From the NCBI GenBank assembly GCA_903824495.1, contig CAIJXB010000061.1, positions 13,569 to 77,568 of the forward strand: DNA of 64,000 nucleotides, written 5' to 3'. Position numbers and translations under genes: made by a program. Source of the stretch: an uncultured Chlamydiae bacterium (lineage in GTDB: Bacteria > Chlamydiota > Chlamydiia > Chlamydiales > Rhabdochlamydiaceae). Positions 1-64,000 of this stretch are shown in pieces. Below the pieces are notes generated by a model, which was given only the letters and a program-made list of their open reading frames with translations, was not told where the DNA came from and ran no database searches. Numbering within the stretch: position 1 is the first letter of the stretch; the number at the start of each line of letters is the position of its first letter.

Positions 1-678
1 AGACGATGTAAAACCTTCGATGATCTTAAGGCGTTTTGCAAGCTTCATTCTCGCTTGCATCGACTTAGTCTTTCTAAGCTTTTCTTTAAGATCAGCAACA
101 AGCGGCTCTAGATCTTCTTTTTCTAAAAGTTCTCTAACAGCTTCCGCTCCCATTTTAGCAGAGAACGCATCGGAACCCCACTTTTCTTGAGCTTCTCTGA
201 ACTCTGTATCGTTGAGGAGCTGTTTTCTCTCTAAAGTAGAGCGACCTGGATCTACAACTACGTAATCTTCGTAGTAGATCACACGCTCTAAATCAGAAGT
301 GGACATCCCTAAGATATTCCCGATACGAGACGGCATCGTCTTGAAAAACCAAATGTGCACAATAGGAACGGCAAGCTCAATGTGGGCCATTCTTTCTCTT
401 CTTACTTTAGAAAGAGTTACTTCCACACCACAGCGATCACAAACGATCCCTTTGTGTTTGATCTTCTTGTACTTTCCGCAAGCGCATTCCCAGTCACGAG
501 TAGGACCAAAAATTTTCTCACAGAAAAGCCCTCCCTTTTCAGGCTTGAATGTGCGGTAGTTGATCGTCTCCGGCTTCTTGATTTCGCCTCGAGACCAATC
601 GTTTCTAATTACATCTTCTGAGGCTATCTTAATGGTCAACTTGTCAAACTGCGACCCTTGAAACTCTTCATCTATCAT
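1..678 (-). CDS. rpoC: DNA-directed RNA polymerase subunit beta' (N-terminal part; gene continues beyond the window edge)
   Basis: Absent from the ORF track because it runs off the edge. The reverse complement from the ATG at 678 reads [87 protein letters not shown]..., which is the beta' N-terminal zinc-ribbon region. An AAGGGAG SD lies upstream, and the gene is 27 nt downstream of the rpoB stop. Confidence 0.95.
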
Positions 679-705
679 TGAGTATCTCCCTTAACACGCA
701 GTAAA

Positions 706-3700
706 TTAAACTTCTTGAGCGCGTTCAGCGCGAACATCTAAACAAAGCCCTTGCATCTCTTTCACAAGAACATTAAATGATTCCGGAGTACCGGCATTGA
801 GCAGGTTTTCTCCTTTTACAATCGATTCGTAGATGCGAGTACGCCCTGCGACATCATCTGACTTCACAGTCAACATTTCTTGGAGAAGGTGAGCTGCGCC
901 ATAAGCTTCAAGCGCCCACACTTCCATCTCCCCGAAGCGTTGTCCCCCTTGTTGAGCTTTTCCGCCCAGAGGTTGCTGCGTGACCAAAGAGTAAGGTCCA
1001 ATAGAGCGTGCGTGGATCTTATCTGCTACCAAGTGACTTAACTTAAGTATGTAGATGTATCCGACCACAACGCGGCTATCAAAACGCTCTCCGGTTCTTC
1101 CGTCATATAGGTACAATTTACCATCGTCTGGTAAACCTAGGTTTCTCATCATCTCCCAAATACGAGGTTCTGGGAATCCTTCAAACACAGGGCTCTTTAC
1201 GTAGATACCGGATCTTCTTGCTGCAAACCCAAGGTGAGTTTCAAGAAGCTGACCCATGTTCATACGAGAAGGAACACCGAGAGGATTTAAGATAATCTCA
1301 ATGGTTTGTCCATCAGGAAGGTACGGCATGTCCGCTTCTGGAACAATACGGGATACAACCCCTTTGTTTCCGTGGCGACCCGCCATCTTATCTCCTACTT
1401 GCAGCTTACGCTTAGAAGCGATATACACTTTCACTTGACGAATGACGCCAGGATCGAGTTCAGTATCTCCCTTCTTCATGAGCTCAACTTCAGTATTATG
1501 ATGTGTCTGAAGAGTTTGAAGTGCTGTGTCATACTCTCTTAAAATACCCTTGAGGGTAACAAAGAGCTCATGGTCCGGCATGATCAAGTCTTCTAGACTT
1601 TCTGTTTCAAGCATTTCGATTGTGTCTTGAGTGATGACTTCTCCCTCTTGAACAAGAACGTCCCCTCTCTTACGATGAAGAATAGGTCCTGGTGCTTGTT
1701 CGTTCATGAGAAGAGCTCCCAATTTCTCGTGGAACTCCATCATCAGCTCTGCTTCTTTTGTCTTATAATCGTGATGGATGTCTTTAATGCGGCTTGCTTC
1801 TTCAACAAGTTCATCATCAGTCTTAGAAAGACGATCTCTTCTACTGAAGACTTTTACATCCATTACAACCCCTTCCGTTCCTGGAGGCGCTGTAAGCGAT
1901 GCATCTTTTACATCTGCAGCTTTTTCTCCGAAGATTGCTCTTAAGAGTCTTTCTTCTGGAGCGAGTTCCGTTTCAGACTTCGGAGTGATCTTACCAACGA
2001 GAATGTCTCCTGGCTTGACTTCCGCACCAATACGGATGATCCCATCTTCTCCAAGATTTGCTAGAATTTCTTCAGATACGTTTGGAATGTCTCTTGTGAT
2101 CTCTTCTTTTCCAAGTTTTGTATCTCGAGCTGTAAGCTCAAATTCTTCTAGATAAATCGAGGTATAATAGTCTTCTCTTAAAAGTTTTTCAGAGATGATG
2201 ATCGCATCCTCGTAGTTGTATCCACACCAAGGCATGAATGCAACAAGAACGTTTTTACCAAGAGCGATTTCTCCAAGATCCGTAGCTGGACCGTCTGCAA
2301 TGACATCACCTGCTACAATCTCGTCCCCTACATGGCAAAGCGGAGTTTGACTGATACATGTTCCGCCGTTAGAGCGTAAAAACTTCTTCAAGATATACGT
2401 CTTCTTGTGAGACAGGTTAGCTTTGGATGCGATGACGATTTTAAAGCCGTCGACATACTCAATAACTCCATCTTCCTCAGCTATGATTACAGCTCCGGAG
2501 TCTTTTGCAGAACGAAGCTCTAGGCCAGTTCCTACAATCGGCGCATCTGTTCTCAAAAGAGGTACAGCTTGGCGTTGCATGTTTGATCCCATCAAGGCAC
2601 GGTTGGCGTCATCGTGCTCTAGGAACGGAATTAAACCAGTTACAATCGAGACTAGCTGCTTAGAGGAAACGTCCATGTGGGTCGCTTTGCTCGTGTCAAT
2701 AGTCAAGGATTCACCCTTATAACGCGCCCAGCAAAGAGGTTCTGCAAACATGCTATGCTCATCGAGCACAGCTGACGCCTGCGCAATTACGCAGTTTTCT
2801 TCCTGATCGGCTGTCATGTATTCGATTTCGTCAGTTACAACACCGTCTCTTACGATACGGTACGGAGTTTCAATGAAACCAAATTCGTTGATCTTCGCAA
2901 AGGAAGATAAAGAAGTGATAAGTCCAATGTTCGGACCTTCTGGAGTCTCGATAGGACAAACTCTTCCATAGTGGCTTGGGTGAACGTCACGTACTTCAAA
3001 ACCAGCTCTTTCTCTATTAAGACCACCTGGCCCTAAGGAAGAAAGACGTCTTTTGTGCGTAAGCTCTGCAATTGGGTTTGTTTGGTCCATGAATTGGGAC
3101 AACTGAGATCTTCCAAAGAAGTCTTTTAAAACTCCTACGAGTCCTTTAGCTGACACAATTTTACCAGGAGTCAACGTATCGGAAGAAAAATCAAAGAGGT
3201 TCATTCTTTCTTTGATGATCTTCTCCATACGAGCAAGACCGATACGGCATTGGTTTTGGATAAGCTCACCAACAGATCGAACGCGTCTGTTGCCTAAGTG
3301 GTCAATATCGTCCACATGAGCTGATTCATCACCTTTTTTAAGTTGGATCAAATATTTTAGAGCTAAGATCACGTCTTCTTTTTTCAAAGTAACGTTTTGT
3401 AGCTCTTCATCAGAAATGTCTCTGCCCAATTTATAATTGAGTTTATAGCGGCCCACTCTTCCTAGGTTATAACGCTTAGGATCAAAGAAGAGGCGCATAA
3501 TAGCAGAACGTGCATTGGAAAGAGTTGCAGGTTCACCTGGTCTAATTTTTCTGTAAAAATCCTTCAAAGCAGACTCATAAGAATCTGTAGGATCTTTTGC
3601 AAGCATTTTAATCACAGGGCTTGTTTCATCCGCATCTTCTGCAATACGAACAGCTGGGATTTCAGCATCTAACATACGCTTAAGCATCGCAGTTGTCAGT

Positions 3701-4470
3701 TTTTCTGAAGCTTTTCCAAAGATCACACCACTTTGTTCTTCCACAACATCTTCAGCCAAAATTTTTCCAACAAGCTTAGTAAAGTCTTTGTCGGAGCGGA
3801 TTTTCACTTTTACGGTATTGAAGAACTCTTCAATGATGTCCGCATCTGTGGAATAGCCCAAAGTTCTGATGAAGGATGTAGCAAGAATTTTACGGCGGCG
3901 TTTTTTACGGTCGATGTAGATGTAGATTAAATCATTGGAATCAAACGCACTTTCAAGCCAGCTTCCTCTGTACGGGATGATACGGAATGAATAGATCACA
4001 ATTCCTTTAGAATGCCTTTCTTGCTCGAATGAAATTCCAGGAGAGCGGTGTAACTGGGACACGATGACCCTTTCAGCTCCGTTAATCACAAAGGTTCCCT
4101 TGTCAGTCATGACAGGAAGTGTTCCCATGTAAACTTCTTCTTCCTTAATCCCCGTCTCGTCCGTCAGTCTGAACTTTACTTTTAAAGTAACGTTATATGT
4201 GATCCCTCTACGGATACACTCTTCTGGATCGTACTTAGGAACTCCAAGGCTGTACGATAAAAATTCCAAAACGGTCTTTTCATCATATGACTTGATTGGG
4301 AAGATTTCGTTGAATACTTCTTGCAAACCTTCGCTATCCCTTTCATGGGGCAACTTGTCTGCTTGCAGAAACTGCTTGTATGATTTAATTTGAATTTCAA
4401 TCAAATTTGGAAGGTCAATAATTTCTTCTTTTTCACGGAAACTCACCCGATGAGGCGGCTTTTTAAGCAT
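706..4470 (-). CDS. rpoB: DNA-directed RNA polymerase subunit beta
   Basis: The 1254-aa ORF has canonical beta-subunit motifs ([64 protein letters not shown]). It sits between rplL and rpoC. Confidence 0.98.
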
Positions 4471-4597
4471 TGAAATCGCTCCTACCCTATGATTTTTAAT
4501 GGAATCCTTGACTAATGCACTCCAATCGGAACTACGCTCTCGAGAGGCGAATATGCACTAGGAAACTAATAAATATTTACATTGTAAAATAACAACA

Positions 4598-4628
4598 AGG
4601 AACAGAAGCTTTAATCGCCTCTGTTCCT
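4598..4628 (-). terminator. Hairpin between rplL and rpoB (possible attenuator or partial terminator)
   Basis: A 9-bp stem (aggaacaga / tctgttcct) with a 13-nt loop. On the transcribed minus strand it is followed by the U-rich tail UGUUGUUAUUUU. An rplL-rpoB attenuator is known in E. coli, but this one is only a structural guess. Confidence 0.35.
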
Positions 4629-4650
4629 CTTCAAAAAACCAGCTAAAATC

Positions 4651-5049
4651 TTAGAGACCTTTAAGCGTTACTTTTCCACCAGCAGCAGTTGCTTTCTTAG
4701 AAATGTCTTCTGCTTCTGCTTTAGGGCAAGTCTCTTTAAGTACTTTAGGAGCTCCGTCAACTAGATCTTTCGCTTCTTTTAGTCCGAGACCTGTGATTTC
4801 GCGAACAAGCTTGATCATGCCGATCTTCTTGTCAGCTGGAGTTTCTTCTAAAGTAACTTTAAACTCTGTAGACTCAGCTGCTGCAGGAGCTGCAGCTGTT
4901 GGAGCTGCTGCCATCATCATAGGAGCTCCAGATGCGGCTTTTACACCCCATTTGTCTTCAAGAGCAGTTTTGAGTTTAGACATCTCTAAAACGCTCAGTT
5001 TGCTTAGTTCTTCTACTAATTTTTCAATTGTTTGTTCTTGTGTGCTCAC
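4651..5049 (-). CDS. rplL: 50S ribosomal protein L7/L12
   Basis: The 132-aa ORF has an Ala-rich hinge ([13 protein letters not shown]) and a C-terminal [23 protein letters not shown] motif. Confidence 0.95.
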
Positions 5050-5077
5050 GTTAAAACCTCATTAATTATTTGTTAAA

Positions 5078-5608
5078 TTATGAATTGACTTCTTCTTTGC
5101 TATCAGCTGTTTTATTTTCTAAACAGTACACGACGCTGCAAAGCAGAGCCTCAATAGTTGCAAGAGTTTGACTCATTGGAGCTTCAAATGTTCCTAAGAG
5201 CTGAGCACGCATTTCATCTTGGCTTGGTAGCTGAGAAATGAGTTTCAAGTCTGTTTCGGAACAAAGCTGTCCTTCAAAACGTCCTCCGATCACAACAAAA
5301 TTGTCTGTATTTTCTTTGCAGAATTGATACACGTACTTTGTTGTTTCCACAGGGTCACTATCCGCAAAAATCACACCGATGTGACCTTGAAGATTAGAGC
5401 GATCTAAAGTGAATCCAGCTTTTTCAGCTGCCTTAATGAGCATTCTCTTCTTTACGATTTCAAAGCTGCCGCCTGTCTTCGAGATGTTCATACGAAAATC
5501 TGAAGCAAGATTAGGGCTCATTTTTTGATAAGTCGCTAGAACTATGGCTTGAGAGCCATCGATCTTGTCCTTAATTTCTTGCAATAATAGGGATTTTTCC
5601 TGTCTCAT
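5078..5608 (-). CDS. rplJ: 50S ribosomal protein L10
   Basis: A 176-aa ORF in the conserved position between rplA and rplL. Its length and profile are L10-like. Confidence 0.88.
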   Translation of the reverse strand: MRQEKSLLLQEIKDKIDGSQAIVLATYQKMSPNLASDFRMNISKTGGSFEIVKKRMLIKAAEKAGFTLDRSNLQGHIGVIFADSDPVETTKYVYQFCKENTDNFVVIGGRFEGQLCSETDLKLISQLPSQDEMRAQLLGTFEAPMSQTLATIEALLCSVVYCLENKTADSKEEVNS

Positions 5609-5611
5609 TTG

Positions 5612-6322
5612 TTACACTCCTTGTATCTCAGGGATGGAATGCAAATCAATTTTGAGCCCAGGTCCCATTGTAGAGGACAGCGCTAGAGACTTCAAAAATT
5701 GTCCTTTTGCAGTTGCAGGTCTTGACCTTGCAATCGCTGTTAGCAATATCACAATGTTTTCATGAAGTTTGTCTTTTGTAAAAGAGACTTTTCCAACTGA
5801 ATTATTGATTACGCCATGCTTATCCGTTTTAAACTCAACTTTACCTGCTTTGACTTCGGAAATAGCCTTGGAAATATCCGTTGTAACGGTTCCAGCTTTA
5901 GGGCTAGGCATTAAACCTCTAGGGCCTAATATCTTAGCTAACTTTCCTAATTCACGCATCATATCTGGTGTGGATATGATTGCATTAAAATCTAGCCAAC
6001 CTGATTTTACTTTCTCAAGAAGGTCTTCATTTCCCGCAAAATCAGCTCCAGCATCGAGCGCTTCTTTAATCTTGTCTCCTCGTGCGAACACGACGAGAAC
6101 AATCTTTTTCCCTGTACCATTCGGTAGTGATACAGTTCCACGCACTTGCTGTTCTGTTTTTTGCGCATCTACGCCAGTTTTTAGCGCTAGCTCCAACGAC
6201 TGATCAAACTTAGTCGGAGGACATTTTTTTAAAATTTCGATAGCTTCTTGTACGCTGTAGCTTTTTTCTACATCATACAACTTCGCTATCTCCCGAAATC
6301 TTTTGCTTTTGTGATGCGACAT
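5612..6322 (-). CDS. rplA: 50S ribosomal protein L1
   Basis: A 236-aa ORF with L1 motifs (GTVSLPNGTGK, LGPRGLMPSPKAGTVT). Confidence 0.95.
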   Translation of the reverse strand: MSHHKSKRFREIAKLYDVEKSYSVQEAIEILKKCPPTKFDQSLELALKTGVDAQKTEQQVRGTVSLPNGTGKKIVLVVFARGDKIKEALDAGADFAGNEDLLEKVKSGWLDFNAIISTPDMMRELGKLAKILGPRGLMPSPKAGTVTTDISKAISEVKAGKVEFKTDKHGVINNSVGKVSFTKDKLHENIVILLTAIARSRPATAKGQFLKSLALSSTMGPGLKIDLHSIPEIQGV

Positions 6323-6328
6323 GTTTTT

Positions 6329-6757
6329 TTAACCTTCGATTATATCTACGCCCATAGAACGAGCGGTACCCATAATAAGCTGCATAGCAGCCTCTTCGGA
6401 ATTCACACGCATATCCGATCGTTTTCTATTAACGATGTTTCGGACTTGCGTTTTTGTGAGCTTCCCTACTTTGTCCCTATTTGGCACTTTAGAACCTTTC
6501 TCTATCCCTGCTTCTTTTAAAATAAGACGGGAAGATGGAGGTTGTTTTGTGACAAATGTGAACGTTTTATCTGCATAGACAGAGATAACAACAGGAAGAA
6601 TATCCCCTGCTTTATCTTGAGTCTTTGCATTAAATTCCTTACAAAAAGCCATAATATTCACGCCGGCTCCACCCAAAGCTGGGCCAATAGGAGGGGCGGG
6701 ATTAGCTTTTCCTGCAGGGATTTGCAGTTTAATTGTTTTTACAAGTTTTTTCGCCAT
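6329..6757 (-). CDS. rplK: 50S ribosomal protein L11
   Basis: The sequence [43 protein letters not shown] is canonical L11. The track ORF starts two codons earlier (6763, MIMAKK), so the start is ambiguous. Confidence 0.95.
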
Positions 6758-6785
6758 TATCATTCCTTACTGCAAAAAATTCTTT

Positions 6786-7334
6786 CTATACCATTTCTGA
6801 TTCTGCCGACACTTGCTCGACTTGCCAGAATTCTAAATCATCAACTCTTGTTTCTCGACCAAAGATAGATACCATAACACTGAGTCTTCCCTTATCGTGG
6901 AACACTTCAATAACAGTTCCGATGAAGTTAACAAAAACTCCATCTGTAATCTTCACTTTGTCGCCTGCTGTGATATTGTGCTTTTGGACAATACCCTCTT
7001 TCTTCTCTTCTAATTCTGCTAAAATAGCGTCTACTTCTGATTGTGGAAGAGACGACGGTTTTGCTCCGCCTAAAAAGTCCAATACACCATTCGTGTTCTT
7101 GACATACATCCAAGCATCGTCCGTGAGTGTCATCTGAACAAGAATATATCCAGGCCACATCTTTTTCTCGCTGACCTTCTGTTGTCCCTTCTTCACTTCA
7201 GCCACATTTTCAGTAGGCACCAAAACTTCCGCAACAAGCTCGCTCATCCCTTTGGATTCACGATTTTCTTCCAGTGACTTTTTGACCTTTTTTTCAAGTC
7301 CCGATATGACTTGAACTACATACCATTTATGCAT
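6786..7334 (-). CDS. nusG: Transcription termination/antitermination factor NusG
   Basis: A 182-aa ORF with the NGN-domain start MHKWYVVQVISGLEKKVK and a C-terminal KOW-like GDKVKITDGVFVNFIGTV. It lies in the secE-nusG-rplK order. Confidence 0.95.
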   Translation of the reverse strand: MHKWYVVQVISGLEKKVKKSLEENRESKGMSELVAEVLVPTENVAEVKKGQQKVSEKKMWPGYILVQMTLTDDAWMYVKNTNGVLDFLGGAKPSSLPQSEVDAILAELEEKKEGIVQKHNITAGDKVKITDGVFVNFIGTVIEVFHDKGRLSVMVSIFGRETRVDDLEFWQVEQVSAESEMV

Positions 7335-7349
7335 TTTGCCCCTAATTGA

Positions 7350-7583
7350 TTAGCCAAAAATAAAATGTACAACGATCTTTATAGATTCCAGACAGCTCTT
7401 AATCACGAAATCCACAAGATAAATGCCCACGCCAAACAAAAGCGTTGCTAAAACAACCATCTTTGTTGAAAAACTCAATTCTTCTTGAGACGTCCAACTT
7501 ACTTTTTTGAGCTCATCCTTCAAATCTTGGATATAGGAAAAAACAGATAATTTACTTCCAGAACTTGTCTTTTCAGTTTCCAT
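7350..7583 (-). CDS. secE: Preprotein translocase subunit SecE
   Basis: A small protein with one C-terminal TM helix (MVVLATLLFGVGIYLVDFVI), located between tRNA-Trp and nusG. I chose the start at METEK (a GGGGGA SD lies upstream) over the longest ORF start at 7622, which would abut the tRNA. Confidence 0.8.
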   Translation of the reverse strand: METEKTSSGSKLSVFSYIQDLKDELKKVSWTSQEELSFSTKMVVLATLLFGVGIYLVDFVIKSCLESIKIVVHFIFG

Positions 7584-7629
7584 AGTCCCCCATCCAAATT
7601 TTAAAGTTAACTCTACCACCAAACTTCAT

Positions 7630-7702
7630 CGAGTGCGGAGGGATTCGAACCCCCGGCCAGCGACTTTGGAGATCGCTGCTCTACCAGCTGAGCTACGCAC
7701 CC
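7630..7702 (-). tRNA. tRNA-Trp (anticodon CCA)
   Basis: The reverse complement gggtgcgtagctcagctggtagagcagcgatctCCAaagtcgctggccgggggttcgaatccctccgcactc folds as a cloverleaf. It has a 7-bp acceptor stem, the GTTCGAATC T-loop and a CU-CCA-AA anticodon loop. Confidence 0.95.
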
Positions 7703-7766
7703 TGATCATACAACAAGGCTCTTGAACCTTTTTACAAAGGCTCAAGAGCACTTGATTTATCTCAAG

Positions 7767-8951
7767 TTATGCAAGAATCTTTGAAACTGTTCCCGCGCCG
7801 ATGGTTCTTCCACCTTCACGAATAGCAAATCTCATTCCTTCTTCCATAGCTACCGGGCAGATAAGTTCAGCTGTAAGCTCAACGTTATCACCAGGCATGA
7901 TCATCTCTGTTCCTTCTGGAAGCGTTACAGTTCCTGTTACGTCCGTAGTACGGAAGTAGAACTGAGGACGATATCCTGTGAAGAACGGCTTATGACGGCC
8001 ACCCTCATCTTTAGTAAGGATATAAACGGTTCCTTTGAACTTCGTATGTGGCTTACATGTGTTAGGAGCCGCCAAAACCATTCCTCTTTCGATGTCGTTC
8101 TTTTCAACACCTCTGAGTAGGATTCCAACGTTCTCACCAGCACGAGCTTCGTCGAGAAGTTTATTAAACATCTCAAGGCCTGTAGCTACAGTTTCTTTTG
8201 TAGGTCTGATTCCGACGAGTTGTAGCTTGTCGTTAACCTTAACAATCCCTCTTTCAACACGACCTGTAGCAACTGTTCCTCTTCCGGAGATAGAGAAAAC
8301 GTCTTCAACAGGCATCAAGAAAGGCTTGTCAACTTCGCGAGCTGGCGTAGGGATCTTTTCATCCACAGTAGCCATTAGTTTTTCGATGCTCTCAACGTAT
8401 TTAGGATCGCCTTCAAGAGCTTTTAATGCGGAACCTCTGATGATTGGCACATCATTGTATCCTTTAGAAGCTAAAAGTTCTTGTAGCTCCATCTCAACGA
8501 GGTCTACAAGCTCTTCATCACCTTGACCGATCATATCCATCTTGTTTAGGAACACAACAATCGCAGGAACCCCTACTTGGCGAGCAAGTAGAACGTGTTC
8601 TTTCGTTTGAGGCATAGCACCGTCAGTTGCAGCTACGACGAGGATTGCTCCGTCCATCTGAGCAGCACCTGTAATCATGTTCTTGACATAGTCAGCGTGT
8701 CCTGGGCAGTCTACGTGAGCATAGTGTCTATTCGCTGTTTCATACTCAACGTGAGTGGAGTTGATCGTGATTCCACGAGCTTTTTCCTCAGGCGTGTTGT
8801 CGATAGAAGCGTAATCTCTGTACTTCCCTCCGCCTTTTAGGGCGAGCACTTTTGTGATAGCTGCTGTTAGGGATGTTTTTCCGTGGTCGACGTGGCCGAT
8901 CGTTCCAATATTAACGTGCGGCTTTTTTCTTTCAAATGTTTCTTTTGCCAT
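7767..8951 (-). CDS. tuf: Elongation factor Tu
   Basis: A 394-aa ORF with [16 protein letters not shown] and NKMD GTPase motifs. Confidence 0.98.
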
Positions 8952-9009
8952 TACTTCCTCCGTTAGGCTCCAGTAATTTTCATGTTTAATTCTTCAAATC
9001 CATTGACTA

Positions 9010-9081
9010 TGCCCGGAATAGGAATCGAACCTACGACCCCTTGCTTACCATGCAAGTGCTCTGCCACTGAGCTATCCGGGC
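9010..9081 (-). tRNA. tRNA-Thr (anticodon GGU)
   Basis: The reverse complement is GCCCGGA TA GCTC AGTGGC AGAGC A CTTGC AT-GGT-AA GCAAG GGGTC GTAGG TTCGATT CCTAT TCCGGGC A. The acceptor stem pairs perfectly. The position upstream of tuf matches Chlamydia. Confidence 0.95.
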
Positions 9082-9209
9082 GCTTTTCACAGCTGTCCAG
9101 TTCCTAGTCGAAAGCCCGCAAGCTTACTTGCAGAAGGGCATTAAAATCAACATAAAATGTATTTAGTTTGATTTTTCTTTCGCTTTTTTTGGGAACCAGA
9201 CAGACAGCG

Positions 9210-9428
9210 CTACCTCTGCCTATAAATAATTCTTGCTTTCGTAAGGTCATAAGGAGACATTTCAATTGTCACCGTATCACCCACAAGAACTCGAATATTA
9301 CGCATCCTCATTTTTCCACACAAATGAGCCGTCACGTGCATTCCGTTTTGCAAAACCACGCGAAAATTCATATTCGGCAGGAGCTCTTCTATCGTACCAT
9401 CTATCTTGATTGTGTCTTCTTTTGGCAT
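9210..9428 (-). CDS. infA: Translation initiation factor IF-1
   Basis: The 72-aa [73 protein letters not shown] is canonical IF-1 with an S1 fold. Confidence 0.95.
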
Positions 9429-9548
9429 ACTTTAAGTTTTTTATAAAACATGGGACTATGTAACAAGATCTTACCCATTAATGTCAATCCCGTTTTAGAA
9501 AAAAGAACCCTCCTCTCAAAATTTTACTATTAACCCTTTAGACTTGGC

Positions 9549-9577
9549 TTGACTTCCCTTGCGGGAATCTTTATCAT
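9549..9577 (+). promoter_or_regulatory. Candidate sigma70/66-type promoter for the sufE-like gene
   Basis: TTGACT (9549-9554), a 17-nt spacer, then TATCAT (9572-9577), ending 27 nt before the ATG at 9604. This is a sequence match only. Confidence 0.4.
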
Positions 9578-9603
9578 GTACCCTCTAAAAACGAGTAGCG
9601 TTC

Positions 9604-10065
9604 ATGAAAAAAAGTCCATCTTATACAGAAGTGCTATATCTTTACGAGCAGAAACACGAAGCTTTGCTACAAAAATTTTCTTTGCTTAGAGATCCTAAAG
9701 AAATTTATGAGAAGTTGATTGAACTTGGAAGGACTTTACCCCCGCTTCCTGATGATTTAAAAAGGGCTGAAAATTTAGTCCAGGGATGTCAAAGTGAAGT
9801 GTATCTTCTAGCTGAAATAGATCCTGATGGAAAAATGATTTATCATATTGGCTCAGAAGCCCTCATTTCATCAGGGCTTGCCGCCCTTCTTCTTTTGGTC
9901 TATCAAGGAGAGCCTGCTGAAATGGCCATGCTCTGCCCTCCCCTTTTCATCTCAGATCTAGGGCTTGGAAAAAGCCTATCACCAGGAAGGTCGAACGGAC
10001 TTGCTAGCATCTATGCCCGTATGAAGCAAGAAGCTACGAAGCTCTATCTCAAGAAGAACTCTTAA
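9604..10065 (+). CDS. sufE: SufE-like cysteine desulfuration / Fe-S assembly protein
   Basis: A 153-aa ORF with the SufE signature NLVQGCQSEVYL and LSPGRSNGLASIYARM near the C-terminus. Confidence 0.8.
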   Translation: MKKSPSYTEVLYLYEQKHEALLQKFSLLRDPKEIYEKLIELGRTLPPLPDDLKRAENLVQGCQSEVYLLAEIDPDGKMIYHIGSEALISSGLAALLLLVYQGEPAEMAMLCPPLFISDLGLGKSLSPGRSNGLASIYARMKQEATKLYLKKNS

Positions 10066-10865
10066 AGATTTTTTAGCTCTGTTGAGGAGATGGACTCAAC
10101 CTCTGAAAGATCGTCTATGATGACCTCTACACAGGAAGCATCTTCCACCACCCTACTAGCACACCATTGATCAAAATCAGGACCTTCATTACTTTGACTT
10201 GCGATGGTTGTTATGGCTGAACTTCTACCCCCATCACCATTTCCTTGGACAACTTCCAAGTTTGAAGCTTTAGCTAATTTGGATTTGGCTCGAGCAGATT
10301 TGTTATTAAGGGAATAGATGTAATTTTTAATTGCATTGCTGGAATAATATTTGCCGGCAGGCTTTCCTGGAGCATCCATTTCAGAAAAAATCCGAGAAAT
10401 TTCCTCCCACTTTTGAGGATGTTCATCGCTTAATTTTTTAATGATTGCCTTATGACACTCCTGAACACTCCCCCCAAGAGAATTAGGGCTTAAATTATTC
10501 TTCCATTTTTCTCTTACCTGTTTTGCACTTCTGCCTAAGCACCGCATTTCAGCCTGTTCCATAATTTTAGAATCGAAGATCCAACTCTCTATCGAGCTGC
10601 CCCTAGCTGAGCAGGACCTTTCGACCGCACGCTTGACAGTTTCCACCTCTTCATGAGTCCAAATATTTATTTTACTTCTGCGAATAGCTTTAGTAGCAAC
10701 TTCTCTTACTTTCTCACCTTCTTCTTGAGGACCTTCATAATAGTCTATTTTTCTCTTACTCGATCGATTGGGCCTACCACCCTTTTCATCCACTCGAAAA
10801 GGATCCGTCAAAAAATCATTAAGTCTCCACTCATCAACTGGAATAGACATACAAAACCAACCCAA
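10062..10865 (-). CDS. Hypothetical protein with eukaryote-like Myb/SANT (R2R3-like) repeats
   Basis: WTHEEVETVKRAV...GRSAKQVREKWKNNLSPN resembles Myb R2 (GRTxKQCRERWxNxLxP). KWEEISRIF...YYSSNAIKNYIYSLNNK resembles R3 (WxxIAxxLPGRTDNAIKNHWNS). There is a basic KRK patch near the N-terminus, and the upstream region is visibly AT-rich. The domain call is by eye only. Confidence 0.55.
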   Translation of the reverse strand: MGWFCMSIPVDEWRLNDFLTDPFRVDEKGGRPNRSSKRKIDYYEGPQEEGEKVREVATKAIRRSKINIWTHEEVETVKRAVERSCSARGSSIESWIFDSKIMEQAEMRCLGRSAKQVREKWKNNLSPNSLGGSVQECHKAIIKKLSDEHPQKWEEISRIFSEMDAPGKPAGKYYSSNAIKNYIYSLNNKSARAKSKLAKASNLEVVQGNGDGGRSSAITTIASQSNEGPDFDQWCASRVVEDASCVEVIIDDLSEVESISSTELKNL

Positions 10866-11004
10866 ATTTAAATTTTTAATAATAAATTATAGATAAAAAT
10901 AAACAAAAAATCAATTTAAAAAAATTAATTAACTCAAAATGCACTTAAGTTTGACCTTTTATAGCAGATCTAATATGATTTTGCTGAAATAATTGGAGAT
11001 CATT

Positions 11005-11856
11005 ATGAATGCAACACCTATGACATTTTCTCAAAAATGGGACGCTACCGTTTCCTTAGAAGCCCAGGATAGTCACGGATGGACAGCCTTTCGTTATGAT
11101 ATGGGGTGTGTTGGTATCGGCATAGGAGCTGTCGCTATTACTGTGGGAGTTATCGCTCTAGCAGTCTTCAGTGGTATTATTGTCTCCCCTGAAGCCGCCT
11201 TCACCTTAGGCACCTTTGTAGGCTATGTTGTTGGAACCTTAGCAACTAGAGTAGCCAAACCTTTCTATGCTTGGGCTTCCTATCACTATAATCTTGCAAA
11301 TCAAGCTTCTATAGTACGAGAGGAGTATGAACAATTGAGACTCAATCCTAGGATCCTCTGTCCCAAAGGAAAGGCTCTTAGTAGAATTTGGAAGCAAAAT
11401 TATGCTAGCCCCACCTATAATGATTTCCTTCAAGCAAAAGAGACATCCTCTAACACGCACGAGCATAGAAAATTTTTTCGTGAAAAAGAAAGAGACGCTG
11501 CGATCAAAAGAGTAGAGTACATTTTCTGGAAAACACTCGCTAAAAACAATACCCTTTTTGAAAAAGTCTTTCTAGAGCATGGAACAAATGCTGGGGGCTT
11601 TATTGATGCTCATAACGCTATCTCTAAATTTGCTACGTGGGATTCTCGTAGTACGGACGAAAGGCTTGAAGCCATTTATAACCGCGACCTAGATAGCGAC
11701 ATCTTACTGACGTTTAACAATCCAGACATTCCAACTATTTCTTATTCCGCAATTTTGAGAAATGATTACCTGGGATTTCATGAGCGAAAATTTCTTGAAC
11801 AAGACTTCATCCGAGCCTTAACGAACATTCCAGAAACTAGAGAAGAAGCCGTTTAA
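11005..11856 (+). CDS. Hypothetical membrane protein, Inc-like (bilobed hydrophobic domain)
   Basis: About 35 aa from the start there is a roughly 55-aa double hydrophobic segment (VGIGIGAVAITVGVIALAVFSGIIVSPEAAFTLGTFVGYVVGTLA), followed by a soluble C-terminal domain. I preferred the ATG at 11005 (GGAG 6 nt upstream) over the TTG at 10993. Confidence 0.55.
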   Translation: MNATPMTFSQKWDATVSLEAQDSHGWTAFRYDMGCVGIGIGAVAITVGVIALAVFSGIIVSPEAAFTLGTFVGYVVGTLATRVAKPFYAWASYHYNLANQASIVREEYEQLRLNPRILCPKGKALSRIWKQNYASPTYNDFLQAKETSSNTHEHRKFFREKERDAAIKRVEYIFWKTLAKNNTLFEKVFLEHGTNAGGFIDAHNAISKFATWDSRSTDERLEAIYNRDLDSDILLTFNNPDIPTISYSAILRNDYLGFHERKFLEQDFIRALTNIPETREEAV

Positions 11857-13063
11857 GCTCTGTTTGAATCCCCCCACTGATCTCTACTTGTCCGTCTTTA
11901 GTAACGAAAACATCGTACTCAAGACGGACTCCAAATTTACCAGGTAAGTAAATCCCTGGTTCTATAGAAAAACAAGTCTCTGGAAGAATAAGCCTCTCAT
12001 CAAATGTCTCCAAACTGTCCATGTGGGTTCCAGGTCCATGATCTTGCGTATAAATGTTATGACCTGTGCGGTGGATGAAAAATTCTCCATAGCCGGCATC
12101 TTCTATCACTTTGCGTGCAGCTTGATCGACTTCACATCCTTTGATCGGTTTGTTTTGGAAAAACCGCTCTTTTACAAGCAATAAAGCCTCTTGCTGCGCT
12201 TTTTTAACAATCAAAAAGATCTCTTGCTGTAAGACTGTTGGCTCTTTTGATGCAACACCGACTCTACAAATATCTCCATAGATCGCACCTAGCGTGTTTT
12301 TCTTGCACCATAGATCAATCAGTACAAAATCCCCTTGCCTGATCTCTTTATGAACCTCTTTGCTTGGAACATAATGGGGATTGCTGCTGTTTTCATTCAC
12401 AGCGCAAATGGGACCACTTTCGCAGAGGCATCCTTCGCTATGAATCCTTGCAATAATGAACTGCTGCACATCGTATTCTGTTATCTTTTGCTTATCCTTA
12501 AGACTCTTTGCAATAAAATCCCAAGCAGACTCTACCACTAAATCTAAAACATGAGCTGCCTCTAGCTGACTTTTTCTTTGCGCAGGTGTTAATACAGAAG
12601 TAAACTCTTGGATCAAACGAGAGGAAGAAACAACTTCTGGAACGCTTTCCCTTACAAGATCAAGTGTGCCTGCATCCACAAGAGAAATAGCTGGGATGGC
12701 GTTTCTTGGAGAATACTCCATAGCAAGAGAGGTAACGCCTTTTAAGGTTTTTTTCAGCTCTTCTTCAAGAGTTTGCCATTTGAAGTAGGTAACACGAGTT
12801 CCTGGTAAATGGTCTAACACGTGAGCTTCTGTGGCATGAACGATTTTGATAGGTTCACCGTTTGCTGGGATCCAATAAAAAAAGCGTCTACTTAAAAACT
12901 GAGAAGGGGGGATTTCTAAAAACTCTATGGCCAGTGGATTTTTCTTTTGAAAATCGTAGAGGAGCCATCCACTAATCTTTTCTTCTTTTAAAAGAGCTTG
13001 TACGCGCTTAATCTTTTCCATCATCATGAAAAAACTCTTTTGTTTTGTTAGTGATACAGACAC
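11837..13063 (-). CDS. M24-family Xaa-Pro aminopeptidase / prolidase-like peptidase
   Basis: The pita-bread fold motifs DLWCKK...YGDICR, HRTGHNIY, SIEPGIY and GVRLEYDV are present. The start may instead be the MMMEK codons near 13027. Confidence 0.85.
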   Translation of the reverse strand: MSVSLTKQKSFFMMMEKIKRVQALLKEEKISGWLLYDFQKKNPLAIEFLEIPPSQFLSRRFFYWIPANGEPIKIVHATEAHVLDHLPGTRVTYFKWQTLEEELKKTLKGVTSLAMEYSPRNAIPAISLVDAGTLDLVRESVPEVVSSSRLIQEFTSVLTPAQRKSQLEAAHVLDLVVESAWDFIAKSLKDKQKITEYDVQQFIIARIHSEGCLCESGPICAVNENSSNPHYVPSKEVHKEIRQGDFVLIDLWCKKNTLGAIYGDICRVGVASKEPTVLQQEIFLIVKKAQQEALLLVKERFFQNKPIKGCEVDQAARKVIEDAGYGEFFIHRTGHNIYTQDHGPGTHMDSLETFDERLILPETCFSIEPGIYLPGKFGVRLEYDVFVTKDGQVEISGGIQTELKRLLL

Positions 13064-14802
13064 TGGATCAAAGCAGAAGCTGCTACAACGCGAAGCCCCT
13101 GAAAAGGCTCTTTTAAAAGGCTGACTAAAAAAGGAACTGCTGAGGCGTCGCCAATATGACCTATTGCTTCCAAAATATGCATTTTCATTTCACGATCAAC
13201 TTGTGGATACGCTGCAATAAGAACTTTAACAGCAGAAGGATCTCCCCCTAAAAGGGCTAGAATAAGAGCTGCTTGTATGCGCACTTTCTCATCAGGGTCT
13301 TCTAAAAGGCCCCGAATGATCTCAAGGGCGCTTTCATCCCCTTCTTGTAGAAGGTGAGCGGCTGCCGCTGCTGTTACTCCCCAAGCTTGAGCCTTTAAGA
13401 ATTTTTTCACAGCCTCTTGCGTTTTCGGATATTTGACAATGCTTAAAATAGATAATAGATCCAATTTAACGAGGTGATCAACCATTTGAGGGTACTGAGG
13501 GATTTCTTCTCGATGACGCACGTTACTGGGGCTTAAACTCTGAAAAAGACCACTGCTGCTGCTTTCCCACATCCAAAGCTGCTTCTCGCCTGAGTCTAAA
13601 GCTCCTGCTAAAACTTCAGAGGCTTGTTTTACTTCTTTCCGCTGTCCGATTAGACCAATGGCTAAATTCACTTTCGTATAAAGATCGGTCTCTTCTTTCA
13701 AAAGCCTTGCAGCAAGATCTGATCCTTGAGCTCCGGTAGCCGAAAGAGCTGCCGCAGCAAGTCTTTTAAACTCGAGACGATTTTGCTTGATCCACTGCTG
13801 GAGAACAATCTGTCCCTGTGCATCACCTAAAACAGTAGCAAGCCATCCTGCCATGATCGCCACTTCAGGATGTGCATCTTGCAAATTCTTTTTAAGAAGA
13901 TCTAAAGTGGGCTTGCCTTGCAACGTATTTATTCGCAAAAGACCGAGTGTTTTCATTGTAGAAATACGGACATCTGGTGATGCATCAAAAAGAAGAGGCA
14001 GTAAAGAGTCCGTCCCCTCCTTCAAATCTAGATGAGCTACAATTTCAGGAGCTAGCTGTCTTAGTCCCGCCCTGTCGCTATTTACAAGCTGAGAGAGCTC
14101 TTCTTGAGAAAGCGTTTCATACATGCCAGCAAGAGCAATCAAGGCATTAGCCTTTTCCTCGGCCATTGTTTTGGGGCTTGCCACCATCTCTTGAAGCGTA
14201 GATTTAGCTTCGCTCATCCTTAACTGACCGATAGCTTGAATCACTTCAAGCTTCACAAACCAAATCTTTTCTTCTTTTAATAAACGTAGAAGCTCTGCTC
14301 TTAACGGAGCGTCTCCATACTGAGATGAGAGTTTGACAGCTAAAGAGCGCAAGATCGCATTCGATCCTTGGAGCTCCTTCATCAAAATAGCAATAGCTCT
14401 TGCATCTTGAGTAAACGCGGCTCCTAAAAGAGCGTAGAGCCTTACCATGAGTAGTGGAGACTCATCACCTTTATTTAAAACTCCCCAAGCAAGCCATTCT
14501 AAGATAACTCTATCGGGAGGGCTCGATGTTTCAGGAGTTTTGAAAATAGAAATAAACTGCTCAAACGCCTCGACCTCTTCCCCTTTTTGACAAAGAGCTT
14601 TTAAATAGGCGAGCTGAAGATTTAAAGACTGTGGATAGAGTTTTAACGAGTTTTGAGCTTCTTGAACAGCTGCTGCTGGATCTTTGATGAAAAGATGACT
14701 ATGGATTCTTTTGACAGCCGTTTCTTCATCCGTTAGCTCTGCTGCACAGGCAAAACTGCTTGTAAGACTTAAGAGAAAAAGTGCTTTTTTTAAGCGACGC
14801 AT
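13048..14802 (-). CDS. Secreted HEAT/PBS-lyase-type repeat protein
   Basis: It has a signal peptide (MRRLKKALFLLSLTSSFACAAE) and then repeated alpha-helical units of the type DxxVRxxAAxALGxxG (e.g. DEKVRIQAALILALLGG). The start was set at the signal-peptide Met, whereas the track ORF extends to 14859. Confidence 0.75.
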   Translation of the reverse strand: MRRLKKALFLLSLTSSFACAAELTDEETAVKRIHSHLFIKDPAAAVQEAQNSLKLYPQSLNLQLAYLKALCQKGEEVEAFEQFISIFKTPETSSPPDRVILEWLAWGVLNKGDESPLLMVRLYALLGAAFTQDARAIAILMKELQGSNAILRSLAVKLSSQYGDAPLRAELLRLLKEEKIWFVKLEVIQAIGQLRMSEAKSTLQEMVASPKTMAEEKANALIALAGMYETLSQEELSQLVNSDRAGLRQLAPEIVAHLDLKEGTDSLLPLLFDASPDVRISTMKTLGLLRINTLQGKPTLDLLKKNLQDAHPEVAIMAGWLATVLGDAQGQIVLQQWIKQNRLEFKRLAAAALSATGAQGSDLAARLLKEETDLYTKVNLAIGLIGQRKEVKQASEVLAGALDSGEKQLWMWESSSSGLFQSLSPSNVRHREEIPQYPQMVDHLVKLDLLSILSIVKYPKTQEAVKKFLKAQAWGVTAAAAAHLLQEGDESALEIIRGLLEDPDEKVRIQAALILALLGGDPSAVKVLIAAYPQVDREMKMHILEAIGHIGDASAVPFLVSLLKEPFQGLRVVAASALIQCLYH

Positions 14803-14875
14803 GATCAGGTCTATTTCCTTATTGTCTTTAAAATTGCAACATAGTCGAAGAAAGGTCAAAAGCCAAGAACTATCC

Positions 14876-15220
14876 TCATTCTAGGCCCGTATGAGTATGC
14901 AAAGGTTTACCTCCAATCAAATGAAAATGCAGATGGTGGACAACTTGTCCTCCATCTTTTCCATTGTTTGTCAAAAGGCGATACCCATTTGCGATCCCTT
15001 TTTCTTTGGCGATTTGTTGAGCCACAACAATCATCTCTGTCACTAAGTGCATGTCTTCTGGCAATACCGATTGAAGATTGGGGATCTCTTTTTTAGGAAT
15101 GATCAAAATGTGCACAGGCGCTTTAGGAGCAATGTCCTTAAAGGCTAAAATACGCTCATTTTCAAACACTTTGTCGCAAGGGATCTCTCCTCTTACAATC
15201 TTTCCAAAAATTGTCGTCAT
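14876..15220 (-). CDS. HIT-family (histidine triad) nucleotide hydrolase
   Basis: MTTIFGKIVRGEIPCDKVFENERILAFKDIAPKAPVHILIIPKK plus the histidine triad HHLHFHLIGG. The start was set at MTTIF, and the track ORF extends to 15280 into the upstream gene. Confidence 0.9.
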   Translation of the reverse strand: MTTIFGKIVRGEIPCDKVFENERILAFKDIAPKAPVHILIIPKKEIPNLQSVLPEDMHLVTEMIVVAQQIAKEKGIANGYRLLTNNGKDGGQVVHHLHFHLIGGKPLHTHTGLE

Positions 15221-15222
15221 TT

Positions 15223-16092
15223 TCACCCTTCTGTTAAGGCGTATTGCATAGCTTTGCGCGCATCTTCTTCTGTTTCCCAAACGGAAATAAAAAGTCCTTT
15301 ATGGCAAAAAATGGCACCGGGGATTTTACTGACCTTTTTTAGCTCTTCATCGAGTAGTCCGCCCCAAGCTTTAGGCAAGGGTTTTCTGACTTTCATCCGA
15401 TCGGCGCTAGAGGGTGGAATCCCTCGAAGCTTCCAGTGACCACCTGATGGCATAATCACAAATTTTGCAGGGTGGTTTTCTCCCCCAAGATCAAAAAATG
15501 CATCAAGCCACGGCATCGGCTTTGAAAACTGCAGAAATTCTTTTCCTTCTGCCATCGCCGTTTTGACAAGGTCTCGGCACCCTTGAACATATGCAAACCT
15601 GTCGAGCGTTCTTTTCAAGTGTCCCGTTACAAAATCGACCGCTTGATGGAAAGCTCGATCTTGATCTTCAGGCAGAGCGTCATAATGAACAGGAACAAAA
15701 TTGCTGATGATCTGCGAAAAGGTGCAGATCCCCGGCTCAAATGTCACGCGACCATTATCATGGGCATCGACCCCTTGGATCAACGAGTGGTTTAAAAAGC
15801 TGTAAGTAGCTCTATTTACTACACCTGTTTCATGCAAATAAAGCCATATCATCCCGGCGCTGCTGAAATCACCCCTATAAGAGGCTTGGTGATGGTCAAA
15901 CCGTTTTTTAGCAGGAGCGTATTCCCCCCCTACGTCACAGACGAATTCGCACTGAGAAAGCTTGTCGATAAGCCTTGTTCTTATAATCTTATCTCGATCG
16001 ATCAAATCGTATACGAGAAGCAGCGCGCAAGCAGTGACTTCATCCGCATGAAAAGTCCCATCATGGGCTCCAAAACTTCGGGGGATGACCAT
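15223..16092 (-). CDS. MYG1/UPF0160-family metal-dependent hydrolase
   Basis: A 289-aa ORF with the N-terminal HDGTFHADEVTACALL motif typical of MYG1. Confidence 0.78.
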   Translation of the reverse strand: MVIPRSFGAHDGTFHADEVTACALLLVYDLIDRDKIIRTRLIDKLSQCEFVCDVGGEYAPAKKRFDHHQASYRGDFSSAGMIWLYLHETGVVNRATYSFLNHSLIQGVDAHDNGRVTFEPGICTFSQIISNFVPVHYDALPEDQDRAFHQAVDFVTGHLKRTLDRFAYVQGCRDLVKTAMAEGKEFLQFSKPMPWLDAFFDLGGENHPAKFVIMPSGGHWKLRGIPPSSADRMKVRKPLPKAWGGLLDEELKKVSKIPGAIFCHKGLFISVWETEEDARKAMQYALTEG

Positions 16093-16261
16093 TGTCTATC
16101 CTTTTGCAAAAGTGAAACAGGCCAATCTATCGCACCCTGAGTTAAATAGCAAGAAATGAACAAGTAAAAAAATAAATATTGTCGGTTAAAAGGCACGTGT
16201 TTATAGTAGATCAAAGATTTTTTAGAATCTTCTCCACATGCAGAAAATAGAATTTGTTTAA

Positions 16262-16606
16262 CTGACAAAACGTCCAATATATCATACAACGAAAGAAAAA
16301 GCTTATACAATCTACAACGCACCCGAGTACGATGAATGGCTAGACGAGCAACCAGCCAAAAGTCAGGTGCAAGTTCGATCTCGAATATCTTATATTCAAA
16401 ACGAAGGATATTTCGGCGACCACAAGAAAGTGGGAAATGAGATATCTGAGCTTAGGTGGAAAAATGGCCGGCGCGTTTATCATGCCGACATACCGGAAAA
16501 GAAAATCTTACTTTTGCTCGGAGGAAATAAAATTGGTCAAGGAAAAGACATCCGTCAAGCGCAGAAAATCCTCAATAAACACGTCTCGTCTGAAGAAGAT
16601 TCCTAA
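16262..16606 (+). CDS. HigB/RelE-superfamily 'addiction module killer' toxin (start codon unclear)
   Basis: YFGDHKKVGNEISELRWKNGRRVYHADIPEKKILLLLGGNKIGQGKDIRQAQ matches the GDxKxVGxGVxELRIxxGPGYRVYF...ILLLxGGDKxxQxxDI pattern. The conserved N-terminal part (YTIYNAPEYDEWLDEQ) lies upstream of the first canonical start (GTG at 16367). The in-frame stretch back to the stop at 16259 has no ATG, GTG or TTG. Confidence 0.6.
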   Translation: MTKRPIYHTTKEKAYTIYNAPEYDEWLDEQPAKSQVQVRSRISYIQNEGYFGDHKKVGNEISELRWKNGRRVYHADIPEKKILLLLGGNKIGQGKDIRQAQKILNKHVSSEEDS

Positions 16607-16877
16607 ACTGAAGCTCAAAAAAGGCTCAGGTGTTCGAAAGAGCAATCCAAGAGAAGAGCTGCTGGATGAAGAATTGATCGGTCGCGCAATTTGGGAATGT
16701 CTCAAAGATGGCGATTCCGAGGGAGTGATTGAAGTGATCAGGATCCACCTAGAAGCGGTCAATAAAACCCAAATAGCTAAAGAGAGCGAGATGGCCAGAT
16801 CAACAATGTACCATACCCTTAAAAGCAAAAATCCTACTGTAAAAACGCTAGCAAAGCTGGTCCACGCCTGCGTTTAG
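16437..16877 (+). CDS. HigA-type HTH antitoxin ('addiction module antidote'), true start uncertain
   Basis: The C-terminal 90 aa (NPREELLDEELIGRAIWECLKDGDSEGVIEVIRIHLEAVNKTQIAKESEMARSTMYHTLKSKNPTVKTLAKLVHACV) fit the antidote/HTH family. The ATG codons (16437, 16464, 16482) all lie inside the toxin ORF. Only ATT (16599) or CTG (16608) are available near the toxin stop. Confidence 0.6.
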   Translation: MRYLSLGGKMAGAFIMPTYRKRKSYFCSEEIKLVKEKTSVKRRKSSINTSRLKKIPKLKLKKGSGVRKSNPREELLDEELIGRAIWECLKDGDSEGVIEVIRIHLEAVNKTQIAKESEMARSTMYHTLKSKNPTVKTLAKLVHACV

Positions 16878-16971
16878 TTGCCAAGGAAAATCTTGAGCCA
16901 TTTTTGATTGATTAAATGGGGAATAAGGGCCTACACTTACTCTCTTTTTAATAACAAACTACCTTTGAAAT

Positions 16972-17664
16972 ATGTCCTCTACATTACCTATTGACAGCAA
17001 TACTCCCGTTTTTCTCAACCCAGACTACTCATCAAAACTCGATTCTTGGAATGGAAGGAAAGTGGTGCATTTACCAGTTACAGAAGAAAATCGATCTCAA
17101 TGGGAAAGCTACGGCATCAACTGGATAGAGCCTGCTTTTGGAAATCAAGCCCTTGCCAATGCTGTACTTCCTGAGGGGTGGAAATTAAGATGCAATTTCG
17201 ATCATCAGTCTTTTACAGTACTTGACAGCAACCTTTTTCCTAAAGCCACAATTGACTTCTCGATTGACCGATCGAACCATCTTGATACACAAATTACTTT
17301 CTTGAGCCAAGAAGCGAGTAAGAGACAATTTGAAATAAAAGAAATTAATATGGAAGCAAAAAAACGGAATATCGCTAAAGGCAGATCAGACACATGGTCT
17401 GAAAGTCATCCTTTTTGGGTCTGCCATCCCTCATCCGAAAGAACTGCAGAGCACCAATTAGGACTCCACCCCGTTGATCCTATTACAAATTTTGCAGACG
17501 AACTCCGTTGCTATGGCTTTTTTAAAACAAAGGATCTAGCAGATTTGGCTAAAGATTTCCTAGAAACTCATACAGAGTTCCCTATCAATGCGCTAGAGAT
17601 GGATAAACGAGGATTCGAGGCTTTAACAAGGGATGGGTACACATTGATCAACCCCTTTATCTAG
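16972..17664 (+). CDS. Hypothetical protein (no domain recognised)
   Basis: A clean 230-aa ORF with no competing frame. No motif was recognised. Confidence 0.55.
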   Translation: MSSTLPIDSNTPVFLNPDYSSKLDSWNGRKVVHLPVTEENRSQWESYGINWIEPAFGNQALANAVLPEGWKLRCNFDHQSFTVLDSNLFPKATIDFSIDRSNHLDTQITFLSQEASKRQFEIKEINMEAKKRNIAKGRSDTWSESHPFWVCHPSSERTAEHQLGLHPVDPITNFADELRCYGFFKTKDLADLAKDFLETHTEFPINALEMDKRGFEALTRDGYTLINPFI

Positions 17665-17725
17665 AACAATCGAACCTTCTTCGTTAACCTCTCAAATTCA
17701 AACTTCTTCCTATAGAAAACTTAAG

Positions 17726-17868
17726 GTTATCAACAAGTTTTCCACACATGCACACATGTGCCCATTTACCACTTAACAATTTAAACACAAGTATATTACA
17801 ACTTGAAAACGCCAAACTTATCCAAAAACATACAAAGAAGCCGCAAGTTATCAACAACTTTTTCCACA
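17726..17868 (+). repeat. Two copies of a 21-22-bp direct repeat, GTTATCAACAAnTTTT(T)CCACA
   Basis: Copies lie at 17726-17746 and 17847-17868, differing by one mismatch and a 1-nt indel, 121 bp apart. They sit in the 285-bp intergenic region upstream of the 17949 gene. Each ends in TTTTCCACA, which fits the relaxed DnaA-box consensus TTWTNCACA. An 8-bp palindrome, cacatgtg, follows the first copy. Confidence 0.6.
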
Positions 17869-17948
17869 AAATTTCACTAGAGCCCTTGTGCTTTTTAAGT
17901 GTTTTCCTTACTGTAAAAATATACGTGAGCAGTAAAACACCGAGCTAG

Positions 17949-20096
17949 ATGAAAACTTATTTAATATCAGATCTTTATGACCTTATCACTCCAGATGGAT
18001 TCATCTCGGAATACTCTCAGATAGATCAAAGACACGCTACAGCTACAGTCCTTATCCAAAAAATCTCCCCTGCATTTAGAGGTTTTGAAATCGATAAAGA
18101 CTTAGTCTCTTTTAACTTAAAAAGCACTCTAGCGCAACTTGGCCTTGATGCTCTTGGAACAGAATACCTTTTAGAAAGACAAGACAGATCTGCTCGAGTT
18201 AAAATTCATTTAACAGCTTACGGCAAACCTGCTGAGCTTCTTTTAAAACAACTCGATATCGGCTCTTACATCGGAAAACTCTTTGCAGCAGACCCTAAAA
18301 GAAAAGTAAGAGATCCGGATTATCTGCTTCGCATGTTCAATAGATGCGATCGCAAAGGACGCCCTCTGTTGTATCTTGGACAACCCGAAAACAGCGAAGA
18401 TCTTATTTTAGAAAAAAAAGACGGCCACACAGTTGCCTTCCTCTCTTTGTTACAAGGAACAATTGCGTATGATGAAGCCATCCTTGGCTTCATCCCAACT
18501 CTTGGCAAAGCTTTAAAACATCCCCACTTTCAAATGAGACCTCTTTTGCAACTTTTACAAAAGTGGCAACCTCAATCTCCCCGCTCTTTATCCGGTGATG
18601 ACATCCTGCTTGTTAAAACGCAGCCTCTACACGTTCGTACGGTCTTTGGCAAGGTTAGACAGGATCTGCTGCCTGAAGGCTTTAAACACACCTCTGCTTG
18701 CATTTTAGAGCCCTCTACTAAAGCCTCTGGTGATGTGTACGAGCTCTTTGGAACAAGTAGCTCCGAAATCAAGACGATCCCTTTAGAGTTTTTTACTTTA
18801 GAACCTCATAGAGAGCACGTCTTCTTTTCAGATCGAGATCAGTTGCAAACGTGCCTTGAAGATAAAGAGGTGCTGTTTCGCGCCTTTGAAACAGCGCCCC
18901 ATCCCTACCATCACAAGGCTGCTGTATTCATCGCAAAAGGCGAGCAGCTCATCAATTTGGAACCTGGCGATTGGATCTCTAAAGAGCCCCATTTTTATGA
19001 ATTTCCCGGCATGATCTACCACTCTGAAAGACAATCCCTCCTTGTTGAAAAATACATTGAACAGCAGCCGATCTACCCCTTTTTAAAAGCGATAGAGGAT
19101 GAACTGATCACAAGCCAAGGAGTTCTTCTTACTCGATTCTTCCCCTCTCCTATGATGAAGAAGATACTGCTTGATGACTTTGTTCATAGATGCCTTAAAG
19201 GGATCTACTTTGAAAAGCCCTCTAGAACTTTTGGAGATTTTTTCTCTCATGAAGACAGATCTATGCTTCTAGACTTAGCGAAATTTGCCATCCCTGTTTA
19301 CTGGGTAGATAAAAAAACAAGGCAGATCTTGCAATACATAGCCAAACCGAACAAAGACACGGGGATGTTTGTTCCCCTGCATTTGATCGATGACTTTTTA
19401 AATGCGGCTTCTTTTGGAATCTATGGCTCCAACTTGATCTATGGCCATTTTGAACAAGAGCTCACGACACTCTTTGCAGGACTTGAAAAACTCCGACATG
19501 AATTCAATCACCCTATGCTCAATACTAAAACACCGATTGCACTCATCACAGGGGGAGGTCCTGGCGTTATGGAGCTAGGCAATAAGGTAGCTAAATCATT
19601 AAAACTTCTTTCTTGTGCAAACCTCGTAGATTTCAACTCCCAAGGTGGCGCGATTGTCAATGAGCAAAATCAAAATCCTTATGTCGACATCAAAATGACC
19701 TATCGCCTCGATCGCCTTGTTGAAAGACAAGCTGAGTTCAATTTAGATTTTCCAATTTTCTTAGCAGGTGGAATCGGAACTGATTTTGAGTACAGTCTTG
19801 AAGAAGTGAGACGAAAAGTAGGATCTACAGCTTTAACGCCGATCCTTCTTTTTGGCCCCGAAGAATACTGGGCACAAAAGATCACTTCCAAATTTCAGTG
19901 TAATTTAAAGACTGGGACCATTGCTGGATCTGAATGGATCAGCAACTGCTTTTACTGCGTACAAAACGCAGATCAGGCTCTGCGCATCTACAAGCAGTTC
20001 CTTTCTGGAGAGCTCCCCATCGGTAAACAAGGCCCCATTTTCGAGGCCGGCTTTGTTGCCGTCAAAGGAGCTCTTCATAGAACTCTAAGCGTTTAA
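17949..20096 (+). CDS. Large protein with a C-terminal LOG/TIGR00730 (PpnN-like nucleotide 5'-monophosphate nucleosidase) domain
   Basis: The C-terminal roughly 200 aa carry ITGGGPGVMELGN and FLAGGIGTDFEYSLEE (the GGGxGxM and PGGxGTxxE LOG motifs). No domain was recognised in the N-terminal roughly 500 aa. Confidence 0.7.
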   Translation: MKTYLISDLYDLITPDGFISEYSQIDQRHATATVLIQKISPAFRGFEIDKDLVSFNLKSTLAQLGLDALGTEYLLERQDRSARVKIHLTAYGKPAELLLKQLDIGSYIGKLFAADPKRKVRDPDYLLRMFNRCDRKGRPLLYLGQPENSEDLILEKKDGHTVAFLSLLQGTIAYDEAILGFIPTLGKALKHPHFQMRPLLQLLQKWQPQSPRSLSGDDILLVKTQPLHVRTVFGKVRQDLLPEGFKHTSACILEPSTKASGDVYELFGTSSSEIKTIPLEFFTLEPHREHVFFSDRDQLQTCLEDKEVLFRAFETAPHPYHHKAAVFIAKGEQLINLEPGDWISKEPHFYEFPGMIYHSERQSLLVEKYIEQQPIYPFLKAIEDELITSQGVLLTRFFPSPMMKKILLDDFVHRCLKGIYFEKPSRTFGDFFSHEDRSMLLDLAKFAIPVYWVDKKTRQILQYIAKPNKDTGMFVPLHLIDDFLNAASFGIYGSNLIYGHFEQELTTLFAGLEKLRHEFNHPMLNTKTPIALITGGGPGVMELGNKVAKSLKLLSCANLVDFNSQGGAIVNEQNQNPYVDIKMTYRLDRLVERQAEFNLDFPIFLAGGIGTDFEYSLEEVRRKVGSTALTPILLFGPEEYWAQKITSKFQCNLKTGTIAGSEWISNCFYCVQNADQALRIYKQFLSGELPIGKQGPIFEAGFVAVKGALHRTLSV

Positions 20097-21328
20097 AAAC
20101 CCCAGGAAAAACCCACTTCTCCATATTGAGTCTTTTCAAGGAAGAACTGACCTTCATAAGAATGTCCATGGTGATACTCTAAGAAAAGACGCATCTTGCG
20201 TCCAAGACCTGAGAGTTTGCTCAGCTCATATCCCGTTTGGATGAAAAGTTCGAGATCCCAATCTCTAATCTGCCAGTTTTCTAAGTGGATGGCTAGGAAT
20301 GGTGTTCCATAGAGTTGATGGTAGTATAATTTTTGACCTAAAATTTTTAACTCTGTTCCATATTTTGCATATAGATATTGCATCGGAAACGACTGATCGC
20401 TATGCAAAATAACGCCGGGACCAAAATAAACTCTTAAATGACCTGATAGCTGATAAGAGGTCATGATCTCAAGAGCTTCAAAGCTTGGATTACGGCGCTT
20501 ATACAAATAGTCAGGGTGGTTGACGATGAACTCATCTCCCAAATGGCTTGAAATGTGATAGAGCCTTGCTCTGAAAGACCATCTATCGTACGCATACGTT
20601 AAAGGGATCCCTAGAAAATAATCGGTATTGACAAGCTCACAAGTTTCGTTGTTTCTATGAGGCACATCGTGGAAGTTAAATACAGCCCAAATAGCTCCTT
20701 CGATCCCGATCTGCAGGGCTCCATTCCATCTAAAGACATCTCTCCAACGAAACAAGGGGAACTCATCTCCGATAGCAACAGAAGCCGCTTCGATCCCAAC
20801 GACATGGTCCCCATAGCGGTAAGCTGCAAAGTTATAGGGCTCTCTTGGGTCTGCAATAACAGGCTGGAACAAAATAGTCGCCTGAGGAAACCAGATCCCC
20901 TCAACTCTCGGCTGCTCTACATACTTTTCCCTCGATGCAATCTCTGACTGGCTCAGTTCCTTGCGCTCAACAGACTGAACTCCCGGTAGATCTTTCACAA
21001 AATTGATAATACTTGTAGAGGTCAGTTCGTTCTTTGGAAGGTTTGTTAGATAGACCTTGTGATCTTTAACAGTGACGATTACCTGGAACTCGTAGAAGTG
21101 CATATCGACAAGGGCTTGGATGTAACCTTCTAAGTAAGGATCTGTCGAATCCTCAAAGTTCTCTACGGGTAAACTATCTGCCCTCGTGAGTAGCACTGGC
21201 TCTATATAGGCCACTTCTTTTGATTCAAGGCCATCGCAGAGGCCTTCACTGTCGGCCTGCAAAGCCGCAATGCCCAAAATACACGATAAAAAACACGCCA
21301 GTCGCTTTGAGAAAATTGATCTATCCAT
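20093..21328 (-). CDS. Secreted BON-domain protein with a DUF1207-like C-terminal region
   Basis: It has a signal peptide (FLSCILGIAALQA) and a BON-like segment (VIVTVKDHKVYLTNLP...FVKDLPGVQSVE). The aromatic-rich C-terminus ends GFSWGF. My recollection is that the roughly 410-aa DUF1207 family is chlamydia-associated, but this was not verified. Confidence 0.55.
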   Translation of the reverse strand: MDRSIFSKRLACFLSCILGIAALQADSEGLCDGLESKEVAYIEPVLLTRADSLPVENFEDSTDPYLEGYIQALVDMHFYEFQVIVTVKDHKVYLTNLPKNELTSTSIINFVKDLPGVQSVERKELSQSEIASREKYVEQPRVEGIWFPQATILFQPVIADPREPYNFAAYRYGDHVVGIEAASVAIGDEFPLFRWRDVFRWNGALQIGIEGAIWAVFNFHDVPHRNNETCELVNTDYFLGIPLTYAYDRWSFRARLYHISSHLGDEFIVNHPDYLYKRRNPSFEALEIMTSYQLSGHLRVYFGPGVILHSDQSFPMQYLYAKYGTELKILGQKLYYHQLYGTPFLAIHLENWQIRDWDLELFIQTGYELSKLSGLGRKMRLFLEYHHGHSYEGQFFLEKTQYGEVGFSWGF

Positions 21329-21463
21329 GAATGCAAGTCCCGGTTTCTTCTGAAGTTAAGAACGCATGTATAAACAATTTTAAGAATTATCCGCAAAAGA
21401 ATTTTGCGAAGATTTTTCTTGCTTTTGAACCCCCTCCACCACTATCATATGCCTTCTTTATTT

Positions 21464-21537
<74 letters not shown>

Positions 21538-21619
21538 CTTTCTTTAAAATCCATGTACAACTTTCTTTAAATGGTTTGTTAGTGTTATACGTAAGATCCT
21601 TTTTTAGAATGGGTTATTT

Positions 21620-21982
21620 ATGGATCGAAAAGTCATTGCAGTTATCACCGCAATTACAGGTGATCGAGTAGTCATTGGAGATGCGGAGTTAAAACATGCA
21701 ATGGAGGAGCATTTTTCTATGCTTCCAACAGATATGCTGCTAGAACTCATTGAAAGGATCTTAAAAGATCCTACGAAGATCTTCGAACAAGAGAAGCTCC
21801 ATCAATATCATCTTTTTTATCGCCTTGACAATCAAAAATACCTAGTGGTAATTATAAAGAAAACACAAACAGGAAACTATTTCTCATCCATGTACAGCAC
21901 TGGAAAAACTATTCGAAATAGCCACAAAGAATTAAAGGAGATCAGCCATGAAGAAAGGAAAAGTATTTTTCCATCCAATTGA
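21620..21982 (+). CDS. Hypothetical small protein (possible BECR-fold / DUF4258-PBECR-like toxin; low confidence)
   Basis: A 120-aa ORF, first gene of a translationally coupled trio. The pattern KHAMEEH...ILKDPTKIF...HLFYRL...YLVVIIKK...SSMYSTG recalls small RelE/barnase-like nuclease families. This was not verified. Confidence 0.35.
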   Translation: MDRKVIAVITAITGDRVVIGDAELKHAMEEHFSMLPTDMLLELIERILKDPTKIFEQEKLHQYHLFYRLDNQKYLVVIIKKTQTGNYFSSMYSTGKTIRNSHKELKEISHEERKSIFPSN

Positions 21983-22220
21983 CGGTTCAGGCTCTTTGAC
22001 TATTTCCTGGAGCTCTACCCCCAAGGGAGATGCTATTGACGCAAAAAAAGGATCTGGTGTTGGCTTCTTTTCTGAATCTAAAGATTTACTTGCGGTCATT
22101 TTTGATGAAGTAAAAGAATCTGAAGACCAGCAAACCTTAGAATTTGATCAAGTCCTCATTGAAGTGACTGTAAAAAATGGGGAGGCTACGTACGCACTAA
22201 CCTCCAAAAAAACCTTATGA
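21948..22220 (+). CDS. Hypothetical small protein (possible DUF2283-like antitoxin partner; low confidence)
   Basis: A 90-aa ORF with a strong AAGGAG SD 7 nt before the ATG. It overlaps the upstream ORF by 35 nt, and its TGA overlaps the ATG of the GNAT gene (ATGA). Confidence 0.35.
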   Translation: MKKGKVFFHPIDGSGSLTISWSSTPKGDAIDAKKGSGVGFFSESKDLLAVIFDEVKESEDQQTLEFDQVLIEVTVKNGEATYALTSKKTL

Positions 22221-22663
22221 ATTCTGTAGAAATTAGGATGGCAACCTCCACTGAACAGATTCAATCGTGTTACATAGCTATACGCCAACTTCGCCCTCAT
22301 ATAACAGAAAAATTAGCATTCGTCGAACAAGTACAGCGTCAATTAAAAGAAGGATATCATCTAGCATATATTGAAGCAGATGGTGAAGTGAAAGCTCTTG
22401 TTGGATTTAGATTTTTGGAATTCTTAGCATGGGGAAAGGTATGCTACATTGATGATTTAATCACCGACTCGGAAACGAGGAGAAATGGCCATGGTGGAAA
22501 ACTCTTAAAATGGGTAATTGAGCAGGCAAAAAAAGAAAACTGCGACCAAGTTCATCTGGATAGTGGCCCACAACGTCTTGATGCACACAGGCTATACTTG
22601 AATCACGGATTTAAAATTATTGGGCATCACTTCGCTCTAAATTTTAAAGAGACACCCTTTTGA
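22217..22663 (+). CDS. GNAT-family N-acetyltransferase
   Basis: A 148-aa ORF with acetyl-CoA motif A (RRNGHGGKLLKWVIEQAKK) and the DSGPQRLDAHRLYLNHGFKI tail. Confidence 0.85.
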   Translation: MNSVEIRMATSTEQIQSCYIAIRQLRPHITEKLAFVEQVQRQLKEGYHLAYIEADGEVKALVGFRFLEFLAWGKVCYIDDLITDSETRRNGHGGKLLKWVIEQAKKENCDQVHLDSGPQRLDAHRLYLNHGFKIIGHHFALNFKETPF

Positions 22664-22851
22664 CCATGCCCGCCATCTTGACCGTCTACATTCCCAGATC
22701 CATCAGCACCATGCTCTCCATCTTTAGCGCGCATAGATTCGCAAGTGTTCGACTCTTGCGAATTGCACTCTTTTGTATCACAAGCTGTCATCGAAACCGA
22801 GGCCACAAGAAGTAATCCAAATAACATTGTTGAAACGATCCTGCTTTTCAT
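22627..22851 (-). CDS. Small Gly/Asp/His-rich lipoprotein-like peptide (74 aa), third of three tandem peptide genes
   Basis: MKSRIVSTMLFGLLLVASVSMTA|CDTKECNSQESNTCESMRAKDGEHGADGSGNVDGQDGGHGQKGVSLKFRAK. AAGGA lies before the ATG at 22851. It shares the DGQDG motif with the upstream peptide. The track's longer ORF (to 22947) is the same frame run back through the upstream peptide gene. Confidence 0.6.
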   Translation of the reverse strand: MKSRIVSTMLFGLLLVASVSMTACDTKECNSQESNTCESMRAKDGEHGADGSGNVDGQDGGHGQKGVSLKFRAK

Positions 22852-22861
22852 TTTTAATCCT

Positions 22862-23020
22862 TTATTTTTTTTTGCCATCTTGTCCATCACTTCCTTTCCC
22901 CAAAGGGCCTGTACCACCGCTGCCACCATTACCGCCATTTCCAGCATAGGCTTTAATCGATGTGGTTGATGTCACTAAGAGTGAAAGAACAAAGAGGACT
23001 TTGAATAGAGGAAGTCTCAC
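22862..23020 (-). CDS. Small secreted Gly-rich peptide (52 aa), not in the ORF track
   Basis: The GTG at 23020 overlaps the TGA stop of the upstream peptide (GTGA), and GGAG lies 7 nt upstream. It translates as (M)RLPLFKVLFVLSLLVTSTTSIKAYA|GNGGNGGSGGTGPLGKGSDGQDGKKK*, ending in a TAA at 22862-22864. Confidence 0.5.
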   Translation of the reverse strand: MRLPLFKVLFVLSLLVTSTTSIKAYAGNGGNGGSGGTGPLGKGSDGQDGKKK

Positions 23021-23184
23021 TTACTATCTCCGCCATGACCGCCATGACCACCAGGTCCTCCATGCCCAGCAGCACCACCAGAGTGACTACCTTGACCACC
23101 AGGGCCTCCGTTTGCAGCATGTAGAGTTGGATCTATTACGAACATAGAAACTGCGATTGCTACTGAAATTTTTTTGAAAATCAT
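23017..23184 (-). CDS. Small secreted Gly/His-rich peptide (55 aa)
   Basis: MIFKKISVAIAVSMFVIDPTLHA|ANGGPGGQGSHSGGAAGHGGPGGHGGHGGDSK. AAGGAG lies 7 nt before the ATG at 23184. The track's longer ORF starts at 23304. Confidence 0.6.
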   Translation of the reverse strand: MIFKKISVAIAVSMFVIDPTLHAANGGPGGQGSHSGGAAGHGGPGGHGGHGGDSK

Positions 23185-23421
23185 ACTGAACTCCTTAAAT
23201 GTTTCTTTTGGGAGATCTTTATGCAATCCTATTTTATAGACTGTCAAGGACAATGGATAAAATGCTCCCACTCTCCAGCTGCATTTGCAACACAATCGCA
23301 ACACAGTTCGGCCCTATTTTGGTTAGCAAAGCTCAGCCATCACCAGTTGAAAGAAAGGAATCAGATGAGGCACTCTACTAGTGTAAGCAGCAAATGAGTG
23401 CTGACGGCGATGGAAAAGGAA

Positions 23422-23475
23422 GCTGACTCATAAGCCGCTCTTTGTAGGTTCAAGTCCTACTTGCCCCACTTTCTT
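23422..23475 (+). repeat. Pseudo-tRNA 3' fragment / att-like direct repeat of the tRNA-CAU 3' end
   Basis: Positions 23444-23475 are identical to 21513-21544 (gtaggttcaagtcctacttgccccactttctt, 32 bp). Similarity extends upstream with a few mismatches into the anticodon arm (gctgactcataagccgc vs gcggactcataatccgt). There is no 5' half, so this is not a functional tRNA. Confidence 0.85.
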
Positions 23476-23511
23476 AACTAACGCAATCTCTATTACGATA
23501 ATTTTTCTGAA

Positions 23512-24747
23512 TTATGTGATGTTTCGGTTCCATAAAGGAATGGTTTGAAGATGTTTCGAAATTGCGTTACGTGCTTCCTTATTTAAAGGAAGGTCTCCAA
23601 CTGTTTTCCAGCTTTCAGAAAAGGCTTGCACAGTTTCTTTCACAGTATCCAGGACTAGATTTTCAGGTAATAGAGTTTTGGCAGCAAAACGTTTGAACTG
23701 GTCCAATGTAAGAGATCCAAAGTCTTTATTATCTACAAATTTTAAAGAGAGTGAATCTTCGGGCAAATAAAGAATTGTTGAAACAAAATCATATGCAGGC
23801 GCAAGCGATGGTTTATTCCTCTCTCTATAAATAAGAGACCAATTTTTTAGATGCATATCGCCATTTCCAATGAGTGCATTAAAAACAAATCGCTTGATAA
23901 ATTCTACAACACCAGGTTCTCCAACTTCGCGCCAAATGACGTCTGCTATATTTCGATAACTTGCCTGTTTATACTTCTTTTCAGGATAAACACCAAAAAC
24001 CTGTGCGAAATCTTCTATATGGATTTTATCGTCACTTTCAGTTCTGTCAAAGCGTTTGATAACAAATACATTATCCACCAGCTGCTCAAAGTCTTTAGGA
24101 AGTCCTTGCACTTGATTAACAGGAATCAAACTAGTTTGAGGAACATCAATGCCTATTCTTCTAGCTAATTCCATCATTGTGTATTCATTTTCGGGAACAT
24201 CTTTGAATCTAGTGTGTGGGAGTTTTATAATCCATCCTCCTCCAATTCCATTTACAGGGATGGTCAATCCATGATCGTCTTCTACGGCTGAGAATTTCAA
24301 TTGGACTCCAGCTAATGAAAAACGCAGAAGGACTTCTTTCTTTTTTTCGCTTTTTAATTTTGAGAGGTCTTCTTGAAAAAGCTTTCCATTATCAATGGAT
24401 TCAATTGTAAGCGCTCCAGGTAAATCTTGCCCAAGAGCTTCTAAAAGAGAAAATTCATGTTTGGGATTAAGATTTGCGCGTTTTGCTAAATAGTCGCGCA
24501 AGGGTCCCTCTGGCAAAAGATTCGCAAAAAATGGGGAAAGGCGTGTCTGCGTAATCTCTGAATCTGTGATGAGTTCCCCTAGAACATTTTTAAAAGATAG
24601 ACTAAGAGTAGGGCGAGAGGGGTTCTGAATGTAGTCGGAATCGAATACAAACAGGTTTTTATCACCGGGCAAATGAGTTATTGTACCGATTTGATCGTTA
24701 TACAAAAGAACTTTGAGCGTTTTGGTATCAGTCGTCATCGCTGTCAT
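23512..24747 (-). CDS. hipA: HipA-family Ser/Thr kinase toxin (type II TA)
   Basis: A 411-aa ORF with the N-terminal coupling motif FSLAGVQLKFS and the catalytic GNGDMHLKNWSLIY (GNxDxHxKN). It overlaps the upstream HTH gene by 20 nt. Confidence 0.9.
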   Translation of the reverse strand: MTAMTTDTKTLKVLLYNDQIGTITHLPGDKNLFVFDSDYIQNPSRPTLSLSFKNVLGELITDSEITQTRLSPFFANLLPEGPLRDYLAKRANLNPKHEFSLLEALGQDLPGALTIESIDNGKLFQEDLSKLKSEKKKEVLLRFSLAGVQLKFSAVEDDHGLTIPVNGIGGGWIIKLPHTRFKDVPENEYTMMELARRIGIDVPQTSLIPVNQVQGLPKDFEQLVDNVFVIKRFDRTESDDKIHIEDFAQVFGVYPEKKYKQASYRNIADVIWREVGEPGVVEFIKRFVFNALIGNGDMHLKNWSLIYRERNKPSLAPAYDFVSTILYLPEDSLSLKFVDNKDFGSLTLDQFKRFAAKTLLPENLVLDTVKETVQAFSESWKTVGDLPLNKEARNAISKHLQTIPLWNRNIT

Positions 24748-25039
24748 CCTTATTTGGTAGTTGGTAGGCTGGAGTTGACTTTTGCACTAATGATGTATTT
24801 TGAATGGCATTGATGGCAGGTAAGAGGTTGCGTGGTACCAATATGAGCTCTAAGTCAAGAGCTCTTGCAATCTCGATAAGACTGGAGGTCTGGAGATCAA
24901 CCATTCCATTTTCAATTTTAGAAATATGGCTTTGAGGGACGCCAATTTTAGTGCTAAGAGCTCTTTGACTAAGTCCCTTTTTTTTGCGGCCAATCTTGAT
25001 GTTTTTTGCTAGTTCTTCAACGGAATAAGCCATTTTCAC
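24728..25039 (-). CDS. hipB: XRE-family HTH antitoxin (HipB-like)
   Basis: KKKGLSQRALSTKIGVPQSHISKIENG is a Cro/C1-type HTH. The start is either the GTG at 25039 or the ATG at 25033. Confidence 0.85.
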   Translation of the reverse strand: MKMAYSVEELAKNIKIGRKKKGLSQRALSTKIGVPQSHISKIENGMVDLQTSSLIEIARALDLELILVPRNLLPAINAIQNTSLVQKSTPAYQLPNKDDSDDD

Positions 25040-25055
25040 CCCTATGAGCTTCTTA

Positions 25056-25114
25056 TTTTATATATTAAAACATATCGAATATACGGGTCAAGCGATATGT
25101 TTTAATATATAAAA
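25056..25114. promoter_or_regulatory. Candidate hipBA operator/promoter: perfect 22-bp inverted repeat
   Basis: ttttatatattaaaacatatcg (25056-25077) and cgatatgttttaatatataaaa (25093-25114) are exact reverse complements with a 15-bp spacer. In the gene direction the spacer contains cTTGACc (-35-like), and the promoter-proximal arm contains TAATAT 17-18 nt later. A third, degenerate half-site, tgatatgttattatatata, lies at 25124-25142. Confidence 0.6.
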
Positions 25115-25283
25115 AGGCGCAACTGATATGTTATTATATATATTTAAGCCCACCCACAAAAAAACGGAATTACCTGAAAAACCGAGCATAAACCACTTAT
25201 AATTAGGCGCATTTAACAAAAGCCCATTTAGTTACTAAAGAATCCCTAATAACTGACCCATCCTATTCTTAAAAAGTGATAGA

Positions 25284-26234
25284 TCAATCGGTTTCCGAAA
25301 AACTGATATAGGCATTCAGTAGATTAAGAATTTCTTGAGGTAGATCTTTTGAAAGACATTGTTCGATGAAATCAGAAGGTTCTTTGGTCTCATTCAGAAG
25401 TTTCAAAAAGTCATTAATGTCGGCATCATGCAGAGCCAAAAAAGACAAAAGAGCCTTATCTTCAAAAAGACATGCCGGAAACTGCACAAGAATCGAAACA
25501 AGAGCCCCTACCCCCACTTTAGTCGAATCGAAATAAACCCTTTGCTTTACAATTTTTCCTACTAAATCGTTAAGGCTATAACGCAATGCTATAGGAAGAA
25601 TGTAATCTAGGTCGTCTACTAAATAATAGCGCAAATAACCGCAACACTCCCTTAGAGTTTGTATAATCTGCCCATCATCCGGATCATCCTCCGTCACATC
25701 ATTACAAAGACTAAGAAACAGATCTTTAGCGGCGCTTTTTGCATTTAATTCCCTTCGGTATTCTTCGTCACTTAAAACACTGGGAGCCGAACGCTTCTTT
25801 GACCTCAAGCCGTATTGTTGACGAGCTTTCTCTTCACGCACATTTCTTTGATTTTCTACATAGATTGTTCTCTCTTCTGGAGTCAAACTTTCAAGCTCTT
25901 GGACTTTTTCTTTAACCTTTAGGACAAAAAGATCTTGAACCTTTTTTAGATCTTCAGGCAGTAGTAACTCTTCAAGTTCAGAATAGGTACCTTGCAGAGC
26001 CTCAATCTTACCTGCGAGTAAAGGATACTGATCCAGACCCTGAGACTTTAAAACATTTTCACTTAAAGCCCTTAAAGCCACGATTGCAACACCAAAATCT
26101 CCCTCTTTTTCCACCTGGATTACGAGCTGCTCTTGAAATGAGGCTGCATATTGCATGATTTGTGTAGGATTTAAAGGCGTCATATTACTCACATTAAATT
26201 TAAATAAAAAATATATGGAGCGATATTTTGACAT
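25284..26234 (-). CDS. Hypothetical protein (no domain recognised; possible effector)
   Basis: A 316-aa helical, charged ORF. An alternative start is MTPLNP at 26183. Both flanking intergenic regions are AT-rich. Confidence 0.55.
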   Translation of the reverse strand: MSKYRSIYFLFKFNVSNMTPLNPTQIMQYAASFQEQLVIQVEKEGDFGVAIVALRALSENVLKSQGLDQYPLLAGKIEALQGTYSELEELLLPEDLKKVQDLFVLKVKEKVQELESLTPEERTIYVENQRNVREEKARQQYGLRSKKRSAPSVLSDEEYRRELNAKSAAKDLFLSLCNDVTEDDPDDGQIIQTLRECCGYLRYYLVDDLDYILPIALRYSLNDLVGKIVKQRVYFDSTKVGVGALVSILVQFPACLFEDKALLSFLALHDADINDFLKLLNETKEPSDFIEQCLSKDLPQEILNLLNAYISFSETD

Positions 26235-26379
26235 AATTACAGATTAAATTCAATCACATAGAAAAGCTACCTCAGAGACGTCTTAGACCTTCTTTAGGTC
26301 TACACAATCTGCAAAAGCTAAAGAACAAAATTAGTGCGATGTGCTACAAAAAAATTAATCATTACTACATGGATAGATT

Positions 26380-28848
26380 ATGCTTTTTGCCTTTGCACGA
26401 AAATTTCATTTAAGTTTGAGCCTAGCAGCTTGCTTGATCGCCCCCTTATCTGCTTTTGCAGAGAATGTAGCCATCATTGGAGGGATAGATCTGACTGGAT
26501 CTGGACCTGCCTATGCAGCTCTTGTCTCGGCTTCTGGAACATTGACACCACTTGCACTGCCAGGCGATGCAGCAACGGGAGGCATTATCAATAGCGTATC
26601 CATGAACGCTTCAGAAAACAGTCTTATCGGAGGGCAAGGTCAAAGTGCAGCTGCTTACGCAGCACTGGTTTCTTCTTTGGAAGAGGTGACTCCTCTTACA
26701 TTTAGCGGAGGACTAGAGATCCATGGAGTCATCAATGGAGCTGCAATCAACGCCTCTGGAAATGGCATCATCGGAGGAAGGGATACCACAGGACCTGTCT
26801 ATGCAGCGCTCGTTCCCTCTTCAGGCAATCCAATCGTGCCTTTGACATTTCCAAGTCCCGTGTCATCCGGTGGAATCATCAATACCGTTTCAATCAACGC
26901 CTCTGGAAATAGTCTCGTTGGAGGACAGGTTCTTTCTGGATCGCTGCCTGCCTACGCAGCGTCAGTTTCTTCTTCTGGCGAGGTCACTTCCCTTACGTTG
27001 ACAGGAGGTATAACTACAACGGGAAATATCCTATCCGTTTCAATCAATGATTCAGGAAACGGCATCATCGGAGGGCGGGATCTCACCGGAGCGGAACCTG
27101 GTTATGTAGCTCTTGTCTCTTCTTCTGGAGATGTAACGTCTCTTACATTAACAGGAGGCGTGGCTACAACTGGCGAAATCCGTTCTGTAGCAATCAATGC
27201 TTCTGGAAGCAGTATCATTGGAGGGCAAGATTCGACTGGAGGTCAACCAGGTTATGCAGCTTTTGTCTCCCCTTCAGGAACGATAACACCTCTTACATTG
27301 ACAGGCGGTGTGAGCACCAATGGGACCATCAATAGCGTTGCGATCAACGCCTCTGGGAATGGCATTATTGGAGGACAAGATCTGACCGGAGGTCAGCCTG
27401 CTTTTGCAGCTCTTGTTTCTGCTTCAGGAACTGTGACACCTCTTGTACTCGGAACGGATATGGATACAAGCGGAATTATCTATAGCGTTGCCATCAGCTC
27501 TGAAGGAAACGGAATCCTTGGAGGATGGAATTTAACAGGCTCCCAACCTGGCTTTGCGGCTCTTTTTTCTTCTTCAGGAACGGTGATCCCTCTTACTCTC
27601 ACAGGGGGAATAACTACCAATGGGTGGATCAATGGTGTAGCTTGGATGGAAAGCACTCTGCCCCTTCTCACCAAAATCCCTACAGCTTCTTTATCCGGAA
27701 ACAATTTAACTTTTGCAAGTTACATTAACGAATTTGCTCCTGACGATGCGTTTTATTTCATTCCCTCAGAGCTTGATGGGACGCTGAATTCAGCTCTGCA
27801 AAGCGCAGCTCCAACTCGTAATGGAGTGTCGACCTATACTGCAAACAACAACTTATTTTTTCTGACAACAAGCTTTGCAAATCACATCAGAAACCAGCAA
27901 TCAGAAAGTTTTTTGCAGCCCAAAGAATCTATAGCAGTCTCTGGACATCCACTGCCCTATAAAGAGCTCACGGCATCGCTCTCCGAATCTAAAAAAGTAG
28001 AGGCTAACACATCTAGCTTAATCTGGTTTGAAATGGTCGGAGCCTTGGCCTATCAAAAATCACAAGAGCAAACCGTAGGCTTTAATCCAACAACAGGTGG
28101 CGCAATCTTAGGCTTCGACCATAAGATTATACCACATTTAAGGATTGGTGGAGGGGTATCATATCTGTTTACTCATATTCATGAAAAAGAAGGACAGGGA
28201 CATAGCAACATCAATCAAGAAGATGCATTTATCTATGGGTCCTGGGACCATCGACACTTTTATGTCGATATGCTTGTAATGGGCGGAGCTTTTCAAACTG
28301 CTCAAGTAAGAAAAATTAAAATGACTGGCTTTTCCTTCAGCTCTACATCTCACCCAAATGGATGGCAATTACTCCCTCATGTGGAACTTGGCTTTAAAAG
28401 GAACATATCAAGTGGGTTTTATCTCACTCCTTTTGGTATGGTTGACCTCGCAAACGCCTGGCAAGGAAGTTATAAGGAAAAAGGAAACGGCCCCTTCAAT
28501 GTTTCTCAAAAATCTTATTATGGATCCCTTCTTCGTACAGAAGCAGGTCTGCGCTTCTACGAAACTCTCTTTTTCAAATCTTGGAACTTTAGCCTCGAAG
28601 AAAAAGTCAGTTACGTGAATACGCAATCTTTTGGTGGAGGCAAAGTTAATGCATTCCTTGTGGGTTCACCTGGATCATTTACGGTAGAAACGCTCTCATC
28701 AGCACAAAATTTAGGCGTAGCTCAAGTTGCGATGACTTTTGCACCCCTTAATGGCAAATACCCCATAAGCACCCTCTTTTATCAGGGAGAATTCGGCTCG
28801 CAATACCAATCCCATCAATTAAACCTAGAGCTTGGTTGGAAGTTTTAA
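26380..28848 (+). CDS. Autotransporter outer-membrane protein with a repetitive passenger domain
   Basis: It has a signal peptide (LSLAACLIAPLSAFAEN), about eight repeats of roughly 50 aa, and a C-terminal roughly 280-aa beta-barrel-like region with alternating aromatic/hydrophobic residues. It ends LNLELGWKF with a terminal aromatic. Confidence 0.8.
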   Translation: MLFAFARKFHLSLSLAACLIAPLSAFAENVAIIGGIDLTGSGPAYAALVSASGTLTPLALPGDAATGGIINSVSMNASENSLIGGQGQSAAAYAALVSSLEEVTPLTFSGGLEIHGVINGAAINASGNGIIGGRDTTGPVYAALVPSSGNPIVPLTFPSPVSSGGIINTVSINASGNSLVGGQVLSGSLPAYAASVSSSGEVTSLTLTGGITTTGNILSVSINDSGNGIIGGRDLTGAEPGYVALVSSSGDVTSLTLTGGVATTGEIRSVAINASGSSIIGGQDSTGGQPGYAAFVSPSGTITPLTLTGGVSTNGTINSVAINASGNGIIGGQDLTGGQPAFAALVSASGTVTPLVLGTDMDTSGIIYSVAISSEGNGILGGWNLTGSQPGFAALFSSSGTVIPLTLTGGITTNGWINGVAWMESTLPLLTKIPTASLSGNNLTFASYINEFAPDDAFYFIPSELDGTLNSALQSAAPTRNGVSTYTANNNLFFLTTSFANHIRNQQSESFLQPKESIAVSGHPLPYKELTASLSESKKVEANTSSLIWFEMVGALAYQKSQEQTVGFNPTTGGAILGFDHKIIPHLRIGGGVSYLFTHIHEKEGQGHSNINQEDAFIYGSWDHRHFYVDMLVMGGAFQTAQVRKIKMTGFSFSSTSHPNGWQLLPHVELGFKRNISSGFYLTPFGMVDLANAWQGSYKEKGNGPFNVSQKSYYGSLLRTEAGLRFYETLFFKSWNFSLEEKVSYVNTQSFGGGKVNAFLVGSPGSFTVETLSSAQNLGVAQVAMTFAPLNGKYPISTLFYQGEFGSQYQSHQLNLELGWKF
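26485..27645 (+). repeat. In-frame tandem coding repeats (about 8 units of 144-150 bp)
   Basis: The unit consensus is xDLTGxQPGYAALVSSSGxVTPLTLTGGxxTxGxINSVAINASGNGIIGG. Each unit ends in GG, at residues 85, 133, 182, 232, 282, 332 and 382, and the first unit is preceded by the GG at residue 35. Confidence 0.85.
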
Positions 28849-28857
28849 AAAAACAAA

Positions 28858-28898
28858 AGACCCCTCAGTGGCGTTTTAGCTACTGAGGGGTCTTTTTT
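28858..28898. terminator. Bidirectional rho-independent terminator
   Basis: A 12-bp perfect stem (agacccctcagt / actgaggggtct) with a 12-nt loop, a T-run after it and an A-run before it. It lies between convergent genes ending at 28848 (+) and 28908 (-). Confidence 0.85.
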
Positions 28899-28907
28899 AG
28901 AAACAGT

Positions 28908-30347
28908 TTATGCGCTTTTTTCTTTTAAAGGCTGAGAGAGTTTGACGATTTTTGCAGATTTTTGATAAGCGCACTTACCCATGATCCAAGTTTCATCAAC
29001 GTTACGGTCATCACCAAGGATCATAATAGAGAAGAGCAGACTTGCTGCTTCTTCTACCGTTTTAGGACCTGTTTTATCCGTCATTCGCGAGGTTTGCCAC
29101 TCTGCAGCCTTTTGTCCAGCTGACCAATCCAAAACAACAAAGTCAGCTTCTTTACCAACATTGAAATTACCAATTCTATCATCGAGGTATAGCGCGTGCG
29201 CTCCTCCTAAAGTAGCAGAATAAAAAGCTCTATAAGGAGACAATTTATTACGTTCAGCTTCCGCTGCATCAAAAAGGCGAGGATCTACGCTTCCATCAAG
29301 CAAGGTGTTATTACACATACCCACTTTATAAGCTTCATTGAGAACGTTAATGATCGAGAACTTATCTCCAGCTCCTACGTCGCAACCAACAGAGAAACGA
29401 ACTCTACAATTAGGATCAGTTACTTTACCCAAACGAAAGAGTCCGCTACCTAAAAACAAGTTCGAAAGTGGGCAAAAAGACACGGCTGCGCCAGCATCAT
29501 GAATTCTTTTATATTCATCGTTGGAAGTCCAAACAGAGTGCCCACCTGTGAATTTAGGTCCAAGTAGGTCGTACTTTTCAAAAGCCGCTAAATAATCAGG
29601 CACTTCGTGATGCGCGTTTGTATCTCTGATCTCATGCGGGTTTTCATTAAGGTGAGAGTTCACCCAAAGATCTGGATTTTCTTGCTTTAGCTTTTGACAA
29701 CATCCCATCATCTCATGGGTGCAACCAAGAGGGAAACGAGGGGTAATCGCATAAAGGTTTCTTCCTTTACGGTGCCATTTTTCGATCAGTTCTTTGTTGT
29801 CTTTATAAAAATTGTCAGCAGAGTCAAAAGACCCTTCCGGTGCAAATCGATCGATCCCTGTTAAACCACCGATCACAAGCATATTTCTTCTCGAAGCTTC
29901 TTCAAAGAAGGCATTAACACTTACGGGAGAATGTGTTAAAAACGCTTGGCAAGTGGTTGTTCCACCAGCTAAAAGGTCATCAAAAAAGTGCTTAGCCCCT
30001 TGTTTAGCATACGCAGGATCACTATATTTTCTTTCCTCTGGAAAAATACCTTCTAACAGCCAACCAAGCAATTGCTGTCCATAAACTCCAAGTACACGAG
30101 TTTGTGGCATATGGATGTGACCATCAACAAACCCAGGAACAATGATTCTGTCTTTAACATGCGTTATGGATATATCGGGGAACTTTTTAGAAATTTCATC
30201 ATAAGGGCCAAAGGCTTTGATGACTCCATTTTCAATAACGAGCAAGCCATCATGGTAAAAACGGGTTGCCTTTTGTTCTTGGCCTACATGTTTCCAAGGA
30301 TCATCGATAAAATCGAGGAAAGTTCCTCTGATTGCTTGAGTTTTCAT
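28908..30347 (-). CDS. guaD: Guanine deaminase (amidohydrolase superfamily)
   Basis: PGFVDGHIHMPQT, LLGWLLEGIFPEE, GGTTTCQAF, SHLNENPHEI and GCDVGAG are typical of guanine deaminase. The C-terminus is slightly extended. Confidence 0.82.
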   Translation of the reverse strand: MKTQAIRGTFLDFIDDPWKHVGQEQKATRFYHDGLLVIENGVIKAFGPYDEISKKFPDISITHVKDRIIVPGFVDGHIHMPQTRVLGVYGQQLLGWLLEGIFPEERKYSDPAYAKQGAKHFFDDLLAGGTTTCQAFLTHSPVSVNAFFEEASRRNMLVIGGLTGIDRFAPEGSFDSADNFYKDNKELIEKWHRKGRNLYAITPRFPLGCTHEMMGCCQKLKQENPDLWVNSHLNENPHEIRDTNAHHEVPDYLAAFEKYDLLGPKFTGGHSVWTSNDEYKRIHDAGAAVSFCPLSNLFLGSGLFRLGKVTDPNCRVRFSVGCDVGAGDKFSIINVLNEAYKVGMCNNTLLDGSVDPRLFDAAEAERNKLSPYRAFYSATLGGAHALYLDDRIGNFNVGKEADFVVLDWSAGQKAAEWQTSRMTDKTGPKTVEEAASLLFSIMILGDDRNVDETWIMGKCAYQKSAKIVKLSQPLKEKSA

Positions 30348-30529
30348 AAAAACACCCGTTTGTTTAGATTAATTCATTTATTATAAAATAACATCAAAAC
30401 ATCTTTATTACAATAAATAAACAAAAACAAACATCAAACAAAACACGAAAACACATTAAAGAACCATTAAGTAATAAGCTCTTGCACATTTATTAAATTT
30501 TTTGCTATCTCTTGTCTTTTTCTATTTAG

Positions 30530-32794
30530 ATGAGGTGTATCGTGATTTCAGGTAACCGCAAGTTCCTAAGGGCAATCCTCTTTACCGCTGTAGCTCTTAG
30601 CTGCTCTAAAATGGATGCAGGATCTCCAAGTACTTGGACTGGAGATGATTCATCTCAAATGCGGGTTGGATTCAACTGGGATAATGGGACGCCTAATGGT
30701 GGCCTTGCAATCTTCAATGGAGATGGCGATAATGCTCCGATTGCCAACCAAACTGGCCCTTTGACCTTTGATGAGATGGAATTTATAGCAGATACAGAGG
30801 TCTCTATCATAACGCTTCTTGAAACAAATGGTTCTGCCGGAATTGTAGCCAATCCCGGGATCTCTGCTAACTTTGCCATCTACGAACACCAATACCCCTT
30901 TTTCGATCCCGCAGCTCTTAGAGTCTCGGGTGGTCCAGCGGGCGATGGAGGAGGCTCTGTTACCTATAGCTTAGAAGGATATGGCCAACTCTACGCTCAT
31001 TCAGGGTCGACCGGAGAGACATCTATCGATGTTATCATGACACTTGGAAACAACTACTTTGAGATCGATAGCGCCGGCGAAAACCTCTTCGACAACGTAA
31101 GCTCAGACGATTTAACTGATGAAATCGCACTATTTTCAGGAGCGAACCTCACAATCAGAGGCTCAAATGCCAATATCATCAATGGTAGCATTACAGGAAC
31201 AGGTTCTTTAACAAAAACAGGAACCGGTATTCTTACGCTGAATAACGATAACACCTATAATGGCAATACCCTTGTGAGCGAGGGAACTTTGATTTTAAAT
31301 GGGAGTGTAGCAGCAGACCTTACTTTAGATCTCGGTGCTATATTGAAGGGAAATGGAATAATCGGCGGCAGCTTGATCAGCAGTGGCACTGTAGCCCCCG
31401 GAAACTCAATTGGAACGCTTTTTGTTACAAACTTCCTTCCGACAGATTCAAATGTCTATGAAGCTGAAGTCTCAGGCTCTGGCCTTTCTGACCAGATCGT
31501 GGCAACGGGTGCTGCGAATATAGCAGGAACGCTTGATGTTATTCCTTTAGATCTATCTTTTACTGCTCCTCAAACCTACAACATCATCCATGCAGGAGAC
31601 TTAACAGGCACCTTTTCAGCCTTGACTAGTAGCTCCCCCGCTTTAATGAAGCTCGATTATGGAGCCAACGACGTACTTTTAACCTATCTTCCTTTGTCTG
31701 CTATTGGTCTTGGTCACAATGCACTCGCTGGAGCTGACTGTTTTGTAACTCTTGCAGGGAGCGATCCCGAAAGGATTACTGCGGAATTGTTATCTCTTCC
31801 ATTTTCAGAGATAGAAAATGCCTTTAATCACATGCAGCCCTCTCAGTTTTCAGCGCAGAGCTGGAACCAAATATCCAACGCTCTACTCATCCGCTCTGGC
31901 TATTCAAAGCATCTTGGCGAATTTTCTGTTGATGATGAGTGCTGCGGGCCCCGTTCATCAAGTGTGTGGATCGATACGACCGGCCAGTGGCAACATCAAG
32001 GCTCCAAAGGAAATCAATTTGGCTACCGTGATGCAACAGGTGGCGTTTCTTTAGGCGCAGATACTTGCTATAACCATTTCAAACTAGGAGCTGCTGCTAG
32101 CTACACCTATTCTCATCTACACTGGAAAGAGTCTGCCGGAACCGGCCAAATCAACAGTTATTACACGGGACTTTATGGGGGATGGAGCGATACGCGACGC
32201 TATGTCGATATTGCAGTCCTTGGAGCCTATAATCGGTATAGAACAACGCGTCACATCGAATTCGGGAATATCGATCGAAGGGCTTCTGCCAATCACAATG
32301 GATGGGAGGGGCTTGCCGGTATCGGAGCTGGGGTCTTTTCTGTGATGAAGCATTTTAAAGTGGGCCCTTTTGCAAGAGTTGATTATGTCTACTTATCGCA
32401 GCAAGGGTATCAAGAATCCGGGGCAAAGAGTTTAGACCTCAAAGTAAACTCTCGCCAAGACCAACTGATCCAAAGCCAGGCCGGAGTGGTCTTAACTGGG
32501 CGCTACTTATGTGGAAGTGAACAAAATCAAGCATCGTTTGTGCCACGTCTTGAGCTTAGCTATATAAACCAAACACCCCTTGGAAGATCCCACTATTACG
32601 CTCACTTCGGTGATAGCAGCTGCGAGTTTAATGTATCCGGCTGGAACTTTAATCGTAATTTAGGGGCTGTTGGTGCCTCACTTGGATACTTAACTAGTGG
32701 TGAACGCTTTGGAATCACAGCTGAATATGATGGACAATTTGGGACTAGATATTGGAACCAAAGTGGAACTATCGTTTTCAACATAAACTACTAG
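30530..32794 (+). CDS. Autotransporter outer-membrane protein (PATR-type passenger repeat)
   Basis: GTGSLTKTGTGILTLNNDNTYNGNTLVSEGTLILNGSV is the autotransporter-associated beta-strand repeat. The C-terminal roughly 280-aa barrel ends TIVFNINY. Confidence 0.85.
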   Translation: MRCIVISGNRKFLRAILFTAVALSCSKMDAGSPSTWTGDDSSQMRVGFNWDNGTPNGGLAIFNGDGDNAPIANQTGPLTFDEMEFIADTEVSIITLLETNGSAGIVANPGISANFAIYEHQYPFFDPAALRVSGGPAGDGGGSVTYSLEGYGQLYAHSGSTGETSIDVIMTLGNNYFEIDSAGENLFDNVSSDDLTDEIALFSGANLTIRGSNANIINGSITGTGSLTKTGTGILTLNNDNTYNGNTLVSEGTLILNGSVAADLTLDLGAILKGNGIIGGSLISSGTVAPGNSIGTLFVTNFLPTDSNVYEAEVSGSGLSDQIVATGAANIAGTLDVIPLDLSFTAPQTYNIIHAGDLTGTFSALTSSSPALMKLDYGANDVLLTYLPLSAIGLGHNALAGADCFVTLAGSDPERITAELLSLPFSEIENAFNHMQPSQFSAQSWNQISNALLIRSGYSKHLGEFSVDDECCGPRSSSVWIDTTGQWQHQGSKGNQFGYRDATGGVSLGADTCYNHFKLGAAASYTYSHLHWKESAGTGQINSYYTGLYGGWSDTRRYVDIAVLGAYNRYRTTRHIEFGNIDRRASANHNGWEGLAGIGAGVFSVMKHFKVGPFARVDYVYLSQQGYQESGAKSLDLKVNSRQDQLIQSQAGVVLTGRYLCGSEQNQASFVPRLELSYINQTPLGRSHYYAHFGDSSCEFNVSGWNFNRNLGAVGASLGYLTSGERFGITAEYDGQFGTRYWNQSGTIVFNINY

Positions 32795-33877
32795 ATGCAC
32801 AAGATCCTTGCTATCCTCCTAGTTACCTTGCAAAGCATACAAAACCTGTATGCTTTTGCAGATATTTCTTTTGTTGTCATAGACCTGAAGTATAGCAAGG
32901 AGCAGGGTGTAAAAATCTGTGAGATGCAGCCCGGGTCGTTTTCACGGTTCAGTGGGATAGATGCCGGCACGGTCTCCAATCTCTATAGCGATCTACTTGC
33001 AGAGTATGGCGTCCCTGTCTATTTCACTCATCCTATTTACAAAAACATGAAGCAAGCTTTTGTAACCCATGGATGGAAAGCGGTTCACTCTATTGAAAGC
33101 TTAGCCACAAAACTTAAAAAAGCCCCCCCTAAAGACCCTAATAACCTTTTCGACTACGAGTGTTTTTTATTCTCCTTAAAAATACCCCCCATTCTACAAG
33201 GACAGCCAGACCTCTTTGCCCAAATTCTTTTCCTTGATCGGGCCATACTTCCCTACTGCCAAAGTAAACTTCATATGAACGCACTTTTTGACACTGTTAA
33301 CGAAGCAAAAAAACTACGTCCGAAATGGAACATTTATCGCAAAGGAACAAGTGAAAAACTGATAAGGGATATCATGAACGATATCCCAGGAGATCGTATT
33401 GTAATCAAACCTCTAGAGTCTACGATGGGGCGCGGCGTCATCATCTTAGACAAAAAAGATCTCCTTTCCACTTTAACCTATATTTTTACGGCAGGAAAAG
33501 AAGTACTGCTTGCAGACTTAGAAAGATCCTACTCTCAGTATGCGATCGATCCATCTGAATATTTTCTCGTGGAGGAATTTGCTGGGTCTGATCCTATTTT
33601 ACTAGGAGAAGACCTTTTACCTTATGACTGCACAATGCGTGTTATGGCAGTCCTATCCCATCATCAGCACGCTACAAAGATTACCTTCTTAGGGCAGTAT
33701 TGGTATTCTCCAAAATACCCCCTTGATGAAGCTTACACTCTCATCCAATCCCATAAAGCTAAGGGAACTTACTTTTCTGAAGTAGATCCTGAAGTGATGA
33801 GAGACGTAAAGAGCCAGCTTTCGCTGGCTCTTTTAGCCATCTATGAAAAAATGCTAATTAGTACTGGCCAATTTTAA
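32795..33877 (+). CDS. Signal-peptide-bearing protein with a possible ATP-grasp fold (RimK/TTL/YheCD-like)
   Basis: The ATG directly abuts the autotransporter TAG (tagATG). The N-terminus MHKILAILLVTLQSIQNLYAFA looks like a signal peptide. RIVIKPLESTMGRGVIILDKKDL...YFLVEEF...YDCTMRVMAV resembles ATP-grasp core strands. The fold call is by eye only. Confidence 0.4.
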   Translation: MHKILAILLVTLQSIQNLYAFADISFVVIDLKYSKEQGVKICEMQPGSFSRFSGIDAGTVSNLYSDLLAEYGVPVYFTHPIYKNMKQAFVTHGWKAVHSIESLATKLKKAPPKDPNNLFDYECFLFSLKIPPILQGQPDLFAQILFLDRAILPYCQSKLHMNALFDTVNEAKKLRPKWNIYRKGTSEKLIRDIMNDIPGDRIVIKPLESTMGRGVIILDKKDLLSTLTYIFTAGKEVLLADLERSYSQYAIDPSEYFLVEEFAGSDPILLGEDLLPYDCTMRVMAVLSHHQHATKITFLGQYWYSPKYPLDEAYTLIQSHKAKGTYFSEVDPEVMRDVKSQLSLALLAIYEKMLISTGQF

Positions 33878-34913
33878 CCGGCCATCCTCTTTCAATAACG
33901 ATCCTTGCTTTTTCATATTCTTCTGCAAGCTCATCATCAACTTCTGTCAGACGTAAACATGTAGAGTCAAATATTACCCAAGGATTGATTCCTCGGAATT
34001 TGCTTTTTATCACAAAATCCGACTGATCAAGGGATTCGCATAAGGAAAAATATTGTTTCGAATTCATGACCCTATTCATTTTTTGCTCAATTACGGGATC
34101 TTTATCAAGAGAGAGCTTATCCCAAATGTCTTGATCTATCCCGAAATGAAACTCTTCCGGCGAAAGGATCCCTATATCGAACCCTCTTAAAATAGCATCT
34201 GCAAGCCATCTAGAGGTAAGGTAGTTCCTTGGACTACCCCAACAATCTTGCGTCATGAAAATAGAAAATCTGGTAATTTTTTTCATCAGATGCGGACATG
34301 TACTAATCCAGATGTTATTTACAAAGCGAAGATCTTTAAAAATAGCTACGGCTTCTTCATGTGTTATGAACCCTTGGTGATAGGCTCCTTGTATATTGTA
34401 GTCGATGCGATCGGCACAAAGATCTGGAAGACTGCACTCTAGTGCAGGAAATAGCTCTTCCACTGGTAGAATTTGCTCTACTCTAAAATTATATTTTCTC
34501 AAAATATCCCCTAAATCGCTCTTTTCTAAAAAATGAGCGTGGATGCTATTTTGATAGTCTTTTTCTCCATTTTCTTTTCCAAAAACCCAATCCCCCACAT
34601 GAGAAAAAGCTGTATGAGAGACATCATGTAAAAGACCTGCAATTTGCTCTTCAAGAGAGACGTTATTGGCTCTTAAAATCGCAAAAACACCGACAGAATG
34701 GTCATAGCGATTATACTCCTCTTTATGACTAATGTAGTAAGCAACGCCATATTGATGGATGTTTTTAAGTCTTTGAAAAGTGGGGCTATCAATCAGCTCT
34801 AAAAGAACAGGCTCTTCTACTTCCATAGGCCCATAGAAGGTATCAATTTGTCTAGCAGATAAAATGCAAGAAAGGCTCAGCAAAAAAAATAAGCAGGTTT
34901 TGAATTTATGCAA
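33858..34913 (-). CDS. HD-superfamily phosphohydrolase with an N-terminal signal peptide
   Basis: YDHSVGVFAIL...GLLHDVSHTAFSHVGDW gives the H...HD...H metal ligands (COG1078-like). The N-terminus is MHKFKTCLFFLLSLSCILSA. It overlaps the convergent upstream-strand gene by 20 nt. Confidence 0.8.
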   Translation of the reverse strand: MHKFKTCLFFLLSLSCILSARQIDTFYGPMEVEEPVLLELIDSPTFQRLKNIHQYGVAYYISHKEEYNRYDHSVGVFAILRANNVSLEEQIAGLLHDVSHTAFSHVGDWVFGKENGEKDYQNSIHAHFLEKSDLGDILRKYNFRVEQILPVEELFPALECSLPDLCADRIDYNIQGAYHQGFITHEEAVAIFKDLRFVNNIWISTCPHLMKKITRFSIFMTQDCWGSPRNYLTSRWLADAILRGFDIGILSPEEFHFGIDQDIWDKLSLDKDPVIEQKMNRVMNSKQYFSLCESLDQSDFVIKSKFRGINPWVIFDSTCLRLTEVDDELAEEYEKARIVIERGWPVKIGQY

Positions 34914-35061
34914 GGTAGCAAGCTCCGTTGATCGTTATATGAGAGGCGCAACTTACAGCTTGCTTCCATTTTTTTTCAATCGATACTTCGCTTTGCTGGT
35001 GCAGCAAAAGCCTTGAGTTGATATTTTTTTAGCCTTTGCAACCTCATCTATAGGAGCCTCC

Positions 35062-36045
35062 ATGCTACTTTTAAGAAAAACTGTTATCTGTGTGATGTTT
35101 TTATCCTCCGTTTTTACTCAGCTTCAAAGTACACACTCTGAGCAAGTCCAAGAAAAAATCTCTAGTGTTGAAAAGGTCATCCAACAAGACCCCGGAAAGC
35201 GTGGTGTGAGCAACTTCTATACAAAGGCCCTTTTTGATGCGACTCTCACTCTTGAAAAGGTGAACCATGTAGTAATCATGACAGGCTTTTTCATTCCAGC
35301 TGCGCAGCAGCCAGAAACCGACGGTCCTCTTGGAAGCATCTTTCTTGCAGAGTCTTTGATGGCTAGAGGTAAAAAAGTAACCCTACTGACAGATAGTTAC
35401 TGTTTACCTGCGATCACAGCCTGTACTGATGTGATCAAAGACAAATTAAATCCTGACCTGTTTACAGTCCGGATATTCCCTGATGACAAAGAGCAGCATA
35501 AAGCGTTTGTTGCAGACCTTTGCTCAAAGGTTGATTGCTTAGTGTCTATTGAAAGAGTTGGAAGATCTAAAGATGGCACCTATAGAACGATGAGAGCGAT
35601 CGACATAACTGAGAAAACAGCTCCTTTGGATGATCTTTTCATCTACGCTGAAAACCATCCCGAAATGCACATAGCAAGGATTGCTGTGGGCGACGGAGGC
35701 AATGAGATCGGCATGGGAGATAAACAAAACGATGTAAAAGAGCATGTGGCCAATGGAGAGCTCATCGCCTGCGTAGTCCCAAGTGAGCATCTGATTGTAA
35801 CAGGAGTTTCTAATTGGGGAGGCTACGCTTTAGCCGGAGCTTTATGGTGTACGCTAGAAGATAAACAAACCCTATCTTTAGAAGACGTCTATCCTTCCGA
35901 TGAAGAGCAGTTTAAAATGTTAAAGAGCATGATAGAGGCTAATTGCTGCGATGGCGTTTTAGGAAAACCAGTCCTATCCGTTGATGGGATGCCTTGGGAT
36001 GTTCACCAAAAAATCCTAGATGACATTCGAGAGATCATCCAATAG
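35062..36045 (+). CDS. Signal-peptide-bearing protein, possibly DUF4392 / D-glutamate-cyclase-like
   Basis: TGFFIPAAQQPETDGPLGSIFLAESLMARGKKVTLLTD and VGDGGNEIGMG recall the DUF4392 family. This is from memory and not verified. Confidence 0.4.
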   Translation: MLLLRKTVICVMFLSSVFTQLQSTHSEQVQEKISSVEKVIQQDPGKRGVSNFYTKALFDATLTLEKVNHVVIMTGFFIPAAQQPETDGPLGSIFLAESLMARGKKVTLLTDSYCLPAITACTDVIKDKLNPDLFTVRIFPDDKEQHKAFVADLCSKVDCLVSIERVGRSKDGTYRTMRAIDITEKTAPLDDLFIYAENHPEMHIARIAVGDGGNEIGMGDKQNDVKEHVANGELIACVVPSEHLIVTGVSNWGGYALAGALWCTLEDKQTLSLEDVYPSDEEQFKMLKSMIEANCCDGVLGKPVLSVDGMPWDVHQKILDDIREIIQ

Positions 36046-36055
36046 ATATTGTTAG

Positions 36056-36086
36056 AAAAAGCCTCTCTTAAAAAAAGAGGCTTTTT
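36056..36086 (+). terminator. Rho-independent terminator
   Basis: aaaaagcctct / agaggcttttt, a stem with flanking A and T runs, 10 nt after the stop at 36045. Confidence 0.65.
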
Positions 36087-36216
36087 CTATACCTTTTACT
36101 AAAACAGTTCATGATAGTATTCTTTTTATTTACAAATTCATACACCTACTCTAGTATCAAAAATAAGCAAGGATGTGTTTTGTAAGGCTCATCTTAGCGT
36201 TATATTTTAATTCACC

Positions 36217-36564
36217 TTGGAGAATATCATGAAGAAGTTGTTATTATTACCAGCTCTTTGCCTGATGGCCACATCATGCTGTGGAGATTCAAAGGATAGC
36301 TATGGAAATTCCAATCACATGGCATCTAACTCAAACCAATCAGCGGATTGGGAAATCACAACAAAAGTCAAAGGAAGCATTATGTCATCCGGCGACTCTT
36401 TATCAACCAGTGCCCGTATGGTATCAGTTAATACAACTGATGGCGTAGTTACCTTAACAGGAACTGTTGCTACCAGAGAAGAAATGAACAAAGTTGTTAA
36501 AATCGCGAAAAACGTTTCTGGCGTAAAAAGCGTTGATAACCAACTTTCCATATCAGACTCTTAA
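36217..36564 (+). CDS. BON-domain lipoprotein (OsmY-like)
   Basis: It has a signal/lipobox-like segment (LLPALCLMATSCCG) and the BON motif VSVNTTDGVVTLTGTVATREEMNKVVKIAKNVSGVKSVDNQL. Confidence 0.8.
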   Translation: MENIMKKLLLLPALCLMATSCCGDSKDSYGNSNHMASNSNQSADWEITTKVKGSIMSSGDSLSTSARMVSVNTTDGVVTLTGTVATREEMNKVVKIAKNVSGVKSVDNQLSISDS

Positions 36565-36580
36565 GTTTCTTAGTTCATCT

Positions 36581-36601
36581 AAGTGGGATAATCTCCCACT
36601 T
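36581..36601. terminator. Hairpin between convergent genes (weak terminator candidate)
   Basis: An 8-bp stem (aagtggga / tcccactt) with a 5-nt loop and no clear U-tract. Confidence 0.35.
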
Positions 36602-36624
36602 GGATGACTATTTGCTTTTTACCC

Positions 36625-36825
36625 TTAAAAAGTTCCTTCTTCTTTTCTCTTTTTCGTTTCTTCTGGACTGAGAGCCTCTTCTTGCTCGTAATATTGATAA
36701 TCTTCAGTGTCACCTCTTTTATCTTCCGGTGTCATGAATGGTATTTCAGGCCCTTTTTTCACATCATCATCAAAATTAAGAGGCTTGGGACCCTCGGATT
36801 TTTCTTCCTTTTTTTTATGAGACAT
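36625..36825 (-). CDS. Small, highly charged hypothetical protein (66 aa)
   Basis: A strong GGGAGAG SD lies 5 nt before the ATG. The sequence is K/E/D-rich. The competing plus-strand ORF (36604-36843) is a Phe-rich mirror image. Confidence 0.45.
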   Translation of the reverse strand: MSHKKKEEKSEGPKPLNFDDDVKKGPEIPFMTPEDKRGDTEDYQYYEQEEALSPEETKKRKEEGTF

Positions 36826-37008
36826 ATCACTCTCCCTGTTTAGTTTTAAGATAAGATCCTACTTTTTTGTAATGTAGGATAAATGATTATTTATGGCAAC
36901 GAAAGAGGATACTATCATCAATAAAGCCATGCCATTACAGCAAAAAAAACATCTACAACACAAAGCCCTCTCCTGTTATCTTCTTGCTGATTTTTAAAAA
37001 GGCTATCT

Positions 37009-37548
37009 ATGACATCTACTATTACACTCTCTACAAGACTGCCTTCTGGAGAAGGTCACGAAACGATCATTAGATCTAAAAACTTCAAAACCAAAGACAA
37101 CTTTGCAAACTACGCACTAAACATTCTAAGCAAACAACACAATCTATCACCTGATAGCCTTAGAGTTTTTAAGACCTACTTAACCTCTCGATGTGATCGC
37201 ATTACTTACTGCCTGTCTACAGATCCAGGAATCTCTTATATAGAAAAAAGTGAACCCTTTTTTATCCCAATAGAAATTCCTGAAATCCAAGAAACAGCTA
37301 AGAAAGTGTGTAAAGCGGTATCTACAGCTCGAGACCTTTCAGAAAAAATGCAAGTGTTCAATTTTGCAAAAGCTAATAAGAGCACAGATTTTGTATTGAA
37401 AGCTTTTTTTCATTCAAGCGACTTTGAAACAATCACCCTCGAATCAATCACTCCCAATATAAAAACAACATACTCAACGCTTCTCTCTAGCGACGATTCA
37501 GATGACGGTGAGCTTTCTTCCGAAGACGATGACACTGTCTTAGTATAG
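37009..37548 (+). CDS. Hypothetical protein with an acidic Ser/Asp C-terminal tail
   Basis: A 179-aa ORF ending LLSSDDSDDGELSSEDDDTVLV. No domain was recognised. Confidence 0.55.
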   Translation: MTSTITLSTRLPSGEGHETIIRSKNFKTKDNFANYALNILSKQHNLSPDSLRVFKTYLTSRCDRITYCLSTDPGISYIEKSEPFFIPIEIPEIQETAKKVCKAVSTARDLSEKMQVFNFAKANKSTDFVLKAFFHSSDFETITLESITPNIKTTYSTLLSSDDSDDGELSSEDDDTVLV

Positions 37549-37599
37549 AGGCCTAAAAAAGTCTCTTAAAAGTCCAGCAAGCTGCAGGACAATTCAGCG

Positions 37600-39315
37600 C
37601 TAGAGCACTCCAAGGCTAACCTTCACATACAAGATGTTATCTGAGAGCTCATACTGCTCTGTGAGAGGGAATCCAGCATCGAAGCTGATATTAAGATCCC
37701 AAGGTCCGTGGAACCGTATGCCAGCGCCTGCTGATGTAAGGTAGGCGGGAGATTGTTCGGAGCGAACATCGGAGTTGGTATAAACACCTCCGTGGTCCAC
37801 AAATCCCACAAGCTGAAACGCCTCTTTCCAAGACCTTTTCATGAAGTTGCAATAGGTATTTGGAACACCGGGTACTGGAGTTCGAAGCTCTAGCGTTCCA
37901 TAATAACCATTGTCTCCAAGTGCTACGGATAGAGGATAGCCGCGAACGGTCCCCATACCACCAACATAGATCTGCTCAGGGAGTGGAAGCTTATTGAAAG
38001 TGCCTTGGCCTGAAGCACTGAAAAAGAGATAGCAACTATAAGGAAGAGTTTGAATGCGGGTGTAGTCCATGTTAAGGATATAAAAGCGCCCTCCAGCTCC
38101 CTCTCTACTTGACTGAGGATCTACAGCGCTAGAGCCCCCTAAAAAATCAGGGATTCCGATAGAGCCAGAGATGTTAAACAGATTGCGCCCTTTACAAGAG
38201 TCAAAGTAATCAACCCTGCCTCCAAAAGAAACAACTCTCAATTTATCAAAAGATCCAGTAGAGCCCAAAACTTCGTTTTTAAGCTGCTTGTAATCGAAAG
38301 CGACAAAGATATCGGTGCTGAGCCTGCGAGAGCGATTTAGAGCCTGTCTAATCCTTCCTCCAGCAATCTGGCTCATCCCCTCTAAATTTAGCTCGGTCAT
38401 TTGCTGGACTTCAAAATGGGAATAAAGATAAGAAAGATCGAAATATAGACCCTTGGCATTAATTGGCGCCGAATAGGCTGTATTGATGTAGTAGAGATCT
38501 TTAGGAGGAGTACCTACAACACCTGTAACAGACAGTGTATCTCCGTTTGTCGATAAGTTACCAGCAGAGACTTTGGCGCCAACTCTTCCATACGTTGTGA
38601 CATTCGATCCCCACGTATTGTAGTCAGTATAGATGTGAACTGGGAGTTTATCTCGCACGACTAAAGAAAGATCTACTTCACCAAACCCCTTACCCTTTTT
38701 AAAAACAGCGCCGACTCCTAAATCTGTGTTTTCATTGACGAGAAGAAGAGCTCTCATGATGTCGTTATAGTTGACTGGGTTTCCTTTGAGTCCTGCAAAA
38801 TACTTGAGGATATACTTCGTCTTGTAATGGCGGTTGCCTGTCACCTCAATAGAGCTGAGCGTTCCTTCCACCACTCGGATGGTCAAGGTCCTATCATGGA
38901 TCTCTTGCACGGGAGGATAAACTCTAGTTAAGATAAAGCCGCGCTCTACATACTTTTGCTGCAGCTTAGCGCAAAGCTCTTTAACTTCTTTACCCGTTAT
39001 TTTTCTATCGAGATAAGGAAGGAGGACCTCATCGATCTCTTTTGCAGAAAGAGACTCATTGCCCTCAACCCTGATGTTTTCAATCTGAATAGAGGCGCCC
39101 TCTGGCATCGTAAACGTGTTTTCAGGAACATCGACTTCAAGCAGTGGCATGTCTTTATCAGGAGATAAATCTTGTGGAGAGTATTCTTTTTGAATTTCCT
39201 TCTCAACAACACCTGCAGCGCCAGAAGGAGGTCCCACAAACTCTGCAAAGCAAACGTTGGAGCTGAGCAAAGCTAGAAAAAGACCTCTTCCGATTATTTT
39301 TACTCCCTGCTGCAT
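37600..39315 (-). CDS. ShlB/FhaC/HecB-family two-partner-secretion transporter (TpsB)
   Basis: It has a signal peptide and POTRA segments (IENIRVEGNESLSAKEI...KYVERGFILTRVYPPVQEIHDRTLTIRVVEGTLSSIEVTGN...NYNDIMRALLLVNE). The C-terminal beta-barrel ends in alternating hydrophobics. Confidence 0.85.
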   Translation of the reverse strand: MQQGVKIIGRGLFLALLSSNVCFAEFVGPPSGAAGVVEKEIQKEYSPQDLSPDKDMPLLEVDVPENTFTMPEGASIQIENIRVEGNESLSAKEIDEVLLPYLDRKITGKEVKELCAKLQQKYVERGFILTRVYPPVQEIHDRTLTIRVVEGTLSSIEVTGNRHYKTKYILKYFAGLKGNPVNYNDIMRALLLVNENTDLGVGAVFKKGKGFGEVDLSLVVRDKLPVHIYTDYNTWGSNVTTYGRVGAKVSAGNLSTNGDTLSVTGVVGTPPKDLYYINTAYSAPINAKGLYFDLSYLYSHFEVQQMTELNLEGMSQIAGGRIRQALNRSRRLSTDIFVAFDYKQLKNEVLGSTGSFDKLRVVSFGGRVDYFDSCKGRNLFNISGSIGIPDFLGGSSAVDPQSSREGAGGRFYILNMDYTRIQTLPYSCYLFFSASGQGTFNKLPLPEQIYVGGMGTVRGYPLSVALGDNGYYGTLELRTPVPGVPNTYCNFMKRSWKEAFQLVGFVDHGGVYTNSDVRSEQSPAYLTSAGAGIRFHGPWDLNISFDAGFPLTEQYELSDNILYVKVSLGVL

Positions 39316-39385
39316 GGATCTCCTCTCACCTTAAAAAGACACTACTGTATCTATCAATTTCTTTTTTTGTTCAAGTGCATTTTCT

Positions 39386-40000
39386 TTAGAGGATCTCTAC
39401 AGCTCCTGTTTGTAAATTATAGTAAGCAGCCTGGATCTCGATCTTCCCTTCTTTCATGAGCTTTTGAAGAACTGGGTTCTTTACAAGCTCTTCTTTCATA
39501 TGGATGGCATTTTTTTTAATGGAAGCGCTTAAGATGTCTTTAGAGTTTTCTTTTTTCGCTTCATCAACAGATGGCTGAATGAGCTTTGCAACAGCTTCAA
39601 TGTCTTTTGTTGTTCCTTGAACAACTGCACCTACAGCTCCACAATTTTCATGTCCCATGACAAGGATAATAGAAGAGTGTAAATACACTGCTGCATACTC
39701 AACGCTTTCAAGCTCTAAAGGCCCTATAACATTGCCAGCAACGCGCACCACAAAAAGATCACCAACGCCTTGGTCAAAAAGAATTTCAGGGGCTACGCGA
39801 GAATCCGCGCATCCAACAATGACCGCAAAAGGTTCTTGTTTGGATATAACAGCATCTCGCCGCTCTGATGTACGATTAGGATGCTCTAACTTGTCCTGAA
39901 CATAGCGAGCGTTACCATCCATTAATTTTTTAAGATTTTCTCCTGCTGCTAGAGGAGAAATCAAAGAAGCGCAAAAAAGCGCTGTGAGTATATAAAACAT
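39386..40000 (-). CDS. Beta-class carbonic anhydrase with a signal peptide
   Basis: The zinc-ligand motifs GCADSRV and GHENCGAV are present. The N-terminus is MFYILTALFCASLISPLAAG. Confidence 0.9.
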   Translation of the reverse strand: MFYILTALFCASLISPLAAGENLKKLMDGNARYVQDKLEHPNRTSERRDAVISKQEPFAVIVGCADSRVAPEILFDQGVGDLFVVRVAGNVIGPLELESVEYAAVYLHSSIILVMGHENCGAVGAVVQGTTKDIEAVAKLIQPSVDEAKKENSKDILSASIKKNAIHMKEELVKNPVLQKLMKEGKIEIQAAYYNLQTGAVEIL

Positions 40001-40068
40001 AAAGCCATTTCCTTTGTTGAATACATAGTGTACTCATATAAGGAAATGGCTCAGTTAAGTAAAGTTTT

Positions 40069-40878
40069 TTAAGATTTTTTAGGTGGACTTTGCTTAGACC
40101 AGTAATCAGAGATCACTTGCTTCACTTGTTTTTTAAGCGGCAAGTTTGATTCTGGAAGGTTTTCAATCACAGATTGTGCCCATTGAAAATATTGGTCAAT
40201 TCGATCGCGACTCCAATTAGAAGGAGGATTTTTTGCGAGCGTCTCTAAATTGCTAAGCTTATCAGACAATTTAATGATCGCAACGCTTGGGGTCTGATGA
40301 AAAGCTGATCGAATTTGCTCTTTCTTCTGCTCTTTTAAAGAGATCCCTTTTGTCGTTGTCATTTCTGCAACGTAACTTGCAACGTTCTTGCCGTAGAGAC
40401 CGCTGATCTCTTTTTCTGTAGCAGAAGTGTCATCCAATACATCGTGCAAAAGTGCTGCGATAAGAACATCTTTGTCATACACGCCACCAATGCGAGCAAC
40501 ATGATCCGCAACTTCGATAGGATGGATGATATAAGGGGTCTTGTTGGCATTGCTTTTCACTTGAAGCTTGTGTTTTTCTGCAGAAAAAGCCACTGCGTCA
40601 AGGACTAGTTCCGCGTCTTTTTCACTGATTAATCCTTTAACAATCCCTTGTTTTAGGGAGCTTGAAAAGGCATCAAAACCGCCTAGAACATCTTCGTCCG
40701 AACGGGCGAGCTGTGCAAGAATTTCTTTAACTTTTTGTTCTTTTTGAGAGTATAGAGAAGCTTCTACAGCCTTCTGTTCCATAACCTGGGGAGATGATGA
40801 TAAAACTGTTGATAGGGAAGAGCTTGCCATCCAAGGGGATACACCCATCAGAAGCGAATAAAATATTTTATATAGCAT
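40069..40878 (-). CDS. RelA/SpoT-type HD hydrolase domain protein (small alarmone hydrolase / Mesh1-like) with a hydrophobic N-terminus
   Basis: AEKHKLQVKSNANKTPYIIHPIEVADHVA...IAALLHDVLDDTSATEKEISGLYGKNVASYVAEMT...IIKLSDKLSNLE matches the SpoT hydrolase-domain pattern. There is no synthetase domain. Confidence 0.78.
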   Translation of the reverse strand: MLYKIFYSLLMGVSPWMASSSLSTVLSSSPQVMEQKAVEASLYSQKEQKVKEILAQLARSDEDVLGGFDAFSSSLKQGIVKGLISEKDAELVLDAVAFSAEKHKLQVKSNANKTPYIIHPIEVADHVARIGGVYDKDVLIAALLHDVLDDTSATEKEISGLYGKNVASYVAEMTTTKGISLKEQKKEQIRSAFHQTPSVAIIKLSDKLSNLETLAKNPPSNWSRDRIDQYFQWAQSVIENLPESNLPLKKQVKQVISDYWSKQSPPKKS

Positions 40879-40952
40879 AAGATTAAACCTCGTTCATCTA
40901 ATGAATAAATCGAGATTATTTTACTCTATATTAAGGATATAATTCAAGTAGT

Positions 40953-41438
40953 TTAATTTTGATCGCCCTGAGCGAACAAGTCCTTAAATTGCTCTCTTAA
41001 AGAGGCTGGAACCACCTCTTCTACCCCTGATTTGTCATACATAAGGAAGTAGGTGCAAGCAATCATAATTCCAAGAGCAGGGCTGAGCATGGACAAAAGA
41101 AGAGCTATTCCACAAATGAAAGCGCGCTTGAACGAAAGCCATGCTTTTGTAAGCTTCGTTTGAAGAGGACCTGAAAATCCCCAAACGCAGAGTTTTAGAG
41201 CGAGAAAAAGTGCTGTTCTACAAACAGCATAGGCAAGCCACACAAGAGTGCATAAAAAAAGAACAAAGAAAAGAAGTCTAACACAAAGAAATGACAAAAG
41301 GGCGTCTTTTGAAAGAGTAGATTTCTTCTCTTCTTGAGGAGGAGCCGATTCATCTACAAAGGAAACTTCCGGCAAAAAACCTTGATTTGAAGACACTGTT
41401 TCACTTCCGTCTGTCTTAAAAATGTCAATAATCGCCAT
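40953..41438 (-). CDS. Hypothetical membrane protein (two long hydrophobic hairpin-like segments; Inc-like)
   Basis: The hydrophobic segments are LLSFLCVRLLFFVLFLCTLVWLAYAVCRTALFLALKLCVWGF and FICGIALLLSMLSPALGIMIACTYFLMY. Confidence 0.55.
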   Translation of the reverse strand: MAIIDIFKTDGSETVSSNQGFLPEVSFVDESAPPQEEKKSTLSKDALLSFLCVRLLFFVLFLCTLVWLAYAVCRTALFLALKLCVWGFSGPLQTKLTKAWLSFKRAFICGIALLLSMLSPALGIMIACTYFLMYDKSGVEEVVPASLREQFKDLFAQGDQN

Positions 41439-41444
41439 ATCACC

Positions 41445-42845
41445 CTATTTCTTGTGCTTTACCTTATTCATACCATTTAGAGCTGCTATCCGATACCCTT
41501 CAGCAAAGGTTGGATAGTTAAATACTTGATCGATGAAATAATCGATCTTCGCATTGAAGCTCATGGCTACTTGACCAATGTGAATCAATTCCGTAGCGGC
41601 TCTTCCTATGATATGTACGCCCAAAATCTCCAAAGTTTCCGCATGAAATAGAATTTTGAACATACCCGGATCATTGCCTATCATCTGATTTTTTGCAATT
41701 TCATAGTAATAGGCTCTTCCGATTTCGTAGCGAAAATCCAAAGACTTTAGTTGATCTTCAGTATAACCACACGAAGAAATTTCTGGAATCGTATAAATTC
41801 CGATCGGGTAGAAAGTGGGGAAGTGATGTGTGGGAGCGCCGAACGCATGACGCGCTGCAAGCCTTCCTTGTTCCATGCTAGTAGAAGCTAAAGAAGGGCC
41901 TCCAATCACATCGCCCGCTGCATAGACATGAGGCATTGCTGTTTGGAAAAGATCGTTCACAGGAATGAATCCTTGCTCATTCAAAGCAACTCCAATTTTC
42001 TCAATCTGCAAAGCTTCAACATTAGCTTCTCTTCCCAAAGCGTATAAAAGCATTTCTGTTTCCAAAACTGTGCCGTCTTTGAATGTCACTTTTACTTTAT
42101 CAGAAAGACGCTCGATGCTTGCCGGCTGCTGATTCCCTATTACTTTTAGGCCCAAAGCATTTAAGGCCTTTTGCAAATGCATCCCGATTTCTTGATCAAG
42201 TAGAGGCAGAAGACGGTCTCTTTTATCCACTACCGTTACCTCAGTTCCTAACGCTGCAAAAAAACTAGCATATTCACATCCAATGATCCCTCCCCCCAAC
42301 ACCATCATAGTGTCTGGGACATGATCAATCGAAAGAAGCCTTGTAGAATCCAAAACTCTTTGTTTATCAAAAGGCACATGAATGGGATTTCTTGGCTTAG
42401 ACCCTGTTGCAATCAAACAACTAGCAAAGGAGACTCTAAACTTCGGTTTATGTGAGGCATCTAAAACGAGTAAATGGTGGGGATTTTCAAATCTAGCAGC
42501 TCCTGTGATCAATCGAATACCATTTTTCTCAAACTGCCTCAAAAGAGCGCTTCTCATCTCTTCCAAGATCTTGTTGAGCCTAAAGTTCAAATCGTTGATC
42601 GATATCTTTTTGCAGCAGTCATTGCTTTGCCCATAAAAGCTTCTTTTGTAAAAGTCAGTAAGGTCCAAAATCGCTTCTCGAAGCGATTTCGAAGGGATCG
42701 TTCCCGAGTTGAGAGAAGCCCCGCCGGGCACCTCTTCCTTCTCTATAACCAGCACGCTTTTCCCAAGCTTTGAGGCCTGGATGGCCGCTTTTTGTCCTGC
42801 AGGACCTGATCCGATTACTACGTAATCTACCGAGAGCTCCTCCAC
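41445..42845 (-). CDS. sthA: Soluble pyridine nucleotide transhydrogenase-like flavoprotein (SthA / Lpd family)
   Basis: It has the dinucleotide fold VVIGSGPAGQKAAIQASKLGK. GGASLNSGTIPSKSL lacks the CxxxxC redox disulfide of Lpd, and the C-terminal dimerisation domain is present. Confidence 0.72.
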   Translation of the reverse strand: MEELSVDYVVIGSGPAGQKAAIQASKLGKSVLVIEKEEVPGGASLNSGTIPSKSLREAILDLTDFYKRSFYGQSNDCCKKISINDLNFRLNKILEEMRSALLRQFEKNGIRLITGAARFENPHHLLVLDASHKPKFRVSFASCLIATGSKPRNPIHVPFDKQRVLDSTRLLSIDHVPDTMMVLGGGIIGCEYASFFAALGTEVTVVDKRDRLLPLLDQEIGMHLQKALNALGLKVIGNQQPASIERLSDKVKVTFKDGTVLETEMLLYALGREANVEALQIEKIGVALNEQGFIPVNDLFQTAMPHVYAAGDVIGGPSLASTSMEQGRLAARHAFGAPTHHFPTFYPIGIYTIPEISSCGYTEDQLKSLDFRYEIGRAYYYEIAKNQMIGNDPGMFKILFHAETLEILGVHIIGRAATELIHIGQVAMSFNAKIDYFIDQVFNYPTFAEGYRIAALNGMNKVKHKK

Positions 42846-42952
42846 CCCTTCCCTCCAAAAATTAAAATTTAAACTTACACATCTAAATATTCTTGTTCAA
42901 TAACAAAGAACATGCTACTATGCTGCCCAACTTATAAAGCCGGAGTAAAGTC

Positions 42953-43228
42953 ATGTCTAAAAAGTGTCAAGTCACAGGAAAAGTCCCTGTTGTAGGAAAC
43001 AGTTATGCTCTTAGAGGGATTGCAAAAAAGAAGAAAGGTGTAGGCCTTAAAATCACAGGAATCACAAAGCGTCGTTTCCTTCCTAACCTCGTTAAAAAAC
43101 GTTTTTGGTTAGCGGAAGAAAACCGTTTTATCACCCTCAGACTCTCAACATCTGCTATGAGAACAATTGATAAAAATGGTCTTTCAGCTGTAGTTCGTGG
43201 AGTTCGCGCTTCAGGGCAAAAAGTTTAA
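42953..43228 (+). CDS. rpmB: 50S ribosomal protein L28
   Basis: [18 protein letters not shown]...[13 protein letters not shown] is canonical L28. Confidence 0.95.
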
Positions 43229-44216
43229 TTTCCCTAAAAGTCTATATACCCTTTCCATTAAAGCTTGTCTTTTGGGAGGGGTTTTTCTTTTTTTCAGCTG
43301 GATCCTTTTTTCTACCATCCACCCCCCTCTTCCCTCAGAAAAAGAACCTGTCCTTTTTTATTCTAACCAAACCTCCGACGATCTTAGAATCGTTTTTAAA
43401 AGAGCGATACAAAGCGCTCAAAAATCTCTTTTTATCCAAATGTATGGCTGCACGGACCCCCACCTTATCGATGAGATCAAAAAGGCATCAATTAAAGGCA
43501 CCAAGGTCCGTCTCTTTTATGACCCCTCAGGCTCTGGTGCCTTAAAAAAGAAACTCCCCTTTGCTTTTCCTCTTCCATGTAAAGGACTGATGCATAAAAA
43601 AATCGTGATTGCAGATGACGAGCTTGTATTTTTAGGATCTGCTAATTTCACACCCACATCACTGCGAATGCATGACAATTTAGTCATTGGTCTTTATCAA
43701 AAAGATCTCGCTCACTTTTTGCAGTCTTCAATGAATCATAACTTCAACTGTAAACTAGGTGATCAGCCGGCTGAATTTTGGCACTTGCCCGATTTCAAAC
43801 ATGAATGTCTTGAAAGAGTTTTAGGCTTAATCAATGAAGCAAAAAGCTCGATCCACATCGCTCTTTTTACATTCACTCACCCTCAAATCTTAAACGCCCT
43901 TATCAAAGCCAAAGAAAGAGGCGTAGCCCTTTATATAGCTATTGATTTTACATCCTCTTATGGAGCTAGCAAAAAAGCGATCGAAACTCTGCAAAAAAGA
44001 AAAATCTTTCCCTTGATAAGTCAAGGCGGCAAGCTCCTTCACCACAAATGGGCGCTGATTGATGAAAACACACTGCTCCTTGGCTCTGCCAATTGGACAG
44101 AGTCCGCATTTAGGTCCAATGAAGATTGTATCTTTATCTTGCATGACCTTAAACAGGATCAGAAAAAATATTTAAGAAGGTTATGGAAAGAAATCGAAAG
44201 AAATTCCAGCCACTGA
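43197..44216 (+). CDS. Phospholipase D-family (HKD) protein with an N-terminal TM segment
   Basis: There are two HKD motifs: [21 protein letters not shown] and [21 protein letters not shown]. The GTG start at 43197 overlaps rpmB by 32 nt, so the start is uncertain. Confidence 0.85.
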
Positions 44217-44250
44217 TATACCAAGGACAAGCAAAAAAAGGATAAAATCT

Positions 44251-44868
44251 ATGGATACCTGGTTTAGCATTGCCTCTTTATCGTTCACTCTCTTTTTACT
44301 TATGGACTCCATTGGCAACATTCCTTTGTTCGTCTCGCTTCTAAAGGGTTTTAATCCAAAAACTCAAAAGAAGATCATTAGACGCGAGCTAGTGATTGCT
44401 CTTGCGATCATCATTGCGTTCCATTTTTTTGGGAAGGTCTTCATGGACCTCATCGACATTAAACAAGAAACGCTCCTCATTGCAGGTGGCATCATTTTAT
44501 TCTTAGTAGCCATTCATATGGTGTTCCCCTCTCCGACTTTTAAACAAACAGACACGACTCTTTCTACACAAAACCCCTTAATTGTACCACTGGCCACACC
44601 TCTAGTTGCAGGTCCTGCTGTTCTTGCTGCTGTCATGCTTTATTCAGAGCAAAAAACTCAGTTTGTAGCACTCACCTCAATTGTGATTGCATGGATCGCT
44701 TCCGTGTTTGTTTTAACAAGCGCCACTTACTTGAAAAAGTTCTTAGGAGATAGAGGCGTTCTAGCCTGCGAAAAGCTCATGGGGCTTCTTTTGACCTTGA
44801 TTGCCATCCAAATGTGCTTAAAAGGAATTACGCTCTATTCTTTGAGCTTGAAAGAGTTTTTGGGATAG
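44251..44868 (+). CDS. MarC-family (UPF0056) integral membrane protein
   Basis: A 205-aa multi-TM ORF with the N-terminal LLMDSIGNIPLFVSL motif. Confidence 0.82.
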   Translation: MDTWFSIASLSFTLFLLMDSIGNIPLFVSLLKGFNPKTQKKIIRRELVIALAIIIAFHFFGKVFMDLIDIKQETLLIAGGIILFLVAIHMVFPSPTFKQTDTTLSTQNPLIVPLATPLVAGPAVLAAVMLYSEQKTQFVALTSIVIAWIASVFVLTSATYLKKFLGDRGVLACEKLMGLLLTLIAIQMCLKGITLYSLSLKEFLG

Positions 44869-44892
44869 TTGAGCATCTTATACGGTTGATCC

Positions 44893-44933
44893 AACCTGCT
44901 CAAAAACACGAAAACAGCAGTTTTGAGCAGGTT
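44893..44933 (+). terminator. Rho-independent terminator candidate
   Basis: A 13-bp perfect stem (aacctgctcaaaa / ttttgagcaggtt) with a 15-nt loop, 25 nt after the stop at 44868. Confidence 0.65.
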
Positions 44934-45044
44934 AATTTTGCAACACACTTATAATAAGCATCATACAAAACACTCCCCCATTGATCCTTTAAAAAAAGCC
45001 CAAAATCCTCTATATTACCCCTAAAATTCAGGGACTCTTATCCA

Positions 45045-55269: not shown

Positions 55270-55938
55270 TCAATCACAATATATTTTACGAGTCTTCTCT
55301 AAACACATGCTCAGATCACCCCTTGTGAGCTTGATCGTGCAGTCTTCATTTAAAGCAGGAATGCTTTTCAAAGATGGGTTGTTTGCAAGGCCTAGCCACT
55401 CTAAGCGTGTCAAATTAGACAATCTTCTAGGAAGAACTTGCAGGTCATTATTAGCAAGAGAAAGATACTCTAAAGACTCTAGCTCACAAAACGTCCTAGG
55501 TAAAAATTTCAGCTGATTGTCTTCAAGATTTATAATTTTTAGCCTATCTGCAATCACTTTTACGTGCCAAATATCAGGCAAAGACTTTAATTTGTAGCCC
55601 ACCAGCTGAATATCTTTGAGACGCGAATTCCGCAGGAAATCCATGATCGCGTCTTTAGCGGGCCCTCGATTTTCTCCCTCTTCTGCCTGCTCTACCCACT
55701 GCATTAACGCCTCTTCGATGCTATTAATATCGGCATCAAAACCAAGTGGTGGAGCAGTTATTTGGGTCGTCGTGACTCTTCCTTGTAAAGATGCAGCGTA
55801 ATATGGATCTCTTCTGGTTTTTTGCTTCCATGCATCCCAAACATCTGATGCAGGTCTGCCATCTGGAACCTTTACATTTCGAGCCCATGTTGCATTGTTA
55901 CTTCCAACATGCCTTTCACCATTTACACTTGTCGACAC
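55270..55938 (-). CDS. Leucine-rich-repeat protein (effector-like), paralog 1
   Basis: The LRR units are LKIINLEDNQLKFLPRTFCELESLEYLSLANNDLQVLPRRLSNLTRLEWLGLANN. The pre-LRR segment QWVEQAEEGENRGPAKDAIMDFLRNS...LVGYKLKSLPD is shared with paralog 2. It starts with a GTG. Confidence 0.8.
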   Translation of the reverse strand: MSTSVNGERHVGSNNATWARNVKVPDGRPASDVWDAWKQKTRRDPYYAASLQGRVTTTQITAPPLGFDADINSIEEALMQWVEQAEEGENRGPAKDAIMDFLRNSRLKDIQLVGYKLKSLPDIWHVKVIADRLKIINLEDNQLKFLPRTFCELESLEYLSLANNDLQVLPRRLSNLTRLEWLGLANNPSLKSIPALNEDCTIKLTRGDLSMCLEKTRKIYCD

Positions 55939-55998
55939 AAAAACACCTTAACAAATTATATTTTATGCGCTTATGCTACTTTTTTTAGGTGTTTTTGT
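55937..55998 (-). promoter_or_regulatory. 12-bp inverted repeat spanning the SD/start of LRR paralog 1
   Basis: acaaaaacacct (55937-55948) and aggtgtttttgt (55987-55998) are exact complements. In the mRNA sense, the arm containing AGGTG (the SD) and the GTG start could pair with the upstream arm. The 38-nt loop contains the TATAAT-like conserved box, so whether both arms are transcribed is unknown. Confidence 0.3.
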
Positions 55999-56098
55999 AC
56001 ATGAGAAACGCAATACATCTTTTCGGCTCATCACGATCAATAAATAAAATGGAACTGACCTATACGCTTCATCTCAGACGCGTCAATGCCCGTACCTC

Positions 56099-56632
56099 CT
56101 ACATTTTAATAGCACAACCTTTTGGTAAAGTAGCGGGAAAATTGGTCAAAAAGCAATTACAAGAAACGTCTAATATTTTTAGAGCAGTAAGATTAGAAAT
56201 ATCCTCAGGTAGTTCGAATAGGAGGTTGTCTGCCACCGATGCCGCTTCTAAATGCTTTAATCTAACAAAAGTTGAAGGAAGGAACCTTATCAGGTTACCC
56301 GAGACACTAAGACCCTTTAATCGATCAAATTCTTGAGCATCAAAAATATCGGGGAGAGACTTCAGTCCATAGTCTTTTAAAAGGAGGGTGGATTTTTTTT
56401 CATCATGCAAAAATGTAATGATCGAACTTGCAGCAGCAATCCGATTTTCCCCTTCCTCCGCTTCTAATTTCCACTGGTGTATTTTTTCAATGAGTGTCGC
56501 TAATGATTGAGAGGGAACACCTACCCTCGCTTCCAGTGATGAACATTGACTGCTCTGGATGGATCTTATAGGCGGTCTTCCTTGATTATACATTTTTTGG
56601 GACTCACGTGGTAAATTGAAACTAACTTCCAT
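56099..56632 (-). CDS. Leucine-rich-repeat protein (effector-like), paralog 2
   Basis: QWKLEAEEGENRIAAASSIITFLHDEKKSTLLLKDYGLKSLPD is followed by the LRR units LKGLSVSGNLIRFLPSTFVRLKHLEAASVADNLLFELPEDISNLTALKILDVSCN. Confidence 0.8.
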   Translation of the reverse strand: MEVSFNLPRESQKMYNQGRPPIRSIQSSQCSSLEARVGVPSQSLATLIEKIHQWKLEAEEGENRIAAASSIITFLHDEKKSTLLLKDYGLKSLPDIFDAQEFDRLKGLSVSGNLIRFLPSTFVRLKHLEAASVADNLLFELPEDISNLTALKILDVSCNCFLTNFPATLPKGCAIKM

Positions 56633-56810
56633 AAAAACCTTAATAAATTATATTTTATCGGTATATATTACGGTTTTCATACTTTTTTGCATATGTAAAA
56701 CAAATCCAAATCCCCTATGAAAATCCCAAGAAAAATTGCATCTTGACAGAGATCTATTTTCTAGGAAATAATAAGCCCCGAAACTTAACTTATTATAAGG
56801 AGGCTTTATT

Positions 56811-57713
56811 ATGGCTATGGTAAAACGAATCTTTTTATTCCTCGCTGTCAACTTTCTTGTCATCATCACGCTATCCATCATTTTAAATCTTTTGAATGTA
56901 AAACCTTATTTGACAGCCCACGGGATCAACTACACTTCTTTGATGATCTTTTGCTTAGTCTGGGGTATGGGAGGCGCTTTTATTTCCTTGGCCCTTTCTA
57001 AAAGCATGGCCAAGTGGATGATGGGCGTTAAGATCATCGATCCTAATGCAGCCACTGGCGATGAAAAGGCTCTAGTTAACCTCGTCCATGACCTTTGCTC
57101 GCAGGCCCATTTTAACTACATGCCAGAAGTGGGTATTTACAATTCAGCTGAACCTAATGCCTTTGCAACAGGACCTTCTCAAAAACGCTCTTTAATCGCT
57201 GTTTCTTCAGGTCTTTTACAAAGAATGTCCTCTAAGGAGTTAGAAGGCGTTTTATCTCACGAAATCGCCCATATTCAAAATGGGGACATGGTCACGATGG
57301 CCTTGATCCAAGGCGTTGTGAACGCCTTTGTCATGTTTTTGGCAAGAGCTCTTGCTCTTGTGCTTTCCTCCCAAGGGAAAAACCGTGAACGATCCTCATC
57401 CGGTTCCTACTACCTCTTCGTGATCCTTTTTGAAGTGGTCTTTATGGTACTCGGATCTCTTGTCGTTGCTTGGTTTTCAAGATATAGAGAGTTTAGAGCA
57501 GATCTTGGGGGATCTCATATTGCCGGAAAACAGAAAATGATCTCAGCTTTGGAAGCTCTCCAAAGAATGCAAAACATCCAAGACTCTCAAACAGCGAAGC
57601 CCGCTTTTGATTCTCTAAAGATCTCATCTGTTAAAAAACAAGGCTGGAAACACCTCTTTGCTTCCCATCCTCCTCTAGAGCTGAGAATTCAAAGACTTCA
57701 AGAATCTATTTAG
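56811..57713 (+). CDS. htpX: Protease HtpX (M48 zinc metalloprotease)
   Basis: It has TM helices, HEIAHIQNGD (HExxH) and the C-terminal SHPPLELRIQRL. Confidence 0.9.
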   Translation: MAMVKRIFLFLAVNFLVIITLSIILNLLNVKPYLTAHGINYTSLMIFCLVWGMGGAFISLALSKSMAKWMMGVKIIDPNAATGDEKALVNLVHDLCSQAHFNYMPEVGIYNSAEPNAFATGPSQKRSLIAVSSGLLQRMSSKELEGVLSHEIAHIQNGDMVTMALIQGVVNAFVMFLARALALVLSSQGKNRERSSSGSYYLFVILFEVVFMVLGSLVVAWFSRYREFRADLGGSHIAGKQKMISALEALQRMQNIQDSQTAKPAFDSLKISSVKKQGWKHLFASHPPLELRIQRLQESI

Positions 57714-57747
57714 AATCCATGTAATCGGGTAACAGATTGTTGCCCGA

Positions 57748-58578
57748 TTACATCGCGTGATAGGAAAAAAATGTCATGTGGATGAAGTTTAAGGCAAAGT
57801 GACACAAGATGGCGCTTTCTATTCTTTTTGAAATCAAATACACACCTCCGTAGAGCAAGCTTGCTAAAAAGACAAATCCAAGTGTTGCTATATCAGGGCT
57901 CCAATAGAGATGGACTGCTGTGAATAGGATCGAGGTTAAAATAAGAACAAAAGTTTTTCCAAGCTTGACGTTTTTGAAATACTTACACAGCGTAGCCTGA
58001 ATGAACCCACGATAAAAACCTTCTTCAGGAATACAGGTCAAAAAGAGGTTACTCAAAAGCCTCTCTGTTGCAAAAGTTGGGAGTTTGAAGTTCCACTGAG
58101 TTATGCCACTAACCGTGGCAAGCACAGATAAAATAGAGATCCCAACACATCCGATTAGAAGTCCATTTATGGCAGCTGTCCAATCCTTTTCTCCTCTTGC
58201 TAAGGGCACTAAAAGAGCAAGTGGAAGAAGTCCGATGAGCGGCATCTCTAACCCTACTGCAAATTTAGGTGTAAAAAAGTAAGGAGTGTAGCCGGGAAAA
58301 AACCGCAATTTAAAGGCTGTACCGACACAGACCAAAAGGATGAAAAGGGATAAGGTTTGTTTGCGAGTGTAGAGGATCCAAAGTAGCACTAAAATCGCTA
58401 TAAAAACTAAACCAGTTTGAGAAATGTTACCAGAGACAAATCCACAAAGTACGCTAAGACTGAGCAGCGTTCCCCAGATCTTAGGATCACGCCGAATCCA
58501 TAAGCTCAGTAGTGATACTACTAAAAAAACGAAGGCAAAGAAAGTGATCAGCGGCATAAGTTTTCCTGATAGAGCCAT
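57748..58578 (-). CDS. CPBP-family (CAAX-type) intramembrane metalloprotease
   Basis: A multi-TM protein with EEGFYRGF (EExxxR), FTAVH and HFALN motifs. Confidence 0.85.
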   Translation of the reverse strand: MALSGKLMPLITFFAFVFLVVSLLSLWIRRDPKIWGTLLSLSVLCGFVSGNISQTGLVFIAILVLLWILYTRKQTLSLFILLVCVGTAFKLRFFPGYTPYFFTPKFAVGLEMPLIGLLPLALLVPLARGEKDWTAAINGLLIGCVGISILSVLATVSGITQWNFKLPTFATERLLSNLFLTCIPEEGFYRGFIQATLCKYFKNVKLGKTFVLILTSILFTAVHLYWSPDIATLGFVFLASLLYGGVYLISKRIESAILCHFALNFIHMTFFSYHAM

Positions 58579-59363
58579 CTCGCAATAGAGTCTAGTGTGA
58601 TCGCGGCTGCTAAGGGATGACTTGCCGGGTCGACACCTGCTCCTACCACATCAAATAAAATAGTCTTAGGTAAGGTTGCTTTGACTACAGCAAACTGATA
58701 GCCACAGAAGGGTTGGTCGGAAACAAAAAGAGCCTTACAATAAGATTCTGGAGCAGTGTTCAACCAAGCAATAATCGTATCTTCTGTATTGGGATTTTTG
58801 AGTAATTCACCCTGTTTTTTCATGGGAACTGCGACAAAAGAAACTGGTAGGTTTTTTATTTCCTGAGGAAGATCAGCTCTTTCCCAGATGATATGAACAG
58901 CTTCTGATTCATTGCTACAAAGGTCTAGTAAGTCATCGATTCGCTTATCTAGAGGTCGATCTCCTGTAAGCCATACGATCTCACTAAAGCGAACTCCTTC
59001 ATCCCAAAGTTTTTTAAGGTAGTCAAGACGTGCTTGCATCAAACGCGTTGATGCCCCTAAGATGAGAGCTTTATCATAAGTTTTATGAGAAGGCTTCCAT
59101 GGATCGTAAAGACCTTGCTCCCGCGCCCACTTCAATACAAAAGCTCTTTGGTCGAGAGAAAGTTCTGTCATTTCCCATCTTAGTGTATTAGATCCTCGAA
59201 GCCATCTTTTTTGAGTTTCAGCTATGATGTCTGCATCTTGTGGAATACCTAGAGCTGAAGTAAGTTCGGAAAGCGCCACTGGATCGATCTGACGATCTTG
59301 AATGGGCGATCCAAAAATGATCTTAGAAAAACAAGTAGCGAGTAAGAAAAGCCACTTTTTCAT
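58548..59363 (-). CDS. Hypothetical secreted protein (possibly DUF218/YdcF-like; unverified)
   Basis: I chose the start at MKKWLFLLATCF, 1 nt after the hldE stop. KALILGASTRLMQARLDYLKKLWDEG...LTGDRPL is weakly reminiscent of the YdcF/ElyC fold. Confidence 0.5.
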   Translation of the reverse strand: MKKWLFLLATCFSKIIFGSPIQDRQIDPVALSELTSALGIPQDADIIAETQKRWLRGSNTLRWEMTELSLDQRAFVLKWAREQGLYDPWKPSHKTYDKALILGASTRLMQARLDYLKKLWDEGVRFSEIVWLTGDRPLDKRIDDLLDLCSNESEAVHIIWERADLPQEIKNLPVSFVAVPMKKQGELLKNPNTEDTIIAWLNTAPESYCKALFVSDQPFCGYQFAVVKATLPKTILFDVVGAGVDPASHPLAAAITLDSIARWLYQENLCR

Positions 59364-59364
59364 T

Positions 59365-60732
59365 CTAAGGCAAAATCCTTGCAACGTTTTGAGAATCTCT
59401 CATTCTAGAAAGTAGAGCCGAAGCATGCTCAAGTAGATTAAGCTTCCCATCCCCTTCCATCATGTAAATTTGATGGGGGTGGATCACATCACAAAGGCTT
59501 CTAAGGCTTTCACATTTTAACACGATAAAGTCGACTTCTGAAAAAGAAGAGAGCATCAAGACAAAATCTTCACAAGGATCTTCATCTTTTACATAAACAA
59601 TGAGTTTTTTCTCTTGGTCTTTTCCAGCAAGTTTTCTAAGGCTTCTAAACATTTCTATTGTCATGCCATCTTGACTATCGAGTCCTAGAACAATAAATCT
59701 TTTCCCTTTTAGCACTTGTTGAAGTGCATAGAGGTGCTCTTCATCAAAGATCTTGTTCTCTACGTCAAACTCTAAGAGTCTTTCTGCAAGATCCGATAGA
59801 TCGATGCGAGCGCATCCCATGCGCTCAATTGCGATCCCGGCTGCGATGTTCGCAAGCTGGACGGCGTATTTGATATCAAGAGAGTTTGCTAAGGCTAGGG
59901 TAATGGTCGCAAGGACTGTGTCACCAGCTCCCGTTACATCCTTCACCTCTTTAGAGCGAACGGGAAAATCTTGGAATACTCCGTTTCTATGAAAAAGAGC
60001 AATTCCAGCTTCTGACTTTGTGATCAGAAGAGAATCGATGTTGCACGCTGAAAAAATACTCTTTGCGACATCTTCTAAAGAATCAGGGGGATTCAGCCTT
60101 GCAGCAGCATATGCTTCTGACAAGTTCGGCTTAATGATTGTGGCGCCGTCATATTTAGAAAAGTCGTCTCCTTTAGGATCGACAATCACAGGAACGCCTC
60201 TGGCTCTTGCCATCCCGATGATTTTTTGCAGCAACGATCTTGTTAAAAAACCTTTGGCATAATCGGAGATTGCAACGATCTGTACTTTGTCTAAGAAATG
60301 GGGAACGGATTGGAGGATTTCCTCTTCAAGACCTTCTGGCAATGCTGAAATCGTCTCAAAGTCTACGCGAAGAACCTGCTGGGAGTCTGCAATCAATCTG
60401 TTTTTAACAGGTGTCTTAAACCCTTTTTGGTAGACAAGTCCATCTGTTACGATCCCTTCTCTTTCCAAACACTCTTTGAGCTCATCACCTGCGATGTCTT
60501 GCCCAACTCTTCCGATCACAGAAACCTTAGCGCCGAGGGCGCTTAGATTCAAGGCAACGTTTCCGGCCCCTCCTGCTAAGCTCTCCTCTTTTTGTACATG
60601 CAAAATACAAACGGGAGATTCTGGAGAAACACGTTTTACTTTACCCGTTGTATAGGTATCCAACATAAAGTCCCCGATGACGAGAACTTTGACCGGATTG
60701 AACCGGTTTAACATCCCTATGAGCTTTACCAT
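59365..60732 (-). CDS. hldE: D-glycero-beta-D-manno-heptose-7-phosphate kinase (HldE domain I) with a degenerate C-terminal adenylyltransferase-like domain
   Basis: The N-terminus is a PfkB kinase (VLVIGDFMLDTY...VSPESPVCIL...GGAGNVALNLSALGA, DVTGAGDT). The C-terminal roughly 125 aa align by eye to HldE domain II, but the GxFDxxHxGH motif is replaced by GLDSQDGMTI. Confidence 0.82.
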   Translation of the reverse strand: MVKLIGMLNRFNPVKVLVIGDFMLDTYTTGKVKRVSPESPVCILHVQKEESLAGGAGNVALNLSALGAKVSVIGRVGQDIAGDELKECLEREGIVTDGLVYQKGFKTPVKNRLIADSQQVLRVDFETISALPEGLEEEILQSVPHFLDKVQIVAISDYAKGFLTRSLLQKIIGMARARGVPVIVDPKGDDFSKYDGATIIKPNLSEAYAAARLNPPDSLEDVAKSIFSACNIDSLLITKSEAGIALFHRNGVFQDFPVRSKEVKDVTGAGDTVLATITLALANSLDIKYAVQLANIAAGIAIERMGCARIDLSDLAERLLEFDVENKIFDEEHLYALQQVLKGKRFIVLGLDSQDGMTIEMFRSLRKLAGKDQEKKLIVYVKDEDPCEDFVLMLSSFSEVDFIVLKCESLRSLCDVIHPHQIYMMEGDGKLNLLEHASALLSRMRDSQNVARILP

Positions 60733-61718
60733 CTTTGATCCTTTGCAAGATGCTCTACTACGTAGTCCGAAACCGCGTCTTCAATCGAAAACTGGCATAC
60801 GGGCTTTGGGTCTAAAAGCCCAAAGCAACTTTTAAGTTTATTCACTTCCGCACACGTGAAATTCTGATACTGCTTCACTAAATCTTCAGGCATTGGAATA
60901 TATCTAATTTGAGGGGGAAGTTTAGATGCCGTAAAGACCTGGGTTGCCAAATGGTTCCATGTGGTAGGAATACCTGATCCTACATTAAAGATACCACCGG
61001 TTTTTATAGGAAGAAAATCACAGGTGATCTTAACAGCATCCTTTACATAGATAAAATCGCGCTGCTGTCCACCATCTGGAAAATTAGCTGGATCAGAAGA
61101 TTTGAAAAGGCTAAGAGATCCTTCTTTTTGTACAAGAGGATACATCTTTGCAACCATAGAGGCCATGCGCCCTTTATGCTCTTCGTTCGGGCCGAACACA
61201 TTGAAATATTTAAGGCCAACAAGCTGATCGAGGACTCCTTGTTTTTCTGCCCAAAGATCAAATAGGTGTTTAGAAAAACCATATAAATTAAGAGGTTTTA
61301 GCTCTTTAAGATTTGCATGATCATCAGAAAACCCTCTTGTTCCATCTCCATAAGTCGCAGCGGAAGATGCGTAGATGAAACGGATCCCATGATTTAAGGC
61401 GTACTCAGCAAGTCTTACGGAGTAACGGTAGTTGTTTTCCATGAGGTATTCGCCATTTTTCTCAAGGGTATCGGAGCAAGCCCCTAAATGGATAATCCCT
61501 TGAATGTCTTGAGCCTTCCCTTCAAGCCAAGGAAAAAGATCTTGGATCCCAATCAAACGATTAAACTGTTTATGTAAAAGATTTTTCCACTTGTCTGTAG
61601 AATCCAAGCTATCCACTAAAAGCAGATTCGTATATCCAAGGTCATTGAGGTGTCTGACGGTCGCAGAACCGATCATTCCAGCAGCCCCTGTAATCACAAT
61701 CAATCGCTTTTTGTCCAT
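60726..61718 (-). CDS. hldD: ADP-L-glycero-D-manno-heptose-6-epimerase
   Basis: IVITGAAGMIGS is the Rossmann motif and YGFSKHLFD the YxxxK motif. VDSLDSTDKWKNL and the overall length of 330 aa fit HldD/RfaD. Confidence 0.88.
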   Translation of the reverse strand: MDKKRLIVITGAAGMIGSATVRHLNDLGYTNLLLVDSLDSTDKWKNLLHKQFNRLIGIQDLFPWLEGKAQDIQGIIHLGACSDTLEKNGEYLMENNYRYSVRLAEYALNHGIRFIYASSAATYGDGTRGFSDDHANLKELKPLNLYGFSKHLFDLWAEKQGVLDQLVGLKYFNVFGPNEEHKGRMASMVAKMYPLVQKEGSLSLFKSSDPANFPDGGQQRDFIYVKDAVKITCDFLPIKTGGIFNVGSGIPTTWNHLATQVFTASKLPPQIRYIPMPEDLVKQYQNFTCAEVNKLKSCFGLLDPKPVCQFSIEDAVSDYVVEHLAKDQRW

Positions 61719-61768
61719 ATTACTTCCTTAGCAGAACACTTAAAATATCTAGATTATCAAATCCGGGA

Positions 61769-62635
61769 TTATATTGCATACCATGTTGCATTTTCTTTAG
61801 AAAAAGGCTTAGTTTGAAAAAACTCTATCCCCTCTATTTGAGGAGAATGATCCATTCCTATACAGAAAAAGGCTGTTCCACTTCCGCAAAGAACCACAGT
61901 TTCAAAACCACTGTCTAAAAGTGTATCCTTAAGTATCGCAAGCTCTGGAAGAAGAGAAAAAGCTGCCATCTCTAAATCATTATAGAATAAAGAAAAGCTT
62001 TCTTTGGGATCTCTTTGGGGAAGGAGCTCTGGTTTGCAAGCTCCATAGACTAGTGGAGTAGAAAGACCTACCTTTGGTTTTGCGATCCAAATGCACGAAG
62101 ACCTTAATAAACTTTCAGGAAATGGCATCTCTTGGAGCCTTTCTCCCCTACCAGTGCAATAAGCTGTTCCTATAGAAAAAAAGAAGGGAACGTCGGAGCC
62201 TAAAACAGAACCGAGCTCGGTCAGATCTTCTTGAGAAAGATTTGTAGAAAACAGTTGATTCAAGGCAAACAGAGTTGTCGCGGCATTCGAGCTGCCACCG
62301 CCAAGTCCTGCTTGCATGGGGATTTTTTTTTCTAAATGGATCGCAACAGGATCAAATCTACCTGTTTTTTCTCTAAAAAGCTTTAACGCCTTGCAGACAA
62401 GGTTCTGCGCGTCCATGCTAAGCGCTGGATCTGAACAAGTAAATAGATCTTCTTTTGATAGAGAAAAATGAAGGGTATCACATAGATCGATTGCTTGATA
62501 AAGCGATGCTATCTCATGAAATCCATCTTCTCTTTTACGAAGGACTCGAAAAAAGAGATTGATTTTAGCGGGTGAAATAAAAGAGAGCCACTTATTTGAT
62601 AAAGTAGCTCTCTTTAAAGATTGAGCAGAGGACAT
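61769..62635 (-). CDS. ispE: 4-diphosphocytidyl-2-C-methyl-D-erythritol kinase
   Basis: PAKINLFFRVLRKREDGFHEI and IPMQAGLGGGSSNAATTL (GHMP kinase motif). Its position next to rplI matches Chlamydia. Confidence 0.9.
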   Translation of the reverse strand: MSSAQSLKRATLSNKWLSFISPAKINLFFRVLRKREDGFHEIASLYQAIDLCDTLHFSLSKEDLFTCSDPALSMDAQNLVCKALKLFREKTGRFDPVAIHLEKKIPMQAGLGGGSSNAATTLFALNQLFSTNLSQEDLTELGSVLGSDVPFFFSIGTAYCTGRGERLQEMPFPESLLRSSCIWIAKPKVGLSTPLVYGACKPELLPQRDPKESFSLFYNDLEMAAFSLLPELAILKDTLLDSGFETVVLCGSGTAFFCIGMDHSPQIEGIEFFQTKPFSKENATWYAI

Positions 62636-62647
62636 TAGTCCCTCTCC

Positions 62648-63172
62648 TTATTCAGAAAATTCTGGAGGAGCTTCTTGTAAAAGATCAGGTTCTTCTACTT
62701 TCACAACTTTCTTCGCAGAAACTCTGTCTCCATAAACATTCAACTTGAACGTAGCGATAACGCCTTCTTTCAATTTCAGTTGGATGTTGTGGATACCAAG
62801 CTCTCTGATCGGGTGTGGTAGAACAACGTTCTTTCTTTCAATACTGATGCCTTCTTTAGCACAGACCTTGACAATGTCAACTGCTGCAACGGATCCATAC
62901 ATTCTTCCCTCTGCATCCACTTTTACTTCAATGGATAGTTCAAGAGAAGCATAACGTCCCGCTAGCTCTTCAGCTTCTTTTTTGTCTACAATGGCTTGCT
63001 TTGCTCTTTCTTCCATCAAACGAGCTCTTAAACGGAGTGTAAAATTATCCGCTACAACCGCTTTCTTTTGAGGAATGAGAAAATTCCTTGCATAGCCTGG
63101 CTTTACAGTGACGAGATCGCCACTTCTTCCTAATTCTTCTACATCTTCGAGAAGTAATAATTGATTTTGCAT
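62648..63172 (-). CDS. rplI: 50S ribosomal protein L9
   Basis: LLLEDVEELGRSGDLVTVKPGYARNFLIPQKKAV is canonical L9. Confidence 0.95.
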   Translation of the reverse strand: MQNQLLLLEDVEELGRSGDLVTVKPGYARNFLIPQKKAVVADNFTLRLRARLMEERAKQAIVDKKEAEELAGRYASLELSIEVKVDAEGRMYGSVAAVDIVKVCAKEGISIERKNVVLPHPIRELGIHNIQLKLKEGVIATFKLNVYGDRVSAKKVVKVEEPDLLQEAPPEFSE

Positions 63173-63193
63173 GATACGGTTCTCCCCTGCAGT

Positions 63194-63448
63194 TTACTCT
63201 TCAGATACAAATGGTAATAAGGCCATATGTCTAGCTTTCTTAATCGCAGAACAGAGCTTTCTTTGATGATTAAAAGACACACCAGTGATCCTTCTAGGGA
63301 GGATCTTACCTCTTTCTGTAATAAATCTAGATAATGTTTCAATATCCTTGTAGTCAATGTGGTGCATTCCTGCAGCCGTAAAAGGACATTGTTTGCGCTT
63401 TTTAGAAAATAAACTTTCTATTGGGCTTTTTTTAAATGCTGTCGTCAT
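63194..63448 (-). CDS. rpsR: 30S ribosomal protein S18
   Basis: [50 protein letters not shown] is canonical S18. Confidence 0.95.
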
Positions 63449-63460
63449 CTCCTCGTCTCC

Positions 63461-63802
63461 TTAAACAGATAAAGGTTGAAATTCAATTTTTTCAGGAACA
63501 CTCTCTACACGAAGAGTGATGAAACGAATAAGATCTTCGTTCAAATGGTATTCTCTCCACATTTCTGTCATCGCGCTAGCGGGCACAGAAAAATAAAGAA
63601 GAAAATAATATCCATCTCTTTTTGTATTGATTTCATACGCAAGTTTCTTGCGGCCCTGATCAATAATTTTATGCACTTCTCCGCCTCTTTTTGTGATGCC
63701 TGCGGTAATTTTATCAAGCGCTTTTTGTCTAGCGTCATCACTCAAGCTGGCACTGAGAATATACATCCCTTCATACAGATGCTTGCTTTCTTGTTTTGCC
63801 AT
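63461..63802 (-). CDS. rpsF: 30S ribosomal protein S6
   Basis: A 113-aa ORF with YEGMYILSASLSDD... and RKKLAYEI. It lies in the rpsF-rpsR-rplI order. Confidence 0.93.
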   Translation of the reverse strand: MAKQESKHLYEGMYILSASLSDDARQKALDKITAGITKRGGEVHKIIDQGRKKLAYEINTKRDGYYFLLYFSVPASAMTEMWREYHLNEDLIRFITLRVESVPEKIEFQPLSV

Positions 63803-63804
63803 CT

Positions 63805-64000
63805 TTATTCTCCTAATTTTTTTTCAGGTTCGTTCTCTTCCCGGCACTTACTTGCATACTCCATAGAGGCAACTACTCCTTGATTGAGCCAAAGCTCAAG
63901 AGAGTGCACTCCATGCTCTACAACACCAGGCAGTTTCTGCTTTTCTTCTTCTTGAAAAGGGGACAAAACGTAATCAGCTAGATCTCCGCTTTCTCTATTG
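63805..64000 (-). CDS. pth: Peptidyl-tRNA hydrolase (C-terminal part; gene starts beyond the window)
   Basis: The reverse complement reads ...NRESGDLADYVLSPFQEEEKQKLPGVVEHGVHSLELWLNQGVVASMEYASKCREENEPEKKLGE*. The ADYVLSxF...E...L pattern is the Pth C-terminus. The stop TAA lies at 63805-63807, 2 nt before the rpsF ATG. The pth-rpsF order matches Chlamydia. Confidence 0.8.
   Translation of the reverse strand, partial: NRESGDLADYVLSPFQEEEKQKLPGVVEHGVHSLELWLNQGVVASMEYASKCREENEPEKKLGE

Follow-up and report, generated by a model that had tools for sequence, protein, structure and literature searches.

The window, a stretch of 64,000 nucleotides from an uncultured chlamydial bacterium, encodes a Myb-like protein in a hypervariable island, where its gene lies divergently to that of an Inc-like protein. 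The features of the locus are as follows.

10062..10850, minus strand: gene for the Myb-like protein of 262 aa, start codon ATG at 10850, stop codon at 10062-10064 (from the ORF list)
10065..10202, minus strand: C-terminal tail (aa 217-262), acidic and hydrophobic, net charge -9, pI 4.05, carrying the motifs GPDFDQWC and VEVIIDDLSEVE
10203..10295, minus strand: basic, Ser-rich linker (aa 186-216); aa 183-216 carry a net charge of +4
10296..10484, minus strand: Myb repeat 2 (R3-like, aa 123-185), with the GKPAGKYY insertion and the recognition helix SNAIKNYIYSLNNK
10485..10670, minus strand: Myb repeat 1 (R2-like, aa 61-122), with helix 1, a family-specific insertion, helix 2 and the recognition helix AKQVREKWKNNL
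10749..10775, minus strand: basic N-terminal motif RPNRSSKRK (aa 26-34), GRP core AT-hook-like
10886..10914, minus strand: sigma-70-like promoter match TTGATT-17-TATAAT (10/12), 36 nt upstream of the ATG of the Myb-like gene
10951..10979, plus strand: divergent sigma-70-like promoter match TTGACC-17-TATGAT (10/12) for the Inc-like gene
11005..11856, plus strand: Inc-like gene, the divergent neighbour and second gene of the island, 283 aa from ATG, with a bilobed hydrophobic hairpin at about 11104-11247
10088..11697, no strand: hypervariable island, between the genes for SufE (9604-10065, plus strand) and an M24 peptidase (11837-13063, minus strand)

The ORF list gives the reading frame of the Myb-like gene as 10062..10865 (minus strand), or 267 aa when begun at the TTG at 10865. 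The start at the ATG at 10850 is favoured because the orthologs share an N-terminal MS[IV]S beginning, and the resulting 262-aa protein (P0001) is the database version of the window protein, with an identical entry in NCBI/ENA. The intergenic region upstream is AT-rich (GC 0.30) and common to both divergent genes, as the original prediction had it. Sigma-70-like promoter matches were no more numerous in this region than in shuffled sequences, and it is by their position that the two listed matches are supported. The neighbour was also rightly called Inc-like, since residues 38-85 of its product (GCVGIGIGAVAITVGVIALAVFSGIIV-SPEAA-FTLGTFVGYVVGTLA) form a bilobed hydrophobic domain of the Inc type. 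It has no Pfam family, and its orthologs in four related genomes (L001, L029, L031 and L032) are 31-48% identical.

Amino acids 61-185 of the window protein are two eukaryote-type R2R3 Myb repeats. The original prediction had pointed to two segments resembling the ends of Myb recognition helices and to tryptophan or aromatic positions expected upstream of them, and all of these are present: GRSAKQVREKWKNNLSPN at aa 106-123 and SSNAIKNYIYSLNNK at aa 170-184 for the helix ends, and WTHEE at aa 64-68 and KWEEISRIF at aa 147-155 for the upstream positions. For the single sequence the Pfam match is borderline. PF13921 (Myb_DNA-bind_6) scored 23.1 bits against a cutoff of 22.9 (E=8.6e-5) with the whole protein and 26.7 bits with the module alone, and PF00249 scored 24.7 against a cutoff of 24.4 with the module alone, so that two of the models named beforehand for this check were at or above cutoff. 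At the family level the match is strong as judged by profiles, with Myb models matched by 17-18 of 23 family modules (best E 6.6e-15) and, for a profile of the 23 modules, a match to c-Myb R2R3 (1h88_C) that covers the two repeats (E=2.9e-14). On these comparisons the Myb resemblance exceeds chance.

The residues by which c-Myb contacts DNA have largely been kept. Seven of the eight contact equivalents checked are identical in the window protein: K128, E132 and N136 in repeat 1, which was delimited from the translation, the AF2 helices, Pfam and the c-Myb alignment, and N179, K182, N183 and S187 in repeat 2, where N186 is replaced by Y. Across the family, K182 is kept in 21/23 modules, N183 in 19/23, and K128 and E132 in 15/23 each. 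The equivalents of W134 and W166 are tryptophan in all 23 modules and that of W95 in 20 of them; at the W147 equivalent, where R3 has its first Trp, every module carries I or V, and at that of W185, the third, F, Y or I occurs. Trp substitutions of this sort are known in plant R3 repeats. The helix spacing was noted earlier as longer than canonical, and insertions account for this by stretching the Trp/aromatic spacing: that in repeat 1 sits between helices 1 and 2, and the one in repeat 2 (MDAPGKPAGKYY, about 10 aa) precedes the recognition helix. The module is basic (net charge +4, pI 9.0), compared with +12 for c-Myb, and some family modules are neutral.

The predicted structure agrees with the assignment. 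A single-sequence AlphaFold prediction of the whole protein was uninformative (pLDDT 36.7) and an alignment-based AF2 model of the module was used instead, which reached a pLDDT of 91.2 and a pTM of 0.79. Its helices span, in module numbering, 6-23, 31-43 and 49-60 in repeat 1 and 71-83, 88-97 and 111-124 in repeat 2, and a beta-bridge joins the repeat linker to the repeat 2 insertion. The suggested comparison with the R2R3 region of Myb bore out the idea: the structures that match best are without exception R2R3 Mybs in complex with DNA (1h89_C, 3zqc, 6kks and 3osf), with TM 0.61-0.72 and an rmsd of about 3.2 A, at a structural-alignment identity to c-Myb of only 27-29%. A confident fold was obtained from only 23 sequences, and therefore the structure appears to be preserved. 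Since profile, structure and contact-residue evidence agree, the R2R3 Myb domain assignment is fully supported.

Among known proteins, c-Myb and B-Myb (3R-type; PDB 1h88, 1h89, 1mse and 1gv2) are the best sequence and structural matches. They share the two tandem three-helix repeats with helix 3 as the recognition helix, and the KQxRExWxNxL and NAIKN recognition-helix motifs. Unlike them, the chlamydial protein is bacterially encoded and has no R1 repeat, and its family carries insertions of 10-25 aa in repeat 1 and, in repeat 2, a GKxxGKYY insertion of about 10 aa that precedes helix 3; its module also differs from c-Myb in the lower net charge, the N186 to Y change and the I/V at the first R3 Trp. 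The spliceosomal proteins CDC5L/Cef1 have the two-repeat Myb fold as well, but match less well than c-Myb, and the base-contact residues of c-Myb type, together with the NAIKN motif, point to the c-Myb class. Membership in the SANT domain class was rejected, since SANT domains have an acidic or hydrophobic helix 3 lacking DNA contacts, whereas this module has a pI of 9.0, a net charge of +4 and the contact residues.

Outside the repeats, short motifs recur among orthologs. In the syntenic orthologs the basic N-terminal motif is kept in the form GRP.R.SKR..D[CY]Y; the conserved form of the linker motif is RSS..T..SQ, and those of the tail motifs are P[SD]FD[EQ]hh and hh..DL[SK].E (h, hydrophobic residue). 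The KRK patch predicted near the N-terminus is present within RPNRSSKRK, but P0001 does not match the classical nuclear localization pattern K[KR]x[KR]; its basic patches are SKRK and KSARAKSK. P0001 has no signal peptide and no transmembrane segment. The composition of its residues 2-26 is not distinctive (S/T/P/N/Q fraction 0.20 vs a window background of 0.26 +/- 0.10) and the first 25 residues include several acidic ones; in most relatives the N-terminal S/T/P/N/Q fraction is higher, at 0.28-0.60. The acidic C-terminal tail is as expected, with a net charge of -9 over the last 45 aa, second in acidity among the 46 ORFs of the window.

The Myb-like family is very rare and patchily distributed, with 23 clusters among 1.84 billion representatives. 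Its members have one to three Myb modules each, some of their genes lie in tandem arrays, and K[KR]x[KR] motifs flank the modules in 13 of 18 members. Most full-length members end in acidic, hydrophobic tails; the ortholog P0004 (193 aa) lacks one. A search with a tighter family alignment added one further metagenome locus and no viral locus. No relatives of P0001 were found in species-representative genomes, and no paralogs in the window or in 28 syntenic chlamydial loci. In a word-indexed homolog search P0001 found only itself and the family alignment found nothing, which is read as insensitivity of the search, since members exist. Comparison of three non-syntenic contigs (L034, L035 and L037) with the window and the chlamydial loci did not settle their taxonomy. 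The closest eukaryotic matches are weak (E ~1e-4 to 1e-5, 24-35% identity) and no close eukaryotic donor was found among them. The GC content equals that of the genome, so the gene is not a recent transfer, and its proposed host derivation is supported in a distant sense only. The best explanation is that the protein belongs to a small, fast-diversifying R2R3-Myb family of environmental chlamydiae.

The setting of the gene is itself hypervariable. Comparison of the window with the sister genome L029 by blastn gave sharp island edges, with 94.7% identity up to position 10087, then a collapse, and 87% from 11698. Island content varies among L001, L029, L031 and L032, and across related genomes the slot between SufE and M24 is occupied by a single gene, by a tandem pair or by a two-module gene, or lacks a Myb gene altogether. 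The Myb gene is missing from L001, the closest species representative, as it is from each of the 28 syntenic loci examined in chlamydiae. The island of the sister genome also encodes an abhydrolase with a zf-Nse/U-box-like (U-box/SP-RING-like) domain. A mobile-element origin of the island was considered and rejected, as no junction tRNA, meaningful flanking direct or inverted repeats or terminator-like sites were found.

Divergence from the sister genome is concentrated in the island genes. The flanking proteins are 89-100% identical (EF-Tu 99%, IF-1 100%, SufE 93%, M24 89%), whereas identity falls to 43% for the Myb protein and to 36-45% for the Inc-like protein. The dN of the Myb gene is 0.55 vs 0.003-0.06 for the flanks, and its omega (dN/dS) is about 0.4-0.5 vs 0.02-0.12, the close-pair dN/dS values being drawn from only 15 substitutions; across the divergent pair omega is <1. 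The gene combines a eukaryote-like domain, patchy distribution, accelerated evolution and effector-type neighbour genes, as would be expected of a chlamydial type III effector or nucleomodulin.

These data make the Myb protein a good candidate for an effector and transcription factor, of the eukaryote-like effector or nucleomodulin kind. The nucleomodulin proposal of the original prediction draws circumstantial support from the hypervariable island, the Inc-like and U-box/SP-RING-like genes, the dN/dS, the copy variation and the recurring tails and KKRK motifs; the undistinctive N-terminus of P0001 and its lack of a classical nuclear localization motif speak against it. We put the chances as even that the protein is a secreted transcription-factor mimic targeting host DNA. 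Its delivery into the host cell would probably rely on type III secretion, a system that to our knowledge is present in all chlamydiae, and the protein would then enter the host nucleus. There the two Myb repeats may bind DNA with an AAC core, similar to Myb-binding sites, through the recognition helices AKQVREKWKNNL and SNAIKNYIYS, and the acidic, hydrophobic tail could recruit host co-activators or titrate them away, so that transcription would be activated or interfered with. In this way the protein would mimic host Myb transcription factors or compete with them, and would be functionally analogous to TAL effectors. A broader proposal, which we offer tentatively as possible, is that environmental chlamydiae inject modular R2R3-Myb factors (1-3 modules, basic import motifs, acidic tail) that bind host promoters directly and reprogram protist transcription, for example Myb-controlled developmental programmes such as encystment, with arms-race diversification at dedicated hotspots; such factors would be the Myb-based equivalent of TAL effectors beyond plant pathogens.

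The protein could instead be an endogenous regulator or nucleoid-associated protein of the chlamydial cytoplasm, with targets such as its own divergent promoter and the Inc-like gene, a reading that we consider unlikely. It is in keeping with a DNA-binding fold that has a basic surface, and with the fact that a secretion signal could not be demonstrated. The AT-rich divergent promoter region adjoining the gene is also conserved (74% identity between window positions 10848-11075 and L031, and 81% between 10945-11043 and L029) while the gene bodies diverge. However, the gene is missing from the closest species representative and all the syntenic loci examined, and its omega and dN greatly exceed housekeeping values. 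The numbers of copies and modules vary too, and the acidic tails and KKRK motifs would have no obvious role in such a protein. Bacterial regulators of the RsfA family (Firmicutes) do fall in the Pfam Myb-like clan, but they have a single repeat whereas a c-Myb-like R2R3 pair is present here, and NCBIfam did not match the protein to that family, giving only a spurious TorC match at E up to 10.

Another reading is that the protein is secreted but is not a sequence-specific activator, being a SANT/CDC5-like binder of histone tails, remodellers or spliceosomal RNA or proteins, or a passive blocker of host Myb sites. The Myb domains of CDC5L/Cef1 are indeed second-tier matches (E down to 2.3e-5, TM 0.50-0.62), and the sole match in the viral structure library is a giant-virus CDC5-like protein. 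The module charge of +4, well under the +12 of c-Myb, and the neutral modules of some family members would also fit. We regard this as decidedly unlikely, since the residues kept with c-Myb are specifically the base-contacting ones (reportedly described by Ogata et al. in 1994), which are absent from SANT domains, since c-Myb and B-Myb are clearly better sequence matches than CDC5, and since the model fits DNA-bound R2R3 conformations best.

The high omega, the truncation of one copy in L037, the changed reading frame at the C-terminus of P0024 and the missing gene in L001 could together point to a horizontally acquired gene that is decaying or has lost its function and evolves near-neutrally in a recombination hotspot. 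This is improbable, as at least 18 bacterial-type clusters retain intact ORFs, W134 and W166 never vary and K182 and N183 hardly do, the short motifs outside the domain are kept, the divergent pair has an omega below 1 and the AF2 fold is confident. Eukaryotic contamination or a chimeric assembly, which a typically eukaryotic domain in a MAG might suggest, is hardly conceivable given that chlamydial housekeeping genes lie on both sides, that at least four independent assemblies, built from different samples, have family members in this slot, and that the gene matches the genome in GC, has no introns and overlaps the SufE stop codon with its 3' end.

If the protein is a secreted mimic of host Myb factors, its nearest parallels lie in plant pathogens. 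TAL effectors (Xanthomonas AvrBs3/PthA) and Pantoea HsvG/HsvB are DNA-binding transcription activators injected by type III secretion (PMC7819608). The likeness is one of proposed logic only, namely a DNA-binding module, basic NLS-like motifs and an acidic, activation-like C-terminus, and with TAL effectors it extends to a module number that varies between alleles and to variable loci. The module here consists of Myb three-helix repeats as opposed to the 33-35-aa RVD repeats of TAL effectors, with no sequence similarity between them; the chlamydial hosts are presumably protists, not plants, and secretion and activation are only predicted. Membership in the TAL family itself was rejected, since the protein has no 33-35-aa RVD repeats and no TAL Pfam match. 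The nucleomodulins NUE (a SET-domain methyltransferase), SINC, Ehrlichia TRP/Ank200, Anaplasma AnkA and Coxiella AnkG are comparable in being eukaryote-like or directed to the host nucleus and in coming from obligate intracellular bacteria. Some bacterial nucleomodulins bind host DNA (PMC7819608, PMC4436835, PMC8824381). None of those described in the literature searched has a Myb domain, and the search returned no description of a chlamydial Myb-type effector. In that literature, Myb-like factors of Legionella and Chlamydiota are mentioned in general terms only (PMC10579323), and a Legionella preprint leaves Myb unmentioned.

We know of essentially no host-DNA-binding transcription-factor effectors that are well established other than the TAL effectors of plant pathogens. 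R2R3-Myb effectors of chlamydiae, if real, would be a second, independent solution to the problem that these solve, and would also make it possible to test how protist hosts are controlled by environmental chlamydiae. The Myb module is small (125 aa), confidently modelled and has kept the c-Myb contacts, so that in vitro work could soon yield its target motif, which could then be looked for in host genomes. The SufE/M24 and mutS-dnaG hotspots are places in which to seek further effectors in uncultured chlamydiae. The second of these, adjoining mutS-dnaG, holds four tandem genes of the family and one fragment, in a mutS-orf-dnaG gene order that we take to resemble that of Chlamydia.

The Myb-like ORF occupies 10062..10865 of the minus strand and encodes 267 aa counted from a TTG. 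The database copy of the protein (P0001, 262 aa) starts at the ATG at 10850, and this start was adopted because the orthologs likewise begin with MS[IV]S. The original prediction claimed Myb repeats here, and all of the Myb motifs that it quoted were found in the translation. Pfam Myb_DNA-bind_6 also matched P0001, scoring 23.1 bits (curated cutoff 22.9; E=8.6e-5), and the isolated module scored 26.7 bits with PF13921 and 24.7 with PF00249 (cutoff 24.4). Because these scores are near the cutoff and a PDB search with P0001 as a single sequence reached c-Myb only at E of about 0.05, the sequence of P0001 alone is a borderline Myb match.

The profile of an alignment of 23 family modules matched c-Myb R2R3 (1h88_C) at E=2.9e-14, and both repeats were covered in its alignments to 1gv2 and 1mse. 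Ranked after c-Myb were B-Myb, plant WER and Trichomonas Myb1-3, then CDC5/Cef1. Individually, 17-18 of the 23 modules matched Pfam Myb models. AlphaFold gave an uninformative model from the single sequence; with the alignment it predicted two three-helix bundles (pLDDT 91.2, pTM 0.79). The suggested comparison of such a model with c-Myb R2R3 structures bore out the likeness, as the best Foldseek PDB matches were all R2R3 Mybs with DNA (1h89_C, 3zqc, 6kks, 3osf/3osg; TM 0.61-0.72), superposed with an rmsd of about 3.2 A across about 121 columns. CDC5L/Cef1 came next in that ranking, and in a viral structure library the sole match was a giant-virus CDC5-like protein. The NAIKN motif, which we take to be a mark of the c-Myb (3R-type) class, and the ranking of PDB matches point to that class for the module.

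Residues 90-193 of c-Myb were aligned to the 23 modules, with the numbering verified via C130. P0001 is identical to c-Myb at K128, E132, N136, N179, K182, N183 and S187, and has Y at the position of N186. Across the modules K182 is retained in 21/23 and N183 in 19/23, W134 and W166 are invariant, and the first Trp of repeat 2 is replaced by I or V. Besides this replacement, two inserts are specific to the family: one separates helix 1 from helix 2 in repeat 1, and the other, GKxxGKYY, precedes helix 3 of repeat 2 and is bridged in the predicted structure to the linker joining the repeats. Most modules are basic (mean net charge +5.5; P0001 +4, pI 9.0), which argues for a module suited to Myb-type nucleic-acid binding and against a SANT-type surface.

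A word-indexed database search with P0001 returned only P0001 itself. Exhaustive phmmer against 1.84 billion cluster representatives yielded 23 clusters with E<=1e-3, and 18 of them have in common a distinctive module some 120-130 aa long. Its first half reads W..EE, an insertion, then GR..KQ[IL]REKW.N.L.PN, and its second half KW..IS..F, an insertion, then YYS.N.IKNYF. Family proteins carry one module, except for two in P0003, P0007 and P0017 and three in P0002. Four weaker matches resemble ordinary eukaryotic R2R3 Mybs, and the cluster of one of them (P0019) contains a protein of the labyrinthulomycete Aplanochytrium. The match to the 3146-aa P0009 was confined to the tail region and was lost from the domain HMM. 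Every bacterial-type member represents a singleton or near-singleton cluster of MAG or metagenome origin, and none has an informative name. When 241 million metagenome records were scanned for the pattern, one further locus, with two modules, came to light (L036), and the scan of viral contigs added none. The family is established as rare and rapidly diversifying.

Outside the repeats, P0001 is organized as follows.

aa 1-60: N-terminal segment, containing the motif GGRPNRSSKRKIDYY
aa 186-216: basic, Ser-rich linker
aa 217-262: acidic tail, net charge -9, pI 4.05

The acidic C-terminal tail had been noted originally; of the 46 window ORFs that reach 150 aa, only one has a more acidic C-terminus. 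The N-terminal composition of P0001 was uninformative. Syntenic orthologs have only 31-38% overall identity, yet keep the short motifs GRP.R.SKR..D[CY]Y, RSS..T..SQ..P[SD]FD[EQ]hh and hh..DL[SK].E (h, hydrophobic) outside the module; at the GRP position P0006 has RGRGRPRKG, which is AT-hook-like in appearance. In most full-length members the tail is acidic, with many F, W, L and Y residues, though the short ortholog P0004 has no acidic tail. K[KR]x[KR] motifs adjoin the modules in 13/18 members, and none was found in P0001.

The window derives from an environmental chlamydia (GC 0.415), and the local gene order runs tRNA-Trp, EF-Tu, tRNA-Thr, IF-1, SufE, the Myb-like gene, the Inc-like gene, M24 peptidase and a HEAT-repeat protein.

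9604-10065 (+): SufE
10062-10850 (-): Myb-like gene
11005-11856 (+): Inc-like gene
11837-13063 (-): M24 peptidase

SufE and the Myb-like gene are convergent with overlapping stop codons (TTAA at 10062-10065), and no terminator-like structure was found between them. The AT-rich divergent spacer shared with the Inc-like gene is as originally described (GC 0.30); it holds two back-to-back promoter-like sites, each at 10/12 positions, a count not above chance. The region 10848-11075, comprising this divergent promoter and the 5' ends of both genes, is 74% identical to L031, a closer relative, and 10945-11043 is 81% identical to L029, a sister genome. Because this exceeds the conservation of the gene bodies, the sequence suggests a retained regulatory core in an otherwise hypervariable island.

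The M24 peptidase query fetched 28 loci, with SufE, IF-1 and EF-Tu alongside in 20/28, and the Myb module is absent from all 28. The closest of them, the species representative L001 (EF-Tu 92%, M24 71% identity), has the Inc-like ortholog and, in the Myb slot, a 127-aa Rce1-like (CPBP/CAAX protease) fragment at 10136-10519 (-), so unrelated genes replace one another in the slot. Closer relatives do carry family members there: L029 has P0004, L031 the tandem pair P0025 and P0005, and L032 the two-module P0007. L001 and L009 are environmental MAGs titled 'Chlamydia trachomatis'; M24 peptidase identity to the window protein is only 71% and 54%, respectively, their gene content is of the environmental chlamydiae type, and the label is probably wrong.

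Up to 10087, which is 25 nt inside the Myb-like ORF from its 3' end, the window and L029 are 94.7% identical in nucleotide sequence; identity then collapses. Within the hypervariable island (10088-11697) only the Myb core is alignable, at 72%, and identity recovers to 87% from 11698.

Protein identity to L029 and Nei-Gojobori estimates
EF-Tu: 99%
IF-1: 100%
SufE: 93%
M24 peptidase: 89%
Myb-like protein: 43%
Inc-like protein: 36-45%
EF-Tu, SufE and M24 genes, window vs L029: dN 0.003-0.059, dS 0.19-0.5, omega 0.018-0.118
Myb-like gene, window vs L029: dN 0.546, dS 1.38, omega about 0.4
Two near-identical Myb-like allele pairs from different samples, pooled: dN 0.009, dS 0.017, omega 0.52

Since the pooled omega comes from 10 nonsynonymous and 5 synonymous differences, it is only suggestive. 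Judging by their raised dS, the Myb-like alleles may be older than their flanks; this indicates recombination or replacement that draws on a diverse pool, and not fast in-place evolution alone. Around the window island, a search for tRNA junctions, flanking repeats and other signatures of mobile elements found none. In L029 the island spans 5.8 kb and encodes an 844-aa protein that is similar to the Inc-like protein at its C-terminus. Also in the L029 island, a 477-aa protein at 6439-7872 (-) has an alpha/beta-hydrolase fold and a eukaryote-type SP-RING/U-box-like domain (zf-Nse 29.8 bits, cutoff 27; U-box E=0.0019), and is another candidate effector, possibly a SUMO or ubiquitin E3-like enzyme.

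A second family hotspot adjoins mutS-orf-dnaG. On the contig L037 (GC 0.373), four intact tandem Myb-like genes of 194, 240, 249 and 224 aa lie at 2157-5491 (+) between glnA and this block, with an additional truncated fragment at 3621-3878. P0021 adjoins the same mutS-dnaG block on another contig.

The favored reading, to which we give about an even chance, is that the Myb-like protein would be secreted from the chlamydia and act at AAC-core Myb sites in the host nucleus, as a mimic or competitor of a host transcription factor; every step past the Myb DNA-binding domain we infer. It is favored because several traits are common in host-directed effectors but unusual for bacterial regulators. 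The DNA-binding domain is of eukaryote type; basic motifs accompany an acidic, hydrophobic tail in which h-x-x-h-h-like motifs are conserved; the numbers of modules and of gene copies vary; Inc-like and U-box-like genes are co-located; close relatives lack the gene; and selection is relaxed or diversifying. An endogenous bacterial regulator is unlikely. Secretion with a non-activator role, whether in chromatin, in splicing or as a competitor, is slightly less likely still, and a decaying relic is improbable. P0001 is established to be encoded by a genuine bacterial gene for a c-Myb-type R2R3 DNA-binding domain, and contamination is scarcely credible.

Every feature tested places P0001 among Myb DNA-binding domain proteins. 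Membership was ruled out for TAL effectors (Pfam search), SANT domains (contact residues, module charge) and RsfA-type regulators (NCBIfam search). In its proposed function the protein comes closest to TAL effectors and to HsvG/HsvB, activators that are injected and bind DNA (PMC7819608). The literature searched offers just one generic sentence, on the occurrence of Myb-like factors in Legionella and Chlamydiota (PMC10579323), and no description of the family, its hotspots or its architecture was found there. We rate the family as a variant within a known class, the eukaryote-like-domain effectors or nucleomodulins of intracellular bacteria. Its interest lies mainly in the rarity of DNA-binding transcription-factor mimics among bacterial effectors, and further in that the secreted-mimic hypothesis is directly testable.

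Elsewhere in the window, a full-length HipA-type toxin kinase is encoded at 23512-24747 (-) (HipA_C E=1.2e-51, with the HipA N-terminal domain); toxin-antitoxin systems are uncommon among obligate intracellular bacteria. The 1253-aa protein at 46528-50289 (+) is an unusual large fusion, with an FAD-binding and arabinonolactone-oxidase/BBE-like oxidase domain and a weak methyltransferase region. Three ORFs without a Pfam family, at 17949-20096 (+), 25284-26234 (-) and 37009-37548 (+), may be further lineage-specific host-interaction genes; L032 has a 715-aa gene without a Pfam match at the corresponding place, and the 179-aa one of the three ends in the window's most acidic C-terminal tail (net charge -11). 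An 822-aa Pmp-like autotransporter at 26380-28848 (+) (beta-domain E=9.4e-32) and a DUF1207 protein at 20093-21328 (-) look like ordinary chlamydial surface or outer-membrane proteins.

Follow-up and report, generated by a model that had tools for sequence, protein, structure and literature searches.

Do the short, Gly-rich reading frames on the minus strand of this DNA encode proteins, and if so, of what kind? A preliminary description of the window (the whole stretch of 64,000 nucleotides analysed here) had placed in it three consecutive short genes, each opening with a signal peptide, in an arrangement obscured by longer open reading frames. Reading of the minus strand gives exactly this layout, with the following features:

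23017..23184, minus strand: P1, a P1-type member; ATG at 23184, TGA at 23019-23017, 55-aa precursor.
23191..23196, minus strand: Shine-Dalgarno sequence of P1, AAGGAG, 6 nt before the ATG; the same in L008, a 91%-related locus in a MAG.
22862..23020, minus strand: P2; GTG at 23020-23018, stop at 22864-22862, 52-aa precursor.
22627..22851, minus strand: P3; ATG at 22851, stop at 22629-22627, 74-aa precursor, with AAAGGA upstream.

P1 is made up of the signal MIFKKISVAIAVSMFVIDPTLHA and a mature part of 32 aa, ANGGPGG...GGDSK. P2 has a signal ending in SIKAYA, followed by the 26-aa mature peptide GNGGNGGSGGTGPLGKGSDGQDGKKK, in which the P2-type tail G.G..GQDGKKK is kept. The P3 precursor begins with a lipoprotein-like signal, MKSRIVSTMLFGLLLVASVSMTA/C, and continues with a C-x7-C loop and an acidic RAKDGEHGADGSGNVDGQDGGHGQKG core. 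The GTG start of P2 overlaps the TGA stop of P1 as GTGA, an overlap also present in L008. The junction sequence AAGTGAGG is kept at a further locus, L009, where a homopolymer frameshift comes after it.

Comparison with related loci bears on whether these frames or the longer ones are translated. Third codon positions account for 32 of the 47 differences between the window and L008 (by codon position, 3/2/10 in P1, 3/2/11 in P2 and 3/2/11 in P3). P1 has a Nei-Gojobori dN/dS of 0.15 and P2 one of 0.13 between the same two loci; between L008 and another relative, L006, the values are 0.12 for P3 and 0.07 for P2. On ungapped blocks, pN/pS is 0.15-0.23 in the P frames, which contain no stops, and 0.8-1.8 in the other sense frames, which contain stops, and the start codons of P1-P3 are kept in L008. 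The third-position bias, the pN/pS values and the conservation of the starts together show that the short frames, not the longer ORFs, are coding, as had been proposed, and this comparative sequence evidence confirms P1, P2 and P3 as real genes. In-frame indels tell little about selection here, since slippage between codon-phased repeats is expected to produce them. Contigs L001-L005 match the window base for base over their overlap and L007 differs by 1 substitution; these near-identical contigs come from at least two sample series and, being so similar, carry no evolutionary signal.

The suspicion that longest-ORF calls mask this arrangement proved correct, in that public calls hold a 106-aa form of P3 and miss P2. 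In a collection of 15 billion proteins P2 is absent and the exact 55-aa P1 product is present, P1 being the only one of the three called as read here; standard gene finders mis-call or miss two of the three window genes. A related error affects the relatives. About 15 public P3-type gene calls bear a "MDKMAKKNKGLK"-like N-terminal extension, which corresponds to the +1-frame reading of the P2 tail GDGQDGKKK and its stop, so that a P2 gene lies upstream there too. Such a spurious extension, produced by reading the preceding gene out of frame, is found on many P3-type genes in public data.

The N-termini of window P1, P2 and P3 carry a charge of +2 and a hydrophobic stretch of at least 10 residues (Kyte-Doolittle 2.7-2.9), and small-x-small sites are found at LHA/A in P1, AYA/G in P2 and TA/C in P3. 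N-terminal charge is +1 to +2 in every member examined except P2 of Fluviispira, and a hydrophobic core with an AxA-type site, characteristic of Sec signals, is found in all members examined of all three types. The signal peptides noted earlier are therefore tripartite and of the Sec type. The lipobox noted for P3 holds for the window but not as a family-wide trait. Window P3 reads VSMTA/C, with the Cys at residue 24, and fits the PROSITE-style lipobox [LVI][ASTVI][GAS]-C, although NCBIfam lipoprotein-signal matches for P3 are weak and below threshold. The lipobox is confined to a Rhabdochlamydiaceae-like P3 subgroup: L009 has ITA/FD and Fluviispira FSYS/KE at this position, and the EAYGRR subgroup has no lipobox. 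P3 of the Rhabdochlamydiaceae-like lineage is, on this pattern, probably lipid-anchored. A six-frame scan of the 64-kb window for segments rich in Gly (9 or more Gly per 24 aa) returned these three and no others, which excludes a background composition effect for P1-P3.

The genes had been placed in a tRNA-flanked islet, and this placement stands, with a tRNA-Met gene on the left and a repeat of its 3' part on the right. The features of the islet are:

21464..21538, plus strand: tRNA-Met (CAT), left end of the 1.9-kb islet in which the cassette lies.
23421..23475, plus strand: direct repeat, 55 nt, matching the 3' part of tRNA-Met at 89% identity; right boundary of the islet.
22217..22663, plus strand: GNAT acetyltransferase gene, convergent with P3, with a 37-nt overlap.
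23218..23247, minus strand: candidate promoter, TTGACA at 23247-23242, an 18-nt spacer and CATAAA at 23223-23218 (TATAAA in L008).
22655..23248, minus strand: conserved cassette, delimited by the sequence that aligns with L008 and L006; it takes in the promoter, P1, P2 and codons 1-66 of P3.

The islet lacks an integrase and is degenerate, and an Rfam search of it gave nothing besides the tRNA and its fragment. Toxin-antitoxin-like genes adjoin the cassette. The candidate promoter was read by eye; a strict promoter scan omits the site because it demands that the second hexamer end in T. Homology to L008 starts one base 5' of the -35 hexamer TTGACA. At the other end, 50 nt past P3, the L008 cassette is followed by a hairpin resembling a terminator, which is missing from the window. 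The GNAT gene, which had been taken as part of the setting, has its final two codons and stop within cassette-derived sequence and was found in none of the other cassette loci. The aligned loci indicate that it is a neighbour rather than a member or partner of the cassette, and that its 3' end overwrote the 3' end of P3.

Compared with its relatives, the window copy has lost sequence. The mature P1, P2 and P3 of L008 are 53, 81 and 73 aa long. Two in-frame deletions, of 33 and 30 nt, leave window P1 21 aa shorter than the L008 orthologue. In P2 a 165-nt in-frame deletion between 13-nt repeats removed 55 of the 81 mature residues, all in the repeats. The scar is marked by a single copy of a sequence that L008 carries twice, exactly 165 nt apart:

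22912..22924, minus strand: the 13-nt GGCAGCGGTGGTA, single copy.

About two GGx-triplet units are left in the shortened P1 and P2. Homology of P3 to its relatives is confined to 22655-22851; its final 8 codons, which read VSLKFRAK, lie antisense to the GNAT 3' end, and the conserved C-terminal module GGxGGNGGNSxxGxGGxGGNGGD[AV][DE] is missing. This repeat module would have been lost by rearrangement with the adjacent GNAT gene. By these losses the window copy is an eroded version of the cassette, and it may work only in part.

The same order, P1-P2-P3, is found at six loci: the window, L008, L009, L011, L014 and L015. Their carriers are Rhabdochlamydiaceae-like MAGs, Fluviispira (Bdellovibrionota) and two metagenome contigs, one of 64% GC (L014) and one of 39% GC (L015). 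The rpoB of the window belongs to a cluster, at 90% identity, that bears the name "Rhabdochlamydiaceae bacterium", in agreement with the Chlamydiae origin presumed in the preliminary description. In Fluviispira multicolorata (L011) the cassette lies beside a Tn3 transposase and resolvase, and in L015 a Tn5-type IS splits P2; cassette loci usually adjoin IS/Tn elements or tRNA fragments. An accessory, competitive role had been suggested for these genes. They are accessory and linked to mobile elements, but the competitive (bacteriocin) part of the suggestion found no support, as discussed below. Homopolymer frameshifts in the L009, L014 and L016 copies and the IS insertion in L015 could mean that the cassette is often dispensable, or could reflect errors in those long-read assemblies.

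Members were assigned to types by their conserved motifs. P1-type proteins end in GGNGGNGG[DN]SK and P2-type proteins in G.G..G.DGKK[KRI]; P3-type proteins have a RAKDGE.G core and end in GGNGGD[AV][DE]. The window falls within this definition by its gene order, its P1 and P2 ends and its RAKDGEHG core, with the P3 C-terminal motif missing. A shared DGQDG had been read as the sign of a diverging paralogue family. The three are indeed related, but they are not recent local paralogues, and DGQDG is a minor feature; from the alignments, P1, P2 and P3 are three old, distinct types that keep their order across phyla. All three share, in the family alignment, the 14-residue repeat GGx-GGx-GGx-S-x-x-G-x, in which three GGx triplets are followed by a 5-residue S-x-x-G-x turn, with Gly pairs invariant at the 14-residue period and an invariant Ser. 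This repeat, not DGQDG, is by the same alignments the family signature. The C-terminal module of the P3 type aligns with the P2 repeat at an hhalign probability of 95.6%. The P3-type core has Gly at each third position through eight invariant triplets, and 49 of 75 P3-type C-termini end in ...GGNGGD[AV][DE]. Net charge of the P3-type core averages -5.4 (n=53, range -12 to 0), and that of P2 types is +2 to +6.

Searches of Pfam, NCBIfam, PHROGs and PADLOC identified no family, giving just sub-threshold lipoprotein-signal and Gly-rich PHROG matches, and searches of the literature on Rhabdochlamydia Gly-rich proteins and on secreted bacterial PPII proteins turned up no account of one. Scans of metagenome contigs with the P2-type and P3-type alignments gave 600 pattern matches each and confirmed no relative, the patterns being too Gly-generic. 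A scan of viral contigs yielded one candidate, L013, which was rejected as a relative: it is a giant tail-fibre protein of a phage, and its DGQDG repeats are collagen-like.

The fold was predicted for P0015, a P2-type relative with a mature part of 81 aa. In one run with a 17-sequence family alignment AlphaFold2 gave a model of pLDDT 92.0 and pTM 0.75, the only confident one of five (pLDDT 92, 79, 63, 44 and 43). DSSP assigns it no helix and no strand, and finds isolated bridges at residues 12, 26, 40 and 54, that is, at a 14-residue period. In a Foldseek search of the PDB the top four matches were springtail PPII-bundle AFPs, among them 7JJV (E 2.4e-7), 3BOG and 2PNE (TM 0.55), although the scoring combines 3Di with amino acid, so that composition contributes to this match. 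Three chains reached E <= 0.001 and 2PNE reached 1.4e-3; there was no other significant PDB match. AlphaFold2 was trained on sfAFP structures and might return them whenever a sequence is rich in GGx. Mature P2 of L008 and of P0015 is 81 aa long with 49% Gly in each case, and sfAFP is 81 aa long with 46% Gly. Searches of all PDB sequences with the mature P2 type (phmmer) and with the family profile gave no match at E <= 10, a null result probably caused by composition correction; sfAFP itself, used as a control, retrieves 2PNE, 3BOG and 7JJV.

Peptides of the form (X-Gly-Gly)n form two-layer PPII sheets (bioRxiv 10.1101/2023.11.25.568672). The unit of the springtail AFPs, which are small and secreted, consists of 3-4 GX1X2 repeats (X1 often Gly) with 3-6-residue loops between them (PMC10235112), and the repeat and signal peptides of the family fit this unit. 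The best-supported structural model is that full-length members would be small two-layer antiparallel PPII (polyglycine-II-like) bundles with both faces hydrophilic (Asn/His/Asp/Lys). The outward positions of P2 types are N/H/D/K/R on every predicted helix. The predicted bundle applies to the relative and not to the window peptides, whose mature parts (32, 26 and 51 aa for P1, P2 and P3) do not have the length that a six-helix bundle would require of a single chain.

The explanation towards which we lean, by a modest measure, is that of a mobile three-gene cassette encoding Sec-exported PPII-bundle proteins that assemble with one another, with the window copy eroded. P1, P2 and P3 would be co-transcribed from their own promoter, with a terminator in full-length copies, as a self-contained and horizontally mobile unit, and P1 and P2 would be translationally coupled through the GTGA overlap. 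All three products would be exported by the Sec pathway and would join in fixed stoichiometry into a heteromeric assembly, located either in the periplasm or at the surface of a membrane. The assembly would serve as a module for structure or for surface binding and not as an enzyme, toxin or metal chaperone. The constant company of the three types in one order, the coupling of P1 to P2, and the basic charge of P2 opposite the acidic charge of P3 point to heteromeric assembly. It is on such grounds that we infer the hetero-assembly, localisation and role of the proteins.

It is possible, though on the whole we doubt it, that in the window genome the cassette is a decaying remnant, with ORFs that are still open and products that are non-functional leftovers. 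P2 is without 55 of its 81 mature residues and P1 without 21; P3 lacks the most conserved module of the family and has an antisense-GNAT ending; there is no terminator, and the islet is degenerate and integrase-less. Yet all three ORFs, their starts, Shine-Dalgarno sequences and signal peptides, and the promoter are intact and free of frameshifts and stops, and five metagenome contigs are identical to the window over the overlap, with a sixth one substitution off. At the family level such decay is compatible with the mobile-cassette explanation.

The peptides might instead be intrinsically disordered, hydrophilic and Gly/Asn-rich, serving as a hydration layer, a spacer, or an envelope or inclusion matrix. 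We judge this rather unlikely. The strict 14-residue period with its invariant Gly pairs and Ser, the Gly at each third position over eight invariant triplets of P3, the exactly conserved P3 C-terminus (49 of 75) and the low dN/dS would all be left unexplained, and these features argue for structural constraint. Disorder would account for the low confidence of three of the five alignment-based AlphaFold2 models, for the extreme hydrophilicity of the proteins (7-15% hydrophobic residues at non-Gly positions), and for the freely varying number of repeats among relatives. Without an alignment, AlphaFold2 gave a pLDDT of about 40 over the Gly repeats of another protein, P0016, with a spurious long helix at its mis-called N-terminus.

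As a protein architecture, bundles of Gly-rich PPII helices are a third kind and a rare one, and to our knowledge a small standalone bundle of this kind has been reported only from springtails. It is conceivable, if decidedly improbable, that the cassette encodes the first standalone snow-flea-AFP-like PPII bundle outside Collembola, a bacterial, three-chain, charge-complementary, mobile and secreted assembly that might bind ice or another regular surface. It might also share ancestry or exchange with arthropod proteins, a possibility that we raise because Rhabdochlamydiaceae infect arthropods. The springtail AFPs (sfAFP, 2PNE/3BOG; GrAFP, 7JJV) resemble the cassette proteins in having a signal peptide, a small Gly-rich mature protein, and GGx/GXX triplets in runs of three with 3-6-residue turns. 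Unlike them, the cassette proteins are bacterial, are encoded as three chain types of opposite charge, have no Ala/Val/Thr hydrophobic ice-binding face and show no detectable sequence homology to the arthropod proteins. The inter-helix disulfides typical of sfAFP are also missing from the family; some P3 types have only a C-x7-C loop, in their N-terminal portion.

That the cassette proteins are themselves ice-binding (antifreeze or ice-adhesion) proteins, acting like the springtail AFPs, we consider very unlikely. The predicted fold matches those AFPs and nothing else in the PDB, the length and Gly content agree (81 aa, 46-49% Gly), and a signal peptide with a small mature protein is also the arrangement of Collembola AFPs (PMC10235112). 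The flat, regular Asn arrays could in principle order water, and the isolate name of one relative's MAG, ZH-03apr19-43, suggests an environmental sample of April 2019. However, outward residues do not alternate between hydrophobic and hydrophilic, and the share of hydrophobic residues at non-Gly positions is 7-15% for P2 types but 57% for sfAFP. PDB searches found no sequence homology to springtail AFPs, and the hosts are obligate intracellular bacteria.

A reading as periplasmic Gly/His-rich metal-binding peptides (Ni/Zn/Cu), put forward in the preliminary description, draws on window P1, which contains GHGGPGGHGGHGG and in which His makes up 25% of the non-Gly residues. This enrichment is not conserved, relatives having N, D, K, R or S at those positions; the His share is 2-5% in P2 and P3 of L008 and 0% in P2 of Fluviispira. 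Genes for metal transport or homeostasis are linked to the cassette at no locus examined, and metal binding is highly improbable. Scarcely credible is the further proposal that the peptides are Gly-rich bacteriocins, or toxins of a microcin-like kind, serving in competition as accessory factors: like class II microcins, the products are small, Gly-rich, exported, ribosomal peptides on accessory DNA, here on mobile islets and beside toxin-antitoxin-like genes, but they have Sec leaders with AxA sites instead of 15-18-aa double-glycine leaders, they lack any hydrophobic or amphipathic segment for attacking membranes, the six loci have no C39 ABC exporter, modification or immunity gene within 4-6 kb, and the producers are largely obligate intracellular bacteria.

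As a 50-80-residue secreted bacterial family with a regular repeat, easily expressed, the cassette proteins would provide a new system for studying the stability of the PPII fold, and three co-encoded chains of opposite charge could show whether PPII folds assemble from separate chains. For chlamydia-like symbionts, the cassette would add to the envelope or inclusion a component that is exported and encoded on mobile DNA. Being eroded, the window copy in particular is of lower value.

Several other known systems share parts of this description. The PGRS domains of mycobacterial PE_PGRS proteins contain long GGA/GGN repeats, for which PPII sandwich bundles have been proposed (PMC13243192), and these proteins too are bacterial, exported and rich in GG repeats. 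They use ESX-5 secretion and are hundreds of residues long, whereas the cassette proteins have Sec signals and are tens of residues long, lack a PE domain, match no Pfam family at threshold in any member, and have a regular 14-residue unit and a Chlamydiota/Bdellovibrionota range that PE_PGRS proteins do not share. Collagen-like proteins of bacteria and phages, such as Scl1/Scl2, resemble the P3 core in its Gly-X-Y triplets with charged X/Y (DGQNGQDGQKG...), and three chains recall heterotrimeric collagens. The P3 runs are far too short, however, and have no Pro and no trimerisation domain; a collagen-like heterotrimer was set aside because of this shortness and because each 14-residue unit of P1 and P2 throws the Gly-X-Y triplets out of phase.

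Phage tail adhesins, such as gp38 of Salmonella phage S16 (6F45) and mycobacteriophage minor tail proteins, are also Gly-rich PPII bundles, a fold that is predicted here for the cassette proteins. In a Foldseek search against viral models the best match was a Gly-rich mycobacteriophage minor tail protein (E 5.8e-4). Phage context is absent at every cassette locus. The phage adhesins are receptor-binding domains of large virion proteins, in contrast to the standalone secreted proteins of about 50-80 aa that the cassette encodes.

A re-reading of the sequence recovered three short minus-strand ORFs at 23184-22627, exactly as the preliminary description had them:

P1: ATG at 23184, stop TGA at 23019-23017, minus strand; 55 codons, SD AAGGAG 6 nt upstream
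P2: GTG at 23020-23018, stop at 22864-22862, minus strand; 52 codons, GTGA common to its start and the P1 stop
P3: ATG at 22851, stop at 22629-22627, minus strand; 74 codons, AAAGGA upstream

The N-terminal signal peptides that had been proposed for them are also borne out: all three begin with two positive charges and a hydrophobic stretch of at least 10 residues (Kyte-Doolittle mean 2.7-2.9), followed by a small-x-small site (LHA/A in P1, AYA/G in P2 and a lipobox-like SMTA/C in P3). A six-frame scan found Gly-rich stretches nowhere else in the 64-kb window. The public protein collection holds P1 as read here and P3 only as a 106-aa longest ORF; P2 was not found in it. Longest-ORF calling does mask the architecture, as had been claimed, and the earlier gene model improves on the public calls.

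Five metagenome contigs (L001-L005) match the window base for base and a sixth (L007) differs by one substitution, so that these are uninformative as to which frames code. More distant copies are found in L006, a 620-bp contig (P3 protein identity 81%), and in L008, MAG contig CAMDPQ010000066.1, in which the whole unit is present with P3 91% identical. Differences between the window and L008 at codon positions 1/2/3 number 3/2/10 in P1 and 3/2/11 in both P2 and P3. In this comparison Nei-Gojobori dN/dS comes to 0.15 (P1) and 0.13 (P2); between L008 and L006 it comes to 0.12 (P3) and 0.07 (P2). In ungapped blocks the P frames are free of stops, with pN/pS of 0.15-0.23, versus 0.8-1.8 with stops in the other two sense frames; the signal-peptide parts by themselves follow the same trend. 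One antisense frame, whose wobble positions coincide with those of the P frame, has a similar ratio but contains stops. The 106-aa ORF extends at its 5' end into P2 in another frame, and that reading is therefore spurious; the extension of a 95-aa ORF crosses the SD and promoter, where both differences from L008 are non-synonymous. Indels between relatives (33, 30, 165 and 9 nt) are all multiples of three, to which we give little weight because slippage between codon-phased repeats would yield them anyway. Third-position bias, low pN/pS and the absence of stops show that the short frames, not the longer ORFs, are coding; the conservation comparison proposed in the preliminary description thus places selection on the P frames.

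The three genes, their order and the GTGA overlap all recur in L008, where the products are longer (P1 76 aa, P2 107 aa, P3 96 aa). The block alignable with the window starts one base upstream of a TTGACA hexamer and ends within P3. This hexamer, 18 nt and CATAAA (TATAAA in L008), read by eye, form a candidate promoter; the site was not listed by a strict promoter scan. A terminator-like hairpin lies about 50 nt after P3 in L008, and transposase genes follow the cassette. A search with L008 P2 gave ten small relatives, the best of which, used as query in an exhaustive HMMER search of 1.84 billion representatives, found only 19 matches. The P1-P2-P3 triplet was seen in the DNA around several of these relatives, at the following loci:

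L009 (GCA_044227055.1): cassette with frameshifts at homopolymer runs
L011 (Fluviispira multicolorata; Bdellovibrionota, Silvanigrellales): cassette adjoining a Tn3 transposase and resolvase
L014 (64%-GC metagenome contig): cassette with frameshifts
L015 (39%-GC contig): P2 start overlapping the P1 end; P2 split by a Tn5-type IS (region 5306-6890; transposase gene 5324-6787 inside the P2-type gene), its tail resuming at 6794-6883; P3 at 6895-7134

No further gene is common to the cassette loci, and the GNAT gene is found in the window only. Frameshifts of P2- and P3-type genes at homopolymer runs (T7, G7) in L009 (6060-6080, 6505-6515), L014 and a further locus, L016 (4780-4990), may reflect either errors of long-read assembly or genuine pseudogenisation.

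A P3-type profile gathered 75 clusters of proteins of 80-120 aa. One cluster member, of 'Chlamydiales bacterium STE3', has a frameshifted P2-type gene immediately upstream. About 15 public P3-type calls (including P0007, P0014, P0057, P0059-P0063, P0066, P0068 and P0069) start with 'MDKMAKKNKGLK'-like extensions, which are a +1-frame reading of the P2 tail ...GDGQDGKKK*; P2 therefore precedes P3 there too. Starts placed too far upstream thus appear to be a systematic annotation artefact for the family. These comparisons indicate that the cassette is conserved and no local oddity.

Judged by the sequence of its relatives, the feature in the window is a shortened copy of this uncharacterised but conserved cassette. 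Its P1 is 21 residues shorter than that of L008, and its P2 lacks 55 of 81 mature residues. The 13-mer GGCAGCGGTGGTA occurs twice in L008, 165 nt apart, and once in the window, at the deletion point; to judge from longer forms in L006, in the public relative P0015 and in Fluviispira, the long P2 is ancestral. Homology of the window P3 ends at 22655, and its final eight codons (VSLKFRAK) read the GNAT gene end ...ALNFKETPF in antisense; the last two codons and stop of that gene sit in cassette sequence. Both the conserved P3 C-terminal module and the terminator are missing. The ORFs with their starts, SDs and signals remain intact, and several metagenomes contain the variant unchanged or with a single substitution; the window copy may therefore still be expressed, with atypical products.

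P1, P2 and P3 types share a 14-residue unit, GGx-GGx-GGx then S-x-x-G-x, in which the Gly pairs and Ser are invariant. In P1 types, which are roughly neutral, the C-terminal sequence is GGNGGNGG[DN]SK; in the basic P2 types (+2 to +6) it is G.GG.GG.GP.G.G..G.DGKK[KRI]. P3 types are acidic, with a mean charge of -5.4 (last 58 residues, n=53). Their N-terminal part varies and often includes a C-x7-C loop; RAKDGE.G comes next, followed by eight invariant Gly-x-x triplets and a C-terminal module, GG.GGNGGNS.[WY]G.GG.GGNGGD[AV][DE], with which 49 of 75 end. Only a Rhabdochlamydiaceae-like subgroup has the P3 lipobox Cys. The P3 module aligns to the P2 repeat (hhalign probability 95.6%), and the three types are therefore old paralogues with one repeat. 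The suggestion of a paralog family thus holds as to relatedness, but not as to a recent or local origin, the types being old and kept in other phyla. The cassette proteins had no family match in Pfam, NCBIfam, PHROG or PADLOC and none among PDB sequences, and we found no description of the family in the searchable literature. They make up a new, as yet unnamed family of bacterial mini-proteins that are standalone, exported by Sec and built on a strict 14-residue repeat. Its three distinct, charge-complementary types are always co-encoded in a mobile cassette, which occurs in two named phyla at least, Chlamydiota and Bdellovibrionota.

Single-sequence AlphaFold2 was uninformative. Given an alignment of 17 family sequences, the mature part of P0015 (81 residues; a relative, not one of the window peptides) yielded a best model of pLDDT 92.0 and pTM 0.75 (the remaining four: pLDDT 79, 63, 44 and 43), a single fold prediction in which AlphaFold2 may have drawn on memorised training structures. 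DSSP assigns this model neither alpha nor beta structure, only isolated bridges at residues 12, 26, 40 and 54. Its four top Foldseek matches in the PDB, by a score that includes composition, are all springtail polyproline II (PPII)-bundle antifreeze proteins (AFPs): 7JJV chain A (E 2.4e-7), 7JJV chain B (E 3.2e-5), 3BOG (E 7.7e-4) and 2PNE (E 1.4e-3, TM 0.55), the first three passing the cut-off of E <= 0.001. Among viral models the sole match below 1e-3 was a minor tail protein of a mycobacteriophage, also Gly-rich. Mature P2 has 81 aa and 49% Gly both in L008 and in P0015; the snow-flea protein sfAFP has 81 aa and 46% Gly (sequence checked against 2PNE). The springtail fold has been called unique to Collembola (PMC10235112); the unit described there, 3-4 GX1X2 triplets and a loop of 3-6 residues, fits the three GGx triplets and 5-residue turn of the cassette repeat. 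Two-layer PPII sheets in which the non-Gly residue points outward have been reported for (Pro-Gly-Gly)n and (Ala-Gly-Gly)n peptides (bioRxiv 10.1101/2023.11.25.568672), and phage Gly-rich tail domains and PE_PGRS repeats have been discussed as PPII bundles (PMC13243192). The predicted fold class of the cassette proteins, a Gly-rich PPII helix bundle, is thus that of springtail AFPs, PE_PGRS proteins and phage adhesins, and would make the cassette of moderate to high interest. A 780-residue chain of PDB 8ZXL / 9IUS, 'spindlefibril, axialfibril', matches the snow-flea AFP sequence (E 1e-20), which suggests another large Gly-rich PPII-type assembly; no paper on these entries was found.

An antifreeze or ice-binding role is a minority reading. 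Outward residues in every predicted helix are Asn, His, Asp, Lys, Arg and Ser, and hydrophobic residues make up 7-15% of non-Gly positions, versus 57% in sfAFP; the hydrophobic ice-binding face that is the hallmark of springtail proteins is therefore absent. The cassette proteins also lack homology to AFPs, and membership of the AFP family is not supported. Metal binding, put forward earlier for the Gly/His-rich peptides, is unlikely as the family function, since His is not conserved across the family and no metal-related genes are linked to the cassette. The bacteriocin-like product also suggested is unlikely: the leaders are Sec signals, not double-glycine leaders, no cassette locus examined has an exporter or immunity gene, and the cassette proteins have no hydrophobic segment. 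Neither of these two earlier suggestions is supported. The constant triplet order, the translational coupling of P1 and P2, the opposite charges of P2 and P3 and the repeat common to all three are clues to assembly. The three exported chains would associate, and in the lineage of the window the P3 lipid would anchor them. Such an assembly would be small, very hydrophilic and of PPII type, and would belong to the envelope or, after further secretion, to the inclusion lumen.

The window is chromosomal, with rpoB, tuf and other core genes. Its RpoB belongs to a 90%-identity cluster named 'MAG: Rhabdochlamydiaceae bacterium', of Chlamydiota, order Parachlamydiales. As had been described, the cassette and GNAT gene lie in a tRNA-flanked islet (21464-23475; 1.9 kb, no integrase), shown here with the adjoining genes:

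21464-21538: tRNA-Met, left boundary
21620-21982: PBECR2-like nuclease ORF (Pfam E 2.3e-6, just above the cut-off)
21948-22220: 90-aa ORF of no family, overlapping the nuclease ORF end
23421-23475: 55-nt copy of the tRNA-Met 3' part, 89% identical, right boundary
23512-24747: hipA, immediately outside the islet
24728-25039: hipB-like HTH gene, pairing with hipA

The nuclease and 90-aa ORFs resemble a toxin-immunity pair. In L001 (1300-1418, versus window 22200-22320) identity with the window extends over the cassette and most of the GNAT gene, but that gene has another 5' end, bordering on a different tRNA-like 3' end (GGGGCAAGCTGGACTTGAACCAG), and the nuclease and 90-aa ORFs appear absent; the islet is therefore polymorphic in the population. 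Upstream of the L008 cassette (290-400) is a reverse-oriented tRNA-like fragment, not called by ARAGORN, with CTCATAA (CAT anticodon loop), so that the cassette again adjoins a tRNA-Met-like remnant. Just upstream of hipB, a perfect 22-nt inverted repeat (25056-25077 / 25093-25114) could be its operator. A DUF1207 outer-membrane-type gene (20093-21328) precedes the tRNA, and autotransporter-type genes (26380-28848 and 30530-32794; Pfam Autotransporter beta-domain, NCBIfam autotransporter barrel) lie near the islet.
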